The notes beneath the pieces are model-generated. The model was not told where the DNA came from and searched no databases. It saw only the letters and a program-made list of their open reading frames with translations. A stretch of DNA of 56,964 nt, filler included, from Malassezia furfur (lineage: Eukaryota), in the NCBI GenBank assembly GCA_052055015.1. It is 4 parts of 4 records of this genome, joined end to end, with 100 filler letters (N's around TTAATTAATTAA, not from the genome) between each part and the next. Parts side by side here need not be neighbours in the genome. Positions count along the whole stretch, not along the records: positions 14,418 to 28,610 come from JBQJIT010000291.1; 3 more parts are not named here. One strand, written 5' to 3'. Below are positions 1 through 56,964 of the stretch, piece after piece. How positions within the stretch are numbered: position 1 is the first letter of the stretch; each line of letters begins with the position of its first letter. The translations under genes were made by a program, and so were the position numbers.

Positions 1-256
1 CCCCACTTCCCAATTTACCAAGCAAGTTTCGCACGCCATAGACTGTCAGCATGGTTTGGGAACGTCACGTCGACGACCTCTTGACCTATTGAGGTAGCTG
101 TCGTCGTGATGGACTTGCCTCTACGACCGCCGAGAGGCTCGGTCGGCCAATGGAGACGTGCCGAGGCGTGTCGATATTGTGGACAATTACGAAAAATTGC
201 CTAATTTAGGGTATACTACTGCACACGAGACACGCGCGTAACGAGTCAACTGGTAG

Positions 257-1474
257 CTACCAGTCGACATCTGACACCGTGTCACCACGTTCGCTTCCGG
301 TAAACTCCTCCGTAGATGTATATTCAAAGTCGGTCACCGGCGGAGACTGCACGCCATCAAACGCTTGCCGCAAAATTCCAGCCGTAAGCGGGGAGGGATC
401 GACGTCCACAGCGATGGCTGACGACGTTGTGCTTCCCACGGTACTGGTCGAATCTGTACGAGAATGCCTAGGCCCGTGAAGCCGTGCAGCAGCAGCACGA
501 GTACGGCGGCCGCGGACCAGCGGGTTACTGTGCAGAATCCACGTGTGCCGTTCTTGTCCACCCATCGCACGGTCTCCTGAGAGTACAGGACGCGAAAAAC
601 TCGGGCAATTGAGCACACGAGCCACACAGTGGACAGCAAGACGATTATAAGCGTCATCGATGTGCCATACAAGCAACGCAGGGGTGCGTCGAACTTCCAG
701 GATGGCAGTGCTATTGCGCACGGACGACGCGGGCCTGGACAAAACCTCGCGAGGCGATGCAGGAGCACTTCCATCCTGGCGATGCACCGTCTGTTGCAGC
801 CACGAAGAGATCTCGCGCTCTGCGGTCTCAATGAGCTGCTCAATGAAAGTAGCCGGCGCCGGCGGTTGGCGGTTGACTGGGTCCGACAACGACATATTAT
901 ACATCGCCTGTGCCATACCATCCACCGAATCGGCCGTCGAGCGACGCGCACGTAAGAACTGCTGCGCGTCCTTCAAACTCATCGAGAACTGGCCCTTGAG
1001 CGCAGAGTCCACCTCGAACGTAGCCGACGCATGCTGCGGTGATGCGAAATCCGGCACGTGCGACTCTGCGATGGACTCCAAACGGCCCACACTCGCATCG
1101 CGTTGCATCGCAAACGTCGAGCGCACTTTGTTGGGCTGTACCTGAAAGTCGGAAGGAGCAGGTCGTGCCGTATGGGGATTCGATAAGAAGCGGTTGTTTT
1201 CATTGCGGCGCATCCGCCGCTTGCCGACATATGCATCACCCCTGCTTGGGATTCCCGGTCCAACCCCCGGTCGTGTACGTACCGGTGGCGGCTGCAGATG
1301 CCGCAAGCGCGGATTCCGCAGAATGGCTGGGAGGCTCATCGGGACAGGACCGTCCGTTTGCTGCTCTGCCGTTTGGGATGTCGCATTTTGCACACCACCA
1401 GACGATGCTACAAGGCGGTCATGCCCCAGGGCATGCAATGCAACTGGGGAGCGGTGCTCGAGCGGCGACGTCAT
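257..1474 (-). CDS. Hypothetical protein, possible R3H-associated domain
   Basis: Long ORF with likely ATG at 1474 (MTSPLEH). The segment WHIDDAYNRLAVHCVARVLNCPSFS resembles the R-x3-H motif region of fungal R3H-associated proteins. Product uncertain. Confidence 0.55.
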   Translation of the reverse strand: MTSPLEHRSPVALHALGHDRLVASSGGVQNATSQTAEQQTDGPVPMSLPAILRNPRLRHLQPPPVRTRPGVGPGIPSRGDAYVGKRRMRRNENNRFLSNPHTARPAPSDFQVQPNKVRSTFAMQRDASVGRLESIAESHVPDFASPQHASATFEVDSALKGQFSMSLKDAQQFLRARRSTADSVDGMAQAMYNMSLSDPVNRQPPAPATFIEQLIETAEREISSWLQQTVHRQDGSAPASPREVLSRPASSVRNSTAILEVRRTPALLVWHIDDAYNRLAVHCVARVLNCPSFSRPVLSGDRAMGGQERHTWILHSNPLVRGRRTRAAAARLHGPRHSRTDSTSTVGSTTSSAIAVDVDPSPLTAGILRQAFDGVQSPPVTDFEYTSTEEFTGSERGDTVSDVDW

Positions 1475-1696
1475 CAACCCGAGGCGAAAAAAAAAACACC
1501 ACGATGCTAGGGAACAGCACCCTCCCGGTCGAGGGTCCGCCACGTGCATAGTTTAAAATGTTGCCGGCTATGAACACATGGTATATAGTCAAACGGCGTT
1601 TCACATATGAAGACATAGGTACATACCACCCTACTAGCGCATCTTGGTCACACAGGAGGGGAGAGAAGGGAAGGCAATGAAAGTCATGGGAACAAA

Positions 1697-2825
1697 CTAG
1701 CGGTGCTGGGGGAGACCTGCACCCAATTCCGTAGCCGAGTTGGGTGCGGCCCGGTTCGAGGGGAAGAGGTTGGCGCTACCCTCCCGACGGGGCGGGGATG
1801 GGGGGCGGGAGCTGTATGCACGCGTCGAGACCGAGCTGCGACCGAAGTCATGCGAAAGCATCGAGCCGTCAAAGTCTGACGACACGAGCGGCTCCTTGGT
1901 GTCCCAGGCCGAATGCTTGGATCCAACACTGAATTCGAGGTCCTCCTTGGTAATGTCGTCCCAGAACTTGTACACCATCATCACAGCAAAGAGCATGCAG
2001 AGCGAGATGAAGAACGTCCCGTCGATGTAGTGCTTCACACTCTCGCAGATCTGGTTGTTGAAGCCAAACATGAGGATGATGCCGGCGACGTAGGCAATCG
2101 TGCCGAGTGCAATGTCGTTGATGGCCCAAAAGTCGTCAAGTGTGCGCACCACAAGCACCACTTGCGATACAATGTAGATGGCAACCATGATGATGGGGAA
2201 GATAAACTCGAAGAACCATAAACCACCCTGACCGTTTTTGACGTCGCCGAACGTCCACGCGGAAACGGCGAAGCCAATCACCCAGAACACCAACGTCGAG
2301 AGGCGGAGCGTCCACAGCGATAGGGGCGTCCCGTCCTCAGCAAACTGGAAACCGACAAAGCCATTGAGCATCAAGCACCAGAAAATGCACGTCTTGAGGC
2401 CGATGTAAATGGCCGTGAACCACTGCGGTTAGTTTTATGGCATTCCTCGGAAACATACCCGGTACGCGCCCGTATGCGTAGGAATCACGGCTGAGTCGAG
2501 GAACAGCACAAGCAGTTCCGAGAGGCCGTAGAGGTAGAAAAAGAAGACGATTTCTTTCCGGCCCACCGCCGTGTATTTGCAGTGCACATGGTACACCATA
2601 ATGGCGGTCATGAACAGGGCAGCCATGTGGATGATGCATGTGGCTGCATCGTTAGTTCTGCTGTTCCAGGCTCCACGTACCCGGCTGGAAAATAATGGTA
2701 TTGTTAATGTCGATGTTACGCGAGTAACATTCCGGGACCAGGCCTAAGTTCGTGCCCAACAGCGGGCATGAGACCATTGCCATGGAATTGCAAACGCCAT
2801 CGTAATTTCCCCACGAGAAACCCAT
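1697..2825 (-). CDS. CHS7: Chitin synthase export chaperone (Chs7)
   Basis: Spliced model [12 protein letters not shown]...[16 protein letters not shown]; introns 2644-2680 (37 nt) and 2423-2458 (36 nt). Motifs [22 protein letters not shown] and [16 protein letters not shown]. Confidence 0.93.
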
Positions 2826-3070
2826 GCTGGCCGACGTGCACTGCGACGACCACTACGTCGTGGGACAGGTAGACACCGACGAGCGCCGCGCGCGGCGTGC
2901 TATGCCACAGGGGGAAATTTTACGACCTACTAGGCTCCGCTTCGTGCATGACAAAGACTAGGGCGGCAGGCTAGGACGGGTGTTTTGTCATACATGACAA
3001 ATCACGGGTGCTGGTGCGCGGTGCGCGCCGTAAGAGTGGGGTCCTGAAATCGAGTTGCTATGGACAAGGC

Positions 3071-4167
3071 CTAAGTCTGCAAGCGGTTCTCCATCGCCCG
3101 CAGGTTCTCCTCCTTTGCGAGAAGCTGCTGGCGCTTCTCCATGATTTCGCGCTGAATACGCAGCTCAATTTCCCGAAGCTTCTCCTCCTCACGGCGGAGC
3201 TGTTCCTCCCGGAGGCGCACGCTTTGGTTCATCATATCCTCGCTGGGCAGCGATGCGTCCGGACCAAAGTCACCCGGCGCTCCGCGCGAAAGGCGCTCGG
3301 TACGATAGTTCTCGTACAAGAAGTCGTGGGTGATTTCCTTCAGGTCGTTGAGGTGGGTGCCAAACAGCGCGCTCTTCAGCCGGCTAAAGTCGCAGTGTTC
3401 CGGGTTGTCCACCTCGACCGTGCCCCATGGGTATGCGCGGCCGAGAGTGACCTCGCCAGTCTCGGTGCGCACCTCCTCCTCGGATCCGATCACTGCGAAC
3501 GGAAGCAGCGAGCGGAGCTCGCTGTTCTCAGCGATCGTGTCCGGGTGGTCTTCTTCCACGTCGTATGGGAAGTTGTAGATGGGGATCTGGTAATGCTCAA
3601 TGTCCTCCATCACGCGCCTCTTGAAGTCCACCAGCTCCTGGCGCTTAAACGAGTCCGACTTGGCAATGACCGGGATGACGTTCACGCGCGGACTGAGCTT
3701 CTTCATGAGCTCAATGTCCATCTCGCGCAGGCCGTGGCCGGTGGGCGCGATGAAGTAGATCAGCACGTGCACACGGTTGTCACGGAAGCGCGGGTTGCGG
3801 CGGATACGCGACTCCTCGGCAAGGATGTCGTCGTACTGGCGCTCAAGGAACCCAAGGATCTCGTCAAACATGTACTCGTTGTCCATGCTGTCGCCAAAGC
3901 CCGGGGTGTCGACAATGGTCAGGCCAATGCGGGAACCCTCGGCCTCGATCTCGAGGTTCACGGGCTGGATCCGCAAACCGGCCTCTACGCCGGCGTTTTG
4001 TGCATTGTCGTCGTCCCGGTGCTCGATGACGTTGGATTCGCAGAGCGTGTTGACAAAGGTGGTTTTCCCTGCGGGGTGAGCGGTGTTCACGTACCTGTGC
4101 CACTCGCACCAACAACCATCATACAGAGGGACACACCCTTCTTCACTGCGCGACGTCGAGAAGCCAT
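3071..4167 (-). CDS. CDC11: Septin, Cdc11/AspA group
   Basis: Removing the 26-nt intron 4069-4094 restores the P-loop GASGT-GKTTFVNTL. Also DTPGFGD, AKSD, GRAYPWG and a C-terminal coiled coil. Confidence 0.88.
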
Positions 4168-4335
4168 CTTTGTTGTACTGGATGGGGTGCTACGCTCTCA
4201 GCTCCAACCAGCGCAATCCTCGTGGACGGCACAACGACCGCCGTGCCGCGGGCAACGCGTGCGCACCACGTGTCGGCGCGTCGTCACGTGAGAAGGAAGG
4301 TTTCGTGACTCGGAAGCCTGTGCGCCACGTCCGTT

Positions 4336-5805
4336 ATGACCGCCGCCTCGTACCAGTCGTTTACGCGGATCGAGCCTTCGTCGCCGCCGAACAAGGGCCT
4401 CGCGCCCATCGCGTCTATCCAAAATACCATGAATGACCCATACGCTGCGCCCGCGCGTGTGCCCTTGGACGGCTCGGCGCTGCCCACCCAGACGCATGGC
4501 CGTGCACGGTCGGTGTCCATCCCGGGCGCACAGGCACCGCGTGTACTTCAGCCTTTCGACCGCGAGGAGATCAAAATTTTGCTGCTCGAAAATGTGAGCC
4601 AGGGCGCCGTGGCCATGCTCCGCGAACAAGGCTATCAGGTCGACTTCCATACCGGCAGCTGGTCCGAGGACGAGCTGCTCGAGAAAATTGGCGACTACCA
4701 CGCCATCGGCATCCGCTCCAAGACGCATCTTACCAAGCGCGTCTTTGTTGCGGCAAAGAAGCTGCTTGTCGTGGGCTGCTTCTGCATCGGCACGAACCAA
4801 GTGGACCTTAAGGCCGCGGGCGACCGCGGAATTCCCGTCTTCAACTCGCCCTTTGCCAACTCGCGCTCAGTGGCGGAGCTCGTTATCGGGGAGATGGTGT
4901 GCCTGTCCCGCCAGCTGACAGACCGCGCACAGGAGATGCGCAACGGGACCTGGAACAAGGTTTCGAAAAACTGTTACGAACTGCGTGGCAAACTGCTCGG
5001 CATCGTCGGCTACGGCCACATTGGCTCGCAGCTCTCGGTGCTGGCCGAGTCGATGGGCATGCGTGTGATTTACTACGACGTTCTGCCGCTCATGCCGCTT
5101 GGCAGTGCGCAGCAGGCCGACACGCTTGAGGAGCTGCTTGGAAAGGCCGACTTCGTTACCCTCCACGTTCCTGAGCTGCCGGAAACGCGCGGGATGATTG
5201 GTGCCAAGCAGCTGGCGCAGATGAAGAAGGGCTCCTTCCTGATCAACAACTCGCGCGGCACTGTGGTGGACTTGGGTGCATTGGCAGACGCAATGGAGTC
5301 GAAGCACCTCGCTGGGTGTGCCGTCGATGTGTATCCTCGCGAGCCGCCCAAGAACGGCGAGAAGATGTTCACTGACGAACTGAACCCGTGGGCATCGCAA
5401 CTGCAGAAGCAGCCAAATGTGATTATGACGCCGCACATTGGTGGTAGCACCGAAGAGGCGCAGAGCATGATCGGCATCGAGGTTGGCAATGCGCTGTGCC
5501 GCTACCTCAACTTTGGCAGCAGTGTTGGCGCAGTCAACTTCCCCGAGGTGTCACTGCGTCCCATTACCGAGTCCGAGGTGCGCGTGATCCGTATCTGCTA
5601 CGTGCACCACAACCAGCCTGGTGCGCTGCTCGCGGTCAATGAGATCATCGGCTCGCACAACGTCGACAAGCAGTCGACCGATTCGCTGAAGGACATTGCG
5701 TACCTCTTGGCTGATATTAGCGACGTGTCGGAGAGCGACATCCGCGATATCTACACGCGCCTCAGCAAGACGCCGGCGTGCATTCTGACCCGCCTGCTGT
5801 CGTAG
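4336..5805 (+). CDS. SER3: D-3-phosphoglycerate dehydrogenase
   Basis: GCFCIGTNQVDL, GIVGYGHIG (Rossmann fold), TPHIGGSTEEAQ and a C-terminal ACT domain. Start may be slightly downstream. Confidence 0.95.
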   Translation: MTAASYQSFTRIEPSSPPNKGLAPIASIQNTMNDPYAAPARVPLDGSALPTQTHGRARSVSIPGAQAPRVLQPFDREEIKILLLENVSQGAVAMLREQGYQVDFHTGSWSEDELLEKIGDYHAIGIRSKTHLTKRVFVAAKKLLVVGCFCIGTNQVDLKAAGDRGIPVFNSPFANSRSVAELVIGEMVCLSRQLTDRAQEMRNGTWNKVSKNCYELRGKLLGIVGYGHIGSQLSVLAESMGMRVIYYDVLPLMPLGSAQQADTLEELLGKADFVTLHVPELPETRGMIGAKQLAQMKKGSFLINNSRGTVVDLGALADAMESKHLAGCAVDVYPREPPKNGEKMFTDELNPWASQLQKQPNVIMTPHIGGSTEEAQSMIGIEVGNALCRYLNFGSSVGAVNFPEVSLRPITESEVRVIRICYVHHNQPGALLAVNEIIGSHNVDKQSTDSLKDIAYLLADISDVSESDIRDIYTRLSKTPACILTRLLS

Positions 5806-5945
5806 TCGACCTCGCGTGGCCATACGCCGCCTTCCTCAACGAAGGCGTCGCGTAGGTGGAGGAAGGGCGGCTTTTGCATAGATCCTAGTAGGTGCTTACA
5901 TATGTTAAGGGCACCCATTCTTCCCTCTCCTGCCTTCAGTTTGCG

Positions 5946-6874
5946 ATGCCGCGAAGGATCCCCGTCCAGGTCACGCAGACCGTAAGTCGCCTGCTGGAGG
6001 GCGGGTACGTGAAGAAGCCGCCGGCGTGGTACGAGCCGACGCTCCGCCACCCCCCGGCGCTTGTCCCACCGCGGCAGTCGCGCCAGCGGCCGGACAGCGA
6101 CCTGCCCCGCGCGCTGCAGCGCGAGGCGCGTGAGGCACTCGCGCACCACGAACGCCCGCACATGAATTCGCGGAAGAAGCTGCGCTCGCAGATGCCACCA
6201 CTGCGTCCCCAGCCGATCGTGTACGACGCGGACCGCATCCGTCGTCAGTTCTTCCGCGACCACCCGTGGGAAGCCAAGCGCGCAACGACGCTCGTAGAGA
6301 TGGACTATGAGCTCGAGGCGAACCCTGAGCCGCAGATCCCCAAGGGCGAGATGCCTGAACTGACCCACTGGAGCCGGCTGAACCCGAGCGTGGAAGAGTA
6401 CGTCTTGTTGACTCACGCAGTGTCATCCAATGCACTCTGCGCACCTGCCAGGACAGCGATCTGTCGCTCTCTCAGGCCTACCGCCGCACAATCGCGGCCT
6501 ACCATGCGATCCAGGCCGAGCGTGAGCATCGCATCCGCTATGCAAACTACGAAGCGCGCAGTCTCGGTGCAGACCTCGGCCGGTCAGAGACCACGCGCGG
6601 TTTCGAAAAGGAGCAGCGCGAACTGGACAAGTGGGCCGGCGTCGCACGCAAGGATGCCACACCGGTGCAGGATGATCAGGCTGCGGCGGCCGGGGCGCTT
6701 GCACGCAAGAAGCGCGTCGATTCCACGTTTACGGGCGGCGATGCCTATCTGAAGGCGGCGAACCAGCTGCGTGCAGGGCAATCGGCCGCCCCGTCGACGC
6801 CCTCGGAGCCGCGTGCTGCGCAGGATCCGACTGCGTCGGATGACTTCCTGGGCGTTGCCCAGTCTCTGCGCTAA
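5946..6874 (+). CDS. RSM25: Mitochondrial ribosomal small subunit protein Rsm25 (mS23)
   Basis: PPAWY...PP and PIVYDADRIRRQFFRDHPWE motifs. The 23-nt intron 6398-6420 restores the frame to the stop at 6874. Confidence 0.85.
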
Positions 6875-6919
6875 TGTTCATACCCAGAAAAACGACGTAG
6901 CTCGCACGGCGCACTGCCC

Positions 6920-7698
6920 TTAGTCGGTTCCTTCGAGGTCCAGTTCGCCATTCTCCACGAGCTCGTGCAGGAGTGCAAAGAAGCTAAACACGGGGAAGCC
7001 CACAACGTTGCTGTAGTCGCCTTCGACGCTGCGCACGAGCAAGGCACCCTTGCCCTGGATCGCAAACCCACCTGCGCGGTCGAGCCCCTCTTCGCTGTCG
7101 ACGTAAGCCTGCAGCACCGACGCGGGAATGTCAGAGAAGTACAGGCGCGTCTGCTCTACGAGCGTGCGCACTTTGAAGCCCGGGCTTTGCAGAATGGGAT
7201 GCACGATCGCGACACCGGTCATTGCCGTACACTGCGTGAGTATGGAAAGTCGTACCGAGTGTCCGCTGAGGTCGGCAAGCATGCGCAGGTTGTCCATCTT
7301 GTTCGATGGTTTTTCCATAATTTCTTCGCCGTACGCGACAATGGTGTCTGCGGCAATCACCAGGTCCGGCGGCGTGTCGGGTTGCTCACGCACGAGCCGC
7401 TCGTACACCTCCATGGCCTTGTGCGACGCCGTCTGCACGGGGTACTCGTGCACGCCCTCGCCCGCAAACTCACTCTTGGGCAAGTCCTCCTCGAAACGCG
7501 ATGGAACAACTTCTGGGCGCAGGCCCTAGCGTCAGAGGCATCTCGTAACCTACCACAGACGCGAGCAGCTCGACGCGTCGCGGACTCCCGCTCGCGAGTA
7601 CGATACGTTTGTCTGAGTCAGGATATCCACCCACTTTTGAGCCGCGTGAACACGGGCGTATCAAGTGCGTCTGCTTCTACACAGTTCACGTTTGCCAT
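6920..7698 (-). CDS. Maf-family nucleoside triphosphate pyrophosphatase
   Basis: IVLASGSPRR, VIAADTIV, EKP, AGGFAIQG and GDYSNVVGFP motifs. Introns 7613-7634 (22 nt), 7526-7553 (28 nt) and 7232-7255 (24 nt, in frame). Confidence 0.9.
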
Positions 7699-7790
7699 CG
7701 TCCGTGGCACCGACGTCGACGAGCCCATTCGCACCAACGCACGGATCGTCTTGGGACGTAGTCCTCGGCCGAGCACATCTTCTCACGTCG

Positions 7791-10181
7791 ATGGAGGTCG
7801 AAGTAGCTGGACGTGCGGTGCACAGTGGCCTCACGGGTCTCGCCTTCCCGGTGTTGCGGCTCGTGAGCGAGGCACGCAACGAGCACGGTATGCGGCAACA
7901 GGACTGGAAGAGATACAGGGAGTATTGTGCGCGCAAGACGCATCGCATTCGGTCGACGCTGCATCTCACCCACACGGAGGCCACCCAGGCGAACAAGGGC
8001 ACGCGCGGAAGCGCGCGGCAGCGCAAGCGCCGTGCGCGCGTCACGCCCGATATGCAGAGCAAAGCGAACAAGGGCAAGGGAAACGAGTTTGTGCGCAAGA
8101 CCATCGCGCTCGATAGCGTGCAGGATGCGCGTCCGCTTGAGCTGCTCCTGTTCATGGCCGAGCACGCGTGGGCCTCTGCTGAGGAAATCTGGGCGCAGCA
8201 GGAGAGCGGCGATGTTGCGCGCTCTGTGCTGCGCCGCCGCAGTCTGACGCGCGGGCGCCGTGCTGTGCATATCGTCGAGCAACTCAAGACGCTCACCAAC
8301 GCGCTCGGCGACAAACTCGACGTTTCGGCGCGCGCGCAGTGCGCTGCATACGTCGGTCTGGTGCGCAGTGCTATGTTGTTTATCAAGGGCGATTGGGAAA
8401 ACACCCAGACGACGTGCGCTGTCACCCGGCAGCTGCTTACCACCATCGCCGAGTATGCACCGACGAGCCGCGATGAGGCACTGGCAAGCAGCTTCCTGGA
8501 TGCGTTGGATGCGCAGATCCGCTTCGCCGCCTACTCGCTGGGCGACACGGAGCAGGAGACGGCGGTGGTCGCTGAGCGCATCGCGACACCCGCGACGTGT
8601 GAAGCGGTGATTCCGGGATATGCCACGCTTACGGAGGCGCTCCGCGCAGAGCACGGCGACCGCGGCGCCGCCAAGGAGCCACTCGAGCTGCACTGGCGCT
8701 CGTACACCATCCCCGTGCACAGTTTCGAGCTGTACGACCCCGTGACGCGCGTCAACGAGGAGGAGAAGCAGCTGCAGAGCTACCTCAACACCACGCACGA
8801 GACGCCGGCTCGTAGTGCGTCGGCTCCGCGTAACGCACGTGCGCGTCTGTCGCACGCGCAGCGCAACGCCAAGCGCCGCGGACGTGCGGCCGGCGACGTG
8901 TCGCGCCAGGAGAGCGCACAACGTGCGATCCACGGCGAGCTGGACTCGTTCGACCGCGTACTGGGTGCGCTGGGCGACGCCGAGGAGGCCGCGCGTCTGC
9001 TCGTTGAAGAAAACGCGCAGGCACTGCAAAAGAGCCACTCGGCTCGCTACGAGGCAGCGGGTCTTGACCTGCGCCGCGCGCACGAATGGCTCATGTATCG
9101 CCTGTTGTCGGTGCGCGTTGAACGGAGCATGCGTCTCGTGGAAGAGGTGCAGGCCAAGGCTGCGAAGCGTGAGGACAAAGCGCGCGCGCTGCTCCACGCG
9201 CGGCAGCACCCCAAGACAGCCGCATCTACGCCCGCCGCGTCGCGGGCCAGCTCCAAGCGGCCGGGCCCCGGCAGCCGTGCCAAGCGCCCCCGCACCCCGC
9301 CCACGCGCGTGGTGCGCAAGCCGGGCCGGAGCGGGACGCGGGCGCGTGCGCAGCAGCAGCGCGCGGCGCGCGCGAAGCGTGCGCAGGCGGTGGCTGAGGC
9401 CAAGTCAGAGCGCCGTGCGATCCGTATAGTGCCCGGGATTGCCAAGCTACTTGAGAGCATCGACAGCGCGCTGCTGGCGATCGGCGGCCTCGAAATGGTC
9501 GAAGGCGAGCCGGACGTGTCGAGTCTGATGGAGGCGAAGCGCTTCTACTACAGTGCAGTGCTACTTGCGCACCTCGGCCGTGCATTCTACCTTCACGGCA
9601 TGTACGCTGAGGCGCTCCTGTTGGTGCAGCGTGGCGAGCTGTATCTACGCCAGGCGTCGCAGTCGGTCGAGCTTGCCGAGGGCGCCGAAGACGAGGACGC
9701 GGCGTTTGCGCCGCAGCTGCTCACCAACAATGATGCGGTGCATGTGCAGACCGAGCGTCTTGCCGCGTTGCGTACTAATACGACGGTGGCAGCGCGTGCG
9801 TCGCGCGGCAGTGCGTTGTCCGCGTCGTGGTCTGAGTCCAAGTTGGGGCAGACGCTCTACCACCACGCCCAGCGCCACGTGTCGTTCGACCCGGAGAATC
9901 TGCGGCTGGTGCTCGAGCAGGTGCGTACGGATGAAATGCCTATGGAGGAGGACAGTGCGGCCGCTGACAAGGCCACTGCGGCGCCTACGTCGTCCGAAGC
10001 AGTGTCGACGCCTGCGCCCAAGGCCGAGATTTCGTCGGCGCCTGCAAACGAGCCCGCAGTGCCCTTTGGCGCGTACGATCCTACCAACGAGCTCCTCGAA
10101 GAAGAGGAGGCGGCCGAGGCGGCCGTCGCTGGCCAGCAGTCTCGAGGCTCGTGGCTCTCTGGGTGGTTCCGTAGGTCGTAG
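7791..10181 (+). CDS. SRP68: Signal recognition particle subunit SRP68
   Basis: ARNEHGMRQQDWKRYREYC, LFMAEHAWA, AQIRFAAY and C-terminal WLSGWF motifs. Confidence 0.85.
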   Translation: MEVEVAGRAVHSGLTGLAFPVLRLVSEARNEHGMRQQDWKRYREYCARKTHRIRSTLHLTHTEATQANKGTRGSARQRKRRARVTPDMQSKANKGKGNEFVRKTIALDSVQDARPLELLLFMAEHAWASAEEIWAQQESGDVARSVLRRRSLTRGRRAVHIVEQLKTLTNALGDKLDVSARAQCAAYVGLVRSAMLFIKGDWENTQTTCAVTRQLLTTIAEYAPTSRDEALASSFLDALDAQIRFAAYSLGDTEQETAVVAERIATPATCEAVIPGYATLTEALRAEHGDRGAAKEPLELHWRSYTIPVHSFELYDPVTRVNEEEKQLQSYLNTTHETPARSASAPRNARARLSHAQRNAKRRGRAAGDVSRQESAQRAIHGELDSFDRVLGALGDAEEAARLLVEENAQALQKSHSARYEAAGLDLRRAHEWLMYRLLSVRVERSMRLVEEVQAKAAKREDKARALLHARQHPKTAASTPAASRASSKRPGPGSRAKRPRTPPTRVVRKPGRSGTRARAQQQRAARAKRAQAVAEAKSERRAIRIVPGIAKLLESIDSALLAIGGLEMVEGEPDVSSLMEAKRFYYSAVLLAHLGRAFYLHGMYAEALLLVQRGELYLRQASQSVELAEGAEDEDAAFAPQLLTNNDAVHVQTERLAALRTNTTVAARASRGSALSASWSESKLGQTLYHHAQRHVSFDPENLRLVLEQVRTDEMPMEEDSAAADKATAAPTSSEAVSTPAPKAEISSAPANEPAVPFGAYDPTNELLEEEEAAEAAVAGQQSRGSWLSGWFRRS

Positions 10182-10455
10182 GCCGCACCTAGGCGTGCGG
10201 ATGCACGCGCGCGCACGCGCACTACTTCCCGATCTTCCCGATACATGCGTGGCAAAGCACGCCACGTGTTTTTTTTTTCGGGGGCGCAGTCGGGTTTTCT
10301 CACCCGACTCGGCCTAAGCCTCTCGGCCGTTGTTTGGTACTACCACCGAGACGCGTGTGCTCTGAGCCGAAACGCGTTTGCATCGGCCGACTGGTAACCC
10401 TCCACCCAACGCGCAACACTCACGTACGGACGCGTCGAGACGCGACCGGAGGTAC

Positions 10456-13221
10456 ATGGCCATCCTCTCTGACGTATCACACGGGGTCACAGCAGACGGG
10501 ACCAGCAGCCATATGAGCCGCGAGAACGTCGATACCCTACAAGCGCACGCGCTGCCCACCGGCGTGCAGAATGCACAGGCGTTCTCGATGAGCGACCATA
10601 CTGGGCAGCACTACCATTCGGTCGACGCGCTCTCGTCGAATGTGCTGCCCGCCGCGGCGCGTGAGCGGATTGCCACTCAGGAGCCGCAGTCAAAGCCGCC
10701 GTCGACGAAGCGCCGGAAGATCAACACGTGTTTCCCGTGCAAGAACCGCAAGGTGAAGTGCGATCGGCAGCAGCCGTACTGTGGGCAATGCCAAAAGCAC
10801 CGCATCCCCGCAGAGCGCTGCGTGTGGTCCACGGACATGGCGATGGGCCCCGACATGCACTCACACTCGAACCTCGGCTTCTCAAAGGACGGTGCACACG
10901 CGCTGAATCTGTCGAATGAGTGGACCAACGCGCACGGACACGAACTTGCGCTCGACAACGATACGCGTACTGTGATTGACCGGATCTCGCACCTGGAGCA
11001 GCGACTTGGTGGCCCATCGTCGCAGCCGTCGTCGCACGAAATGCACAACACGGCAACAGGCAACCAAATCGACCCGCTGCTGCTCGGTACGACGTTGGCG
11101 CTCGACGTAAACACGGACCGTCAAGGTGCGTCGCTGCCGCAGGACTCGGCGGTGGTGGCCGAGTTGGCATTCTGGCGCAATAAGATCGAGCAGCAGCAGC
11201 GCGCGTCACAGGCGAACGACGGCGGTCAGATGGCGATGCAGGCCGAGCCGAACATGGCCGCGGCAGACGCGCTCGCGATGTTTGCGCGGCACTCGCAGCA
11301 AAACTCGCTGAGTGGCGGCGGCGACCAGGGCCTGCACCGCGCGGGCCCCGTGGCAGCTGGTCTGGCGGGGACAAGTGCCGAGGCCGAGGTGCCGCGGCAG
11401 ACGATTGTGAATGCGCTGCTCGACAGCGCGGCGTTCCACACCAACACATCGCGCATCCGCGCGGCGCTCGATATGTTGCCCGACCAGCAGCAGACCGATT
11501 ACCTGCTCAAGATTCTGCAGACGGTGGACCTGCACGTCTCGTACGGAATCAGCTGGCGTCTGGTCAAGATGCAACTGGCGAGCCTGCGCACACAGCTCGC
11601 GAGCTGGAACCGAATGCAGACGACGGTGCCCGAGCACGTTGACCTGTCGTTCCTATCGCTGCTCCTCATGCTCCTGGGACTCGCAGCGCAGTACACTGAG
11701 TCTCGTTTCTTTGTGGAGCAAAACTTTTGTACGTCGCCCGAGCAGGTCGGCACGCTGGTCGATGCATGGGTTGATTCGGCGCAGGCGCTGATGGCCATGG
11801 ATGACTACGTGAACAAGACCAACTGGAACCACCTGGCGTCGCTCTTTCTGTGCATCCACCACCATGCGCTGCGCGGCAAGCTGATGGTGTGCTTCACGAC
11901 GATGGCACTTCTCGCGCGGCTCGCGGAGCTCCAAGGCTACCACCTACTTGGCTCGGCCAAGGCCGACGAGGACGCATGGCGCGATTCGCCGTCGAGCAAG
12001 CAAGTGCGCGTGTCTGCAGTCGTGGGCATGCCAAGCCCTGATCCTAGCCGCCCCGAGACGCTGGTCAAGCCGTCCCTGCACATGGCATGCAGCCTGCCTG
12101 ACCGCTCGCATCTCGTGCGAGAGGCCGCGCGGCGGCTGTGGTACAAGATCGCGACGCAGGACCTGATCACGAGTACCGTCTTTCATCGCGCTACCACACT
12201 CGACACGGCGCGTGTGACGACGCAATACCCCCTGAACCTCGATGAAGAGGACCTGCCGGACGGCGAAACGCACGCGCTGCCGCCTGCCAAGGACGCGGGC
12301 CGTGCGACGATCAACAACCTCACTCCGTACACCTTTGAGATCGCGCAGCTCGGCCGCGAGCGCATGCCCGCCGTGCCGACTGAGGCGCGCGCCTACGACG
12401 TGGTGCTTGACCTCGACGCGCAGCTGCGTCGCCGGCTGTCGTCGCTGCCGATCTACCTACGCCCCGACCCGGCGCTCGAGCAGCTCCCCGAGGTGCGCCA
12501 GGAGCAGTCGCAGCGCCCCTACCTCGCGATGCACCGCCTGATCATCTTCGAGGCAGTGAACCACCAGCTGCTGATGCTGCACCGCGACTACCTGTGCCGC
12601 GGGCACCAGGAAGAAAAATATGCGTCGTCGACGCGCATCGCTGTCGACGCCGCACGCACGATCCTCTCGTGCCGCCAGCAGATCGACAACGTGCACCCGT
12701 CGGTGCAGCGGCACCCCGTGTTCCGCCACCACCTGTTCCAGGCGGCGGTGGTGCTTACGCTGCAGCTGCTACACCTCACGCGCAGTGGCCAGGGCTCGTC
12801 GCAGGTCGCGCACCAGCTCCGCGACGACATCGCGCTGATCATCAACTACCTCACCGACGCGAGCGACGTGAGCGGCAACCTCGTGGTCCAGCTCACGCAC
12901 TCGCAAAAGGTTGCATTCAAGTTGGTCGAGCTGCTGCTCGCCGAAGAGAGCGTGCGCCGCCAAAACGCCGCCCAGGCGCCCAAGTCGGAGTCGGACAGCT
13001 CGGAAAAACCGATCCCCCACTCGGTTGGCGGCATCCATCTGGACAACAACAGTACGAACAACAGCATCTTCCAGCTTGCCGCCTCGTCGTCAGGCTCGGA
13101 TGCTGTGAACGAGACCGCCGCGGCCCTCGCGGCGCACATGCTCGAGCCCCAGTTTGGCATCACCACCGGTCCCACCGAGTTCTTTGCATCGTTGGATGAA
13201 CTCATGGTCCCTATCTACTAG
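10456..13221 (+). CDS. Zn(II)2Cys6 transcription factor with fungal TF middle homology region
   Basis: CFPCKNRKVKCDRQQPYCGQCQKHRIPAERCVW zinc cluster; REAARRLWY...D and YPLNLDEEDL. Confidence 0.92.
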   Translation: MAILSDVSHGVTADGTSSHMSRENVDTLQAHALPTGVQNAQAFSMSDHTGQHYHSVDALSSNVLPAAARERIATQEPQSKPPSTKRRKINTCFPCKNRKVKCDRQQPYCGQCQKHRIPAERCVWSTDMAMGPDMHSHSNLGFSKDGAHALNLSNEWTNAHGHELALDNDTRTVIDRISHLEQRLGGPSSQPSSHEMHNTATGNQIDPLLLGTTLALDVNTDRQGASLPQDSAVVAELAFWRNKIEQQQRASQANDGGQMAMQAEPNMAAADALAMFARHSQQNSLSGGGDQGLHRAGPVAAGLAGTSAEAEVPRQTIVNALLDSAAFHTNTSRIRAALDMLPDQQQTDYLLKILQTVDLHVSYGISWRLVKMQLASLRTQLASWNRMQTTVPEHVDLSFLSLLLMLLGLAAQYTESRFFVEQNFCTSPEQVGTLVDAWVDSAQALMAMDDYVNKTNWNHLASLFLCIHHHALRGKLMVCFTTMALLARLAELQGYHLLGSAKADEDAWRDSPSSKQVRVSAVVGMPSPDPSRPETLVKPSLHMACSLPDRSHLVREAARRLWYKIATQDLITSTVFHRATTLDTARVTTQYPLNLDEEDLPDGETHALPPAKDAGRATINNLTPYTFEIAQLGRERMPAVPTEARAYDVVLDLDAQLRRRLSSLPIYLRPDPALEQLPEVRQEQSQRPYLAMHRLIIFEAVNHQLLMLHRDYLCRGHQEEKYASSTRIAVDAARTILSCRQQIDNVHPSVQRHPVFRHHLFQAAVVLTLQLLHLTRSGQGSSQVAHQLRDDIALIINYLTDASDVSGNLVVQLTHSQKVAFKLVELLLAEESVRRQNAAQAPKSESDSSEKPIPHSVGGIHLDNNSTNNSIFQLAASSSGSDAVNETAAALAAHMLEPQFGITTGPTEFFASLDELMVPIY

Positions 13222-13257
13222 CGTTTCATAACATGAGAGGAGGTTGTACAAAGGTCA

Positions 13258-14196
13258 TTAGCACGGCGTATCGCGCAGGTCTGCCAGGCGGTCGAGCGTC
13301 GCAATCAGCGTTTCAATCACGGCACGCACGTCGTGCCAAGTCTGCGCACGGACAATCCCAGGCGGGCATTGCGGTGCGCTGGTACGCAGTGCCTCGGTCC
13401 ACTGCGCCAGCGTGAGTAGCTCCGTCGTACGGCGTGCCATCTCGAGCTTACTCAAGAGACTTGGCTGTTCGCCAATGAGCACACCCACGTCGGCGTCCAG
13501 CAGACACGGCAGGTCGTGCAGGCTGTCGCCCACGTACAGTGTCAAGGGGCAAGGGCAGTACTGTGCCTGGATCGCCTCCAGCACTTTGCGCTTGTCCATC
13601 CCCGTAAGCATCGGCTGCGCACCGGGCAAGGGGCCAACGACCCGGCCAGTGCCGCGCTGGTGCTCGGCGTGCTGCTCAATTTCGTTGGCGTGAATGTCGG
13701 CAAAGCGGATGGTACGCAAGTCTTCTTCGAGACACGCACTTGGCTCCTTGCCATCGCGAATTAAGAGTGCGTCCAAAATAAAGCGCCGTGACCAGTTGAC
13801 GCTCACAATATGGACATGGACGCGCCCGGGCGGGACGTGACGCCGGACGTACTCCAGCACGTCGCTCCAACCTTCGCGAAACTCGACGCGGTGCGCACGC
13901 GAACGCCGGTCCGTGTGCTTGGTATCTTTGAATAGTCCCCCCTCCACGACTTTGTCTAGGGTAGTTTGCTCGGCTCGTGCGACATCGCCGACGTACGCCA
14001 GGAGTTGTGCCTCGGTGTCCAGCGGTCCATACTGCGATTTGAATGCGTGCTGGTCCTTGAAGTACTCGTCCTCATAATGCTGAAATGGCCTTGTACCTTT
14101 GCACAACTCGTCATGCGACGGTGCAACGAGTTTGAGTGTGTCGCAACAAGTAATGGTCTCGTCCCAGTCTGACACCAGCAATAGCGCCGGGGCCAT
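13258..14196 (-). CDS. HAD-superfamily phosphatase (Cto1/thiamine-monophosphate phosphatase-like)
   Basis: Motif I DWDETIT, SVNWS, K in motif III, and motif IV YVGDSLHDLPCLLDADVG. Confidence 0.8.
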   Translation of the reverse strand: MAPALLLVSDWDETITCCDTLKLVAPSHDELCKGTRPFQHYEDEYFKDQHAFKSQYGPLDTEAQLLAYVGDVARAEQTTLDKVVEGGLFKDTKHTDRRSRAHRVEFREGWSDVLEYVRRHVPPGRVHVHIVSVNWSRRFILDALLIRDGKEPSACLEEDLRTIRFADIHANEIEQHAEHQRGTGRVVGPLPGAQPMLTGMDKRKVLEAIQAQYCPCPLTLYVGDSLHDLPCLLDADVGVLIGEQPSLLSKLEMARRTTELLTLAQWTEALRTSAPQCPPGIVRAQTWHDVRAVIETLIATLDRLADLRDTPC

Positions 14197-14317
14197 GGCG
14201 TGTGCGAGACAGTAAAGAGGTACTCATTATAGACGACCCATGGATCCCCCTCGTTAACAGCCGAGTCCAATAGTTTAACGGTTATGACGTATCCTTCACA
14301 TCAGTTGTTGATACATC

Positions 14318-14417
14318 NNNNNNNNNNNNNNNNNNNNNNNNNNNNNNNNNNNNNNNNNNNNTTAATTAATTAANNNNNNNNNNNNNNNNNNNNNNNNNNN
14401 NNNNNNNNNNNNNNNNN
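14318..14417. other. Assembly gap with artificial linker N44-TTAATTAATTAA-N44
   Basis: 100-nt N block with a six-frame stop spacer; identical to the other two gaps. Confidence 0.97.
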
Positions 14418-16765
14418 GGTGCCGGCGCCGGGCGCACCGCTGGGGCTGCGGGGGACGCAGCCGGCGCCGGGCGTACCGCTGGCGCTGCGCGTACTGCTGG
14501 TGCTGGGCGCACCGCTGGCGCTGGGCGAACTGCTGGTGCTGGGCGCACCGCTGCACTCCCAGGTGCGGTAGACGTTGCCGGCGCCGCGGCCGCAGGCGCC
14601 TTCACTTTGGCCTCTGGCGCGCCAAAGTTGGGGCGGATCGCCGCGCCGCGCGGTGCGGCGGCCGGCACCTGTGCAGGTACCTTGCTTTTGGCGCCTGCAC
14701 CGAGCCGCATCGCACCTGCCCCGCTCGCCGGCTTGGGCACCGGAGCTTCCGCAGGCGCCTTGGGCGCAGCGGCGGGCGCAGCGGCGGGCGCAGCGGCGGG
14801 CGCAGCGGCGGGCGCCGGTGACTCGGTCGACGTCAAGACCACTGCACCTGGCTTCGCTACCCCGGCCGCACTTCCCGGCGCTTCGTCCGCATCGAGCTGC
14901 GCAATCGCCCAGTCGCTCAGCGCCGACGCGGCATGCCCCGCAGTCGCCGACAGGAACGAGAACGCAGAGCGTCCCTCGCTCTGTGCCGCGACAGGCGTAG
15001 TAGCGAGCGTCGGCGCGGGGGGCAGCTCGCTCGACTCGGATGACAGCCCTGACGCATAGGCCTGGATCTTGTCGAGGTACATATACAGCGTCTTCGAGGC
15101 CATCTCACGCACCTCGTGGTTCCGGTCCACAAGGCACGGCGACAGCGCCGGCACGACGTTGCGCGCGGATGCCTCCGCATCGAAGGACGCCTCGTTCGCG
15201 CGAAAGGCCTCGACGCCTGCGAGGCGCGCCTGCTCAAACGCATCCTTGAGGCTGCGCGCAAACGCGGGCACCAGCACGCTCGTGCGCGTCGCTGGCGTCA
15301 CAAACGGCGTCAACTTGCCGAGCAGCTGCGTCGTCTGGATACGCAGCGCCGGCTGCCGGTCCATCTGCGTCTTGGCCAGCTGGCGCAGCAGGTCGTTGTT
15401 CAGCACGCGGCTGCTCAGCTTCGGCGCGAGCAGGGGGAGGCTCTCGAGCACCGCGGCGCGCACCACCTCGTGCGGGTCCTCGAGCCACGTCGCGACCGCC
15501 GGCCACACGCGGCCCATGACCGCGCGCGTGTCGAGGTGCGCGGCGTACAGGTCAAGGTGCTGCAGCAGCGCCGCGCGCATCGGCGAGTACGGCGTGCCAA
15601 ACGCGTCGAGCACCGGCGTGCCGAGCGTGTGCCGCCAGCGCGCGTCCTCGAGCGGCTCGCCGAGGCGCAGCATGAGCGGCAGCAGCACGCGCGTCGACAG
15701 CTCCAGGCCATCGTTCAGGCCATTGGGTATCGGTTTGCTGCGGAAGGCCTCGACGAGCACGGGCAGCACCTTGTACTGCGAAAAGGTGGGCAGCAGTCGC
15801 GGCTGCAGCTGCTCGAGCTCGCCGAGGATCGCCTCTTTCTGCAGCGCATCGGCGAGGCGGAACTCTTCGACGAGCGCACTTGCACGCACCAGCTCGTTCT
15901 CGGTGAGGAAGCCGCCGGGCTCGTTGCCTGCCGCAACGAGGTCCGCGGCCGACAGCCGTGTGTGGGGGTCGGCGTGCACCATCTGCCGCACGAGGGGGTA
16001 CAGCAGCGGGGGGATGCGCCCCGCAGAAAAGGTGCGCAGGTTCGCGGGTACCTGGTCGTTGAATGCGTCGATCGCCAGCACACCGATCGCGAAGCTGTCC
16101 ACTGCATACACGGGCACGTCGGCGACGCGGCTCCAGCCCGCCTCGATCTCGGGCGCGACGCGATCGTTGGCGTGCGGCGGCTGCCCTCCGTAGGTCGCGA
16201 GGAACCCGGCATCGCTTGCCGGCGCCATCGTCTCAAAGCCACCCAGGAGCCATTCGCCGGCCTCCGACAAGAAGACACTGGCCGCGTGGATGTTGCCGTG
16301 GATCGCGCCGACCTGCGTGTGCAGGAACGCGGCTGCGCTCGCAATGTGGCTCACGCCCCACGCGACCCACGCGTCGCTCCCGGGGTCGCGCGCACCCTCG
16401 CGCCAGCCGTCGAGCACCTGCGTCAGCGGCGTTACGCGCTCGACCGCGAGGTAGATGGTGCCGTTCGTCTCGGCCATGTCGAGGTACTTGAGCACGTACG
16501 GGAACCGCAGCGAGCGCAGCTTGCGTACGGCGTTGTGCGCCATGGCGATCTGCGCGGGGTTCGCGCGTGCGCCGTCGAACACAAATACGCTCACGGGCAG
16601 CTGATCTTCCTGCGGGGTGAGCACGCGACCTACCTTGCGCACGCCCTCGTAGAGCCGCCATAGACTCTGGCCCGCATACGATGTGACCTCGTCGCCCACG
16701 GAAATGCCGGGCAGCGGGCCGCCGCCCTTGCCCAGCGCCGACGAGATCTGGCGCAAATAGTCCAT
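14418..16765 (-). CDS. CEX1: SCY1-like pseudokinase with HEAT repeats (Cex1/SCYL1), 3' end lost in the gap
   Basis: Starts MDYLRQIS; kinase-like IHGNIHAASVFLSEAGEWLLGGFE; HEAT region LNNDLLRQLAKTQMD. In-frame 24-nt intron 16610-16633. Confidence 0.88.
14419..14552 (-). repeat. Coding 18-nt tandem repeat (AVRPAP)n
   Basis: Degenerate GGGCGCACCGCTGGCGCT units running into the contig end. Confidence 0.8.
14762..14815. repeat. Coding 12-nt tandem repeat (GGGCGCAGCGGC)x4, encoding AAPA
   Basis: Directly visible perfect tandem units. Confidence 0.85.
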
Positions 16766-19700
16766 GGCACCACAAGCTTCGGAAGAACGAGTGGAGGTGC
16801 CCCTGGCTTCGTCCATGAGCGACGCGTCGCGGATGCACGGCGAGGCGCTTGCGGGCGTCTCGCAGGAGGAGTTGCTGCAGGAGCTGCCCGTCGAGCAGTC
16901 GGACCTGATCCCGCTCGCAGCGCTGGTCGAGCGTCTGTCGAACAATGCGTACCAGACGCTGCAGAGCCTGAGCGACACCACCTCTTCGCTCTCGAACGAC
17001 GCCAAGAAGGCCAAGATCTTTGCGACGGCGATGGACCTGCGCAAGCAGTTTGTCAAGCTGCTCGTGCTTGTGCGCTGGTCCAAGGACGTGGAGCTGCTGA
17101 ACAAGGCGCGCAACGTGATTGCTCTGCTCCTCGACCAACAGTGGGCGCACGAAGACGTCTTCTCCGGACTGACGCAGGCGCGCAAGATCTTGCCGAATGC
17201 GCGCATCTGCGACGCGGATCTCGTCACAGCAATCGATGTGATCCGCACGGGGACGTACCAGCGCCTCCCGGCGTCCATCCGGAACAGCACCGTGCCCAAG
17301 GCGCCCATGACCAACGCCCAGGTCCTCGACGTGCTCCGTGCGCTCGACCAGGTGCTCCGCGTGCGCCTCACCTGCAATACGGTCACGCCGCAGGGCTTTC
17401 ATCTGCAAAAGATCGCCGACGGCAAGGCTTACTTTGCGGTCGAGGGGCTGTACGACGCGTGCCTCACCACCAGTGGGCCTACCGACGAAGACCGCTGGTG
17501 GCTCCTCGACTTTCACTTTGCCGACGCAGCGACCGACGGCGACGAGGATCTCTCAGCCTCGCTCACCACGCCGTACCTCGAAAATGTGTTTGCGGCCGCC
17601 GAAGCCATGCTGAGCGAGCCTACATCGTCGGACGAGCCGATCCTCGTGCGTCTCCACACCTTCTTGGAGCAGCAGGCACTCCAGCGGCAGCTACACATTC
17701 TGCACCACCAGCTGCAGCGCGTGAATCACCTGCACCTGCGCGGCAATGTCCGGTTCTCGCTCGACTTGGCCACGCACACGCTCGAACTGCAGTACTGGGC
17801 GGCCCATGCCTCGGCCTCGGCGCAGGACCGGAATAAGGCGCTCCATCGCCGCCTCCTGCAGGGCAAGCTGCATCTCAAGCTCCATACCGAGACGCTCACG
17901 GGCGCCAACAAGGTCCTCTCGGACTTGCTCTCGGGTAGTACGGCGTCCACGGGACGCAGTCACATCCTGGTCGACTGGGATGTCGACGAGGCCATTCGGG
18001 AGGCGACGAAGACACTCCCGGAGCTCCATTTGGAGCAGCTGGACATCGAGGCGCTCGTTCTCGCCGCCACGGACCGCCATTCGCTCGCGCTGATGAAGAT
18101 CTTCCAGCAGCAGATCGTCGACCACCCCGGGCTCGGCGCGGGGAATGCCGAGCAGTGCGTCCTCCGCTCGCTGTCCAAGCAGGGATTTGGACCGAGGCAT
18201 GCGCTCGAGCTGCAGGTCACCGACAACATCCACATTATGCTCTACGTCTCGCTCATTACGGGGCGCATCGGCATCAAATCGCTCGATCTGATGCAGAGCC
18301 AGCACGACGAAGTGCTCCAGCTCGGCCTGAGCGAGGCCCAAGACGCTGCGCTGCAGCGCATGGCCAACCAGATCAGCGCCAACACCGAAACCCTGGCAGA
18401 GACGCTGCTGACGTTCCGGCTCCAGAGCCTCGCGAAGGAGCTCGAGCTGCAGGCGTCCTGGCTCGGCCTGGCGTACCTGCCCACAATTGCGCTCCGCCCG
18501 GGCGAGCTCGACAAGATTGGCCTGCCGAGCGGCTACCCGCTGCTCTACCTGCCGTTGGGGATTCTGCCGTCGTACTACATGTCGATCTACTTCGTCCCAA
18601 AACAGCCCATCACCATGGCACTCGTCTCGGTGATGTCGATTATGGAGGCCGGCAAGGCGATGCAGGTCATCAGCTCGGTCAAGTGGCTAGACCGCAAGCA
18701 CCTTGCCAACGTCGCCGTCTCGGGCAAGCTGCTGCTCAGTACGCCCAACAAGGCCTGGAGCGAAGAGGGGAATGCCACCTCGTTACGGTACGACCTCACC
18801 TCGGAGGAACTGCAGCTCGCGTACAACTACTGCATCGCGACGGTGGCCTACTCCCACCTGGAAGAGCAGCTGCGTCTCAAACTGATACCCTTCATGCTGG
18901 TCGGAGCTACCACCGACAATACCGCTACCCTGGCCCAGCACGCCGACCCTCTTTTGCCCAGCCTCCGTGTGAGCGCTGCGGAACTCGTCTCGCCCTTCGC
19001 CAGCCTGACCGACTCAAACGTTTCGTTGCAAATCTGTGACTGGTGGCTGCCTGCCGACCGGCGTGTGGAGATTTCGCTACGTATCAAGCTGGAGGCACCG
19101 ATCGACTCAGGACCGATTACCCTGTTCAATGACACCTCGCTCGATCCAGCCACGGGGCAGCTTCGGCACACATCGCGGGACCTGGCGACCAGTGTCGCCC
19201 AGTTCCAGCGCCGGTGGGATCAAGTGGCGCGGATGCTCCTTCTGATCAACACTGTGGCACAGTACAAGTCGGCCCACCACTTCCACATCGCCTTGTCCCA
19301 CGTGGAGAACAATAAGGTGGCCCTGCGCTATGGAGCTACTCCAAGCGAAACCCAACTGTCGGTTTCGATTACCTTCAACGAACTCAACGAGAGGCTGCCC
19401 AAGGACCGGTTTGAACTTGAGTTTGGGGTGCTTGACGATGCCTCGCCGGAAGCAAGCAACCCTCATGAATACCTTGCTGCTTTGATGCAAAACAAGCTGA
19501 ACACCATCGCAAGCTCCACCGCCAATTACTGGAAGGGGCTCATTACAGTACGTTGGCGAACATGCGCTCACCTAGATGCTGGAAAGCACCTTGCCTTTGC
19601 TCTCGCTGCTTGGACCTTACATGCAGCGTTCGGCCACCGACATCGAATGCCCCGAGATCAACATCCAAGACGTCAACTGGTACCAAGTCCGGTTTCTGAA

Positions 19701-20016
19701 CAAGTATGTGAAGAAGACGTCGTCCACGATACTAACGAGCAGTCACACGTTGGACCTCCGCCTGCTGACTGACAACCGACTCCTGATTGTTGACACCCAT
19801 CGAGAGTTTGAGAATGAGCAGGAGGCCAATGAAGCAGCGGACCAACCGAACTCATCTACCTCACTACAAAACCTATGGGCAGAAGTCACGGGGCGCGTAC
19901 ACTCAGACCAAGGCCCCACGGCACGTGCTGACTCCAAGTCACACGTCGTAGTGGCCGAAGTCACCCAAGTGGAAGCCAACCTGGATAAACTGTTCCAATC
20001 GATAAATAAAATATAG
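16764..20016 (+). CDS. MED14: Mediator subunit 14 (Rgr1)
   Basis: LRKQFVKLLVLVRWSK and DLVTAIDVIRTGTYQRLP. Introns 19548-19575 (28 nt) and 19704-19742 (39 nt). Alternative start at 16815. Confidence 0.9.
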
Positions 20017-20261
20017 ATTTTGGAATTATATATTTGAATGATTATAAAATAGAAACAATAATTAAACACATATAAGAAGTAGAAAAGAAAACTCTTTATT
20101 CTTAATAAAAAAATAAAAGTATGAAATGTATAATATTTCAACATAAGGTTTTAAATTATTATAAAATAATATTACATACGTATATTTAATATAATCACAC
20201 ATTTTATGAACAATTGTAATTTTAAAAAATATAAAATTAGAATAAAATAAATATATTTATT
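20001..20261. other. Extremely AT-rich intergenic core, putative centromere
   Basis: Manual count gives 34 G+C in 260 nt (20001-20260, ~13% GC) against >60% elsewhere. Flanking genes show reduced GC. Confidence 0.75.
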
Positions 20262-21144
20262 TTAAACCTGCTTCTTCACTTTTGCTGGATTTCCAAAAGC
20301 AACAGAATTAGCAGGAATATCCTTAGTAACCACACTTCCCGCTCCCTTTTTTATTGTTAGTTTTTTGAATAAAATATTTTCTTACAATTGTGCAATTGTC
20401 CCCGATCGTGATTCCAGCCCTGTTTGTTAAATTTCCACACACATAATCGTTGTATTTCCACCGCTTAAGTTAGTTTTATTTTTTATTCTGACTTACATCC
20501 AGCAATTTTTTCCAATCTTGATTGGTAGAGCGCGCTCCAGCACAGACTGCCGCTCTGTGGGGTTAGTGGAGTGGGTGCCAGCATAGAGGTGAACACTGTG
20601 CATGGTTAGATCATGGTCCTCCTCATGACCTGATAGCAGGTCTGTTGACTTACTTTGGTCCAAAGAGGACACCGTCCCCAATCGTAATCTCTGCACAGTC
20701 CAAGAACGTTGCGTTGAAGTTGCAGTAGAAGGACCCCTCAAACTTCACATTGTCGCCATAGTCACTGTTGCAGGTCAGAACCCATGGAGTCGTACATACA
20801 TCCAAAGCGGGGGCTCGATCTCAATCTTCTGTTCTTGACCATTCTCCAGCTTAAAGATTTTAGCGATCAGCTCTCTGCGGTCACTCCCGGTAATCTCGAG
20901 CTTAGGCTGAGCCAATTCTGGAAAGTTGGCAGGAGGAGACAGATTAAAGGCATGGACAAGCTTCCGGACGGCAATGCGACGTTCGGTGAGCTCCTTGTCA
21001 GTAGGATTGTAGGCCAGACCAAGCAGCATCTAAGACGTAAGTTTTGCGTCTATCACGGATTCTCACCTTTTGCCTTTCAGTCATCTGATCATACTGGTCT
21101 GCATATTTCTTGTCTGCCTCAGCGTAGCGGTCTTCAGCGGTCAT
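20262..21144 (-). CDS. Maltose/galactoside O-acetyltransferase (left-handed beta-helix), 7 exons
   Basis: Spliced: MTAEDRY...TERQK-MLLGLAY...IEPPLWIDYGDNVKF..FYCNFNATFLDCAEITIGDGVLFGPNV...[48 protein letters not shown]. Introns 21030-21066, 20765-20799, 20596-20653, 20464-20496, 20420-20442 and 20346-20385. Confidence 0.92.
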
Positions 21145-21255
21145 TTCGGATAAGAAGGATGGTTTTGCGGAGGATACGATGTAACGAAGCGGGGTTCGCG
21201 TCGGGTCGCGTCTGGCGCGTAAATTGGCTGGCGCGCATCCACTTGCTAGGTGGAA

Positions 21256-23821
21256 TTACGGCCCTGCATACATCCTATGAGCTTTTTGGTAGTCTCGCCG
21301 GACTTCCTCGATGGCCGACGCGCGGTCGTCCGTGACTTTCTCTACCGTAGCCGCAATCGTTTGACGTGCCATGGGCGGAGTGTCTTTGGACAGAAGAGAC
21401 CCATCCACTTGGATCTGCCTGGCGCTCCAACCGTTCAAGAGTTGGTCCACACTCTTCATGTGAGACAAGACTGGTGAGACGGCTTCCTTGCACTTCCATG
21501 AGCCATAGCCACGTACCGACTCCTTCCGGCGGTTGGAGATCGTCTCAAAGATACGCAAGCCCTGTATAATTAGAAACCGCACGTACCTCGATACCGATCC
21601 AGGCGGCATGCAACGCCTCAAAGCAATTCGCTGCCTTCTCCACCAAACTGGCAATGCCTGCGGTCAGTGAACACCACTTACGTTGAAAGAACAACGCCAC
21701 CGAAGTTACATGGGTATCCTTTCCGTGCAAAGAACGTACAAAGGACACCAACGCCGTTTCGGCGTCCGTCAGTTCGTCGCCCAGCTCCTGGGGAGCTGGC
21801 CCCTCCACATCCAGCACCGAGGCCACAACTTCCAGGAAGGTCGAAATCCACGAGGTGGCACGTTTGGGACCACATGAAGTGGCACGCTGGATAGCGTCCC
21901 ATTTGCTCTCATCGTAGCAAGGGATCAGCGTATCGTCTCGTTGATCGCTGAAGCCGCCTTTCGCAACAATAGCAACAAGCCGTTGTACTGTTTTGATTGC
22001 CTGCTTCTTTTCGTGCCCGTCGAGGCCCCCCTGGATCAATTTGGCACGGATCAGGTCGAGTTCAACGAGGGCTCGGGTGCAAGATGTATCCACCCATTTT
22101 TCAAACTCGGAGAGATGCGCGATCTGTGAAAACTTGTTGTTGGAGAACGCTTGACCGATGGCATCGGGGACTTCAAACTGGCTCTGAGCATAAAATTTCT
22201 TAAGGTGGTCGGTATACTGCTTGGCGTAGACTTTGTGGAGAGTACCTCCAAAGGCCGTGTTCCGATCCAAGCCATAATGCGAAGCCGCGTCCCACTGCAC
22301 TGCTTTCAATCCCAAGGCTTCGAAATGGTCTGCAGCTAAGTCAAGAGCACCAAACTGAAGCAGCAGGCGAATCAGCAAAAGACGAAGGTGATAGGCCTTG
22401 CCGCTCTCCGAGACACCATACAACGCGAGGCCCGTTGCGTCGGAAATGCATTCTGTAGTGCTCGAGGCCAGGGTTTCGAAGGCAGCAAGCACGACGAGGT
22501 CATCTCCAATCTGCATCTCGGTGTTAGGAAGCCGTGCTTGATCAAGCGACCGGGCATACTCGCGCAGCAGGCTCGTGGGCTGTGTTGTGGTTTCCTTGGA
22601 ATCCCCCAGCAAATAGTAAATTTTTCTTGCATTCACACAAGTCCTTATCCCATTTTCTGATGCCAAATTGTACTGCGTTCCCTTCACCTTCTCAACGAAT
22701 GCTTTGCTTTCTGGCTCGGTGAGGTTGACCAAATATGGGTGTAGGTCATCGAAGCACGAAGCGCGCGAGCTGAACCGCGAGAAGAATTTGGTCATCAATG
22801 GAACATAGTCCAATCCATGCTTGGTCAAGGCCTGGACGGGGAGTTTCGCATCGCGCGAAAGCCGGAATGCCTCAAGGATGCCAAGATACGAACCCCTGTC
22901 AGCCCATTTGTCCTTTTCGCACGCTGAAATCAGCACACGGACGTCGTGGTCGCACAACGCAGGGGACTCCGCTTTCAGGGATTCGCGCACCAGCGTTTGA
23001 GTGAACAGAGAAATGACGGCCCAATTGCGGTCCCCGTTCTCAATTCGAGAGCGACAATCGTCCAAGATGCGACCAAAGTCCCCATTTGCTTCCCAGGCTT
23101 CACGCAGCAGGAACTGGATGCTCAAACTGTTCTCCACCAGGCGCTTGGGCCCCGGTTCCTGCAGAAGGGCGAGTGCAGACCGGAACTGTTCCTTCCCCAA
23201 CAGCATGTAGAAACGCAGGTATAGGAACAGGGTCTCTTCGGTCAGTTGTGAGACATCCAAGGGGTGATCCTGAATGAGACGGTTTGCGACCTGCAGCGCC
23301 AGAACCGACCCTGGCGGTTTCAGCGATTGGGACTGCGTCAGTGTCGCGCGACGTACATGAAGCACCGCCAGCTGGATATATCGCCAGTAGCTCTGCTTGT
23401 CTTTTTTTGCCTTGAACTGCTTGAGTACCACCTGCTGAGCTCGCTGGTACATGCGCGCTTTCAGCAACGCGGTCAAAGCGTCCTCCGCCATATCCTTGTC
23501 CTTGGGATTGGCTTCGCTGGCAAGGACATACAGCTCTGCAAGTTTCTGGCCCATGCCCAGACGGGGCATGACGAGCGACAAGGGTGGCAGCACGCTCGTG
23601 CTCACATTTCCGCGAAGAAGCTGCTCGACCTGATCTTTGGCCTCGTCTTCCTGCCCCAGCTGGAGTAGCGCAATGGAGCGAAGGGCACCGGCGAGCGGGA
23701 GCCAGCCTTTGCGCAGCACTTGGTCCGCCTTGGTCAAGGCCAAGGGGTAGTTTCCTGTGTCTAGCGCATTGTAGATGTCGGAGCACCTGTACTGATCCAA
23801 CACGCTCCCACGAGTCGACAT
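21256..23821 (-). CDS. MDM20: NatB N-acetyltransferase auxiliary subunit (Mdm20/Naa25)
   Basis: IYNALDTGNYPLAL, DRGSYLG, FSSRASCFDDL and LGLKAVQWDAASH motifs. Introns 23333-23356, 21658-21681, 21562-21586 and possibly 21493-21516. Confidence 0.87.
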
Positions 23822-23854
23822 GAGCAGAGACAAGCTGGTGATTCCTCCACCTGC

Positions 23855-25177
23855 ATGGATGACCAGCCGAGCGACACCTCGTTGTCTCTTCCGAGCCCGC
23901 GGCACCTCGCAGGGGCCGGGGCGGCTCCTGCATCGGTAGCCGACTCGCCTACCCTATCGATTCGCCAACAGCGGGAGCGCACTATTCACCTCCCTGAATG
24001 CAGCTCCCCTTTGTTTCTCGCCGACCGCACGTCGCCCACCCCCGCACCGTCACCGAAGCGGCCACGTCGTGCGCGCCTCACAGCCGAAGAACGCGAGCAG
24101 AGACAAGCGGAGCATGTGCGAGAACTGGCCGAGCGGCAACGATGGCGCGAAGCCAACCGGATCCGGCAAAGGCGCTCGGACACCATGCGTGATTTAATTA
24201 TTCGGCTCGACGCTGAGGCCGCACAGGGACCACTTGCGCCGGTGCTCCCCCAGCTGCGGGAAAAGTGGGAATCGGACGGAGCCACTGTGCATATCTCGAC
24301 TCCCTCGCTCGTGCAGGCGCCGAACAAGACGGGTGTCGTGGTATTTGAACGCCGTGTGCGGTCGGAATACGACCCTGTCCAGAAGCTATGGACCCCGCTC
24401 GACGAGGAGCAAGTCCTGCGTGAAGCGACACGCCTGCACATTGCTGCGCCCGAGGCACTGCAAGATTTGGTGCGCCGCGGATGTCTCGCCGACGAGCTCG
24501 TGCACGCCGTGCCCCCCGCACTGGGCCCCAGCGTACATGTGGAGACGCCGGTGCGGCACGTCCTGGTGGTGCTGGGCCTCGACGCCTACCTCAAGCAGCT
24601 GCGCACCGCACAGCACCGCGCGTATACCGAGCATGTGCGGCAGCGAGTACAGCATGGTCAAAGCAGTACGCGTCTGCAGCTCCCCAGTGAGGAAGATGCG
24701 CGCGCCGAAATTGACCAGGCCCTGCTTCGTCTGCAAATGCTCCACGCCTGCTACGTGGTGCAGATACCGCAGGTGCACGACGCGGTCGACTACCTGTATT
24801 CCATTGCGTGCGACGTCTCTATACGTCCCTACAAGCTGCTCGAGGCCCGGCGTGACGCACCCGTGCGTGCTTCGCGCACCATTACGGGGCAGTCCAATCT
24901 GGCCACGTTCCAAGCGATGCTCGAGCAGATCCCACGCTGCACTCCCGCAGCCATTTATGCCATCACCGAACGATACCCCACCTTTCATTCGCTGATGGCG
25001 GCCTTTGCCTCGAAAACACCCGAGGAGGGCACGGCGCTGTTGAGCTCGCTCGAGGTACGTCAACGGCTAACGCAGTGTCAAAGCGGACGAAGTACGCGGC
25101 GTCTCGGCCCGCAACTGGCGCGGCGTATCTACGATGTCTTTACGAACGAAAACGGCGAGGCGCCCATCGACGCATAG
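23855..25177 (+). CDS. EME1: Mus81 partner Eme1/Mms4 (ERCC4-like domain plus HhH)
   Basis: RVRSEYD...WTP, LLRLQM, C-terminal AMLEQIPRCT...AITERYPT...RRLGPQLARRIY. In-frame 21-nt intron 25055-25075. Confidence 0.8.
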   Translation: MDDQPSDTSLSLPSPRHLAGAGAAPASVADSPTLSIRQQRERTIHLPECSSPLFLADRTSPTPAPSPKRPRRARLTAEEREQRQAEHVRELAERQRWREANRIRQRRSDTMRDLIIRLDAEAAQGPLAPVLPQLREKWESDGATVHISTPSLVQAPNKTGVVVFERRVRSEYDPVQKLWTPLDEEQVLREATRLHIAAPEALQDLVRRGCLADELVHAVPPALGPSVHVETPVRHVLVVLGLDAYLKQLRTAQHRAYTEHVRQRVQHGQSSTRLQLPSEEDARAEIDQALLRLQMLHACYVVQIPQVHDAVDYLYSIACDVSIRPYKLLEARRDAPVRASRTITGQSNLATFQAMLEQIPRCTPAAIYAITERYPTFHSLMAAFASKTPEEGTALLSSLEVRQRLTQCQSGRSTRRLGPQLARRIYDVFTNENGEAPIDA

Positions 25178-25178
25178 G

Positions 25179-26540
25179 CTACACGGACGGCACCGGCGCC
25201 TCGCCCAGATGGAGGAACGAGGCGGGGTAGCGCATACGGAACTGCACGGACGCCAGCGCGTCCTGTGCGTCGCGTGCCATACGCACGTCGGAGAAAAAGG
25301 CCTGCGCACTGTCGAGCACCTGCCGGTCCTTGGCCGAGAACCCACTCTCGATCCGGTCGACGTAGGCGCCCTCGGTGAATAAGACGTGGGCGGGCGCCAA
25401 GGAAGGCGCTTCCCAGCCATACAGGTTCGAGATGGACTCGTACATTTCGTAGCGGAACGACTCGTACGACGTCTTGTGTGTCTGTCCTCGGTCGGTCCAT
25501 GCGCCACGCAGCTCGCGTGGCCAGCCGCCGGTGAACATGGACGAGTTCAGCTTGAGTCGCTGCGACTCCTCCGATTCATTCAGCACCGGGCCGCTTCCGA
25601 TCCAACGGATGTCCAGCTGGAGGAGCCGCGACGCACCCATCTTTTCCAGCAACAGGTCCTCGCCCTCGACACTCAGCTGCTGGAAAAACGGCCGGAGCCG
25701 CGAGGCCATAATGTCTGTTGGGCGGTAGGAAAACTTGCGTGTGTCGTACCGAAGGTAGGTGACGCCGGGCGTCCAGTCGGGGTCAAACACATCCTGCGAC
25801 AGATCGATCTGGGTGTTGGAATTCTGTACAAGGTAGGCGTGCAGGAAGCTCCCCGGGCTCGTGCTCCCGACACACAGCGGCTCCAGCACATCGATCGGCA
25901 TGGGCAGCCCTGTGAGCTCGCTTTGGGGATCGACGCCGGTGATGTGCAAGTACCGCAGCCGGCGCCGAAGCCTCGGTACGCGCTTCTTCCACGTTGATGG
26001 CACGGTGTAGGCGCCGCGTGCCGCGTTCGTATTGGGGTACGGCGGAAAGATGGTGCGCAGCAGACTTTCGTTCCCATTGTACGTCAGCCGAAGGCTGATG
26101 GGCGACACTTGGTCCAGACACGCGGCAAACGCCTGCAGCTCGGCACTTCCGAGCGAGAGCGCATCCAGGTTGGGAAAGTACGTGAGGAACTCGTGCTCGC
26201 TGACCATGCGCTGCCGCTCGTCGGCAGGCAGTTCGGCGAGGTAGGTAAGCAGGTCGGTGGTCGCCAGTTCCGTGTTGACCAACAGGATTCGGGTATACTT
26301 GGCCGGGTTCCTGCTCGGCACGGACACTGTCTCTTGCGCATCACCCGCGGCCTGGAGGGCACACAAAAACTGCAAGAGGCACACGAGCGACTCGACCGAC
26401 GTGAGGGAGATGGACCGCCAGCGGGCTTCCTTGGTGCAGGTGCACGCCAGCTTCGATACGTATGCCAGCGACCTTGCCGTACGACTGTCTGCGTTCGCGG
26501 CGCGCACGAAGATGCTGCGGAGCAGTTCAGACGGGAGCAT
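25179..26540 (-). CDS. Hypothetical protein with F-box-like N-terminus
   Basis: 453-aa ORF; MLPSELLRSIF...LAYVSK resembles the start of an F-box. No other recognisable motif. Confidence 0.6.
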   Translation of the reverse strand: MLPSELLRSIFVRAANADSRTARSLAYVSKLACTCTKEARWRSISLTSVESLVCLLQFLCALQAAGDAQETVSVPSRNPAKYTRILLVNTELATTDLLTYLAELPADERQRMVSEHEFLTYFPNLDALSLGSAELQAFAACLDQVSPISLRLTYNGNESLLRTIFPPYPNTNAARGAYTVPSTWKKRVPRLRRRLRYLHITGVDPQSELTGLPMPIDVLEPLCVGSTSPGSFLHAYLVQNSNTQIDLSQDVFDPDWTPGVTYLRYDTRKFSYRPTDIMASRLRPFFQQLSVEGEDLLLEKMGASRLLQLDIRWIGSGPVLNESEESQRLKLNSSMFTGGWPRELRGAWTDRGQTHKTSYESFRYEMYESISNLYGWEAPSLAPAHVLFTEGAYVDRIESGFSAKDRQVLDSAQAFFSDVRMARDAQDALASVQFRMRYPASFLHLGEAPVPSV

Positions 26541-26638
26541 GGTGCATGGTGGGTGCGGGGTTCCTCTGATAAGCGCACGGACGTCGATTGTACCATCGAA
26601 TTACATACGCACTTGACCTTCCCTACGGTGATCGAAAT

Positions 26639-26737
26639 GGCAGGGTAGCAAAGTGGTCTAATGCAGCGGCCTTAAGCAGCCGAGTGTTTTACACTCGCGA
26701 GATCCGCCATTCGCGGGTTCGAACCCCGCCCTTGCCA
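26639..26737 (+). tRNA. tRNA-Leu(TAA), atypical, with probable intron 26677-26701
   Basis: Acceptor GGCAGGG/CCTTGCC plus discriminator A; D-arm GCAAAGTGGTCTAATGC; CT-TAA-G loop with anticodon at 26673-26675; T-arm GCGGG-TTCGAAC-CCCGC; T-rich terminator downstream. Confidence 0.85.
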
Positions 26738-26746
26738 TTTATTTTT
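26738..26746 (+). terminator. RNA polymerase III T-tract terminator of the tRNA
   Basis: TTTATTTTT immediately after the discriminator base. Confidence 0.7.
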
Positions 26747-28484
26747 CCAGGAGCTGCACGGCCACCGGACCGTAAGCGTGCGCCTGGTGCAGGTGCAGCG
26801 CCCCGGCCGTAGCCAGCACGAGCAGATGCCACACTGGTGAGCGATGCACGTACGAGCATTCGCCGCATGGCGCGCGGGGTGCTTTGGCGCGACGAGCTGG
26901 TCAAACGTGAGCCGCCGGGTCGCCGACGTCTCGCACAGGAGCCGCACGTACACGAGAAAGTCGTGCGTCTCGGGCTCGACCTGCGCAGTATAGGGCGCCG
27001 CCTCGGGCACCTCCGAGACTGCATGAGCCAATACAACCCACCATCAAAGCGGGCATCCTCAGGGCCCTGGCCCATCCACGACGGCACCAACGACGATCGC
27101 GCACTGACCACCGGCGACGCAAGGCGCGCACTGGCTCCGGAGTCGCGGGGTCTGGTGAGCAAAAAACGTACCTGCGTAGCTCGGGCAGCTCGCGCGAGAG
27201 GTCCGGCGAGGGCAGCGAGTAGGCGCCGCCATGCAGCACGCTCGAGAAACTGTCGTTCCAGTGAGCGTCGCTACGGCTTTGGGGGGTCATACCTGGCGCC
27301 TGCGCCGCGCCCAGGTGGCTCCAGGGGTACACGGCGAGCGCCGGGTCTACATCGCTCCCGTCCAATGCACGGCCTACCTCGGGCGACGGCGGCGGCAGCT
27401 CACTGGGCTCGAGCGGCGCAAGGTCCATCGGCTCGGCGTCGTGCGGCGAACGCTGCCGCACGGCCCACTCGTGCTTGCGCGCCTGCGCGCAGTGCTGAAA
27501 GTGGGATGCGAGTGACGCGAGGCGCTGCCCGACAGTGCGCTGCCACAGCGACTCGCGGTGTGGGCTCGTGAGCGCGCCTAAGTGAGAACGGCACGTACAC
27601 AACCATGCAATAGGCCCATGCGGCGCTGCATCGGCGATCGTGTACCAGGCCGGCTCGCGCTGCGGCGGGGTGCATCGCTGTGCCCACTCCTCGGGTGTGT
27701 AGCCGATGCGTTGGTCGCTGCGGCATACCAAAGGCCGCTGGGCGGCCGCGTGCTGCAGACACACGGCGCGGTAGTTGTTGTCCGGCTCGGCCGCCGGCAG
27801 CGGCAGGCGGCTCAGGTCTGCGCGGGCCTGCGGCGTGCGGTCCAAGACAAAGTCGGGGGCCGCAGGCATGTCGCGCGGCCCCTCGACGAGTAGGTCGAGG
27901 TCCATGGGCTCGCTGAGGTCCAGCGGGGCGCCGAGCTCCGTAGATGCCCACGACGTCTCGGCATGGTCCGTGCGAGGCGGTGTGGGCGACGGCAGGGTGC
28001 GGTGCGGGGCGAGGAGCGTCGCACGCGCCGGTGCCGGCGTGCGTATGCGCATGCGGTGCACGGGGTCGTACAGGAGGGTGCCTATGTCGTCAAGCGCGTA
28101 CGTATACGACGACGCCGGGGGGCACTTGTGCAAGAGGTGCCGCAGCTGTGCCTCGGTGGTGTGCACGTCCTGTGCAATGCATGGGCGCCGGAGGCGTTTC
28201 CACTCGCGTGCTGTGCGGCGCACGTCGCGAGCCCATGCCTCGAGCTGCAGCTGAAAGATGCGCGCGGCGCCGAGGAGCACAAAACTCGTCTGGACGAGCA
28301 TGCGCGGCGTGGTGGAGAGATGGGCGGCGAGACTGCATTACGGGCATGCGTACCAGACCTGTGCGACGTCCACGCCGAGAATATGGCGCATCTTGAGGCG
28401 CACATGGCACGACGACGTGCCGAGGGTCGCGGCGATCCTGCATCAGTGCCCCACGCACCATACACAGTCGGCGCTCGAGGCCAT
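26739..28484 (-). CDS. REC8: Meiotic cohesin kleisin Rec8 (Rad21/Rec8 family)
   Basis: Spliced N-terminus VWIAATLGTSS...ILGVDVAQVC...SFVLLGAARIF and C-terminal winged helix HDFLVYV...LTFDQLV...AANALWHLLVLATAG.LHLHQAHAYGPV. Introns 28438-28458, 28333-28353, 27578-27598 (tentative), 27152-27171, 27019-27041 and 26834-26853. Confidence 0.8.
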
Positions 28485-28610
28485 AGCGGGCGCTTCTGCA
28501 GCATGGCATTATATAGGCTCTACGGATGGTATGTGGCACGGTGGTGCGGCTCGGCCCGCTGCCGCTGTGCGGCCCGACCCGCTGCCGCCGCCGCGCGCAC
28601 CGCTGCTGCG

Positions 28611-28710
28611 NNNNNNNNNNNNNNNNNNNNNNNNNNNNNNNNNNNNNNNNNNNNTTAATTAATTAANNNNNNNNNNNNNNNNNNNNNNNNNNNNNNNNNN
28701 NNNNNNNNNN
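28611..28710. other. Assembly gap with artificial linker
   Basis: N44-TTAATTAATTAA-N44. Confidence 0.97.
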
Positions 28711-29119
28711 AGTGGTGCGGCACGTTTGATGTGTGGATCCAGGGCGACGTGCAGGCGTCGGCGCGGGGGCTGGGCAGTGTGCCTGGTGCGCCCGAGTCGG
28801 CGGCGTGGGCGGCGCATGCAGTGGCCGCGACGGCACCGACGAGCGCGTCTGACGCACCCAGCCGTGCGGCTGCCGCAAAACCGTCGCGTGCACCACGCGC
28901 CGCGCCTGCTGCGCGGGGCGCGTCGCGCGGGGCCCATGCGCCGCTGGGCTTTGAGTCCGGCAAGCTGAGCACCGCGGCGCGGCGCGGCAAGGCGTGAGAG
29001 CCACGTGGCCGTCAGTGCGCCATCGATCCGCGGCCGTAGTCTTAGGTCACGTGTAGAACCCGGTCCGATCGTCTCCGCAAGCGCCCGGCGGCGCGGCCGG
29101 GGTATTCTCCGGAACCATC

Positions 29120-30151
29120 ATGCTTGCTGCTCGTCTTACGCGTATGGCCGTGCCGGCCCTGCCCCGCGCTTCGGCGCGCACGTTCGCGACGTCGTCGTCG
29201 CGTCTTGCCAACACGCTGCTGTTTCTGGAGCACAAAAAGGGCGAGATCAACCCCGCATCGCTCTCGGCGCTAACCGCCGCGTCGAAGCTCGGCGGGGATG
29301 TGCACGCGCTCGTCGTTGGCAAGAGCGACGAGGCGAAAGCGATCGCTGAGAAGGCCTCCAAGGTCTCGGGCCTCGCCAAGGTGCTCGTCTCGAGCTCGGA
29401 TGCGTTTGCGCACCAGCTCGCTGAGCCGATCGCGCCGCTGATCAAGGAGCTCGTGGAGAAGAACGGCTACACGCACGTCACCGCAGGCCACACTGCCGTG
29501 GGCCGTGACGTGATCCCGCGTGCCTCGGCGCTGATCGACACGCAGCAGGTGTCGGACATTATCCAGGTGGATGGCGAGAAGGAGTTTGTGCGTCCTATCT
29601 ACGCCGGCAATGCGCTGGCCTCGGTCAAGTCGGACGACAAGGTGGTCGTGTTCACCGTGCGTGGCACCGCCTTTGACGCGGCCAAGGCCGAGGGCGGCAG
29701 CGCCTCGGTCGAGGAGGTGTCGGCCGGCCCGTGCCCCGAGCCGACCAAGTTTGTCGAGGAGAAGATCAACGAGAGCACCCGTCCGGACCTCGGCACCGCC
29801 GCGCGTGTCGTGTCGGGTGGCCGTGCGCTCAAGTCCGCCGAGGGCTTCACCAAGTACATTGAGCCGCTTGCCGACAAGCTGAACGCCGCGGTGGGTGCGT
29901 CGCGTGCGGCCGTCGACGCCGGCTACGCGGACAACGCGCTGCAGGTCGGCCAGACGGGCAAGATCGTCGCGCCGGAGCTGTACGTCGCCGTGGGTATCAG
30001 CGGTGCCATCCAGCACCTGGCTGGCATGAAGGACAGCAAGACGATCGTTGCGATCAACAAGGACCCCGAGGCGCCCATCTTCCAGGTGGCCGACCTCGGT
30101 TTGGTGGCCGACCTGTACGAGGCGGTGCCCGAGCTCACCGAGAAGCTCTAA
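29120..30151 (+). CDS. ETFA: Electron transfer flavoprotein alpha subunit (mitochondrial)
   Basis: [26 protein letters not shown] and [32 protein letters not shown]. Confidence 0.97.
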
Positions 30152-30173
30152 GCTAGACCCTGTAGAGTGCACC

Positions 30174-32714
30174 TTACTCGACCCACGCGACGTATGCTAG
30201 CGTCTGCGCGTCGTCACCCAGCACCACACACGTGCGCCCACGCACCGCCAGGCGGCTCGGCGCACCGTCGTCCCACACACACGGCACCGTATGGGCCCAG
30301 TCGGCGTCGCGCGGCGCGGGCGTTGCGTCGTACGCCAGCGCGGCGAGCGCCACGACGCCCAGCGCGTACGGGCCGCGACCGTGCAACACCACGAGGTGCG
30401 TGTCGTCCTGGGCGCCGATGTCAAGCACGTCAGACACCCGCACACACGCCGTGCCGCCGTCGGCCCGCACGATGCGCACCTCGTCTGGCGCCGTGCGCAG
30501 TGCCGTGTACGCTCCAACACGGCACACTTGCATCGCCGGGCACGGCGCAGGGCGCACGTCCGTGGGCGCCGAGCACCACGTATCGTCGCGCCGCACGGCG
30601 TCCCACGCGCCGAGCGGAGCCCGGGTCGTGCGTGCCTGCTCCATGGTGCGCCGCAGCGCCGCAGAAAGCAGCACGGCGATGCGCTCCGTCACCTCGCTGA
30701 AGCGCGCGCCGAGCGTCTGGGCGTCGCCGGGGAGCGCCCGGGGCCCGGTAAATGCGTGCTCCGGCGGGACAAAGAGCTGCGGCACGTCGTACACGCGCGC
30801 TTCCGACGCGGTCAATTGCGGCGCCTCGAGGTAGGCCAAAGCCGCATCGATCGATGCATCGAGCGACGGCACTTGGGTCGCAGGCGGCGCCTCGGCGTAC
30901 ACGGCCTCCGCCGCGTCATGGACGGGCGGCGGCGCGTGCGAGGTGTCGTCCATCGAGGTGTCGTGCTGCGGCGCGGCGCTGGGCGGCGTCTCGGGCGCAC
31001 CCAGCAGCGCATCAAGCTCAGGCGAGACAAATCCTCGACGTACGAGCTCAAGCACCGTGAGGGTATCGTGTGCCGGAATCACGCGCGGCATCTCTTCCGT
31101 CTTGAGGCGCTCCTGCCGGTCTTGCTCTGCGATCAGCCACATACCCTGTACGTACCCATGCGCCACCACTTGAAGAATTCGTCGAGGGCAAGCAGCTCGC
31201 GCTCCGCCGTCTCCTGCAAGGCACGTACCGTCGCGAGGCACGTCTGCACCGCACGTACCAGCGCCGCGAGCTCGGCGGCAGGTAGCGCAAAAGGTGCAAA
31301 GCGCTCCGGCCACGCAGCACATCCCTGTAGCTCGACGAGGAGCACGAGGATGTGCTCACACGCGGGGATGAGCGTCGTCCCTGCGTACCGCCGGACGAGT
31401 TTGAGTCCGCGCCGCGCGTCTTGCTCCATAGCGATCGTAGCCTGGGTCAGCAAGGAGACCACGTACGCCCTCGGTGAGATTGTGCAGCAGCAGCTGCTCG
31501 GACGCTGCACCGCCGTAGCCCGTTGTGATCAGCGCCATAAGCTCCACCCCCAGGTCGACGGCATGCCGTTTCGATAGGTCTGTGAGTTGCGTGTGCCACT
31601 CGACTGCGCGTGGGCGCGCGAGCGTACGCCACGCATGTGCCGCACTCTCAACCGCGTCCGCGGCGTGCGCGAGCTCGTGCTGCAGCGCCGTCGCAAGCTC
31701 GGCGAGGTGCATCACTGCGGGGAACGCCGTGTCGAGCGGCGAGGCCACGCGTACCGACGCAAGCGCCTCATTGTCGCGAACGAGCGCCGTCGCGTGTGTG
31801 TGCGTGGCATGCAGCAGCACACCGTCGGCCGTGCTGAGCGCACACGCGCCCAACGACACGGTGCCGTCGAGGAACACGTGCAAGACCTGCCCGCCGTCCT
31901 GCACACACAGCAGCGATGTCGGCTCCTGCTTGTCGTCCTTCCATGCGCGCGGGAGTGCGGGCACGCGCGCCAGCACGCCTTCGCCATGCGCGACCCGTGT
32001 GCTTGGCAGCGACACCGTCGCGGCATGGCGCGCGTTGGGCATCCGCGTGTGCGTTCCTGCAGGCACGCCGACAGGCTCGAGCGGCGGCAGGGGCGCGAGT
32101 GTATGCACCATCGTGAGTGCCTGCGACGTGATGTTCGGCGCCTCAACCGGGACCCATGTCATGCTCGTACTGTGCACTTCGGTGCACGGCACGACGTGCG
32201 TCGTGAGCACTTGGCCGTCGTCGACGGCGTAGAGAAGCACTGCCGACGCATGCTCGTCGTTCCGCGTCGCAAAGAGGCGCACCGCCAGTCGCTCGCCTGC
32301 ATCAGTCACACACGTACCGTTCGGACTCCAGCACAGCTGCGCGACGCGCGCGGTTTCAGTGCCTTCGCGCGCGTCGGTGGAGAAGAGTGGTTTGGGCAGC
32401 ACGATATCCACCTCCCAGATCTGACTCAATTCCTTCCCCGTACGCCACAGAGCAAGCTTGATCTGAGGCCCACGTCGCAGGCCGCTCCCTGCACGCTGCG
32501 CCGCAGCGGGATTCGCAACGCCGAGTCGGCGCGCTTGGAACGCGAGCATTTTTTGGCGCATCGCCAGCTGGGCGGGCGTCAGGCCCGGTGGACCGACCGA
32601 CGTTGAAGCCGGTACACTGTCCAGGCACACCAGCGCGGTCACATCCATGCATGGGTTGCATGCCGACGCAAGCAGCCGCGCCGTCTTGGGCAGCTTGACG
32701 CGCCGGGCGCTCAT
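30174..32714 (-). CDS. APC4: Anaphase-promoting complex subunit 4
   Basis: SACNPCMDVTAL, LCWSPNGERLAV (WD40 region), and later LIPACEHILVLLVELQG.A.WP...ERELLALDEFFKWWRME. Introns 32297-32317, 31442-31466 and 31127-31155. Confidence 0.75.
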
Positions 32715-32716
32715 TC

Positions 32717-34974
32717 CTATGGCGATGTGGAGGCGTCTACGAACGCGGCGGCCTGCGCGGCGTCGACCTCGGAGCGGTGCGCGGCGTCCTCGGTGTGCGT
32801 AATGAGGCCGAGTTCGAGGCGGCCACGCAGTGCATCGTTCCATAACGAGGGGCAGAAGGCCAGGAGATGTTTCTTGAAGCGCGCCAGGAACCTGCGTTAG
32901 TGGACCTACGCACGCATTGTACGGCACGGCTTCCTCGAGCTGGGTCAGTCGGGTCACATACCTCGGCGGCCGCGGCACGGTATGCATGCAGCGCACGCAC
33001 GACCAGTGCCGAATCCGGCGAGGGCACACGTACGAGCGCTTGTAGCGCTACCTGCATCGCCTCGCACGTCTCGGTGATACGCTCGGTGCCGTACACCGAC
33101 GCCTCAAAGTCTTGCACAATGTGCGCGAGGCGCAGCACGCCACCGCCTCGCACAGGTATCTCTGTACGTTCCGCTTCCTCTGCATCTTCGTCGGGCGTTG
33201 CGTCCGAGTCTGAGTCGGTACGCGCCTTCTTGTTCGGTGTGGTCGGTGCGCTTGCGCCGCCTGCCGCGGACGCCTGGGGCTTGCGCGCCGCGAACGCCGC
33301 CGCACATGCCTCGCGTACGCTACGCGCACGATGCTCGACTTGTTCGGGTGTGCTGAGGAACTGCGCGAGGACAGGGTGCAGCTCCGGCAAGTCGGCACGC
33401 TCTGGTGCCAGGAAGCGCCATTTGACCGCGTTCTTCACGCCGTGGATCGCAGGATTGAAGCTGAGGTTTGGCGCATACCACCCCTCTGGATCGCCGTCAG
33501 GATCCGCGTCCATGAGGTCCATGGCGTCCACAAGACGGTCCATATCCGCTTGTTGCGCGTCGGTGGGAATTGTGGGGTGCGTGCGCACTTCCGTGCCGTC
33601 CTTCGCCGGCACGCGGTCCAACGGCGGGAACGCAAAGCGCTTGACGTCCTCGCGGAACGGCACACGCACCATACAGAAACAGTCCATCTCCTGCTCAACG
33701 AGCGGCGCGAGCACACACAGTTTCGGGTCGGCGTGTGCGCGCGACACCCAGCGGCACAACAGGTAGACGTCCTTGACGAGCGCCGCCTGCACGAGGCTGG
33801 AGAGTGCAATGTGGGCGCGCGGCGACTTGGGATTCGGGACAACATAGGACGTCTCGCCGAGGTGGTACTCGCGGCGGTACGTCGATGCATGCACAAAGTG
33901 CAGGATTTCTAGGCCGGCCTGTGTGTCGAGCGGCTGCTCCATGGCGTGCTGCATCGGCACGAGCGAGGCACCCAGCTTGAACGCCCGCTGGAACGACGCA
34001 TGGCTCTCCTCTGGGAGTGGCTCGAGCTGATCGAGGTTGTCCTCGTGGTGAAGCACATCGTCCACCTTGTAGTACACGCGCCGCGCATCCACAGGCGTCT
34101 CAAGTCCTTTGCGCACCTTGCGCTGTGACATGGGCCGTTGCACCGCCGTGGCTTTGAGTACCTGAACGGGGATCGACAGCGTCCGCTGCGGATCACCATC
34201 CGCTGCACCAAACGTGAGCTGCACACTCGTCGGTGCTGACTTGGCCAACTGGGTATTGGGCAGCAGTGCCTGCTCCTCGGCGTCGTCGGCGCTCGCAAAC
34301 GCCGCATGCGGCAGGTCCTGGAGCATGGTGCGCCAGAACCCCACGTTGAACCACGCAACTGAATGCGGCACGTCAGTCTTGTTCGTGTGCGTCGGATCCG
34401 CAGGAAAGTCGAAGCCCATGACGCGCAGCTGGATCGCATCCTGTGCCAGCCGCGCCTTGATCGTGTCGACGTCGGCTGTATTGAGGAGCGTATCGGCGCG
34501 GGTGACGAGGTACACGATGCGCGTCCACGCCGGCGATGGTTCGCCGTAGTTCTTTTCCATCATCCCCACGATCGTGACAATCAGGGCGTCGAGTGCTGCG
34601 TGAGCCGAGGCACGTACGGTCGCACCGCGTTTCGCGGCGGGCGGGGCGCAATGCGTTGAGCACATCGAGCGTCGCGAGTGTCGGGCGCGACGGCGGCCAC
34701 ACTTCATCCACGCCCTCGTAGCCCTCCGTGACGCCATTGCGCCGCACGATGTTGTTCGTGCGCTCCGAGCCGTAGGTCACAATGCTCACCTTGATGGTCG
34801 AGAGGCGGCGCAACATCTGGGTGAATCGGTGCAACCTACCATCTCCAGCACACGCAGCGACACAAATGCCGTGCTCCGATCAAGCCGCGAGCGCTCGCCA
34901 TGGGTGGGGCCCATGGCGCTCGACACGTCCAGCACAAAGGTCACCAGCGTGCGCTGGCCGAGCGACGCGGCCAT
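32717..34974 (-). CDS. KU80: Ku80
   Basis: vWA start VTFVLDVSSAMG, core VPFREDVKRFAFPPL and C-terminal LGLITHTE...AAAF. Introns 34817-34839, 34596-34617, 32940-32961 and 32892-32913. Confidence 0.9.
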
Positions 34975-35009
34975 GGTCGTCTGCAACGCGCCTCCACATC
35001 GCACAGGCC

Positions 35010-37442
35010 ATGCCCACGACGCCGGGAGGACGCGGGGGCCCATCGACGCCCAAGCGCAAGGCGGGCGGCGCAGGTGCGTCGCCGTCGCGCAAGCGCACAC
35101 TCACAGGGCAACCGACGCTCTTGTCGTTTCTGGGCACGTCGCCCAGCGCGAAACGCAGCGCTGCGCCCGAGGTGGACGACCCGTTTGCCGGCGACCGCCT
35201 CTCGGACGAGGCACTTGCCCGGCACCTTGCCGGCGGCAATGACCAGCTGGATGCGGACGAAGCGTATGCGCGGGCCCTGCAAGAGGCATGGAATGTCGAG
35301 GACAGCGGTGTACAGGAGGCAAGCACGGCACAGCCTCTGCAGGTAGACGGCGCGGCGCAGGACGCCGACGCGGTGCAGGATGCCGACGCGGTGCAGGACG
35401 CCGATGCGACGCAGGACGTCGATGCGATACCGGAGGTCAACACAATGCAAGATACCCCTTTGACGCCGGTGGGCCCGTTGCCCTCCGCGCCTGCCAAGGC
35501 GCGCGTCGACGTCGCTGCCCTTGACGCGTGCATAGCGGCCATCGACCTTGCCGAGGACCCCGAGACGTTCTCGACCGACATCGACACAACGCACTGGCCA
35601 CACGATGGCGGCGTGGTACATGTACCGTATGCGCTCTTTGCCCACGGCTTTGCGCGACTCAACGGCGAGCGCTCGCGCATCCTCATCCTGCGCATCCTCA
35701 CCAACCTGCTGCGCCTCGTGCGGGCCTACGAGCCGGACCAGCTCGTGCCCGCGCTGTACCTACTGAGCAACGAGATCGCCCCGTCGTACGCCGGCATCGA
35801 GCTCGGCGTCGGCGGGGCGCTGCTACAAAAAGCGACGATGCAAGTGTCGGGCCGTACGGCTGCCTTTCTCCGGCGCGCCTGGACGCAGTATGGCGACGCG
35901 GGCGACGTCGCGTTCGTGGCATGCCGCGGCATGACGCAGCTCGTACAGCATGAGCCACTCACCGTCGGCAAGGTGTACGCGACGCTGTGGGCGATTGCGC
36001 GCGCCAGCGGTGCGCGGTCTATGCGCGAGAAACAGCGTCTCGTGAGCGGTCTGCTGCTGGCCAGCCGCGGCGAGGAGCGGCGTTTCGTGGTTCGCACACT
36101 GAGTGCCAACCTGCGCATCCACGCGATGCGTACCACCGTCCTCGCCGCGCTCGTGCGGGCATACGTGCTGGACGACGCGGCGTTTGTGGGCGTCGCTGCG
36201 GCCGAGGCCGAGGCGCTTGCGAAGCGCGCCTATGCGCGGCACCCCAATTGGCAAGGGATGGTCGACGCGCTGCGGGCCGGTGACCTCACTGGCTTGGACC
36301 TGGCCGTGGGTGTGCCTGTGACGCCGATGCTCGGTAGCATCACGCGCTCGCTCGACGCCGTGCACGCGACGATGCGTGACGCGCCGTTCGTGAGCGAGTT
36401 CAAGTACGACGGGCAGCGCGTCCAGCTGCATGTGGATGGCGAGCGTGTACACATCTTCAGCCGGTACCTCGAGACGATCACAGATAAGTACCCCGACGTG
36501 GTCGCAATGGTGCCCCAGCTGCAGACGCATGCGCAGGCATTTATCCTCGACGCCGAGGTCGTTGCCGTGTCCGACACGGGCGTCTTACCATTCCAGACGC
36601 TCGCGGGGCGCGCGCGCAAGGATGTGGCGCTTGACGCGGTGCAGGTGCGTGTGTGTGTGTATGCGTTCGACGTGCTCTACCTCGACGGGACGTCGATGCT
36701 CGGCGCGACGCTGCGTGAGCGCCGCGCGGCGCTGCGGCGCCATTTCCCCGCCTCGGTGCGTGCCACAGCGGCGCATGCGGGCTTTGCGTTTGCGACATCG
36801 TCCGAGGCGACGTCGGCGGACGAGGTTGCCGCCTTCTTCCACGAGGCGTGTGCCCAGCACTGCGAAGGCGTCATGGTCAAGAGCCTGGACCATGTGCCTG
36901 AGGGGCCGCTCGCGACGTACGAGCCGGACAAGCGCACCGAGGCGTGGCTCAAGGTAAAGAAGGACTACTTGGCGGACCTCGGCGATGCGCTCGACCTTGT
37001 GCCGATCGGCGCATGGCACGGCATGGGGCGCAAGACGGCGTTCTGGAGCCCGATCTTGCTCGCCGTGTATGACCGCGAGACGGGCATGTACGAGGCGGTG
37101 TGCAAGTGCATGAGCGGCTTCTCGGACGCGTTTTACCAGGAGCTCAACGCGCGCTATGGCTCTGCGCAGGATCCTCCGCCGTCGTTTGCGCACGACGGGC
37201 TGTACGCGCTTGGCGACGTGCGCCCTGCCGTGCTCTGGCCACCGACTGAGGTGTGGGAAATCCGCGGCGCAGAGATCACCGCATCGCCGACGTACCCCGC
37301 GGCCACCGACCTCGCGGTGCCCGGCCGCGGGCTTTCTGTGCGCTTCCCGCGCTTCATCCGGCGCCGCGACGACCGTCCGCCGGAGAGCGCCATGACGCCG
37401 ACCGAACTGGCCAAGCTGTACCTCGCGCGCGCTACAGGGTAG
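35010..37442 (+). CDS. ATP-dependent DNA ligase I-family paralogue (Adl1-like)
   Basis: Adenylation motif EFKYDGQR, LDAE, FDVLY, CEGVMVK, WLKVKKDY and SVRFPRF. PIP-box-like QPTLLSFL at 35109-35132. Confidence 0.9.
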   Translation: MPTTPGGRGGPSTPKRKAGGAGASPSRKRTLTGQPTLLSFLGTSPSAKRSAAPEVDDPFAGDRLSDEALARHLAGGNDQLDADEAYARALQEAWNVEDSGVQEASTAQPLQVDGAAQDADAVQDADAVQDADATQDVDAIPEVNTMQDTPLTPVGPLPSAPAKARVDVAALDACIAAIDLAEDPETFSTDIDTTHWPHDGGVVHVPYALFAHGFARLNGERSRILILRILTNLLRLVRAYEPDQLVPALYLLSNEIAPSYAGIELGVGGALLQKATMQVSGRTAAFLRRAWTQYGDAGDVAFVACRGMTQLVQHEPLTVGKVYATLWAIARASGARSMREKQRLVSGLLLASRGEERRFVVRTLSANLRIHAMRTTVLAALVRAYVLDDAAFVGVAAAEAEALAKRAYARHPNWQGMVDALRAGDLTGLDLAVGVPVTPMLGSITRSLDAVHATMRDAPFVSEFKYDGQRVQLHVDGERVHIFSRYLETITDKYPDVVAMVPQLQTHAQAFILDAEVVAVSDTGVLPFQTLAGRARKDVALDAVQVRVCVYAFDVLYLDGTSMLGATLRERRAALRRHFPASVRATAAHAGFAFATSSEATSADEVAAFFHEACAQHCEGVMVKSLDHVPEGPLATYEPDKRTEAWLKVKKDYLADLGDALDLVPIGAWHGMGRKTAFWSPILLAVYDRETGMYEAVCKCMSGFSDAFYQELNARYGSAQDPPPSFAHDGLYALGDVRPAVLWPPTEVWEIRGAEITASPTYPAATDLAVPGRGLSVRFPRFIRRRDDRPPESAMTPTELAKLYLARATG
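35357..35428 (+). repeat. Coding 18-nt tandem repeat (QDADAV)x~4
   Basis: GCAGGACGCCGACGCGGT-like units. Confidence 0.75.
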
Positions 37443-38775
37443 GCAGCGCAGGCCGCACCACCGCATCCCAGTTTTCCGCCCACGTCTCGGGCGTGCCATG
37501 GGGGAACGCCTTGGCGGGGCGCTGCGCACACGCCGACGCCGGGAAGCCTCGCAGCAGCGTCGCGAGCGTCTGCGCAAGGCCCGCGGCGTCGGCAAATACG
37601 GCGCCATTCACGCCGGGCGCAACAAGCTCGTGCAGACATGCATAGTCCAACGCACACACCGTCGCACGGCATCCGAGCAGGTCGACGACCTTCATCGGCA
37701 AATCGAGGCCCGACGAGCTCTGGTGTAGCGACACGCCCACATCGACGCACCCGAGCAGGCGGGGGTAGTCGTCCGCGGCGAGCCACGCCAGGGTCGTCCG
37801 CACGTGCGTCCAGCGCTCGCGCTGCGCCCGCGCGGCAAAGCGTGCCTCGTAGGTCGTGCGCAGCGGCCCTTTGCCCGTGATCACGAGCGAGACGCGCGGC
37901 AGCTGGGCGTCGGCGGCCTGTGCCGCGCGGTTGTACAGCGACGCAGCGTCCAGTAGCATGTCCATATCCTCGTCCGGTGTCCAGCTCGTGCTTGTTACAA
38001 CCAGTGCGTGGTCGTTCCGCGTGATACCGGGATCGTGCAGCACGTCGGCAAAGTGTGCGCGGCATGCGGTGCGCTCGGCGTCGACGAGCGCGCGGAACGA
38101 CGGGCCCGGCCGGTCGTACAGCACGCGCGCGGCGCCCCGCAGATGCCAGCGTGCGACGAGCGCGTCGCGCATCGCAGCGGTGACAAACAGGTGGACGTCG
38201 GCGCTGCGCCCCGTGTGCGCCTCGAGGACTTCGGCGAGGCGCACGAGCGGATGGGCCGCACCGAGCTTGAGGGCGAGCAGGGTATACCCGAGGTTGTGCC
38301 AGTCGATTACGAGGCGCGTGCGGCACAGTGCGCGTACGAGGTGCAGCACCGCAAGGGTTGGGATTGCGGGCGGCGTCTGCGCAACGATCACGGCGGGCGT
38401 CGGGCGCAGCGCGAGCGCTGCAAACAGCGACCAGGCCCCGAGCGGGACTTTGACGAGCGCGACCAGGGGGAAGAGTGCGCGCGGCAGGCGTGCAGCCCAT
38501 GCGGGCGGAGCGTATAGCGGCACACAGGTAACGCGCGCATGCACGAGCGCAGGCGGCAGCGGCGCATCAAAGTGGCCCACGAGGCGGACGTGCCATCCGT
38601 GCTCCAGCAGACTCGTGGCATGGTAGCACATGCGTGGGCTGCGCCCGACGTCGCCCACCACGACGACAGCAGCGGTGCGAGCATCGCGTGCGTGCAACGC
38701 ACGCACCACAAGCACCGCAAGCACCGCGGCGGCACCCACAAAGAGCCACGCAGCGCCGAGCCCCGGCGAAAGCAT
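37432..38775 (-). CDS. ALG1: Chitobiosyldiphosphodolichol beta-mannosyltransferase
   Basis: GDVGRSPRMCYHA, TPPAIPTL, DWHNLGYT, STSWTPDED and HQSSSGLDLPMKVVD. Confidence 0.95.
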   Translation of the reverse strand: MLSPGLGAAWLFVGAAAVLAVLVVRALHARDARTAAVVVVGDVGRSPRMCYHATSLLEHGWHVRLVGHFDAPLPPALVHARVTCVPLYAPPAWAARLPRALFPLVALVKVPLGAWSLFAALALRPTPAVIVAQTPPAIPTLAVLHLVRALCRTRLVIDWHNLGYTLLALKLGAAHPLVRLAEVLEAHTGRSADVHLFVTAAMRDALVARWHLRGAARVLYDRPGPSFRALVDAERTACRAHFADVLHDPGITRNDHALVVTSTSWTPDEDMDMLLDAASLYNRAAQAADAQLPRVSLVITGKGPLRTTYEARFAARAQRERWTHVRTTLAWLAADDYPRLLGCVDVGVSLHQSSSGLDLPMKVVDLLGCRATVCALDYACLHELVAPGVNGAVFADAAGLAQTLATLLRGFPASACAQRPAKAFPHGTPETWAENWDAVVRPALPTL

Positions 38776-38820
38776 GCGGGGTGCGGATGTGGAGGCGAAG
38801 CAACGCTGACGTGTGCATCG

Positions 38821-41800
38821 ATGAGCGAGCGGTGGACCGAGTGGGACGCCGCTGCGGCCGCGCGCGTATTTGCGGCATCGCTCGCGCCGGACGGCGACGC
38901 CGTGGTGCTCGGTGAGCTGGCGACCGAGCTGCGTGATGAGGGCGCGCCCGAGCGCCTGTCGCTCGCACTCGGCGACCGAATTCTGATCGCGCGGCTGTCG
39001 CTCCCGATGCGGGGCGAGACAAGCTACGACTACCTCGTGCACGCCTGGACGCGGTGCCGTGCCGAGGAGGCGCGAGTGCGACACACGATCCCAGAGGAGG
39101 CCGAGCGTGCGTTGCAGGCACTGCAAGGCGTGCGCGCGCTGCTGATCAGCTACGCGGGCCTCGTCCTCCAAATGCCCGACATGTTCCCCAGCATGGAAAA
39201 GGAGGGGCGCATGCTTTCCCCACGCGCGCTTGTGCCGACGCTGCTGCAACTGGGCGCGACGGACGTGATGCAGGATGACGGTGGCGCGGCGTGGGCGACG
39301 CCGCCGCTCGCTGACACGCCGCAATTTGTACGCGAGTTTGTTGCGCGCTTTGCGCAGGACGATGCGCTGGGCGACACGGTGGGCGTCGCGCTGCACGCGC
39401 TCACGCAGCGTGTGCGCACAGGCTCGACAGACGACGATGCGCCGCCGCCGAGCGCGCACGCTGAGCCCGCGGCCGACGACGTCCAGCGCGTGCTGGCGCA
39501 GATGCTCGGCCTGCCGGACCCGCGCGGCGCCTCGGGCGGCGCGAGCGCGCGTAAGGAGGGCGAGGGGATGACGATTGCCGGTTTGGAGTGGCGCCCCGTG
39601 CAGCAGGCGGTCGCGACGGCGCTCGAGCTCAAGCCGCTCGCACAGGCGGTGCCGCACATGGCGACGTTTGCGCCGCGCACCACTGCGCCGCTGCTGGAGC
39701 GCGAGTCGCTGCTTGGCCCGCTGCTGCGACTGTCGTGCTTTGCGGACGCGTACCCCAGCATTGCGCAGACGCACTTTACCGAAGCCAAGACGCGCTCGCC
39801 CATCGAGCTCGAGAACCACATGAGCTCGCTGCGGATGGCGCTCGAGGTGGTGCAGACCAACAACTTTGGCATCTTTAACGCGCTCGTACGCGCCGGTGCG
39901 GATGCGCGCGAGCGTGTGTTGGCCTTCTTGGGCGAGGTGTGTGCGTTGAACGCCAAGCGCGGCGCGATGCAGGCGCGCTCGAGTGAGATTGCGTCGGACG
40001 CGTTCATGGTGAACGTGTACGATGTGGTGCTGCGCTTTGCGATACCGTTCGCAGACGCGACGTGTGCCAAGATCGACCGCGTAGACGCGCGCTTCCTGCA
40101 GCAGCAGCGCCGCTGGGACACGCGCAACCTCACGCGCATCCACGCGTCCGAGGCCGAGGCGGGGGCCTGGCTCGACGCCGCGGATGCGTCGGCGCCGCCC
40201 TTCCACTTTATCACCGAGATCTTCTTCTTGGGCGCGCGGCTGAGCAGCCTCGCGCTGGGCAAGGCGATCCGCCGCGTCGACGAGCGCGAAAAGGAGATCG
40301 ACCGGCTCCAGAAGCGTGCCGACGAGCTCGAAGCCGAGCGCGGCAACTGGCAGGGCATGCCGCAGGGCGCGCACGTCGAGCAGGTGATCCAGCGTGCCAA
40401 GGCGCAGGCGGACAAGCTGCACAGCGAGGTGATTGCTGCGCAGACGCAGCTGCTCGCGCCCGCGTTTGTCACCCGCGTCGTGCAGTTTTTGGCGTTCACG
40501 ATGAACTGGATCGTGCGCCTCGCTGACCCGCAGCACACGCACCCGCACCCGCTGGTGGCGCTGCCGCCGCCGCAGGAGGTCGATGAGACATTCCGCATGC
40601 TGCCGGAGCACATGTTTGAGGACGTGTGCGACACAGTGCTCTTCTACGCGCGGCACAAGCCCGACGTGCTCGACGAGAGCGCTCGCGACAGCGTCGTGGT
40701 GTTCTGCACCACGTTCCTGTCCTCCGGGTGGTGGATCCGCAACCCCTTCCTCAAGGCCAAGCTCGCCGAGATGCTGTCGTACAACGTGATGCCCTTTGGT
40801 CCATACCGCTCGGGAGTGCTGGGCGCGACAATCAACAGCCACCCACTCGCTCTCCGGCACCTTGTCCCGGCGCTGATTGCGTTCTGGATCGACGCCGAGT
40901 CCACCGGGTCACACACGCAGTTCTACGACAAGTTCAACATTCGCTACCACCTTGTTCAAATCTTCAAGGAAATCTGGGCCAACCCGGACCACAAGCAGCG
41001 GTTGTTTGAGCAGGCGACGCAGCACCCCGCCGAGTTCACCGTGTTCATCAACCGGCTGATGAACGACGTCACCTACCTCCTCGATGACGCGCTCGACAAA
41101 CTCGCTGAGCTGCACAACAAGCAGCTACAAGTGGATGACCGCGCGGCGTGGGAGGAGCGCACCCCCGACGAGCGCCGCGAGCACGAGGCCTTTATGCGCT
41201 CGATCGAGGGACAGATCCGCAGCGACCTGAGCCTCGGCCACGAGTTCCTCCGGCTGCTCATCAAGTTCTCTGCCGAGACCAGCACGGCATTCATGACGCC
41301 CGAAATCGTCGACCGCCTTGCAGCGATGCTCGACTACAACCTCGACGTGCTCGTCGGCGCGCGATGCCAGGAACTCAAGGTGAAGGACCCGAAAAAGGTC
41401 GGCTTCGACCCACGCAGCCTCCTCAGCGAGATCCTCTCCGTGTTCCTCAACCTCTCGCCGCACAATGAGTTCGCGACGGCGATCGCGCGCGACGGGCGCA
41501 GCTACCGCCGCGAAACGTTCAGCAAGGCTGCGAGCATTGCGCAGCGGCACATGCTCAAGTCACCGCCGGACATTGACAAGCTCGCGCGCCTCGTAAACCG
41601 CGTCGAGCAGATCAAGCAGGAGGATGCCGACGAGGAAGAGGATCTTGGCGATGTGCCTGATGAATACCTCGGTACGTCTCGCCCCGCACGGCGCCCACTG
41701 ACCCCCACAGACCCGCTGCTTGCGACGCTCATGCGCGACCCGGTGCGCCTCCCGTCGAGCCGCGCAGTGGTGGACCGCTCGACGATCAAGGCCCACCTTC

Positions 41801-41928
41801 TGAGCGATTCCAAGGATCCGTTCAACCGCATGCCGCTCAAACTCGAGGACGTGCAGCCGGACGACGCGCTGCGTGCCGAGATCGAGGCGTTCCTGCAGCA
41901 GCGCAAGGCCGCCTCCACCCGCCCGTAG
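38821..41928 (+). CDS. UFD2: Ubiquitin conjugation factor E4 (U-box)
   Basis: [36 protein letters not shown] and a C-terminal U-box. In-frame 39-nt intron 41672-41710. Confidence 0.95.
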
Positions 41929-41989
41929 CTCGGCCGAACGCAGAACGCTTTTCCGGGTGGAGCTCCGTTCTTCGATAGACTTGGACACG

Positions 41990-42889
41990 ATGCGCTTCTA
42001 TGAGAAACCGCTGCCTGACACGGACGAGATCGTCATGTGTCAGGTGCGGCAGATTGCCGAGATGGGCGCATACGTCAAGCTGCTCGAGTACGACAACGCC
42101 GAGGGCATGATTCTCCTGTCGGAGCTGTCGCGACGACGAATCCGCAGTATCCAGAAGCTGATCCGTGTCGGCCGCAACGAGGTCGTCGTTGTGCTCCGTG
42201 TCGACAAGGAGAAGGGCTACATTGACCTGTCTAAGCGCCGTGTTTCGCCCGAGGATGTGATCAAGTGCGAGGAGCGCTACCGCAAGTCGCTTGCCGTGAA
42301 CAGCATTGTGTCACACGTCGCGGGTAAGCTCGGCATGCCGGTCGAGGAGCTGTACCAAACGGTCGTGTGGCCCTTGGACCATACGTTTGGCCACTCGTAC
42401 GACGCGTTCAAGCTGTCGGTTACGTACGTATGCCACCCGAAAACACTTACACCAGCGAACCGGCCAAGGTGTTTGACAGCCTCGAGATGAGCGACGAGGT
42501 GCGCCAGGCGCTCGAGGCGAACATTGCGCGCCGCCTTACGCCGCACCCGGTCAAGATCCGTGCCGATGTCGAGGTGTCGTGCTTCGGGTACGAGGGTATC
42601 GACGCCGTGAAGCAGGCGCTCCGGGCCGGCGAGGAAGTGTCCACGGAGGCGATCCCCATCAAGATCAAGTTGGTCGCGCCGCCCCTCTACGTGCTTGTTA
42701 CGCATTCGACCGACAAGCAGGGTGGCATTGCGCTGCTGGAGCAGGCGCTTGAGAAGATCACCGAGTCGATCGAGAAGAGCGACGGCAAGGTCACGGTCAA
42801 GATGAAGCCTAAGACGGTGTCCGCCGTCGAGGACGAGGAGCTTGCGCAGCTCATGGCGCGTGTCGAGAAGGAGAACACCGAGGTCCAGG
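41990..42889 (+). CDS. SUI2: Translation initiation factor eIF2 alpha, 3' end in the gap
   Basis: [22 protein letters not shown] and [14 protein letters not shown]. 32-nt intron 42424-42455. Confidence 0.97.
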
Positions 42890-42989
42890 NNNNNNNNNNN
42901 NNNNNNNNNNNNNNNNNNNNNNNNNNNNNNNNNTTAATTAATTAANNNNNNNNNNNNNNNNNNNNNNNNNNNNNNNNNNNNNNNNNNNN
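42890..42989. other. Assembly gap with artificial linker
   Basis: N44-TTAATTAATTAA-N44. Confidence 0.97.
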
Positions 42990-44774
42990 TGCAGCGGCGG
43001 CGCCCACAGCGGCGGCGGCGGCGCCCGCGGGCGAAGCGGCGGGTGGCGCACCCGGTGGCGCCTCGGAGCACGACCTGTTTAGCGCCGTGATTGGTGTGTA
43101 CGACGCCGACGAGCTCGACGAGGACGAGGCGGTGCACAGCTTTGAGATCCGCGAAGAGTTCATCGAGACGGTCAAGCGGCGGTGCAACGAACTGGGATTC
43201 CCGATGCTCGAGGAGTACGACTTCCGCAACGACCGTATGAACCCCGACTTGGACATCGACCTGAAGCCCATCACGCACATCCGGCCGTACCAGGAGAAGA
43301 GCCTCGCGAAGATGTTCGGCAACAGCCGCGCGCGCAGCGGCATCATTGTGCTGCCGTGTGGCGCGGGCAAGACGCTCGTCGGCATCACGGCCGCCTGCAC
43401 GATCAAGAAGAGCTGTTTGGTGCTGTGTACGAGCAGTGTGAGTGTGATGCAGTGGCGGCAGCAGTTCCTGCAGTGGAGCAACGTGCAGGACTCGCAGATC
43501 AGCGTGTTCACTGCGGACGAGAAGCAAAAGTTCTCGGGCGCGTCGGGCATCGTCGTGTCAACGTACTCGATGGTCGCCAACACCGGCAAGCGGTCGCACA
43601 CGTCGCAAAAGATGATGAACTTTCTCGAGAGCCGCGAGTGGGGTTTCATTTTGCTCGACGAGGTGCACGTCGTGCCTGCGAGCATGTTCCGTCGCGTCCT
43701 GACCAAGATCAAGGCGCATGCCAAGCTTGGCCTCACCGGTACGTCTTGCCCACTCACCCAGCGACGCTCGTGCGTGAGGACGAAAAGATTGACGAGCTCA
43801 ACTTCCTCGTGGGCCCGAAGCTGTACGAGGCGAACTGGATGGACCTCGCCGCCAAGGGCCACATTGCGACGGTGCAGTGCGCCGAGGTGTGGTGTTCGAT
43901 GACCGCCGAGTTCTACCGCGAGTACCTCCGCGAAAAGAGCCGCAAGAAGATGCTGCTGTACTGCATGAACCCCACCAAGTTCCAGGCGGCGCAGTACCTT
44001 ATCCAATACCACGAGAACCGCGGCGACAAGATCATCGTCTTTTCCGACAACGTGTATGCGCTCGAGGCGTACGCCATCAAGCTCGGCAAGCCGTACATCC
44101 ACGGCGGCACGCCGCAGATTGAGCGCATGCGCATTTTGCAAAACTTTCAGCACAACCCCATTGTCAATACCATCTTCCTGTCCAAGGTCGGCGACACGTC
44201 GATCGACCTGCCCGAGGCGACGTGCCTCATCCAGATCTCGTCGCACTTTGGCTCGCGCCGACAAGAGGCGCAGCGTCTTGGCCGCATTCTGCGTGCGAAG
44301 CGGCGCAACGACGAGGGGTTCAATGCGTTCTTCTACAGCCTCGTCAGCAAGGACACCGCCGAGATGTACTATTCGACGAAGCGGCAGCAGTTCCTCATCG
44401 ACCAGGGCTACGCCTTCCGCGTGATCATGAATCTGGTCGGCCAGCAGAACATGCCCGGCCTCGTGTACTCGACCAAGTCGGAGCAGATCGAGCTGTTGCA
44501 GAGCGTGCTGATCGCCTCGGAGAGCGCCGCCGACTTTGGCTCGGATGTGCACGCGGGCGAAATGGGCCTGGCGCCGGGCAGCGCGCCCAAGGCGAAGCGC
44601 ATGACGGGCAGTTTGAACGCGCTGAGTGGCGCACAGCACATGTCCTACGTGGTACGTATCTATCTTGCTCACACCCAGGAACGCAACCGCTCCATGAACC
44701 GCCAGCTCGCGCACGACCAGCCGCGCCACAAAATGTTCCAGAAGCGAGCCGCGGGCGCCAAGCGGCGTACATAG
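42990..44774 (+). CDS. SSL2: TFIIH helicase XPB (Ssl2/Rad25), 5' part missing in the gap
   Basis: [24 protein letters not shown] (after the 23-nt intron 43739-43761) and [13 protein letters not shown]. In-frame 27-nt intron 44652-44678. Confidence 0.96.
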
Positions 44775-44935
44775 CACGTGGCCCACGTGGCCCAGATGGC
44801 CAGATCTCGTTTTTTTCGGGGTATCATTGCAATTCTCTTCCTATCCCCCGCCGCCACGCCCCATTCGATTGCAATTTTTTTGGCACCACGCACGCGCGTG
44901 TACGCGAAGGACGACACGCGACGGGAGTTGGCGCC

Positions 44936-46804
44936 ATGGCGGACCCCACAATCTCTTCGGCGATGCTGGACGGCGTGCCCATGGGTGGCGTGCGTGCTCC
45001 TGCGTACGCACAGGGCATGCCCCCCCAGCAGGCGCTCGACAGCGTCTCCATCAAGGTCGGCGACCTCTTCCCCAACATGAAGCAGTTCCGCGCGAAGCTC
45101 GGGCTGTACGGCATTACGCACAAATGTCCATACCGCGCGCGGCGCAGCGACAACAGCCGCTTCGTGGGCATCTGTCCCACCGTAATGAACGAGCTCAAGA
45201 AGGAGGACCACGCGCACGGCGCGGGCCTCGGCGGCGAGCAGGGCAAGGCGCGGGCCGCCGACAAGCCGTCGTGCCCGTTTAACGTGATTGCGCGGCGGCG
45301 CAAGGAGGGAGGTGTTTGTGTGACGCGCGCAATGCTTGCGCACTCGCCCGACTGCACCGCGCCTGTGACGTTCTCGACGTCGGCAACATCGGCGTACATG
45401 GCGCAGTTGATGGACGACCAAGCGTCCAACATTGCGCCTCGCGAGATCGGCAAGTACGTGCACGAGGCGACCGGCACGAAACTGTCGTACTCGACGCTGT
45501 GGCGCACGTCGCACCTGCTCGCCACCAAGGAGCGCGAGCGGCAGGACACGACGTTCAAAAAAATCGTGCCTTTCCTCAACGCATTCCGCGAGGCGAACCC
45601 GGGGACCCTCGCGGTGATTGAGCAGCGCCCCGACGCGCGCTTCTACCGTGCCTTCCTGTGCCCTGGCGCGCTGGCGAACGCGTTTGGCGAATGTCCGTTT
45701 ATCCTGCATGTCGAATCGACGCCCATCACCTCGTTCCACGGCGGCTTCTTGCTGATTGCCTACGTCAAGGACGGGCTCGGGGCGCTTGTGCCGCTCGCGA
45801 TGGGCATCACACCGCAGGAGGACGAGGAGAACTGGCGCTTCTTTTTCCACCAGCTGCTCACGGCGTTGCCCATCATTGGATGCCCCGGCGTGACGGTGAC
45901 CCATGCCAAGGACGCGGCAATCAACGATGCGCAGCTATCGGTGCTGCCGGCGTCACGGAGTAGCACCAATGTCATGCGGCTCGACTGGACCGCGTCCGGG
46001 ACGCTGCACGAGTACTACTCGCAGCTGTCGCAGCTGTGCTCGAACAGCTATTTTGCCATCATGGTTGGCTGGATCACCCAAGTGGCCGTGCTCATCTATG
46101 CGCGCTACGTTGAGCTCGAGACGGAGCACAGCGTGTTCCCCGGCGGGATCCTTGGGCGGATGCACGTCGGCTCGAGTGGCTGGGAGGTGGCGTCGTTTGG
46201 GCCGTCCGACTACCTGGTGGTCAATGCGCACGAGAAGCAGCAGGTCAACCTGGCGCTACGGACGTGCAGCTGTGGGCAGTGGCTCGAGCAGCCATTCCCG
46301 TGCATCCACGCGATTCGGTGCCTGCCGCTCGAGCGCCTCGTCGGCCTTGGCCAGTTTATCCACCCGTCGCACTTCACCGAGAGCGTGCGTCGGTGCTACT
46401 CGCGCCGCATGGCGCTCATTGACGCCAATGCTGTCCCGCCCCAGGACGACCAAGGCTTTGACCAGGCGGCGGTGGGGCGCGAGGCGATGATGATCCCCAC
46501 CGAGATGCCGCTGCTGCCGCCGTCCAGCGGCAAGCCCGAGAAGCGCGGGCGCGGGCGACCGCGCGTCGTGCGCCCCAACAACGGTGGCCGCGGGTCCGGC
46601 CTCGGCGCCATGTACCAGTGCGGCCACTGCCACGGCAAGGGCCACAATTCCCGCACCTGTCCACTAAACAACAAAAACGAGCAACCCCCTGTTCCTGCCC
46701 CCGAGACGATGCCCACCACGGCGCAGCCGCCTGCAGCGATGTTCGGCGATGCGCCCGTGCCCTTCGCGATTGATGCAGCACTCACACATCCGGCCGCTGT
46801 ATAA
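44936..46804 (+). CDS. Mutator (MULE) transposase-derived protein: MuDR-type N-terminal domain, degenerate MULE core, SWIM finger, AT-hook, CCHC knuckle
   Basis: IKVGDLFPNMKQFR...CPFNVIAR...H; LHVEST...KDGLGALVPLAMGITPQEDEENWRFF; CSCGQW..QPFPCIHA; KRGRGRPR; CGHCHGKGHNSRTC. Confidence 0.85.
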   Translation: MADPTISSAMLDGVPMGGVRAPAYAQGMPPQQALDSVSIKVGDLFPNMKQFRAKLGLYGITHKCPYRARRSDNSRFVGICPTVMNELKKEDHAHGAGLGGEQGKARAADKPSCPFNVIARRRKEGGVCVTRAMLAHSPDCTAPVTFSTSATSAYMAQLMDDQASNIAPREIGKYVHEATGTKLSYSTLWRTSHLLATKERERQDTTFKKIVPFLNAFREANPGTLAVIEQRPDARFYRAFLCPGALANAFGECPFILHVESTPITSFHGGFLLIAYVKDGLGALVPLAMGITPQEDEENWRFFFHQLLTALPIIGCPGVTVTHAKDAAINDAQLSVLPASRSSTNVMRLDWTASGTLHEYYSQLSQLCSNSYFAIMVGWITQVAVLIYARYVELETEHSVFPGGILGRMHVGSSGWEVASFGPSDYLVVNAHEKQQVNLALRTCSCGQWLEQPFPCIHAIRCLPLERLVGLGQFIHPSHFTESVRRCYSRRMALIDANAVPPQDDQGFDQAAVGREAMMIPTEMPLLPPSSGKPEKRGRGRPRVVRPNNGGRGSGLGAMYQCGHCHGKGHNSRTCPLNNKNEQPPVPAPETMPTTAQPPAAMFGDAPVPFAIDAALTHPAAV

Positions 46805-46834
46805 GTAGCTATTGTATCATTTGTATTGTTGCGC

Positions 46835-47492
46835 CTACTTCTTCTTCTTGGTGTCCTTCTTGTCGACGCGCTGCGCCTCAAGCTTGGCAATCTGCTCCTT
46901 GCGCACCTTTTCTTCGAGCTTGCGGTCCTGGCGGACCGCGTACCACTCGCCGCCTTGGAACAGCAGCACGCCGAGCAGCAGCGACGCGATGATCACGTTG
47001 GTCGCAGCAATGACCTGCACCAGCGACACGCGCTCGCGGTCCGTCAGTGGCATCGCCGCGTCTTCTTCGCTGCGCTGCGGCGCCTTTTCAAACACACCGC
47101 GGATAATGTAGTACTCTTCCGCGGGGTTCTGCAGCGCGCGCATGTTGGGCAAGGTCACGATGAGGTACATGAGGATTGAGCCAAAGTAAAGCACTGCGTG
47201 AGTGTGCGCATCACATACAGACACTGCCCATCCCAAAGTAGCGGTCGTTCTCCGTCCAGCGGTGCATCTTGGCGAGGATGCCAATCAGACCGAGACCCAT
47301 CACGGCGTGGAAGAGCGTCGCAATGGTCATCGGCGCATTGTACATCGACAGATAGAACTCCTCCGCACGGTGGAAAGCCTGTTCCGTCACATGCCCGTCG
47401 AACAGCAAGGGAAAATCGAACCGCGAGGTGATGAAAAGTACACCATACACGAACGAAATGCTCACAATCACGAAGCCTGTCCGGAAGCCCAT
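46835..47492 (-). CDS. SHR3: ER packaging chaperone for amino acid permeases (Shr3)
   Basis: MGFRTGFVIVSISFVYGVLF, GLIGILAKMHRWTE..YF and VIAATNVII...GVLLFQGGEWYA. 25-nt intron 47194-47218. Confidence 0.85.
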
Positions 47493-47902
47493 CTTGGCGC
47501 GAAGGAACGTGGACGATAACCACCTGCGATACAAGCGTATCGCCACGTGGCACAAGGTGCGATCGCGTCCGCGACCTCGCCTAGCCGTGCGTGCCGTTCC
47601 TGCAATTCCGCAGATGAATACACCCAGACTTCACTATCGGATTCCTACTGTGCGCCGCCTGCGGCGCTCACCATACTGCCAGACTCCCCGGGTCCTGTTC
47701 GACGCCTCGGGTGTGGGCGTCATGCTTAGCTAATCATGACCCAAACAGGCGACCCACGCGACGTGGGCGGCCCGTGCGTGGGGCTAGAAAGGTGGGAAAG
47801 AAGCCCATCGAAATGCGGTCGATTGCTGCACGGACATTCGGGCTCGATCAGACCCCTCATATATAGCCGCTCTAGCGCGCTCCTGCTCTTTTCTTCACCA
47901 AC

Positions 47903-48877
47903 ATGTCCCTGAGCAAGACGATTACCTTTAACGACGGCAACAAGATGCCCCAGATCGGCCTTGGCACCTGGCTGTCCAAGCCAGGTGAGGTTGAGAACGC
48001 CGTGGTCGAGGCGGTGAAGGCCGGCTACCGTCACCTGGACCTGGCCAAGATCTACCAGAACCAGCACGAGGTCGGTGCCGCGCTCAAGAAGCTGATCCCC
48101 TCGGTGGTGAAGCGCGAGGACCTGTTCATCACCTCGAAGCTGTGGAACACGGAGCACCAGCCGGACCGCGTCGAGCCTGCGCTCGACGACACGCTCAAGG
48201 AGCTCGGCATTGACTACCTTGATCTCTACCTGATCCACTGGCCCGTCGCCTTTGACCCCAGCTCGGGCGAGCTGCTTCCCAAGGAGGACGGCAAGGCCAA
48301 GCTCGATCTCAAGACGACCGAGGCCGAGACCTGGAAGGCTATGGTTGAGCTCAAGAAGACGGGCAAAGTCAAGTCGATTGGTGTGTCCAACTTCAGCCCG
48401 AGCGCCATTGAGCAGATCACCAAGTACACCGGCGTGGCCCCTGCTGTGAACCAGATCGAGGCGCACCCGCTTCTGCCTCAGGACGACCTGGTGGAGTGGC
48501 ACAAGAAGAACAACGTCCACATCACGGCCTACTCGCCGCTGGGCAACAACCTTACGGGGCAGAAGCGCCTTACCGAGTTCCCGCAGGTGATTGAGATTGC
48601 GGAGCGCCGCAAGGTGGACCCTGCGCAGGTGCTGATCGCTTGGGGCGTGCACCGTGGCTACTCGGTGATTCCGAAGAGTGTGACGCCGTCGCGCATCGTG
48701 AGCAACTTTGAGCAGATCGAGATCTCGGATGACGAGTACAAGGCGGTGTGCAAGATCATGAACGACAACGGCGGACACGTGCGCTACAACACGCCGATCA
48801 CCTACGACCCGCCGTGGGACATCAACGTGTTCGGCGAGGAGGTGGAGAAGAAGGCGACGCACCAGCTCGTGATTTGA
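47903..48877 (+). CDS. Aldo-keto reductase, copy 1
   Basis: GLGTW, GYRHLDLAKIY, ITSKLW, LIHWP, IGVSNF and VIPKS. TATATA upstream at about 47860. Confidence 0.95.
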   Translation: MSLSKTITFNDGNKMPQIGLGTWLSKPGEVENAVVEAVKAGYRHLDLAKIYQNQHEVGAALKKLIPSVVKREDLFITSKLWNTEHQPDRVEPALDDTLKELGIDYLDLYLIHWPVAFDPSSGELLPKEDGKAKLDLKTTEAETWKAMVELKKTGKVKSIGVSNFSPSAIEQITKYTGVAPAVNQIEAHPLLPQDDLVEWHKKNNVHITAYSPLGNNLTGQKRLTEFPQVIEIAERRKVDPAQVLIAWGVHRGYSVIPKSVTPSRIVSNFEQIEISDDEYKAVCKIMNDNGGHVRYNTPITYDPPWDINVFGEEVEKKATHQLVI

Positions 48878-49083
48878 GTAAGAGCAATGTTTTATGTAGC
48901 TTAGGCAATTGTGGTTTTACCATGAAAATACCGCGCGCGGACCACTCGTGCTAAGAGTCGTGCAGCGCCCGCGCTATCGTTGGGGTTCCCACCTTATCAG
49001 AAGTCCCGATATGTCAGCAACGTGGCGCAGTTCCGTGGGCGCACGAGAGGACACCCGTAATAATTCCCTCACTTTATAACGTC

Positions 49084-50092
49084 ATGTCCGACGGGAAGGT
49101 GCGTGGATTTGTGCTCATCCTAGAAAATTACGCTCAACGATGGCCACCAGATGCCGCAGCTCGGTCTAGGCACCTGGCGCTCCCAGCCTGGTGAGGTCGG
49201 CCAAGCCGTCGAGGACGCCATCCGCGCGGGCTACCGCCATCTGGACCTAGCCAAAATCTACGGCAACCAGAAGGAGATTGGTGAAGCACTGAAGCGCGTC
49301 GTTCCCTCGGTCGTGAAGCGTGAAGATCTGTTCATTACGTCCAAGCTCTGGAACACGTTCCACAAGCCGGAGGACGTGCTTCCCGCGCTGCAGGACACCC
49401 TTGACGAGCTGGGTCTCGACTACATCGACATGTACCTTTCGCACTGGCCTGTTGCGTTTGACGGCTCCAGCGGCGAGCTTCGTCCGGCGAAGGACGGCAA
49501 GGCGGTGCTGAACCTAGACACACCGTTTGCTGACACGTGGAAGGCCATGATTGAGCTCAAGAAGACGGGCAAGGTCAAGTCGATCGGCGTCTCCAACTGC
49601 CGCACGGACATTATCGACGGCATCGCGAAGGCGACCGGCGTGTATCCCGCTACGAACCAGATTGAGGCGCATCCTCTGCTGCCGCAGGATGACCTGGTCA
49701 AGCACCACAAGGAACACAACATCCTCATTACAGCCTACGCGCCCCTGGGTAGCAGCCCGCCCGGCCGAGACCGCCTTCTGATCCAGGAGCCGCTGGTCGA
49801 GGAAATCGCCAAGGAGTGTGGTGCGGACGCTGGTCAAGTGCTGCTGGCATGGGGCGTCCGTCGTGGCTATGCGGTAATCCCCAAGAGTGTGACCAAGTCG
49901 CGGATCGAAAGCAACTTCCAGCAGATCTCGCTGACGGATGAGCAATTCGACCGGATCTCGAGTCTGTGCAAGAAGCTGGGAGGACCGATCCGCTTCTTTA
50001 CGCCCTATGGCAACTTCCAGCCGCTGTGGGACATCAATGTGTTTAACGAGCCTGCTGAGCAGGCCGCGACACACCAAATCAGGGTGGTATAA
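49084..50092 (+). CDS. Aldo-keto reductase, copy 2
   Basis: MSDGK, 25-nt intron 49099-49123, then KITLNDG; D-Y-K-H catalytic tetrad intact. Confidence 0.94.
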
Positions 50093-50187
50093 AATTCGAC
50101 GTAGACGTGCAAGGACCCTGGGTTACTTACGTAGGCACCGATCTAATCGGGTGCACGGGCCAGGCGGGACTTCTTCTCGTTGTCACC

Positions 50188-51190
50188 ATGTCGTTCGGCA
50201 ACGTACGTGTCGCTACTCATTCAGAGCATTCAGATGAACGATGGCCGTTCCATCCCGCAAATTGGGCTTGGTTCGGTGCTGAAGTCGGGTGAGGACACCC
50301 AGCGTATTGTGGAGTATGCGATCAAGACCGGCTACCGCCACCTCGATCTCGCGAAAGCGTACAAAAACCAGCGCGATGTTGGGGCTGCGCTGAAGAAAGT
50401 CATTCCCGCAAAGATTTCGCGTGAGGAGCTTTTCATCACGTCCAAGGTGTGGAACAACATGCACTCGCCTGAAGACGTAGAGCGCTCTCTGAATGACACG
50501 CTCGAGGAACTTGGCGTGGACTACCTCGACCTCTTCCTGATGCACTGGCCTGTTGCCTTTGATGCGCCCATGAACGATTTCCGTATCGAAGAGAACGGGT
50601 GGGTCAAGCTCGATTTCCAGCACTCTGTGGTGGACACATGGAAAGCTATGATTGCGATGCAAAAGACGGGCAAAGTCAAGTCGATTGGCGTGTCCAACTT
50701 CCGCCCAGACATCATCGATGCTATTGTGCGCGAGACGGGTGTGAAGCCCGTGGTGAACCAGATCGAGGCGCACCCTCTGCTCCCGCAGGACGACTGGGTG
50801 GAGTACCACCGGAAGCACGACATTGTGATTACGGCCTATGCGCCACTGGGAAACAACATGACGAACCAGCGCAAGATTGTGGACTACCCCCAAGTTGCTA
50901 CGATTGCGTCTCGTCGCAAAGTGAGCCCGTCACAGGTACTCATTGCGTGGGGTGTTCGGCGTGGGTATGTCGTTATTCCTCGAAGCTCAAATCCCGAGCA
51001 CATTGTGAACAATTACGAGCAAATCGAGCTCAGTGACGAGGAATACAAGCAAGTATCGAGCTTGGTGGACGAGGCCGGAGGTCCTACGCGTTTCTTTATT
51101 CCGTACAAGACGTTCAACCCGAGGTGGGACATTAACGTGTTCAACGAGCCGGAGGAGAAGGAAGCCTCGCACCAAATCAAGGTCACGTAG
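50188..51190 (+). CDS. Aldo-keto reductase, copy 3
   Basis: MSFGN, 22-nt intron 50203-50224, then SIQMNDG; tetrad intact; GLGSV and IPRS variants. Confidence 0.93.
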
Positions 51191-51197
51191 CGTGTCT

Positions 51198-51760
51198 TTA
51201 GTGCATGTGCGTAGTAGTACGGTATCCTTCTTGTGCCTTCTCGAACCAGGTGTCAACATCCCATTCCGGGAAAACGAGCGACAATTCCCGCAGTGCCGAC
51301 TCGGTCGAATCGGATCCGTGGAACCCATTCCGGGTATCTCCCATGCCAAGTTGTGCACGAAGGCAGGCTGGAGCCTCATATACAGCGCGATAGGCTTTGG
51401 TCGGCCCAATAAGACCTCTCCATGTAGCGATGGCATTCGGCCCAGCGAGGCACAGGCCCAAGGCGCGTCCGGCTGTCATCCCTAGAATTAAGCGGTCGTA
51501 ATAAAACTTGCCCAGATGCTCAGCGTAAAAGCGTGCTGCATCTTCTTCGGTCCAGACGAACGGCTTAGTGCGGACAATCTGGTGTTAGTCTCTGGACAAA
51601 CCTGGAGGTCGGTGCGCTCGCGGATCTGTTTGAGTGCGTACTGGATGTTGGGTTCATAGGCGCACACTGTGGGCTTAATGAGAGCAAGAGTGACTTCCAA
51701 TGGAGCTGCTACATGTGCCAGTGAGCGCCTCCCGAGCGTGGCAAACGCGCCGCGATGCAT
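51198..51760 (-). CDS. Nucleoside diphosphate kinase, NDK6-like (probably mitochondrial)
   Basis: TLALIKP, FYAEHLGKFYYDRL, WRGLIGPTK and DTRNGFHGSDS. 23-nt intron 51579-51601. Alternative ATG at 51781. Confidence 0.88.
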
Positions 51761-52235
51761 CGCAGCACTGCGTACGCCCATTGTGGGAACGGATGCGCCA
51801 ATGTGGAGGTGATCCCTGTCGAGCTATCAAAAATTTACACCGCACACTGCATAGGCGCACGCACCCTGCGCCAACGACATCTCATCGAGGTCGTGTAGAT
51901 GATATTTTTATTCTAGACCGAACACAATTCGTCTACAACATACACATAGGTAAGAAAAAAAATAGCATTGCATACAGGATCGCCACCTACTCCAACCGGC
52001 AGAGTTGGGCATACGATCCAGGTCGTGAGTCGTTCATATATCGTGCACGTCCACGGTCATAGAAAGGACGCAAAAAGGCGAGGGGCGCAAACACCGGTAA
52101 ATTGAGTCCCAAAGTCGTGATGAAAAAAAAAAGGGCCTAGGCAGCGTGAAACAAGTTTTGATGTTTGTTTTTTTCCTTTTGGCAGTCACAACGGGGGAAA
52201 TACAATCGCGGCATTGGAAATCAGGTAGATGTCGT

Positions 52236-52442
52236 TTAGAGACCACCGCCGCTGCGTTCCACGGTAACTACGCGGTTGCCAGGGTTCATGGCGGCGACTT
52301 GCGCAGAGCGGCGCGAGTTGCCGGCGGTTGCGGCAAGCACAAGGGCCGCCGATCTGGATAGTGTTAGTAACCTGCTCCCTCTCGGTGTTGTGCACACGTA
52401 CCCGATGAAAAGCGTGCTAGGGCGCCAGATGTTTGCAATCAT
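52236..52442 (-). CDS. Spliced 52-aa microprotein ending VERSGGGL
   Basis: ATG at 52442; 48-nt intron 52354-52401 with GTACGT donor, TACTAAC branch site and CAG acceptor; TATATA about 60 nt upstream. Confidence 0.7.
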   Translation of the reverse strand: MIANIWRPSTLFIGYVCTTPRGSRLLTLSRSAALVLAATAGNSRRSAQVAAMNPGNRVVTVERSGGGL

Positions 52443-52786
52443 GGTAATTTGGTAGATGAAGAACGCAAGAGCGGTAAAAACCGCCGTGCCTTTCGCCCCA
52501 TCTATATAAAGTGTTTGGCCAGCCTGTGCGCTCCCAACTTTCGGCGTGGCGGCGCAACCTCGCCTAGAGCGCTATGCCATCCACCAATCACGCGTGACAC
52601 CCAAAAAAAAGACGCGACGCCAAAAATCTCAGGGGCCGCCATAGGACCCATCCATTTTTCTCGGCCGAATTATTGCTGCGGCACGCGGTGCTGGTGCGCG
52701 ATTGGGACGATCGCGTTGTTTGTCGGCTTTACGACGGGCGTTGCGTGTGTCTGTGCACGCCCGGCTGGTGAAGCGAGCACGCAGGA

Positions 52787-55309
52787 ATGCCGAGTGTGGT
52801 CGGCGACACTAGCGCGCAAGGGTGGGGTCGTGATGGGACGAGCCCGCTGCGTCGCTCGGCGCGCCTGAGCAGCACCATATCGCCGCGGCCAGCGCGCACG
52901 GATCGGTCGGTGCGGACGCCCATGTCCGAGTCGATTGCGCGCGTGCGCATGCGCGAGCGCGGCACGGACGAGGTGCGCGACGCGTCTGCGTGGGGCTCGT
53001 CGCTGTACTCGGCCGGGTCAGGGGCACGCGACCCGTCGATGGTGAGCAGCTACTACCTGCGTCCGGCCGAGCCGGACGCGTCGCACGCCGATGCGGACGC
53101 GACGGGCACGTCGCTTGCGGACGAGTCGAGCGTGTCCGACGTGTTTTCGGGGCTAGGGTCGCTCCTGCGTGGCGCACAGCGTCCTCCGCAGACGCCCAAG
53201 TCATCCATGCGGCATGCGTCGCACGCTGCGCCCGACGCGGAAGAAGACTATGCACAGGAGGACCAGTTTATGGAGCAGGTGGAGGACCAATGGCGTGGGC
53301 AGCGTGCGGACGCGGACGCGAACCCCTTTGTGCATGCGCCGCATGCCGCGCCCGACGCGGCACCCACGCCGATGCGCACGCCACACGTCCCCGGCGTCTT
53401 CCGCTCGGCGCGGCGCGCGCGGCGCGTCGATCCGAACGAGTCGCAGGCCACCGACGATGCGTCGCTGGGCGAAGCCGCACCCGACGTGGCGCCAAGTGCA
53501 CGCTCGGCGCCTGCGCTTGGCACGATACCCCGGCTCATGTTGCTTGGTGCCCTAGTGGTGCTGGTGTACTGGGCTCTGTTTGCCACGTCGCGTGTGTCGC
53601 TGCCTTCGTTTGGGCGGCCAGCGACGCCGCCGCTAGTCGAGCGGCCCTGGCGTGCAACGTCGTCCTCCGCATCGGTGGACGAGCTGCGCAAGCGCATCGA
53701 CACGCTTGAGGGCGCCGTGAACAAGATTTGGCGCTCGTTTGGCGACGTCGGGGCCGAGATGAAGCAGCAGCACGCGGCGCTTAACGAGCGGCTGCGCACG
53801 GTTGAGCAGCGCTCTGCGCTGCAGTCCACCGTCGATGCGCTCGAGCGCCAGGTGCAGACGCTGCGTGCGGCGCAGGCGGACGACGCCAAGCGCTGGGCGG
53901 ACGAGAAGCGGCATACCGAGTCGCTGCTCGCGCGCCTGGCGGTCGTAGAGCAAGGCGGCGGCGGTGGCAGCAGCGGCAGCAGCCGCTCTGCGCTGCCCGC
54001 TGATGCCGCAGCGTCGATGCGCGACAAGCTCGCGGAGCTCGAGGTGCGTGTCGCACGCGCCGCGCGGCAGGCCGAGCGTGCCGACGGCGCGGCCGACGAG
54101 GCGAAGCAGGCGGTGGATGCGCTGCGCCGGGTCGTGCCGGACGAGATGCCCGTGCGCTACGACCGGCACACGAAGCGCGTGTACGTTGATCCGGCCGTGT
54201 ACCGGGAGCTGCGCAAGGTGCTGGGCACGTCGAGTGGCGCGGCCGGTTCGGCACGTCCCGAGTCGTGGGCGGCGTTCCTCAACGCGAACCGCGGTGCGCT
54301 CGAGACGATGTTTGCCGCATCGATCAAGGAGCACTTGCAGGCGCGCACGGCGTCGGGCATGCTGCTCGACCGGGAGTCGTTCCTCGCGCTGCTGCAGAGC
54401 GAGTTGACGCGCGCCAAGACGGAGCTGAGTACGCGGTTCAACGAGAACGCGCAGTCGCTGCAGACCGAGATCCTCGCCAAGGTGCGGCAGCAGCAGGAGA
54501 TGTACGAGCAGTCGGGATCGTGGCACAAGCCGGCCGCGGCGCAGGCGTGGGACAGCCCAACGTTCTTGCACGACTCGGTGCGTGCGGGCGAGGGTGTCGC
54601 GGGCCTGATCGATGCGGCGCTCGCGACCTATGCCGCGGACCAGATTGCACGTGCCGACTACGCGCAGTATTCGGCGGGCGCACGCGTGGTGCCGGGCCTG
54701 ACGAGCCCCACGCACGAGGTGCGCCTCGGTGGGCGCAACGTGCACAGCGTGTGGAGCGTGGTGCAGGCGCTCGTGCCTCTGCCGCAGCTCGGCACGCCCA
54801 GCACGTATGCGGCGCGCGGGCGCATGCCGGCCGTCGCGCTGCACCACGACAATGCGCCCGGCATGTGCTGGCCCTTCTCCGGCTCGCACGGGCAGCTCGG
54901 CATCCAGCTCGTGCGTGCGATCCATGTGGAGGCGATCACGATCGACCACGTGCCGGCGGTGCTGGCGCTGAGCGGCGTGGGGGCTGCGCCGCGCGAGATG
55001 GAGGCGTGGGGCGTCCTGCAGACGCCCGAGGAGCGCCGGCAGCTTGCGCAGTGGCGCGCGCAGCGTGCGCGCACCGAGGACGGCACCGAGGAGCCGACGC
55101 CCGTGCCGCCGTCGCCCGCGCACGTGTACCTTGGCGCGTTTGTGTACGACACGGCGGGCGCGGCGATCCAGACGTTCCCCGTGTCGTCCGAGGGCGCGGC
55201 GTTCCCGCTGCCGCTGCGCGTCGTGCAGCTGAATGTGCTGAGCAACCACGGGTTGCGCGACTATACATGCTTGTACCGCGTGCGTGTGCACGGCACGCCG
55301 GCCGACTAG
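52787..55309 (+). CDS. SUN-domain nuclear envelope/spindle pole body protein (Sad1-like)
   Basis: TM segment LMLLGALVVLVYWALF, coiled coils, and SUN domain DYAQYSAGARV...PGMCWPFSG...ITIDH...SNHG...TCLYRVRVHG. Confidence 0.92.
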   Translation: MPSVVGDTSAQGWGRDGTSPLRRSARLSSTISPRPARTDRSVRTPMSESIARVRMRERGTDEVRDASAWGSSLYSAGSGARDPSMVSSYYLRPAEPDASHADADATGTSLADESSVSDVFSGLGSLLRGAQRPPQTPKSSMRHASHAAPDAEEDYAQEDQFMEQVEDQWRGQRADADANPFVHAPHAAPDAAPTPMRTPHVPGVFRSARRARRVDPNESQATDDASLGEAAPDVAPSARSAPALGTIPRLMLLGALVVLVYWALFATSRVSLPSFGRPATPPLVERPWRATSSSASVDELRKRIDTLEGAVNKIWRSFGDVGAEMKQQHAALNERLRTVEQRSALQSTVDALERQVQTLRAAQADDAKRWADEKRHTESLLARLAVVEQGGGGGSSGSSRSALPADAAASMRDKLAELEVRVARAARQAERADGAADEAKQAVDALRRVVPDEMPVRYDRHTKRVYVDPAVYRELRKVLGTSSGAAGSARPESWAAFLNANRGALETMFAASIKEHLQARTASGMLLDRESFLALLQSELTRAKTELSTRFNENAQSLQTEILAKVRQQQEMYEQSGSWHKPAAAQAWDSPTFLHDSVRAGEGVAGLIDAALATYAADQIARADYAQYSAGARVVPGLTSPTHEVRLGGRNVHSVWSVVQALVPLPQLGTPSTYAARGRMPAVALHHDNAPGMCWPFSGSHGQLGIQLVRAIHVEAITIDHVPAVLALSGVGAAPREMEAWGVLQTPEERRQLAQWRAQRARTEDGTEEPTPVPPSPAHVYLGAFVYDTAGAAIQTFPVSSEGAAFPLPLRVVQLNVLSNHGLRDYTCLYRVRVHGTPAD

Positions 55310-55320
55310 TATACAGCGAG

Positions 55321-56691
55321 CTAATAGCCCTCGAGATCGAGTGCATCGAGCACCTGCGACGGGTCGTCGTCGTCGTCGTCGTACTCTTCGTCCTCCTCGT
55401 CCACGAGCTCGTCGTCGTCCACGAGCGTGTCGTCGCCCGCGCCCTCGTCGTCCACGAGTGCGTCGGCGCGTGCGTCGGCGTCGCCGGCGGGCGCGTGCGT
55501 CGCCTCGCCGAGCGGCGGCACGTCGCGGCGCCACGTGCGCTCCGTCGGGACGTGCGCGTCGTACGCGGCCACGAGCGGCGTGCGCTGCGGGTCGTGCGGG
55601 TGGGCCGCGCCGGCCGCGCGCTCGCCGCGGTACTCGCGGGGCGTGAGCGGTTCGACGTCGCCCGCGTCCTGCACGGGTCGCGCGCGCGGCGTGAGCAGCT
55701 CCATATCGTGCGAGGCGGGCGCGGCCGGCGCGCCCAGGGCGTCGTGGTCTGCGCCTGGGCCGTCGTGCATGCCGTGTGCGTGTCCCGCGGCCGAGTGTGG
55801 CCGTGAGTCGCTGTACTCGCTCGAGGCGTGGCTCGACGCGCGCTCGTCGCTGCCGCGGTGCGACAGCTCGGAAAAGTCGGAGGCCGACAGCGAGCTGGGC
55901 GTGCGTGAGCGCGGCCAGCTAGCCGCGGTCCATACCGCGCCGAAGCGCACCCGCTGCGCCTCGACGTAGTGCTCGCTGCGCTGGAAGTGGATGCGCAGCG
56001 ACGGGTGGTGGAACGCCGCGTCCTCGGTGCGCCAGTTGGGGTGCGCCGCGAGCGCGGGCCACACCCACGTCGGGATGCGCGCGCGCTCGGGCAGGAGCAC
56101 GCCGTCCGGCTCGCCGTAGTGGTCGAGGAAGTGCGCGAGGTGCTTTGGCAGGCCGTACGACGTGCCGGCCAGGCGGTTCGGCGCGACGAGCAGGCCGCGC
56201 GCGAGCTCGACGCGGATGCTCGTCTCCGTCCATGCCTGGATCTTGCGCAGGCACGCGACGAGCATGCACGTCACCTCGACGCCATCGAGGCAGTGCACGT
56301 ACAGCGGCAGATTCTCGCGGTTGAGCAGCTCGAGCATGGCGCGCGCGGCACCTTCACGGGAGAGGCCGCCCGTGTCCTCCTTCGGCTTCTCGGTGCGGAC
56401 GTGGATGATGCGCACGCCCGTCCCGCCGTTCTGCCGCTGGGCCCATGCGGCGATCGCGGGGTCGCTGTCGAGCGGCTGCGGCGTGAGCGAGACGATGGTG
56501 CGGAGATGCAGCGTCTCGAGGAACGGCAGGTTGCGCAGCTTGGGGTACGCGCCGCAGTACAGGCACTCGGAAAAGGTGGTCGCGCGCGCCATCTCCCCCG
56601 AGCTTGTCTCGGACTCTGTCGTGCCCACGCACGGCGGGGGGAACGCGATAGTGCCGAACCGCATCGGCGGCGCCAGCGGCACCCGGCCCAT
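55321..56691 (-). CDS. Siw14/Oca-family tyrosine phosphatase-like protein (Oca6-like)
   Basis: PPMRF, LYCGAYPKLRNLPFLETLHLRTIVSLTP and YVHCLDG...VACLRKIQAW; acidic tail. Confidence 0.82.
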   Translation of the reverse strand: MGRVPLAPPMRFGTIAFPPPCVGTTESETSSGEMARATTFSECLYCGAYPKLRNLPFLETLHLRTIVSLTPQPLDSDPAIAAWAQRQNGGTGVRIIHVRTEKPKEDTGGLSREGAARAMLELLNRENLPLYVHCLDGVEVTCMLVACLRKIQAWTETSIRVELARGLLVAPNRLAGTSYGLPKHLAHFLDHYGEPDGVLLPERARIPTWVWPALAAHPNWRTEDAAFHHPSLRIHFQRSEHYVEAQRVRFGAVWTAASWPRSRTPSSLSASDFSELSHRGSDERASSHASSEYSDSRPHSAAGHAHGMHDGPGADHDALGAPAAPASHDMELLTPRARPVQDAGDVEPLTPREYRGERAAGAAHPHDPQRTPLVAAYDAHVPTERTWRRDVPPLGEATHAPAGDADARADALVDDEGAGDDTLVDDDELVDEEDEEYDDDDDDPSQVLDALDLEGY

Positions 56692-56733
56692 GGTGGCTCT
56701 CGCTGTCACGTGAAGTGTTGTTGTTTGGCTACG

Positions 56734-56964
56734 ATGGCGTACGTGCGGGGTACGCAGGCGCCGATGGACCTCGAGCCGAGCACCGAGCGGCGTACGTCGC
56801 TCACTTACGCAGCGTCTGTGTTTGACGCACCGCCGCCAGACGCCGCGGGCGACGTGTCCCTGATGGACGTCGAGGAGGTTGCGCCGGAGCCGGCGTTTAC
56901 GCCGCTCGCCGTCGGCGCGCCGAGCGCCGCCGTGCCCGGCCTGCGCTCGCGCAAGGAGGGCACG
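56734..56964 (+). CDS. 5' end of a gene, possibly Brr6/Brl1 nuclear envelope protein (partial)
   Basis: MAYVRGTQAPMDLE resembles, from memory, the fungal Brl1 N-terminal xPMD motif. Candidate 21-nt intron 56792-56812. Runs off the window. Confidence 0.45.
   Translation, partial: MAYVRGTQAPMDLEPSTERRTSLTYAASVFDAPPPDAAGDVSLMDVEEVAPEPAFTPLAVGAPSAAVPGLRSRKEGT

What the first reader, a model, noticed from the sequence alone, without database searches (positions are those of the whole stretch)
20001..20500. Probable centromere: ~13% GC core in a GC trough between convergent genes
Seen: 20001-20260 has 34 G+C in 260 nt in a window that is otherwise >60% GC. It is non-repetitive and lies between the stop codons of MED14 (20016) and the acetyltransferase (20262). 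AT richness grades outward: the nearest introns are nearly pure A/T, while spot counts give about 55% GC in MDM20 and about 68% in the ligase. Known: Malassezia centromeres are short regional centromeres with a sub-kb AT-rich core at the chromosomal GC minimum. Inference: this is such a core, with the kinetochore domain overlapping the ends of active genes.
Basis: partly seen in the sequence, partly recalled or inferred. Interest (0 to 1): 0.8.

Follow-up and report, generated by a model that had tools for sequence, protein, structure and literature searches.

The report
Known centromere CEN2 of Malassezia furfur
This short A/T-rich stretch is a centromere (the chromosome's spindle attachment site) of the skin yeast Malassezia furfur that was already mapped experimentally; the only extra is that this hybrid genome holds a second copy with the same length and base make-up but an unrecognisable sequence.

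Summary
The 245-bp gap between the MED14 stop (20016) and a maltose-acetyltransferase stop (20262) has 13.1% GC and no repeats. Both ChIP-qPCR primers published for M. furfur CEN2 match it with 0 mismatches (20067-20094 +, 20267-20284 -; 218-bp amplicon). CENP-A was enriched there at 1.13-1.40% of input, against 0.035-0.087% at the control. Primers for the orthologous M. sympodialis CEN2 and M. slooffiae CEN6 land in the same gene end.

Corrections: the window is four separate contigs joined by linkers, so the ligase lies on another contig. The GC gradient is one-sided, and the MED14 introns are not AT-rich.

Extra: the 13.7-Mb assembly is a hybrid. A second CEN2 on another contig has the same flanking genes, length (246 bp) and GC (14.6%), yet aligns no better than shuffled sequence, while nearby intergenic DNA is 84-95% identical. 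CEN1 and CEN4 pairs behave similarly. This fits a centromere defined by composition rather than sequence. Verdict: already known, low interest.

The parts
20017..20261 (.). Centromere core, M. furfur CEN2: 245-bp convergent intergenic gap, 13.1% GC, non-repetitive
   Evidence: published as MfCEN2 (PMC7025860 Table 2; CENP-A data)
20067..20094 (+). Exact match to published primer MF2 R1 (MfCEN2 ChIP-qPCR)
   Evidence: 0 of 28 mismatches; next best site 11
20267..20284 (-). Exact match to published primer MF2 F1, inside the last exon of the acetyltransferase; amplicon 20067-20284 (218 bp)
   Evidence: 0 of 18 mismatches; next best site 3
20262..21144 (-). Maltose O-acetyltransferase-like gene, 218 aa, 7 exons (21144-21067, 21029-20800, 20764-20654, 20595-20497, 20463-20443, 20419-20386, 20345-20262); its 3' end is drawn into the AT-rich zone
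   Evidence: gene model inferred from splice signals, open in both copies; Pfam Mac PF12464 E=4.6e-9 on exon 2, the other 3 exon pieces tested gave no hit
20262..20496 (-). AT-rich shoulder: exons 5-7 and introns 4-6 (33, 23, 40 nt; 21%, 35%, 15% GC). M. sympodialis CEN2 and M. slooffiae CEN6 primers match here with 2 mismatches each
16764..20016 (+). MED14 (Mediator subunit), 1061 aa, introns 19548-19575 and 19704-19742; its stop codon marks the sharp left edge of the core
   Evidence: Pfam Med14 E=1e-47; model
21256..23818 (-). MDM20 (NatB auxiliary subunit), spliced; ends approximate; 55% GC, GC3 rising away from the core
   Evidence: Pfam NatB_MDM20 E=5.7e-54
23858..25177 (+). EME1-like gene (start approximate)
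   Evidence: Pfam EME1-MUS81_C E=3.2e-12
14418..28610 (.). Contig G000:C291, the only part of the window physically linked to the centromere; its homoeologue is G000:C299 (84% identity over 13.9 kb)

Best explanation
This is the core of centromere 2 of Malassezia furfur, a short regional centromere. CENP-A nucleosomes sit on a ~0.25-kb unique, very AT-rich intergenic stretch and seed the kinetochore (CENP-A enrichment shown in strain CBS14141 for this amplicon; not shown in this genome). Lower-level centromeric chromatin probably extends into the 3' ends of the flanking genes (inferred from M. sympodialis Mtw1 ChIP-seq and MfCEN7 flanks). Identity seems to rest on position, length and AT-richness rather than exact sequence (inferred: the second subgenome's copy keeps all three but not the sequence). 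The core turns over fast, and an AT-favouring substitution pattern leaks into nearby silent sites and introns, mainly on the acetyltransferase side (pattern shown; cause, such as mutation bias or lack of GC-biased gene conversion, inferred). The assembly is an M. furfur hybrid; this copy is of the CBS14141 (P2) type.
For: Both MfCEN2 primers match with 0 mismatches, 218 bp apart, facing each other. CENP-A-FLAG 1.13-1.40% input at CEN2 vs 0.035-0.087% control in 9 of 9 measurements. Published core 168 bp, 15.4% GC; 169-bp windows with that GC occur within this stretch. Of 6 primers for orthologous centromeres in 3 other species, 2 match this gene end at 2 mismatches (MsyCEN2 R1, MslCEN6 RP; next-best sites 5-6), in line with the paper's Table 3. 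One primer each for the other six MfCENs: 5 of 6 found (CEN1, 3, 4, 7 exact; CEN6 1 mismatch). All 9 centromere loci fetched have 250-nt minima of 12.8-16.0% GC, against 38.4% or more in 17 of 17 background stretches. Homoeologue C299: 246 bp, 14.6% GC, same genes. GC at fourfold sites falls towards the core in both copies: right side 0.83/0.84 to 0.32/0.26, left 0.90/0.92 to 0.69/0.55.
Against: No ChIP or Hi-C data for this genome were available, so activity here is carried over from CBS14141. The contig is 14 kb, so 'chromosomal minimum' could not be tested here; the background sample is 170 kb plus 42 kb of 13.7 Mb. 4 of the 6 other-species primers gave no clear match (Mg 6F 5 mismatches at the expected site; 3 others 7-8). 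The MfCEN5 R1 primer was not found at up to 2 mismatches. The published 12-bp motif is a figure logo I could not see; my own k-mer test found no 5- to 8-mer above the family-wise null in 9 cores.
Confidence: 0.96

Rival explanations
1. The locus descends from CEN2 but is inactive in this hybrid, with only one homoeologue or a neocentromere in use.
For: No functional data for this genome. Centromere inactivation is documented in M. furfur. Hybrids are aneuploid or carry ~20% LOH, and only one copy each of CEN6 and CEN7 was found.
Against: Inactivated M. furfur centromeres lost their AT-richness, whereas both copies here stay at 13-15% GC. Each homoeologous chromosome needs its own centromere unless fused.
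Confidence: 0.025
2. An ordinary AT-rich bidirectional terminator or replication-origin region between convergent genes, with no centromere role.
For: It lies between two stop codons and must also contain both 3' UTRs and terminators (from gene layout). No non-centromeric convergent gap of similar length was available as a control.
Against: Exact match to the CENP-A-enriched amplicon; no comparable trough in 17 of 17 background stretches.
Confidence: 0.01
3. A mitochondrial insert or an assembly chimera.
For: The mitochondrial contig C86 is about 30% GC and has 250-nt windows down to 14.8%.
Against: Best BLASTN hit of the core on 30,000 of 32,212 bases of C86 is 35.6 bits, against a mean best of 36.5 for 100 shuffles. 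An independent contig shows the same layout. The amplicon was amplified from another strain. Reads could not be examined.
Confidence: 0.005

Closest known systems
Malassezia furfur CEN2 (CBS14141 Chr2:68,763-68,931; PMC7025860)
   Same: Same locus: both primers match exactly; same composition.
   Different: The AT-rich gap is 245 bp here against a 168-bp published core (boundary definitions differ); here it lies in a hybrid genome beside a second, sequence-diverged copy.
Orthologous centromeres M. sympodialis CEN2, M. slooffiae CEN6, M. globosa CEN6 (PMC7025860 Table 3)
   Same: Listed as syntenic with MfCEN2 (partial); MsyCEN2 R1 and MslCEN6 RP primers match the same acetyltransferase end at 2 mismatches.
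   Different: Their intergenic-side primers have no match (7-8 mismatches); the M. globosa primer match is inconclusive (5 mismatches); synteny is only partial per the paper.
Short regional centromeres of CTG-clade yeasts (Candida albicans type)
   Same: Unique, repeat-free, few-kb CENP-A domains in RNAi-deficient yeasts (paper's discussion).
   Different: The Malassezia core is a sub-kb extreme AT trough pressed against active genes.
Saccharomyces point centromere CDEII (recalled, no call)
   Same: Short, over 85% AT, fast-evolving element.
   Different: No flanking conserved elements seen between the two copies apart from gene ends; A/T tracts of 5 or more are not enriched (2 seen vs 4.9 expected).

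Membership tests
Malassezia short regional centromere (MfCEN2) | Identity with a published, validated centromere | tested here: met
   2 of 2 MfCEN2 primers, 0 mismatches, 218-bp amplicon
Malassezia short regional centromere (MfCEN2) | AT-rich intergenic core under 1 kb | tested here: met
   245 bp, 13.1% GC between two stop codons
Malassezia short regional centromere (MfCEN2) | Single global GC minimum of its chromosome | tested here: inconclusive
   Minimum of its 14-kb contig and below 17 of 17 sampled stretches; assembly has 1856 contigs; an all-A/T 28-mer scan listed only the first 100 of 356 rows, from a poly-A run and the mitochondrial contig. Published for CBS14141.
Malassezia short regional centromere (MfCEN2) | CENP-A or kinetochore enrichment | not testable with these tools
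   Published for this amplicon in CBS14141: 1.13-1.40% vs 0.035-0.087% input; not available for this genome
Malassezia short regional centromere (MfCEN2) | No direct or inverted repeats | tested here: met
   Only short 2-copy matches, none shared by the two copies; folding z = -0.01
Malassezia short regional centromere (MfCEN2) | Enrichment of the 12-bp AT-rich motif | tested here: inconclusive
   The motif is given only as a figure logo, not seen; no 5- to 8-mer passed the family-wise null in 9 cores, a test weaker than a PWM scan
Malassezia short regional centromere (MfCEN2) | Synteny with orthologous centromeres of other species | tested here: met
   2 of 6 primers from 3 species match the acetyltransferase end at 2 mismatches; 1 inconclusive; 3 no match; agrees with Table 3
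Mitochondrial insert (NUMT) | Similarity to the mitochondrial genome | tested here: not met
   35.6 bits vs shuffled mean best 36.5 on 30,000 of 32,212 bases of C86
Known structured RNA | Rfam match | tested here: not met
   0 matches at E up to 0.1 in 19000-22000

The most novel reading that the evidence does not exclude
M. furfur centromeres are specified by AT content and length with no needed motif. Hybrids then run two sets of centromeres whose cores are unrelated in sequence (CEN2: 245/246 bp, alignment at shuffle level) under two CENP-A alleles in one nucleus, and unequal CENP-A loading biases which parent's chromosomes are lost (CEN6 and CEN7 found once, as P2-type primer matches; the P2-type CEN5 primer not found). 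That would be a natural test of sequence-independent centromere identity and centromere competition in a fungus.
Probability: 0.25. Interest if true: 0.5.

Novelty: already known. Interest (0 to 1): 0.13.

Why it matters
The locus itself adds nothing: MfCEN2 was predicted and validated by CENP-A ChIP-qPCR in 2020 (PMC7025860). The side result has modest value. The paper leaves the role of its 12-bp motif open. Paired centromeres in one hybrid show length and AT content kept while the sequence is overwritten, which narrows what can be required and gives allele-distinguishable targets for ChIP. Rapid centromere sequence evolution is itself a known theme in fungi (passage in PMC10977804).

Tried and rejected
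Mitochondrial insert: rejected. Structured RNA: no Rfam hit. Hairpin or cruciform element: folding equals shuffles, z = -0.01. Repeat-based centromere: none. Shared exact motif or A-tract enrichment in 9 cores: none above null. Genome-wide count of AT troughs by an all-A/T 28-mer: uninformative, listing cut and filled by a poly-A run and the mitochondrial contig, and this core's longest A/T run is only 26. The ligase as part of the gradient: rejected, other contig. Looking for the flanking genes in the PNAS 2023 Dataset S2: 0 hits for 6 terms. MfCEN5 R1 primer: not found. Earlier scan notes: none. Read support and expression were not examined, and a whole-genome GC scan was not done.

Full report
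Observation. 20001-20260 has 34 G+C in 260 nt as stated; the gap between the two stop codons, 20017-20261, has 32 in 245 (13.1%) and is the lowest 250-nt window of real sequence. The left edge is sharp (52% to 12% between adjacent 50-nt bins); the right edge has a shoulder of 20-44% to about 20500. There is no repeat structure, no Rfam match and no folding beyond shuffles.

The window is not one piece. It is four contigs of 14.0-14.3 kb joined by 100-nt linkers. The locus lies on G000:C291, in an assembly of 13.68 Mb and 1856 contigs.

Flanking genes. MED14 (Pfam E=1e-47), MDM20 (5.7e-54) and EME1 (3.2e-12) are confirmed; 4 of the 7 frames in that scan had a Pfam family, the fourth a HEAT-repeat gene. 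My MED14 model has two 3' introns and stops at 20016. The acetyltransferase model has 7 exons, 218 aa, and stops at 20262; exon 2 matches Pfam Mac, and 3 other exon pieces gave no hit. Its introns 4-6 are 21%, 35% and 15% GC, while its introns 1-3 and both MED14 introns are 43-57%. At fourfold-degenerate sites GC falls towards the core in both genome copies: on the right from 0.83/0.84 (4.5-7 kb) to 0.32/0.26 (within 300 nt, n=34), on the left from 0.90/0.92 to 0.69/0.55 (n=29).

Identification. Sankaranarayanan et al. 2020 (PMC7025860; I saw the abstract, sections 8 and 10-15, search passages, and supplements 5, 6 and 11; no figures) list MfCEN2 at Chr2:68,763-68,931, 168 bp, 15.4% GC and give its qPCR primers. 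Both match the window exactly: MF2 R1 at 20067-20094 (+) and MF2 F1 at 20267-20284 (-), a 218-bp product. CENP-A-FLAG recovered 1.13-1.40% of input there, against 0.035-0.087% at the control, in 9 of 9 measurements. Table 3 of the paper makes MfCEN2 orthologous to M. sympodialis CEN2, M. slooffiae CEN6 and M. globosa CEN6. Of 6 primers for those, 2 match the acetyltransferase end at 2 mismatches, 1 has 5 mismatches at the expected site, and 3 have no meaningful match.

Controls in this genome. I searched one primer for each of the other six MfCENs; 5 of 6 were found: CEN1, CEN7, CEN4 and CEN3 exactly, CEN6 with 1 mismatch; CEN5 was not found at up to 2 mismatches. All 9 centromere loci fetched have 250-nt minima of 12.8-16.0% GC. 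None of 17 nuclear 10-kb stretches (every tenth contig, C10-C170) goes below 38.4%, and none of the 3 other window contigs below 44.4%. This is a sample of about 210 kb, not a genome scan. The core resembles the mitochondrial contig no more than shuffles do.

The second copy. A search of the own genome found exactly two places, C291 and C299; the contigs align at 84% over 13.9 kb. A doubled genome with diverged copies fits the P1 x P2 hybrids of Theelen et al. 2022 (PMC9040865; passages and section 9 seen): about 14 Mb, 89% parental similarity, ~20% LOH. That C299 is P1-derived is inference; no P1 sequence was compared. The C299 gap is 246 bp at 14.6% GC. Its alignment score to the C291 gap is reached by 30 of 200 dinucleotide shuffles and 27 of 300 base shuffles. 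Four other mostly non-coding stretches on the contig are 84-95% identical (z 11-37) and all 8 introns score above shuffles. Caveats: those four are 5' regions, likely constrained; one (21145-21330) includes about 75 nt of MDM20 coding sequence; no convergent gap was available as a like-for-like control. The CEN1 pair (416/415 bp, 16.1/18.3% GC) and CEN4 pair (455/466 bp, 16.7/18.0%) keep weak but real similarity (z 4.1 and 3.4, 0 of 200 shuffles), so full saturation holds for 1 of 3 pairs. Fourfold-site divergence is 0.44 within 300 nt (n=63) against 0.31-0.36 beyond 1.2 kb, suggestive only. CEN6 and CEN7 gave one copy each, which may be LOH, chromosome loss, collapse or a missed fragment; CEN3's partner was not searched.

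Mechanism. Shown elsewhere: CENP-A occupies this amplicon in CBS14141; at MfCEN7 it drops to 0.10-0.30% input 750 bp out, still above control; in M. sympodialis Mtw1 covers 3.2-5.1 kb including active genes; inactivated M. furfur centromeres lost AT-richness. Shown here: position, length and AT content are kept between subgenomes while sequence is not, and no 5- to 8-mer is enriched across 9 cores beyond a family-wise null. Inferred: both copies are active, identity depends on composition and chromatin inheritance, and an AT-favouring substitution process spreads into adjacent silent sites. The published 12-bp motif could not be scanned because it is a figure.

Novelty. The centromere is already known. 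For the hybrid pairing: 'centromer' does not occur in the main text of PMC9040865 and once, in a legend, in the 2026 preprint PMC13405305 (passages). Dataset S1 sheet C of PMC10410736 (passages and both parts of the dataset seen) lists centromeres of 12 assemblies and none for M. furfur P1. Searches for Malassezia + centromere (20 of 118 listed) and Malassezia + centromere + hybrid + CENP-A from 2021 (12 of 18 listed) showed no title on it. Figures, that paper's SI Appendix (Fig. S3; not opened as a whole, its text gave no hits) and subscription papers could hold it. PMC10977804 (passages) treats rapid centromere evolution in fungi as established. Searches were seen as listings only. The comparison with Saccharomyces CDEII is recalled.

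Verdict. Observation largely confirmed, interpretation supported, novelty none for the locus; interest 0.13. The boldest open reading, motif-free centromeres competing in a hybrid, has probability 0.25 and interest 0.5.

Noticed in passing
window 14318-14417, 28611-28710, 42890-42989: Three 100-nt N-TTAATTAATTAA-N linkers; the window is four unlinked contigs, so features across them are not neighbours.
   Followed up: yes
G000:C299 5271-5516 (L003): Homoeologous CEN2 core, 246 bp, 14.6% GC, alignment to this core at shuffle level; neither MfCEN2 primer matches it (3 and 12 mismatches), so the copies can be told apart by PCR.
   Followed up: yes
G000:C451/C369 (L007, L008) and C173/C180 (L011-L013): Paired CEN1 and CEN4 cores, near-equal length and GC, strongly diverged.
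   Followed up: partly
G000:C446 (L015), C248 (L009), C588 (L016): CEN6 and CEN7 found in one copy only; CEN3 found, partner not searched; MfCEN5 R1 primer not found. Possible LOH or chromosome loss.
   Followed up: partly
window 20346-20496 (-): Acetyltransferase introns next to the core are tiny and A-rich: a predicted 23-nt intron kept at 23 nt in both copies, and introns 4 and 6 end in AAG rather than YAG. Predicted only, no RNA evidence.
   Followed up: partly
window 32737-37442: A Ku70/80-domain gene (-) and an ATP-dependent DNA ligase gene (+) lie head to head.
   Followed up: no
window 49124-51190: Two tandem aldo/keto reductase frames.
   Followed up: no
window 44123-46804 (+): 893-aa frame with a sub-threshold DBD_Tnp_Mut match (24.1 bits, cut-off 25); may be a transposase-derived DNA-binding protein.
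   Followed up: no
window 52772-55309 (+): SUN-domain (Sad1/UNC) protein on the fourth contig, unlinked to the centromere.
   Followed up: no
G000:C86 (L017-L019): Mitochondrial contig, 32,212 bases, about 30% GC, with frames resembling respiratory-chain genes (names recalled).
   Followed up: partly
window 14424-14815: GC-rich 18-nt and 12-nt tandem repeats in the 3' part of a HEAT-repeat gene at the contig end.
   Followed up: no

Follow-up and report, generated by a model that had tools for sequence, protein, structure and literature searches.

A Mutator-like transposase gene with a degraded catalytic centre, held at one locus across Malassezia, is a candidate DNA-binding regulator

What is an intact gene for a full-length transposase relative doing among ordinary housekeeping genes, in a yeast genus that carries few transposons? 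The question is raised by a 622-aa open reading frame (ORF) of Malassezia furfur, located in the JBQJIT010000295.1 part of a 56,964-nt stretch of DNA (the window, by which we mean the whole stretch that was analysed). The ORF runs uninterrupted from ATG to TAA at positions 44936..46804 on the plus strand, as do all features given below unless the minus strand is named, and encodes 622 aa plus stop; we regard it as a MULE-transposase-derived host gene. An initial annotation had described it as an intact, intronless frame of about 622 aa for a domesticated Mutator transposase that had lost its catalytic acids, and had proposed it as a candidate transcription factor. The frame is indeed unbroken, and because its orthologues can be aligned over their whole length, initiator Met and final residue included, no intron needs to be invoked. 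Upstream lies the last exon of SSL2/RAD25 (XPB helicase; 43839..44774), and downstream, in convergent orientation, the ER chaperone gene SHR3 (46835..47492, minus strand, in two ORF pieces at 46835-47170 and 47211-47492). With the C-terminal exon of SSL2/RAD25 ending at 44774 and the SHR3 stop at 46835 (minus strand), the ORF is flanked by gaps of 161 nt and 30 nt, in line with the roughly 160 nt and 30 nt first estimated. Its base composition was likewise said to match that of its neighbours, and the values are close (GC 0.654 and GC3 0.842 for the ORF, versus GC 0.61 and GC3 0.865-0.883 for neighbouring genes). The surrounding 57 kb are made up of ordinary housekeeping genes, and neither a mating-type nor a repeat structure was found near the ORF by an inverted-repeat search and by gene content across the 57-kb window. 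The assumption of a transposon-poor genome agrees with one survey of Malassezia, which speaks of 'less than ten active elements' (PMC5751038).

Judged by its sequence, the ORF product is a full-length relative of Mutator-like (MULE) transposases. At E<=1 it matched four Pfam families, namely DBD_Tnp_Mut (PF03108) at residues 38-80 (25.1 bits versus a cut-off of 25), MULE at residues 268-341 (18.4 bits, under the cut-off of 27.6), SWIM at residues 437-460 (19.3 bits, slightly under the cut-off of 19.6) and zf-CCHC_6 at residues 561-590 (17 bits versus a cut-off of 22), the FAR1 DNA-binding family being absent from these four. At E<=0.01, DBD_Tnp_Mut was matched in 12 of 14 aligned proteins, SWIM in 11, MULE in 10 and CCHC in 4, and an AT-hook (KRGRGRPRV, residues 536-544) could be read straight from the sequence. 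The weak Pfam scores of the ORF are backed by a profile-profile comparison, in which hhalign matched the Malassezia alignment to 18 canonical MULE transposases with a probability of 100 and an E value of 1e-74 over 496 columns. The domain order is the MULE order first proposed for this protein, with a zinc region, transposase core, SWIM, AT-hook and CCHC knuckle.

The Malassezia profile collected 2733 relatives at E<=0.001, and those nearest to it from outside the genus, at E values of 1e-65 to 1e-54, have complete MULE and SWIM domains by Pfam. A family-wide profile matches the solved structures of the ISCth4 Mutator-family transposase (E 2.9e-8) and of the Aft2 DNA-binding domain (E 1.9e-7), the latter including the CPF-x-I/V-x-A strand. 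Since the Malassezia-only profile has no match among solved structures at E<=1, Aft2 included, the Aft2 link is made only through the wider family profile. These comparisons show descent from a MULE subfamily in which the transposase combines an N-terminal MuDR/WRKY-type zinc finger with an RNase H-like core, SWIM, an AT-hook bearing GRP and a CCHC knuckle. In 15 aligned non-Malassezia proteins the GRP of the AT-hook-like stretch and the four CCHC ligand residues are invariant as well, which argues that both were inherited and are not a new adaptation.

The N-terminal MuDR/WRKY-GCM1-type zinc finger (residues 38-145; 45047..45370) has ligands C80, C113, H136 and C140 that are nearly invariant in Malassezia orthologues, its two Cys being separated by a variable insert (residues 83-110), and it is modelled as four strands with pLDDT above 90. 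A conserved helical region (residues 146-224; 45371..45607; mean pairwise identity 0.88) leads from it to the RNase H-like core (residues 225-395; 45608..46120), which is followed by the SWIM zinc finger and its subsequent helices (residues 431-500; 46226..46435), where C444, C446, C456 and H458 are invariant both in Malassezia and in 15 aligned non-Malassezia proteins. Beyond these lie the AT-hook-like KRGRGRPRVVR (residues 536-546; 46541..46573), whose GRP is invariant, the same 15 proteins included, and the CCHC zinc knuckle (residues 559-577; 46610..46666; C562, C565, H570 and C575). The disordered C-terminal tail (residues 602-622; 46739..46801) carries a short motif, F-x-D/E-A-x-V-P-F-x-I/L-D, in which F603, V608 and F610 are invariant. 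Mean pairwise identity is highest in the CCHC knuckle (0.93), stands at 0.85 and 0.78 in the zinc finger, 0.81 in SWIM and 0.80 in the AT-hook, and drops to 0.68 in the core and 0.19-0.27 in the linkers. The alignments show all four nucleic-acid-binding or zinc modules to be kept under strong constraint. An AlphaFold2 model built from a 115-sequence alignment (pLDDT 82.6, pTM 0.77), used instead of a prediction from 14 close relatives alone (pLDDT 34.9), gives a compact RNase H-like core with the predicted order beta1-beta2-beta3-alpha1-beta4-alpha2-beta5-alpha4-alpha5 and no helical insertion domain. A predicted homodimer of residues 205-500 returned a score of 0.00 with the verdict 'no answer', which we read neither for nor against such an assembly.

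Is the protein still equipped to cut DNA? The tetrapeptide 'VEST', from residue 259, and 'THAKD', from residue 322, align with the vDaCH and HDReKG motifs of canonical transposases, and alignments with canonical MULEs agree with the first description, in which the usual xDGT reads VEST, xSD reads THAKD, CxxH is absent and the core is shortened. At the first catalytic Asp position stands Glu260 (codon 45713..45715), Glu in 11 of 13 orthologues and Asp in 2, and at the second Ala324 (codon 45905..45907), a position held by Ala in 5, Ser in 3, Val in 1, Asp in 2 and Glu in 2 of the 13. Between the LP that follows the second acid and the next helix, about 65 residues with the CxxH and a conserved Trp are absent, and a short loop (residues 344-355, including D350 and W351; 45965..46000) replaces this canonical segment. 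In the helix after beta5, Glu359 (codon 46010..46012; Glu in 13 of 14 sequences, Asp in 1) may lie near the place of the third catalytic acid, on which two alignments conflict; Trp351 and Glu359 are both nearly invariant among orthologues. The intact set of an active MULE, that is the DDE triad, (C/D)xxH and the Trp before the Glu, is absent from the Malassezia gene, and aligning the DDE positions, as had been suggested, likewise finds the centre of this ORF not to be intact (Glu260, Ala324, CxxH missing). The phrase 'lost catalytic acids' is too strong: at the first position the change from D to E is conservative, the second, though Ala, Ser or Val in 9 of the 13, is acidic in the other 4, and Glu359 is kept. 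Four of the 13 orthologues are acidic at all of 260, 324 and 359 (E-D-E in the M. globosa and M. restricta clusters, D-E-E in two others), and this, with the near-invariance of Glu359, makes residual metal binding or catalysis possible in some species. In Muta1, replacement by Ala of D214, D283, E419 or W401 is reported to abolish cleavage and joining while TIR binding is kept (PMC5499845). Comparison across species shows a second catalytic position that varies freely and a CxxH/Trp segment that has been removed, and catalysis is very probably dispensable for the conserved function.

How widely and how stably is the gene held? We found 12 further protein clusters at 60-85% identity, M. globosa MGL_4018 and a M. 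restricta 'zinc finger protein' among them, plus a M. nana fragment; annotation of the gene goes no further than 'hypothetical', 'SWIM-type domain-containing' or 'zinc finger protein'. No orthologue was found outside Malassezia among 1.84 billion representative proteins, the best non-Malassezia match scoring 237 bits versus 1114 for a Malassezia cluster. Our literature search found no study of the gene or of MGL_4018; it may be listed in supplementary material on Malassezia genomes and proteomes. Synteny, proposed as a check on co-option, was kept: the order SSL2-X-SHR3-AKR (X being the gene under study and AKR an aldo-keto reductase) occurs in 5 of 5 full Malassezia-like metagenomic loci (representing 3 different sequences, the window itself not counted) and X-SHR3-AKR in both of the 2 partial ones, and all 7 Malassezia-like metagenomic loci are at the same site. 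Identity of X to the window (60-71%) lies between that of SSL2 (85-89%) and SHR3 (48-56%) and is similar to that of the AKR neighbour (69-71%). No inverted-repeat pair with arms in 44775-44935 and 46805-46834 was found, and no second copy of the ORF is present in the 56,964-nt window, so the expectation of neither bracketing TIRs nor dispersed copies held within that range; single-copy status is based on the window and the metagenomic loci. The reading frame is intact in all orthologues found. Among the loci pN is 0.15-0.22 versus a saturated pS of 0.70-0.88, and of the differences between the near-identical loci L004 and L005, 8 are synonymous and 1 is non-synonymous. Saturation of synonymous sites, which spares a single species pair, makes dN/dS poorly estimable, but pN far under pS and the 8:1 ratio in the close pair contradict neutral evolution. 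The ORF is almost certainly a domesticated MULE transposase.

The gene's candidate promoter or 5' region spans 161 nt (44775..44935) and contains the two CACGTG boxes that had been pointed out, at 44775-44780 and 44784-44789. We rejected CACGTG as a statistically special sequence at the level of the window, where 27 occurrences were observed versus 33 expected. The ATTGCAAT palindromes at 44826-44833 and 44868-44875 are the window's only two. A CACGTG box and a TTGCAAT-TCGCTCC block are present again upstream of orthologues, and a conserved footprint lies 5' of the gene in four species.

A second family with a deleted core segment exists in oomycetes, as SWIM-domain 'hypothetical' proteins of Pythium, Phytophthora, Albugo, Bremia, Plasmopara and other genera. 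They belong to the same MULE subfamily as the Malassezia gene (clade 96* in the tree), and sequences from many genera were 53-80% identical to the search query. In the 8 oomycete proteins aligned, neither catalytic Asp is retained and the CxxH-to-Glu segment has, as in Malassezia, given way to a short linker, and these proteins carry Malassezia-like 'ITS/VTS', 'LC' and 'VGW' residues. They differ in having Ser, Thr or Asn at the Asp positions where Malassezia has Glu and Ala, in a low-complexity linker whose length is unlike that of Malassezia, and in an overall identity to the Malassezia proteins of only 26-29%. Malassezia and oomycetes were grouped in two trees with SH-aLRT values of 84 and 88 (from quick trees, one of 27 rows), and a post-hoc AU test rejected one alternative placement (p-AU 0.02). 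With more oomycetes sampled and without the long Codosiga branch the grouping was not recovered, and we rejected a sister relationship as unsupported. Because sisterhood dissolved in the denser tree, two independent domestications of one MULE subfamily, converging on removal of the same segment, are more likely, and we consider it improbable that there was a single domestication, after which a tamed, CxxH-less gene moved horizontally between the basidiomycete yeast lineage and oomycetes. A single origin would be compatible with the missing segment and the several derived residues that both groups have in common.

What might the protein do? The initial annotation spoke of an immobile, co-opted DNA-binding regulator, of which the immobile and co-opted parts are borne out by synteny, the lack of TIRs, the degraded DDE and selection, the regulator part being a matter of inference. 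A fixed site, retained DNA-binding parts and a dismantled cutting centre make a DNA-binding regulator the most likely role, an argument that draws on module conservation and on analogy with FHY3/FAR1 and Aft1/2. The fixed place of the gene between SSL2 and SHR3 would predate the divergence of the sampled Malassezia species, transposition no longer being needed, and its product would bind DNA sequence-specifically, most likely to regulate transcription. The zinc finger would read a specific site, with the AT-hook making additional contacts in the minor groove; what is left of the RNase H-like core may, with SWIM, form a scaffold for structure or partner binding, in the manner of FHY3/FAR1; and the conserved acidic-hydrophobic C-terminal motif might recruit a partner. 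Taken by itself, a transcription-factor-like role is, by analogy, somewhat better than an even bet, and the reading as a whole, of a domesticated MULE that became a fixed single host gene and putatively encodes a sequence-specific DNA-binding or transcriptional regulator, is one that we hold to be probable.

Other readings of the same gene were weighed against this one. The evidence for domestication (synteny, selection, no TIRs) would fit equally well a domesticated protein that is not a transcription factor, be it an architectural or chromatin DNA-binding protein of centromeres, telomeres, replication or repair, or one that uses its CCHC knuckle to bind RNA or single-stranded DNA, SWIM mediating contacts with other proteins. 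Conservation peaks in that knuckle (0.93) and in the helical region 146-224 (0.88), AT-hooks are typical of architectural factors, and any activation domain would be hypothetical. CCHC knuckles bind single-stranded nucleic acid in other proteins and, this being the most conserved module here, an RNA- or ssDNA-directed role is possible. However, the WRKY/MuDR-type finger, whose fold recognises specific DNA sequences in Aft2 and FHY3/FAR1, is kept here at 0.78-0.85, and the AT-hook and CCHC signatures, shared with 15 proteins outside the genus, are inheritances from the ancestor; we therefore judge a role of this kind rather unlikely.

Two further readings concern activity that the element may have kept. 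A domesticated nuclease or recombinase still cutting a host site, like K. lactis alpha3 or Kat1, could draw on the three acidic candidate positions of 4 of 13 orthologues, on the near-invariant Glu359 and Trp351, and on the precedent of alpha3 as a MULE-like gene in mating-type switching (PMC4629796). It is nevertheless very unlikely, given that 9 of 13 orthologues, with the protein of the window among them, carry Ala, Ser or Val at position 324, that all Malassezia orthologues lack the CxxH-bearing segment, that Ala at the equivalent Asp of Muta1 is described as abolishing cleavage and joining (PMC5499845), and that no mating-type or repeat structure was found nearby in the 57-kb window. Clear MULE descent and weakened Pfam scores are what one would see in a dead, immobilised copy drifting neutrally, and the descent also suits a still-mobile element. 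Such a history is hardly credible for a gene whose frame is intact in every orthologue found, whose 5 of 5 full loci are syntenic, whose pN is far below pS (8:1 synonymous to non-synonymous in the close pair), which has no TIRs and whose codon GC3 is like that of host genes.

The domesticated regulator that we prefer can be set beside several known systems. Active MULEs (Muta1, MuDR MURA and the nearest metagenomic relatives, P0016-P0021) have the same domain order, are 28-30% identical over nearly the whole length and share the GRP AT-hook and CCHC knuckle with the Malassezia protein. They possess an invariant D, D, CxxH and TSN-x-AES, whereas the Malassezia gene has no intact set and, unlike them, no TIRs and a fixed locus; Muta1 is reported to require the DDE triad and the Trp (PMC5499845). 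Among host genes, alpha3 and the Malassezia gene are both MULE-like genes serving a yeast host, although alpha3 is likened here by description only, and the Malassezia protein is without the conserved second Asp and CxxH segment and is encoded among housekeeping genes. Barsoum et al. 2010 reportedly describe alpha3 as acting via DNA cleavage at the MAT locus. The K. lactis gene is described as a MULE-like singleton retained by the yeast, where it serves mating-type switching (PMC4629796).

[quoted passage not shown] DNA binding is ascribed to the finger in FHY3/FAR1, the transposase-like and SWIM domains being needed for transcriptional activity (PMC6000157). We treat the family as a functional analogue. 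The Malassezia finger is of the DBD_Tnp_Mut type, with no FAR1 family among its Pfam matches, and the protein differs from FHY3/FAR1 in having an AT-hook and CCHC knuckle and in being without the CxxH-bearing core segment; moreover, one gene of a basidiomycete yeast genus encodes it, whereas FRS is a plant gene family. Aft1/Aft2 and Rbf1 are not known to retain more than the DNA-binding domain, and the Malassezia protein is unlike them in keeping core, SWIM, AT-hook and knuckle. Membership in the Aft1/Aft2 (Rcs1) family was ruled out, as the Malassezia profile misses Aft2 at E<=1 and the architecture differs. The Malassezia zinc finger does carry an insert between its two Cys, as in the Aft/Rbf1 subgroup, for which such an insert between two Cys ligands has been described, Aft1(Rcs1)/Aft2 and Candida Rbf1 being regulators in fungi that go back to the MULE zinc finger (WRKY-GCM1; PMC1702500). 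All of these are ascomycete genes, so the Malassezia case is an independent event.

Malassezia dominate the fungal community of human skin, and retention of the gene across the genus, with no orthologue found elsewhere, makes it a candidate regulator of Malassezia-specific traits. Seen beside the oomycete family, it hints that taming can follow the same route repeatedly, one in which zinc finger, SWIM, AT-hook and knuckle are kept and the CxxH-bearing catalytic part is cut out, leaving a compact core similar in extent to that of retroviral integrases, and it would give the basidiomycetes a place among the few whole-length MULE domestications, so far FHY3/FAR1, MUSTANG and alpha3.

The Malassezia gene, a MULE (Mutator-like) transposase-derived sequence, reads without interruption as an ORF of 622 codons, placed on the + strand at 44936..46804. 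Its product scores in Pfam against DBD_Tnp_Mut (residues 38-80, 25.1 bits versus a cut-off of 25), MULE (268-341, 18.4 bits, short of its 27.6 cut-off), SWIM (437-460, 19.3 bits versus 19.6) and zf-CCHC_6 (561-590, 17 bits versus 22), with an AT-hook-like core, KRGRGRPRV, placed between SWIM and the CCHC knuckle. Upstream lies the C-terminal part of SSL2/RAD25, in an ORF ending at 44774 (ERCC3_RAD25_C, E 1e-125), and downstream are SHR3, in two minus-strand ORFs (46835..47170 and 47211..47492), and then an aldo-keto reductase. The initial annotation had described an intact ORF with MULE domain order, closely spaced to SSL2 and SHR3 and similar in composition to its neighbours; ORF reading and Pfam confirmed the former, the gaps are 161 nt and 30 nt, respectively, and the composition (GC 0.654, GC3 0.842) agrees with that of three neighbouring genes (GC3 0.865-0.883).

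Because the single-sequence Pfam scores were weak, homology was tested with profiles. A search of a large protein collection yielded 13 related proteins besides the window's own, 12 of them 576-711 aa long with 60-85% identity and the last a 353-aa M. nana fragment. Among 1.84 billion representative proteins, the Malassezia profile detected 2733 relatives at E<=0.001, of which 571 reach E<=1e-10 and 24 reach E<=1e-30; the Malassezia representative scored 1114 bits and the best match thereafter 237 bits, and an intermediate orthologue is therefore absent from that library. When 20 non-Malassezia relatives were scanned (E<=0.001), Pfam MULE was present in 18, SWIM in 19 and DBD_Tnp_Mut in 7, and the Malassezia alignment matched 18 canonical members with a probability of 100 (E 1e-74) over 496 columns, from zinc finger to CCHC knuckle. 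Against solved structures, a family-wide profile of 115 sequences matched ISCth4, a bacterial transposase of the Mutator family (E 2.9e-8), as well as yeast Aft2 in its DNA-binding domain (E 1.9e-7), neither of which was reached there by a profile of the Malassezia proteins alone. These sequence comparisons show that the Malassezia gene descends from a MULE.

A structure model built from close relatives only was unusable (pLDDT 34.9), and one from the 115-sequence alignment reached pLDDT 82.6 and pTM 0.77. In the latter the N-terminal domain consists of four strands and two helices (pLDDT >90), and the predicted order of the core is RNase H-like (β 256-263, 271-278 and 284-292; α 297-310; β 320-322; α 327-336; β 341-343; α 356-367 and 372-395), in which the first strand bears Glu260, Ala324 comes just past the fourth and the helix that follows the fifth bears Glu359. 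Foldseek returned ISCth4 at the top (E 3.5e-6) followed by retroviral integrases, and in our reading the model shows a MULE core cut back to roughly what an integrase core spans.

In a single scan, metagenome contigs yielded 25 loci, 7 of them Malassezia-like (50-71% identity). All five full-length Malassezia-like loci, which represent three distinct sequences (L001 = L002, L003, and the nearly identical L004 and L005), retain the order SSL2, Malassezia gene, convergent SHR3 and aldo-keto reductase, so in these loci the proposed synteny held, and two partial loci carry the 3' end of the gene followed by SHR3 and the reductase. Amino acid identity to the window is 60-71% for the Malassezia gene, 85-89% for SSL2, 48-56% for SHR3 and 69-71% for the reductase. 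Between species, Nei-Gojobori counts gave pN of 0.15-0.22, far below pS of 0.70-0.88, a level at which synonymous sites are saturated; a rough dN/dS of ~0.13 at dS ~2 was computable only for the window-L004 and window-L005 pairs, and between L004 and L005 there are 8 synonymous changes against 1 that is non-synonymous. As the initial annotation anticipated, no inverted-repeat pair brackets the ORF, and no second copy was found within the window. The locus is fixed and under purifying selection. A survey of fungal cut-and-paste transposons lists <10 active elements for Malassezia species (PMC5751038).

The remaining genes in the window are unremarkable (septin, Chs7, SRP68, Med14, a NatB subunit, EME1, ETF-alpha, Ku, DNA ligase, Ufd2, three aldo-keto reductases and a Sad1/UNC protein). 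The reductase genes lie in tandem on the + strand beyond SHR3 (47903-48877, 49151-50089 and 50234-51187), and the orthologous loci carry at least the first of them. Adjacent, divergent Ku70/80-family and ATP-dependent DNA ligase genes (32740-37439), EME1 (23855-25174) and SSL2 (~43204-44774) place several DNA-repair genes within 57 kb of joined records, which is probably coincidence. Runs of N at the record joins (14318-14417, 28611-28710 and 42890-42989; three pairs of 44 nt with 12 bases between, spaced ~14.3 kb), one pair being in the SSL2 region upstream of the Malassezia gene, look like masked stretches and not biology.

The two CACGTG boxes expected upstream were located at 44775 and 44784. 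This hexamer is not enriched window-wide (27 found versus 33 expected), and in 4/4 species compared a box occurs upstream of the start codon, at a distance of 146-204 nt. The window's only two ATTGCAAT palindromes (44826-44833 and 44868-44875, separated by 42 nt) both fall within the 161-nt promoter, against 0.5 expected in the whole 57 kb, and a related TTGCAAT-TCGCTCC block is recognisable in all four promoters (window, L001, L003 and L004). These motifs fit a regulated host gene, and ATTGCAAT/TTGCAAT-TCGCTCC may be a candidate site for some factor or for the Malassezia protein itself.

An alignment of 18 canonical relatives shows no variation at the first Asp (vDaCH), at the second (HDReKG), at Cys and His in CxxH or at Thr and Asn in TSN-x-AES, and the last motif keeps its Glu in at least 90%. 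The window's protein has Glu260 and Ala324 at the two Asp positions; it lacks CxxH, and ~65 residues are missing from the stretch that links the strand following position 324 to the long helix beyond. Across 13 full-length Malassezia sequences, position 260 is Glu in 11 and Asp in 2, and position 324 is Ala in 5, Ser in 3, Val in 1, Asp in 2 and Glu in 2, the Asp occurring in two clusters to which named proteins of M. globosa (MGL_4018) and M. restricta belong. For the third acid, MAFFT puts the nearly invariant Glu359 one residue off the canonical Glu, whereas hhalign deletes the whole stretch. The claim that the catalytic acids are lost stands for the second Asp in most sequences (non-acidic in 9/13), and CxxH is gone as well, but the first position remains Glu or Asp, four sequences are acidic at 324, and Glu359 may be close to the third acid's place. 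In Muta1, changing D214, D283, E419 or W401 to Ala is described as abolishing cleavage and joining with TIR binding intact, and the same article gives the (C/D)xxH motif and Trp as marks common to the transposases of MULE and hAT (PMC5499845). Since position 324 is Ala, Ser or Val in 9/13 orthologues, the conserved function very probably does not depend on catalysis, and species with three acidic residues may have residual activity.

Constraint, taken as mean pairwise identity among the 13 sequences, is 0.85 and 0.78 in the two halves of the zinc finger, 0.88 in the helical region 146-224, 0.68 in the RNase H-like core, 0.81 in the SWIM region, 0.80 in PLLPP plus AT-hook and 0.93 in the CCHC knuckle. 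It is 0.25 in the insert between the two Cys ligands, 0.19-0.27 in three other linkers and tails, and 0.49 in the C-terminal motif (invariant F603, V608 and F610). In WRKY-GCM1 fingers of the MULE, Aft and FAR1 subgroup, a positively charged insert of variable length has been reported at this place (PMC1702500). Of the zinc ligands, C444, C446, C456, H458, C562, C565, H570 and C575 do not vary, and the N-terminal C80, C113, H136 and C140 hardly do. The alignments show a catalytic centre degraded while the nucleic-acid-binding modules were preserved.

A transcription-factor role is, by analogy, our best guess, held with modest confidence. An architectural role, or RNA/ssDNA binding that would draw on the well-conserved knuckle, is less likely. 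The acidic residues kept in some species would suit a retained nuclease like alpha3 of K. lactis, the precedent named for it (PMC4629796), but with position 324 so often non-acidic we consider this very improbable. A neutral fossil is scarcely credible at a locus under purifying selection.

Three profile-search matches also lack the core segment, two being from Pythium insidiosum and Phytophthora kernoviae; the third, used as query, retrieved 38 proteins at E<=1e-10 (itself included) with 53-80% identity. These proteins, all outside the window (P0020, P0023, P0025 and P0203-P0237) and mostly named 'hypothetical' or 'SWIM-type', come from Globisporangium, Pythium, Lagenidium, Nothophytophthora, Albugo, many Phytophthora, Peronospora, Bremia, Plasmopara and Peronosclerospora. 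In 8/8 aligned members the first Asp is Ser/Thr, the second is Ser/Asn, and a short low-complexity linker replaces the CxxH-to-Glu segment; 'ITS/VTS', 'LC' and 'VGW' are common to oomycete and Malassezia proteins. The family looks like a second, apparently undescribed domestication paralleling the Malassezia gene.

A 51-row tree, in which the first 40 of 84 matches of 500-1000 aa were added to 8 Malassezia and 3 oomycete rows, joined both groups with a degenerate Codosiga protein (SH-aLRT 84), as did a 27-row tree (88). On the same 27 rows, a post-hoc AU test put the cost of constraining Malassezia to group with six canonical neighbours at 9.8 log-likelihood units (p 0.02). The Codosiga protein, P0029 from a Codosiga hollandica transcriptome, is another degenerate MULE relative, which keeps the helical insertion segment but neither Asp, nor the His in CxxH, nor the Glu, and its very long branch appears to have attracted both groups in these trees. 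Once the long rows P0029, P0028 and P0032 had been removed, a 30-row tree (8 oomycetes, 6 Malassezia) separated them inside one clade (SH-aLRT 96), oomycetes falling with the relatives P0018/P0024 (86) and Malassezia with P0030/P0026/P0036 (80). A sister relation between the two groups is therefore not stable, and is probably an effect of long-branch attraction. It appears more likely that each group was domesticated on its own and that the segment was lost convergently, a shared origin being less likely.

Domestication of MULE transposases is a kind of event already known; the Malassezia gene has only generic annotation, and it appeared in none of the papers that the literature searches listed. 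What sets it apart as a variant is that the segment carrying CxxH has been excised. The working that we propose is modelled on FHY3/FAR1: the N-terminal finger would bind specific DNA with the AT-hook assisting, the trimmed core and SWIM would serve as a scaffold, and the C-terminal motif would recruit a partner. In FHY3/FAR1 the finger is reported to bind the FBS element, and target activation to be abolished by mutations in the transposase-like or SWIM domains (PMC6000157).
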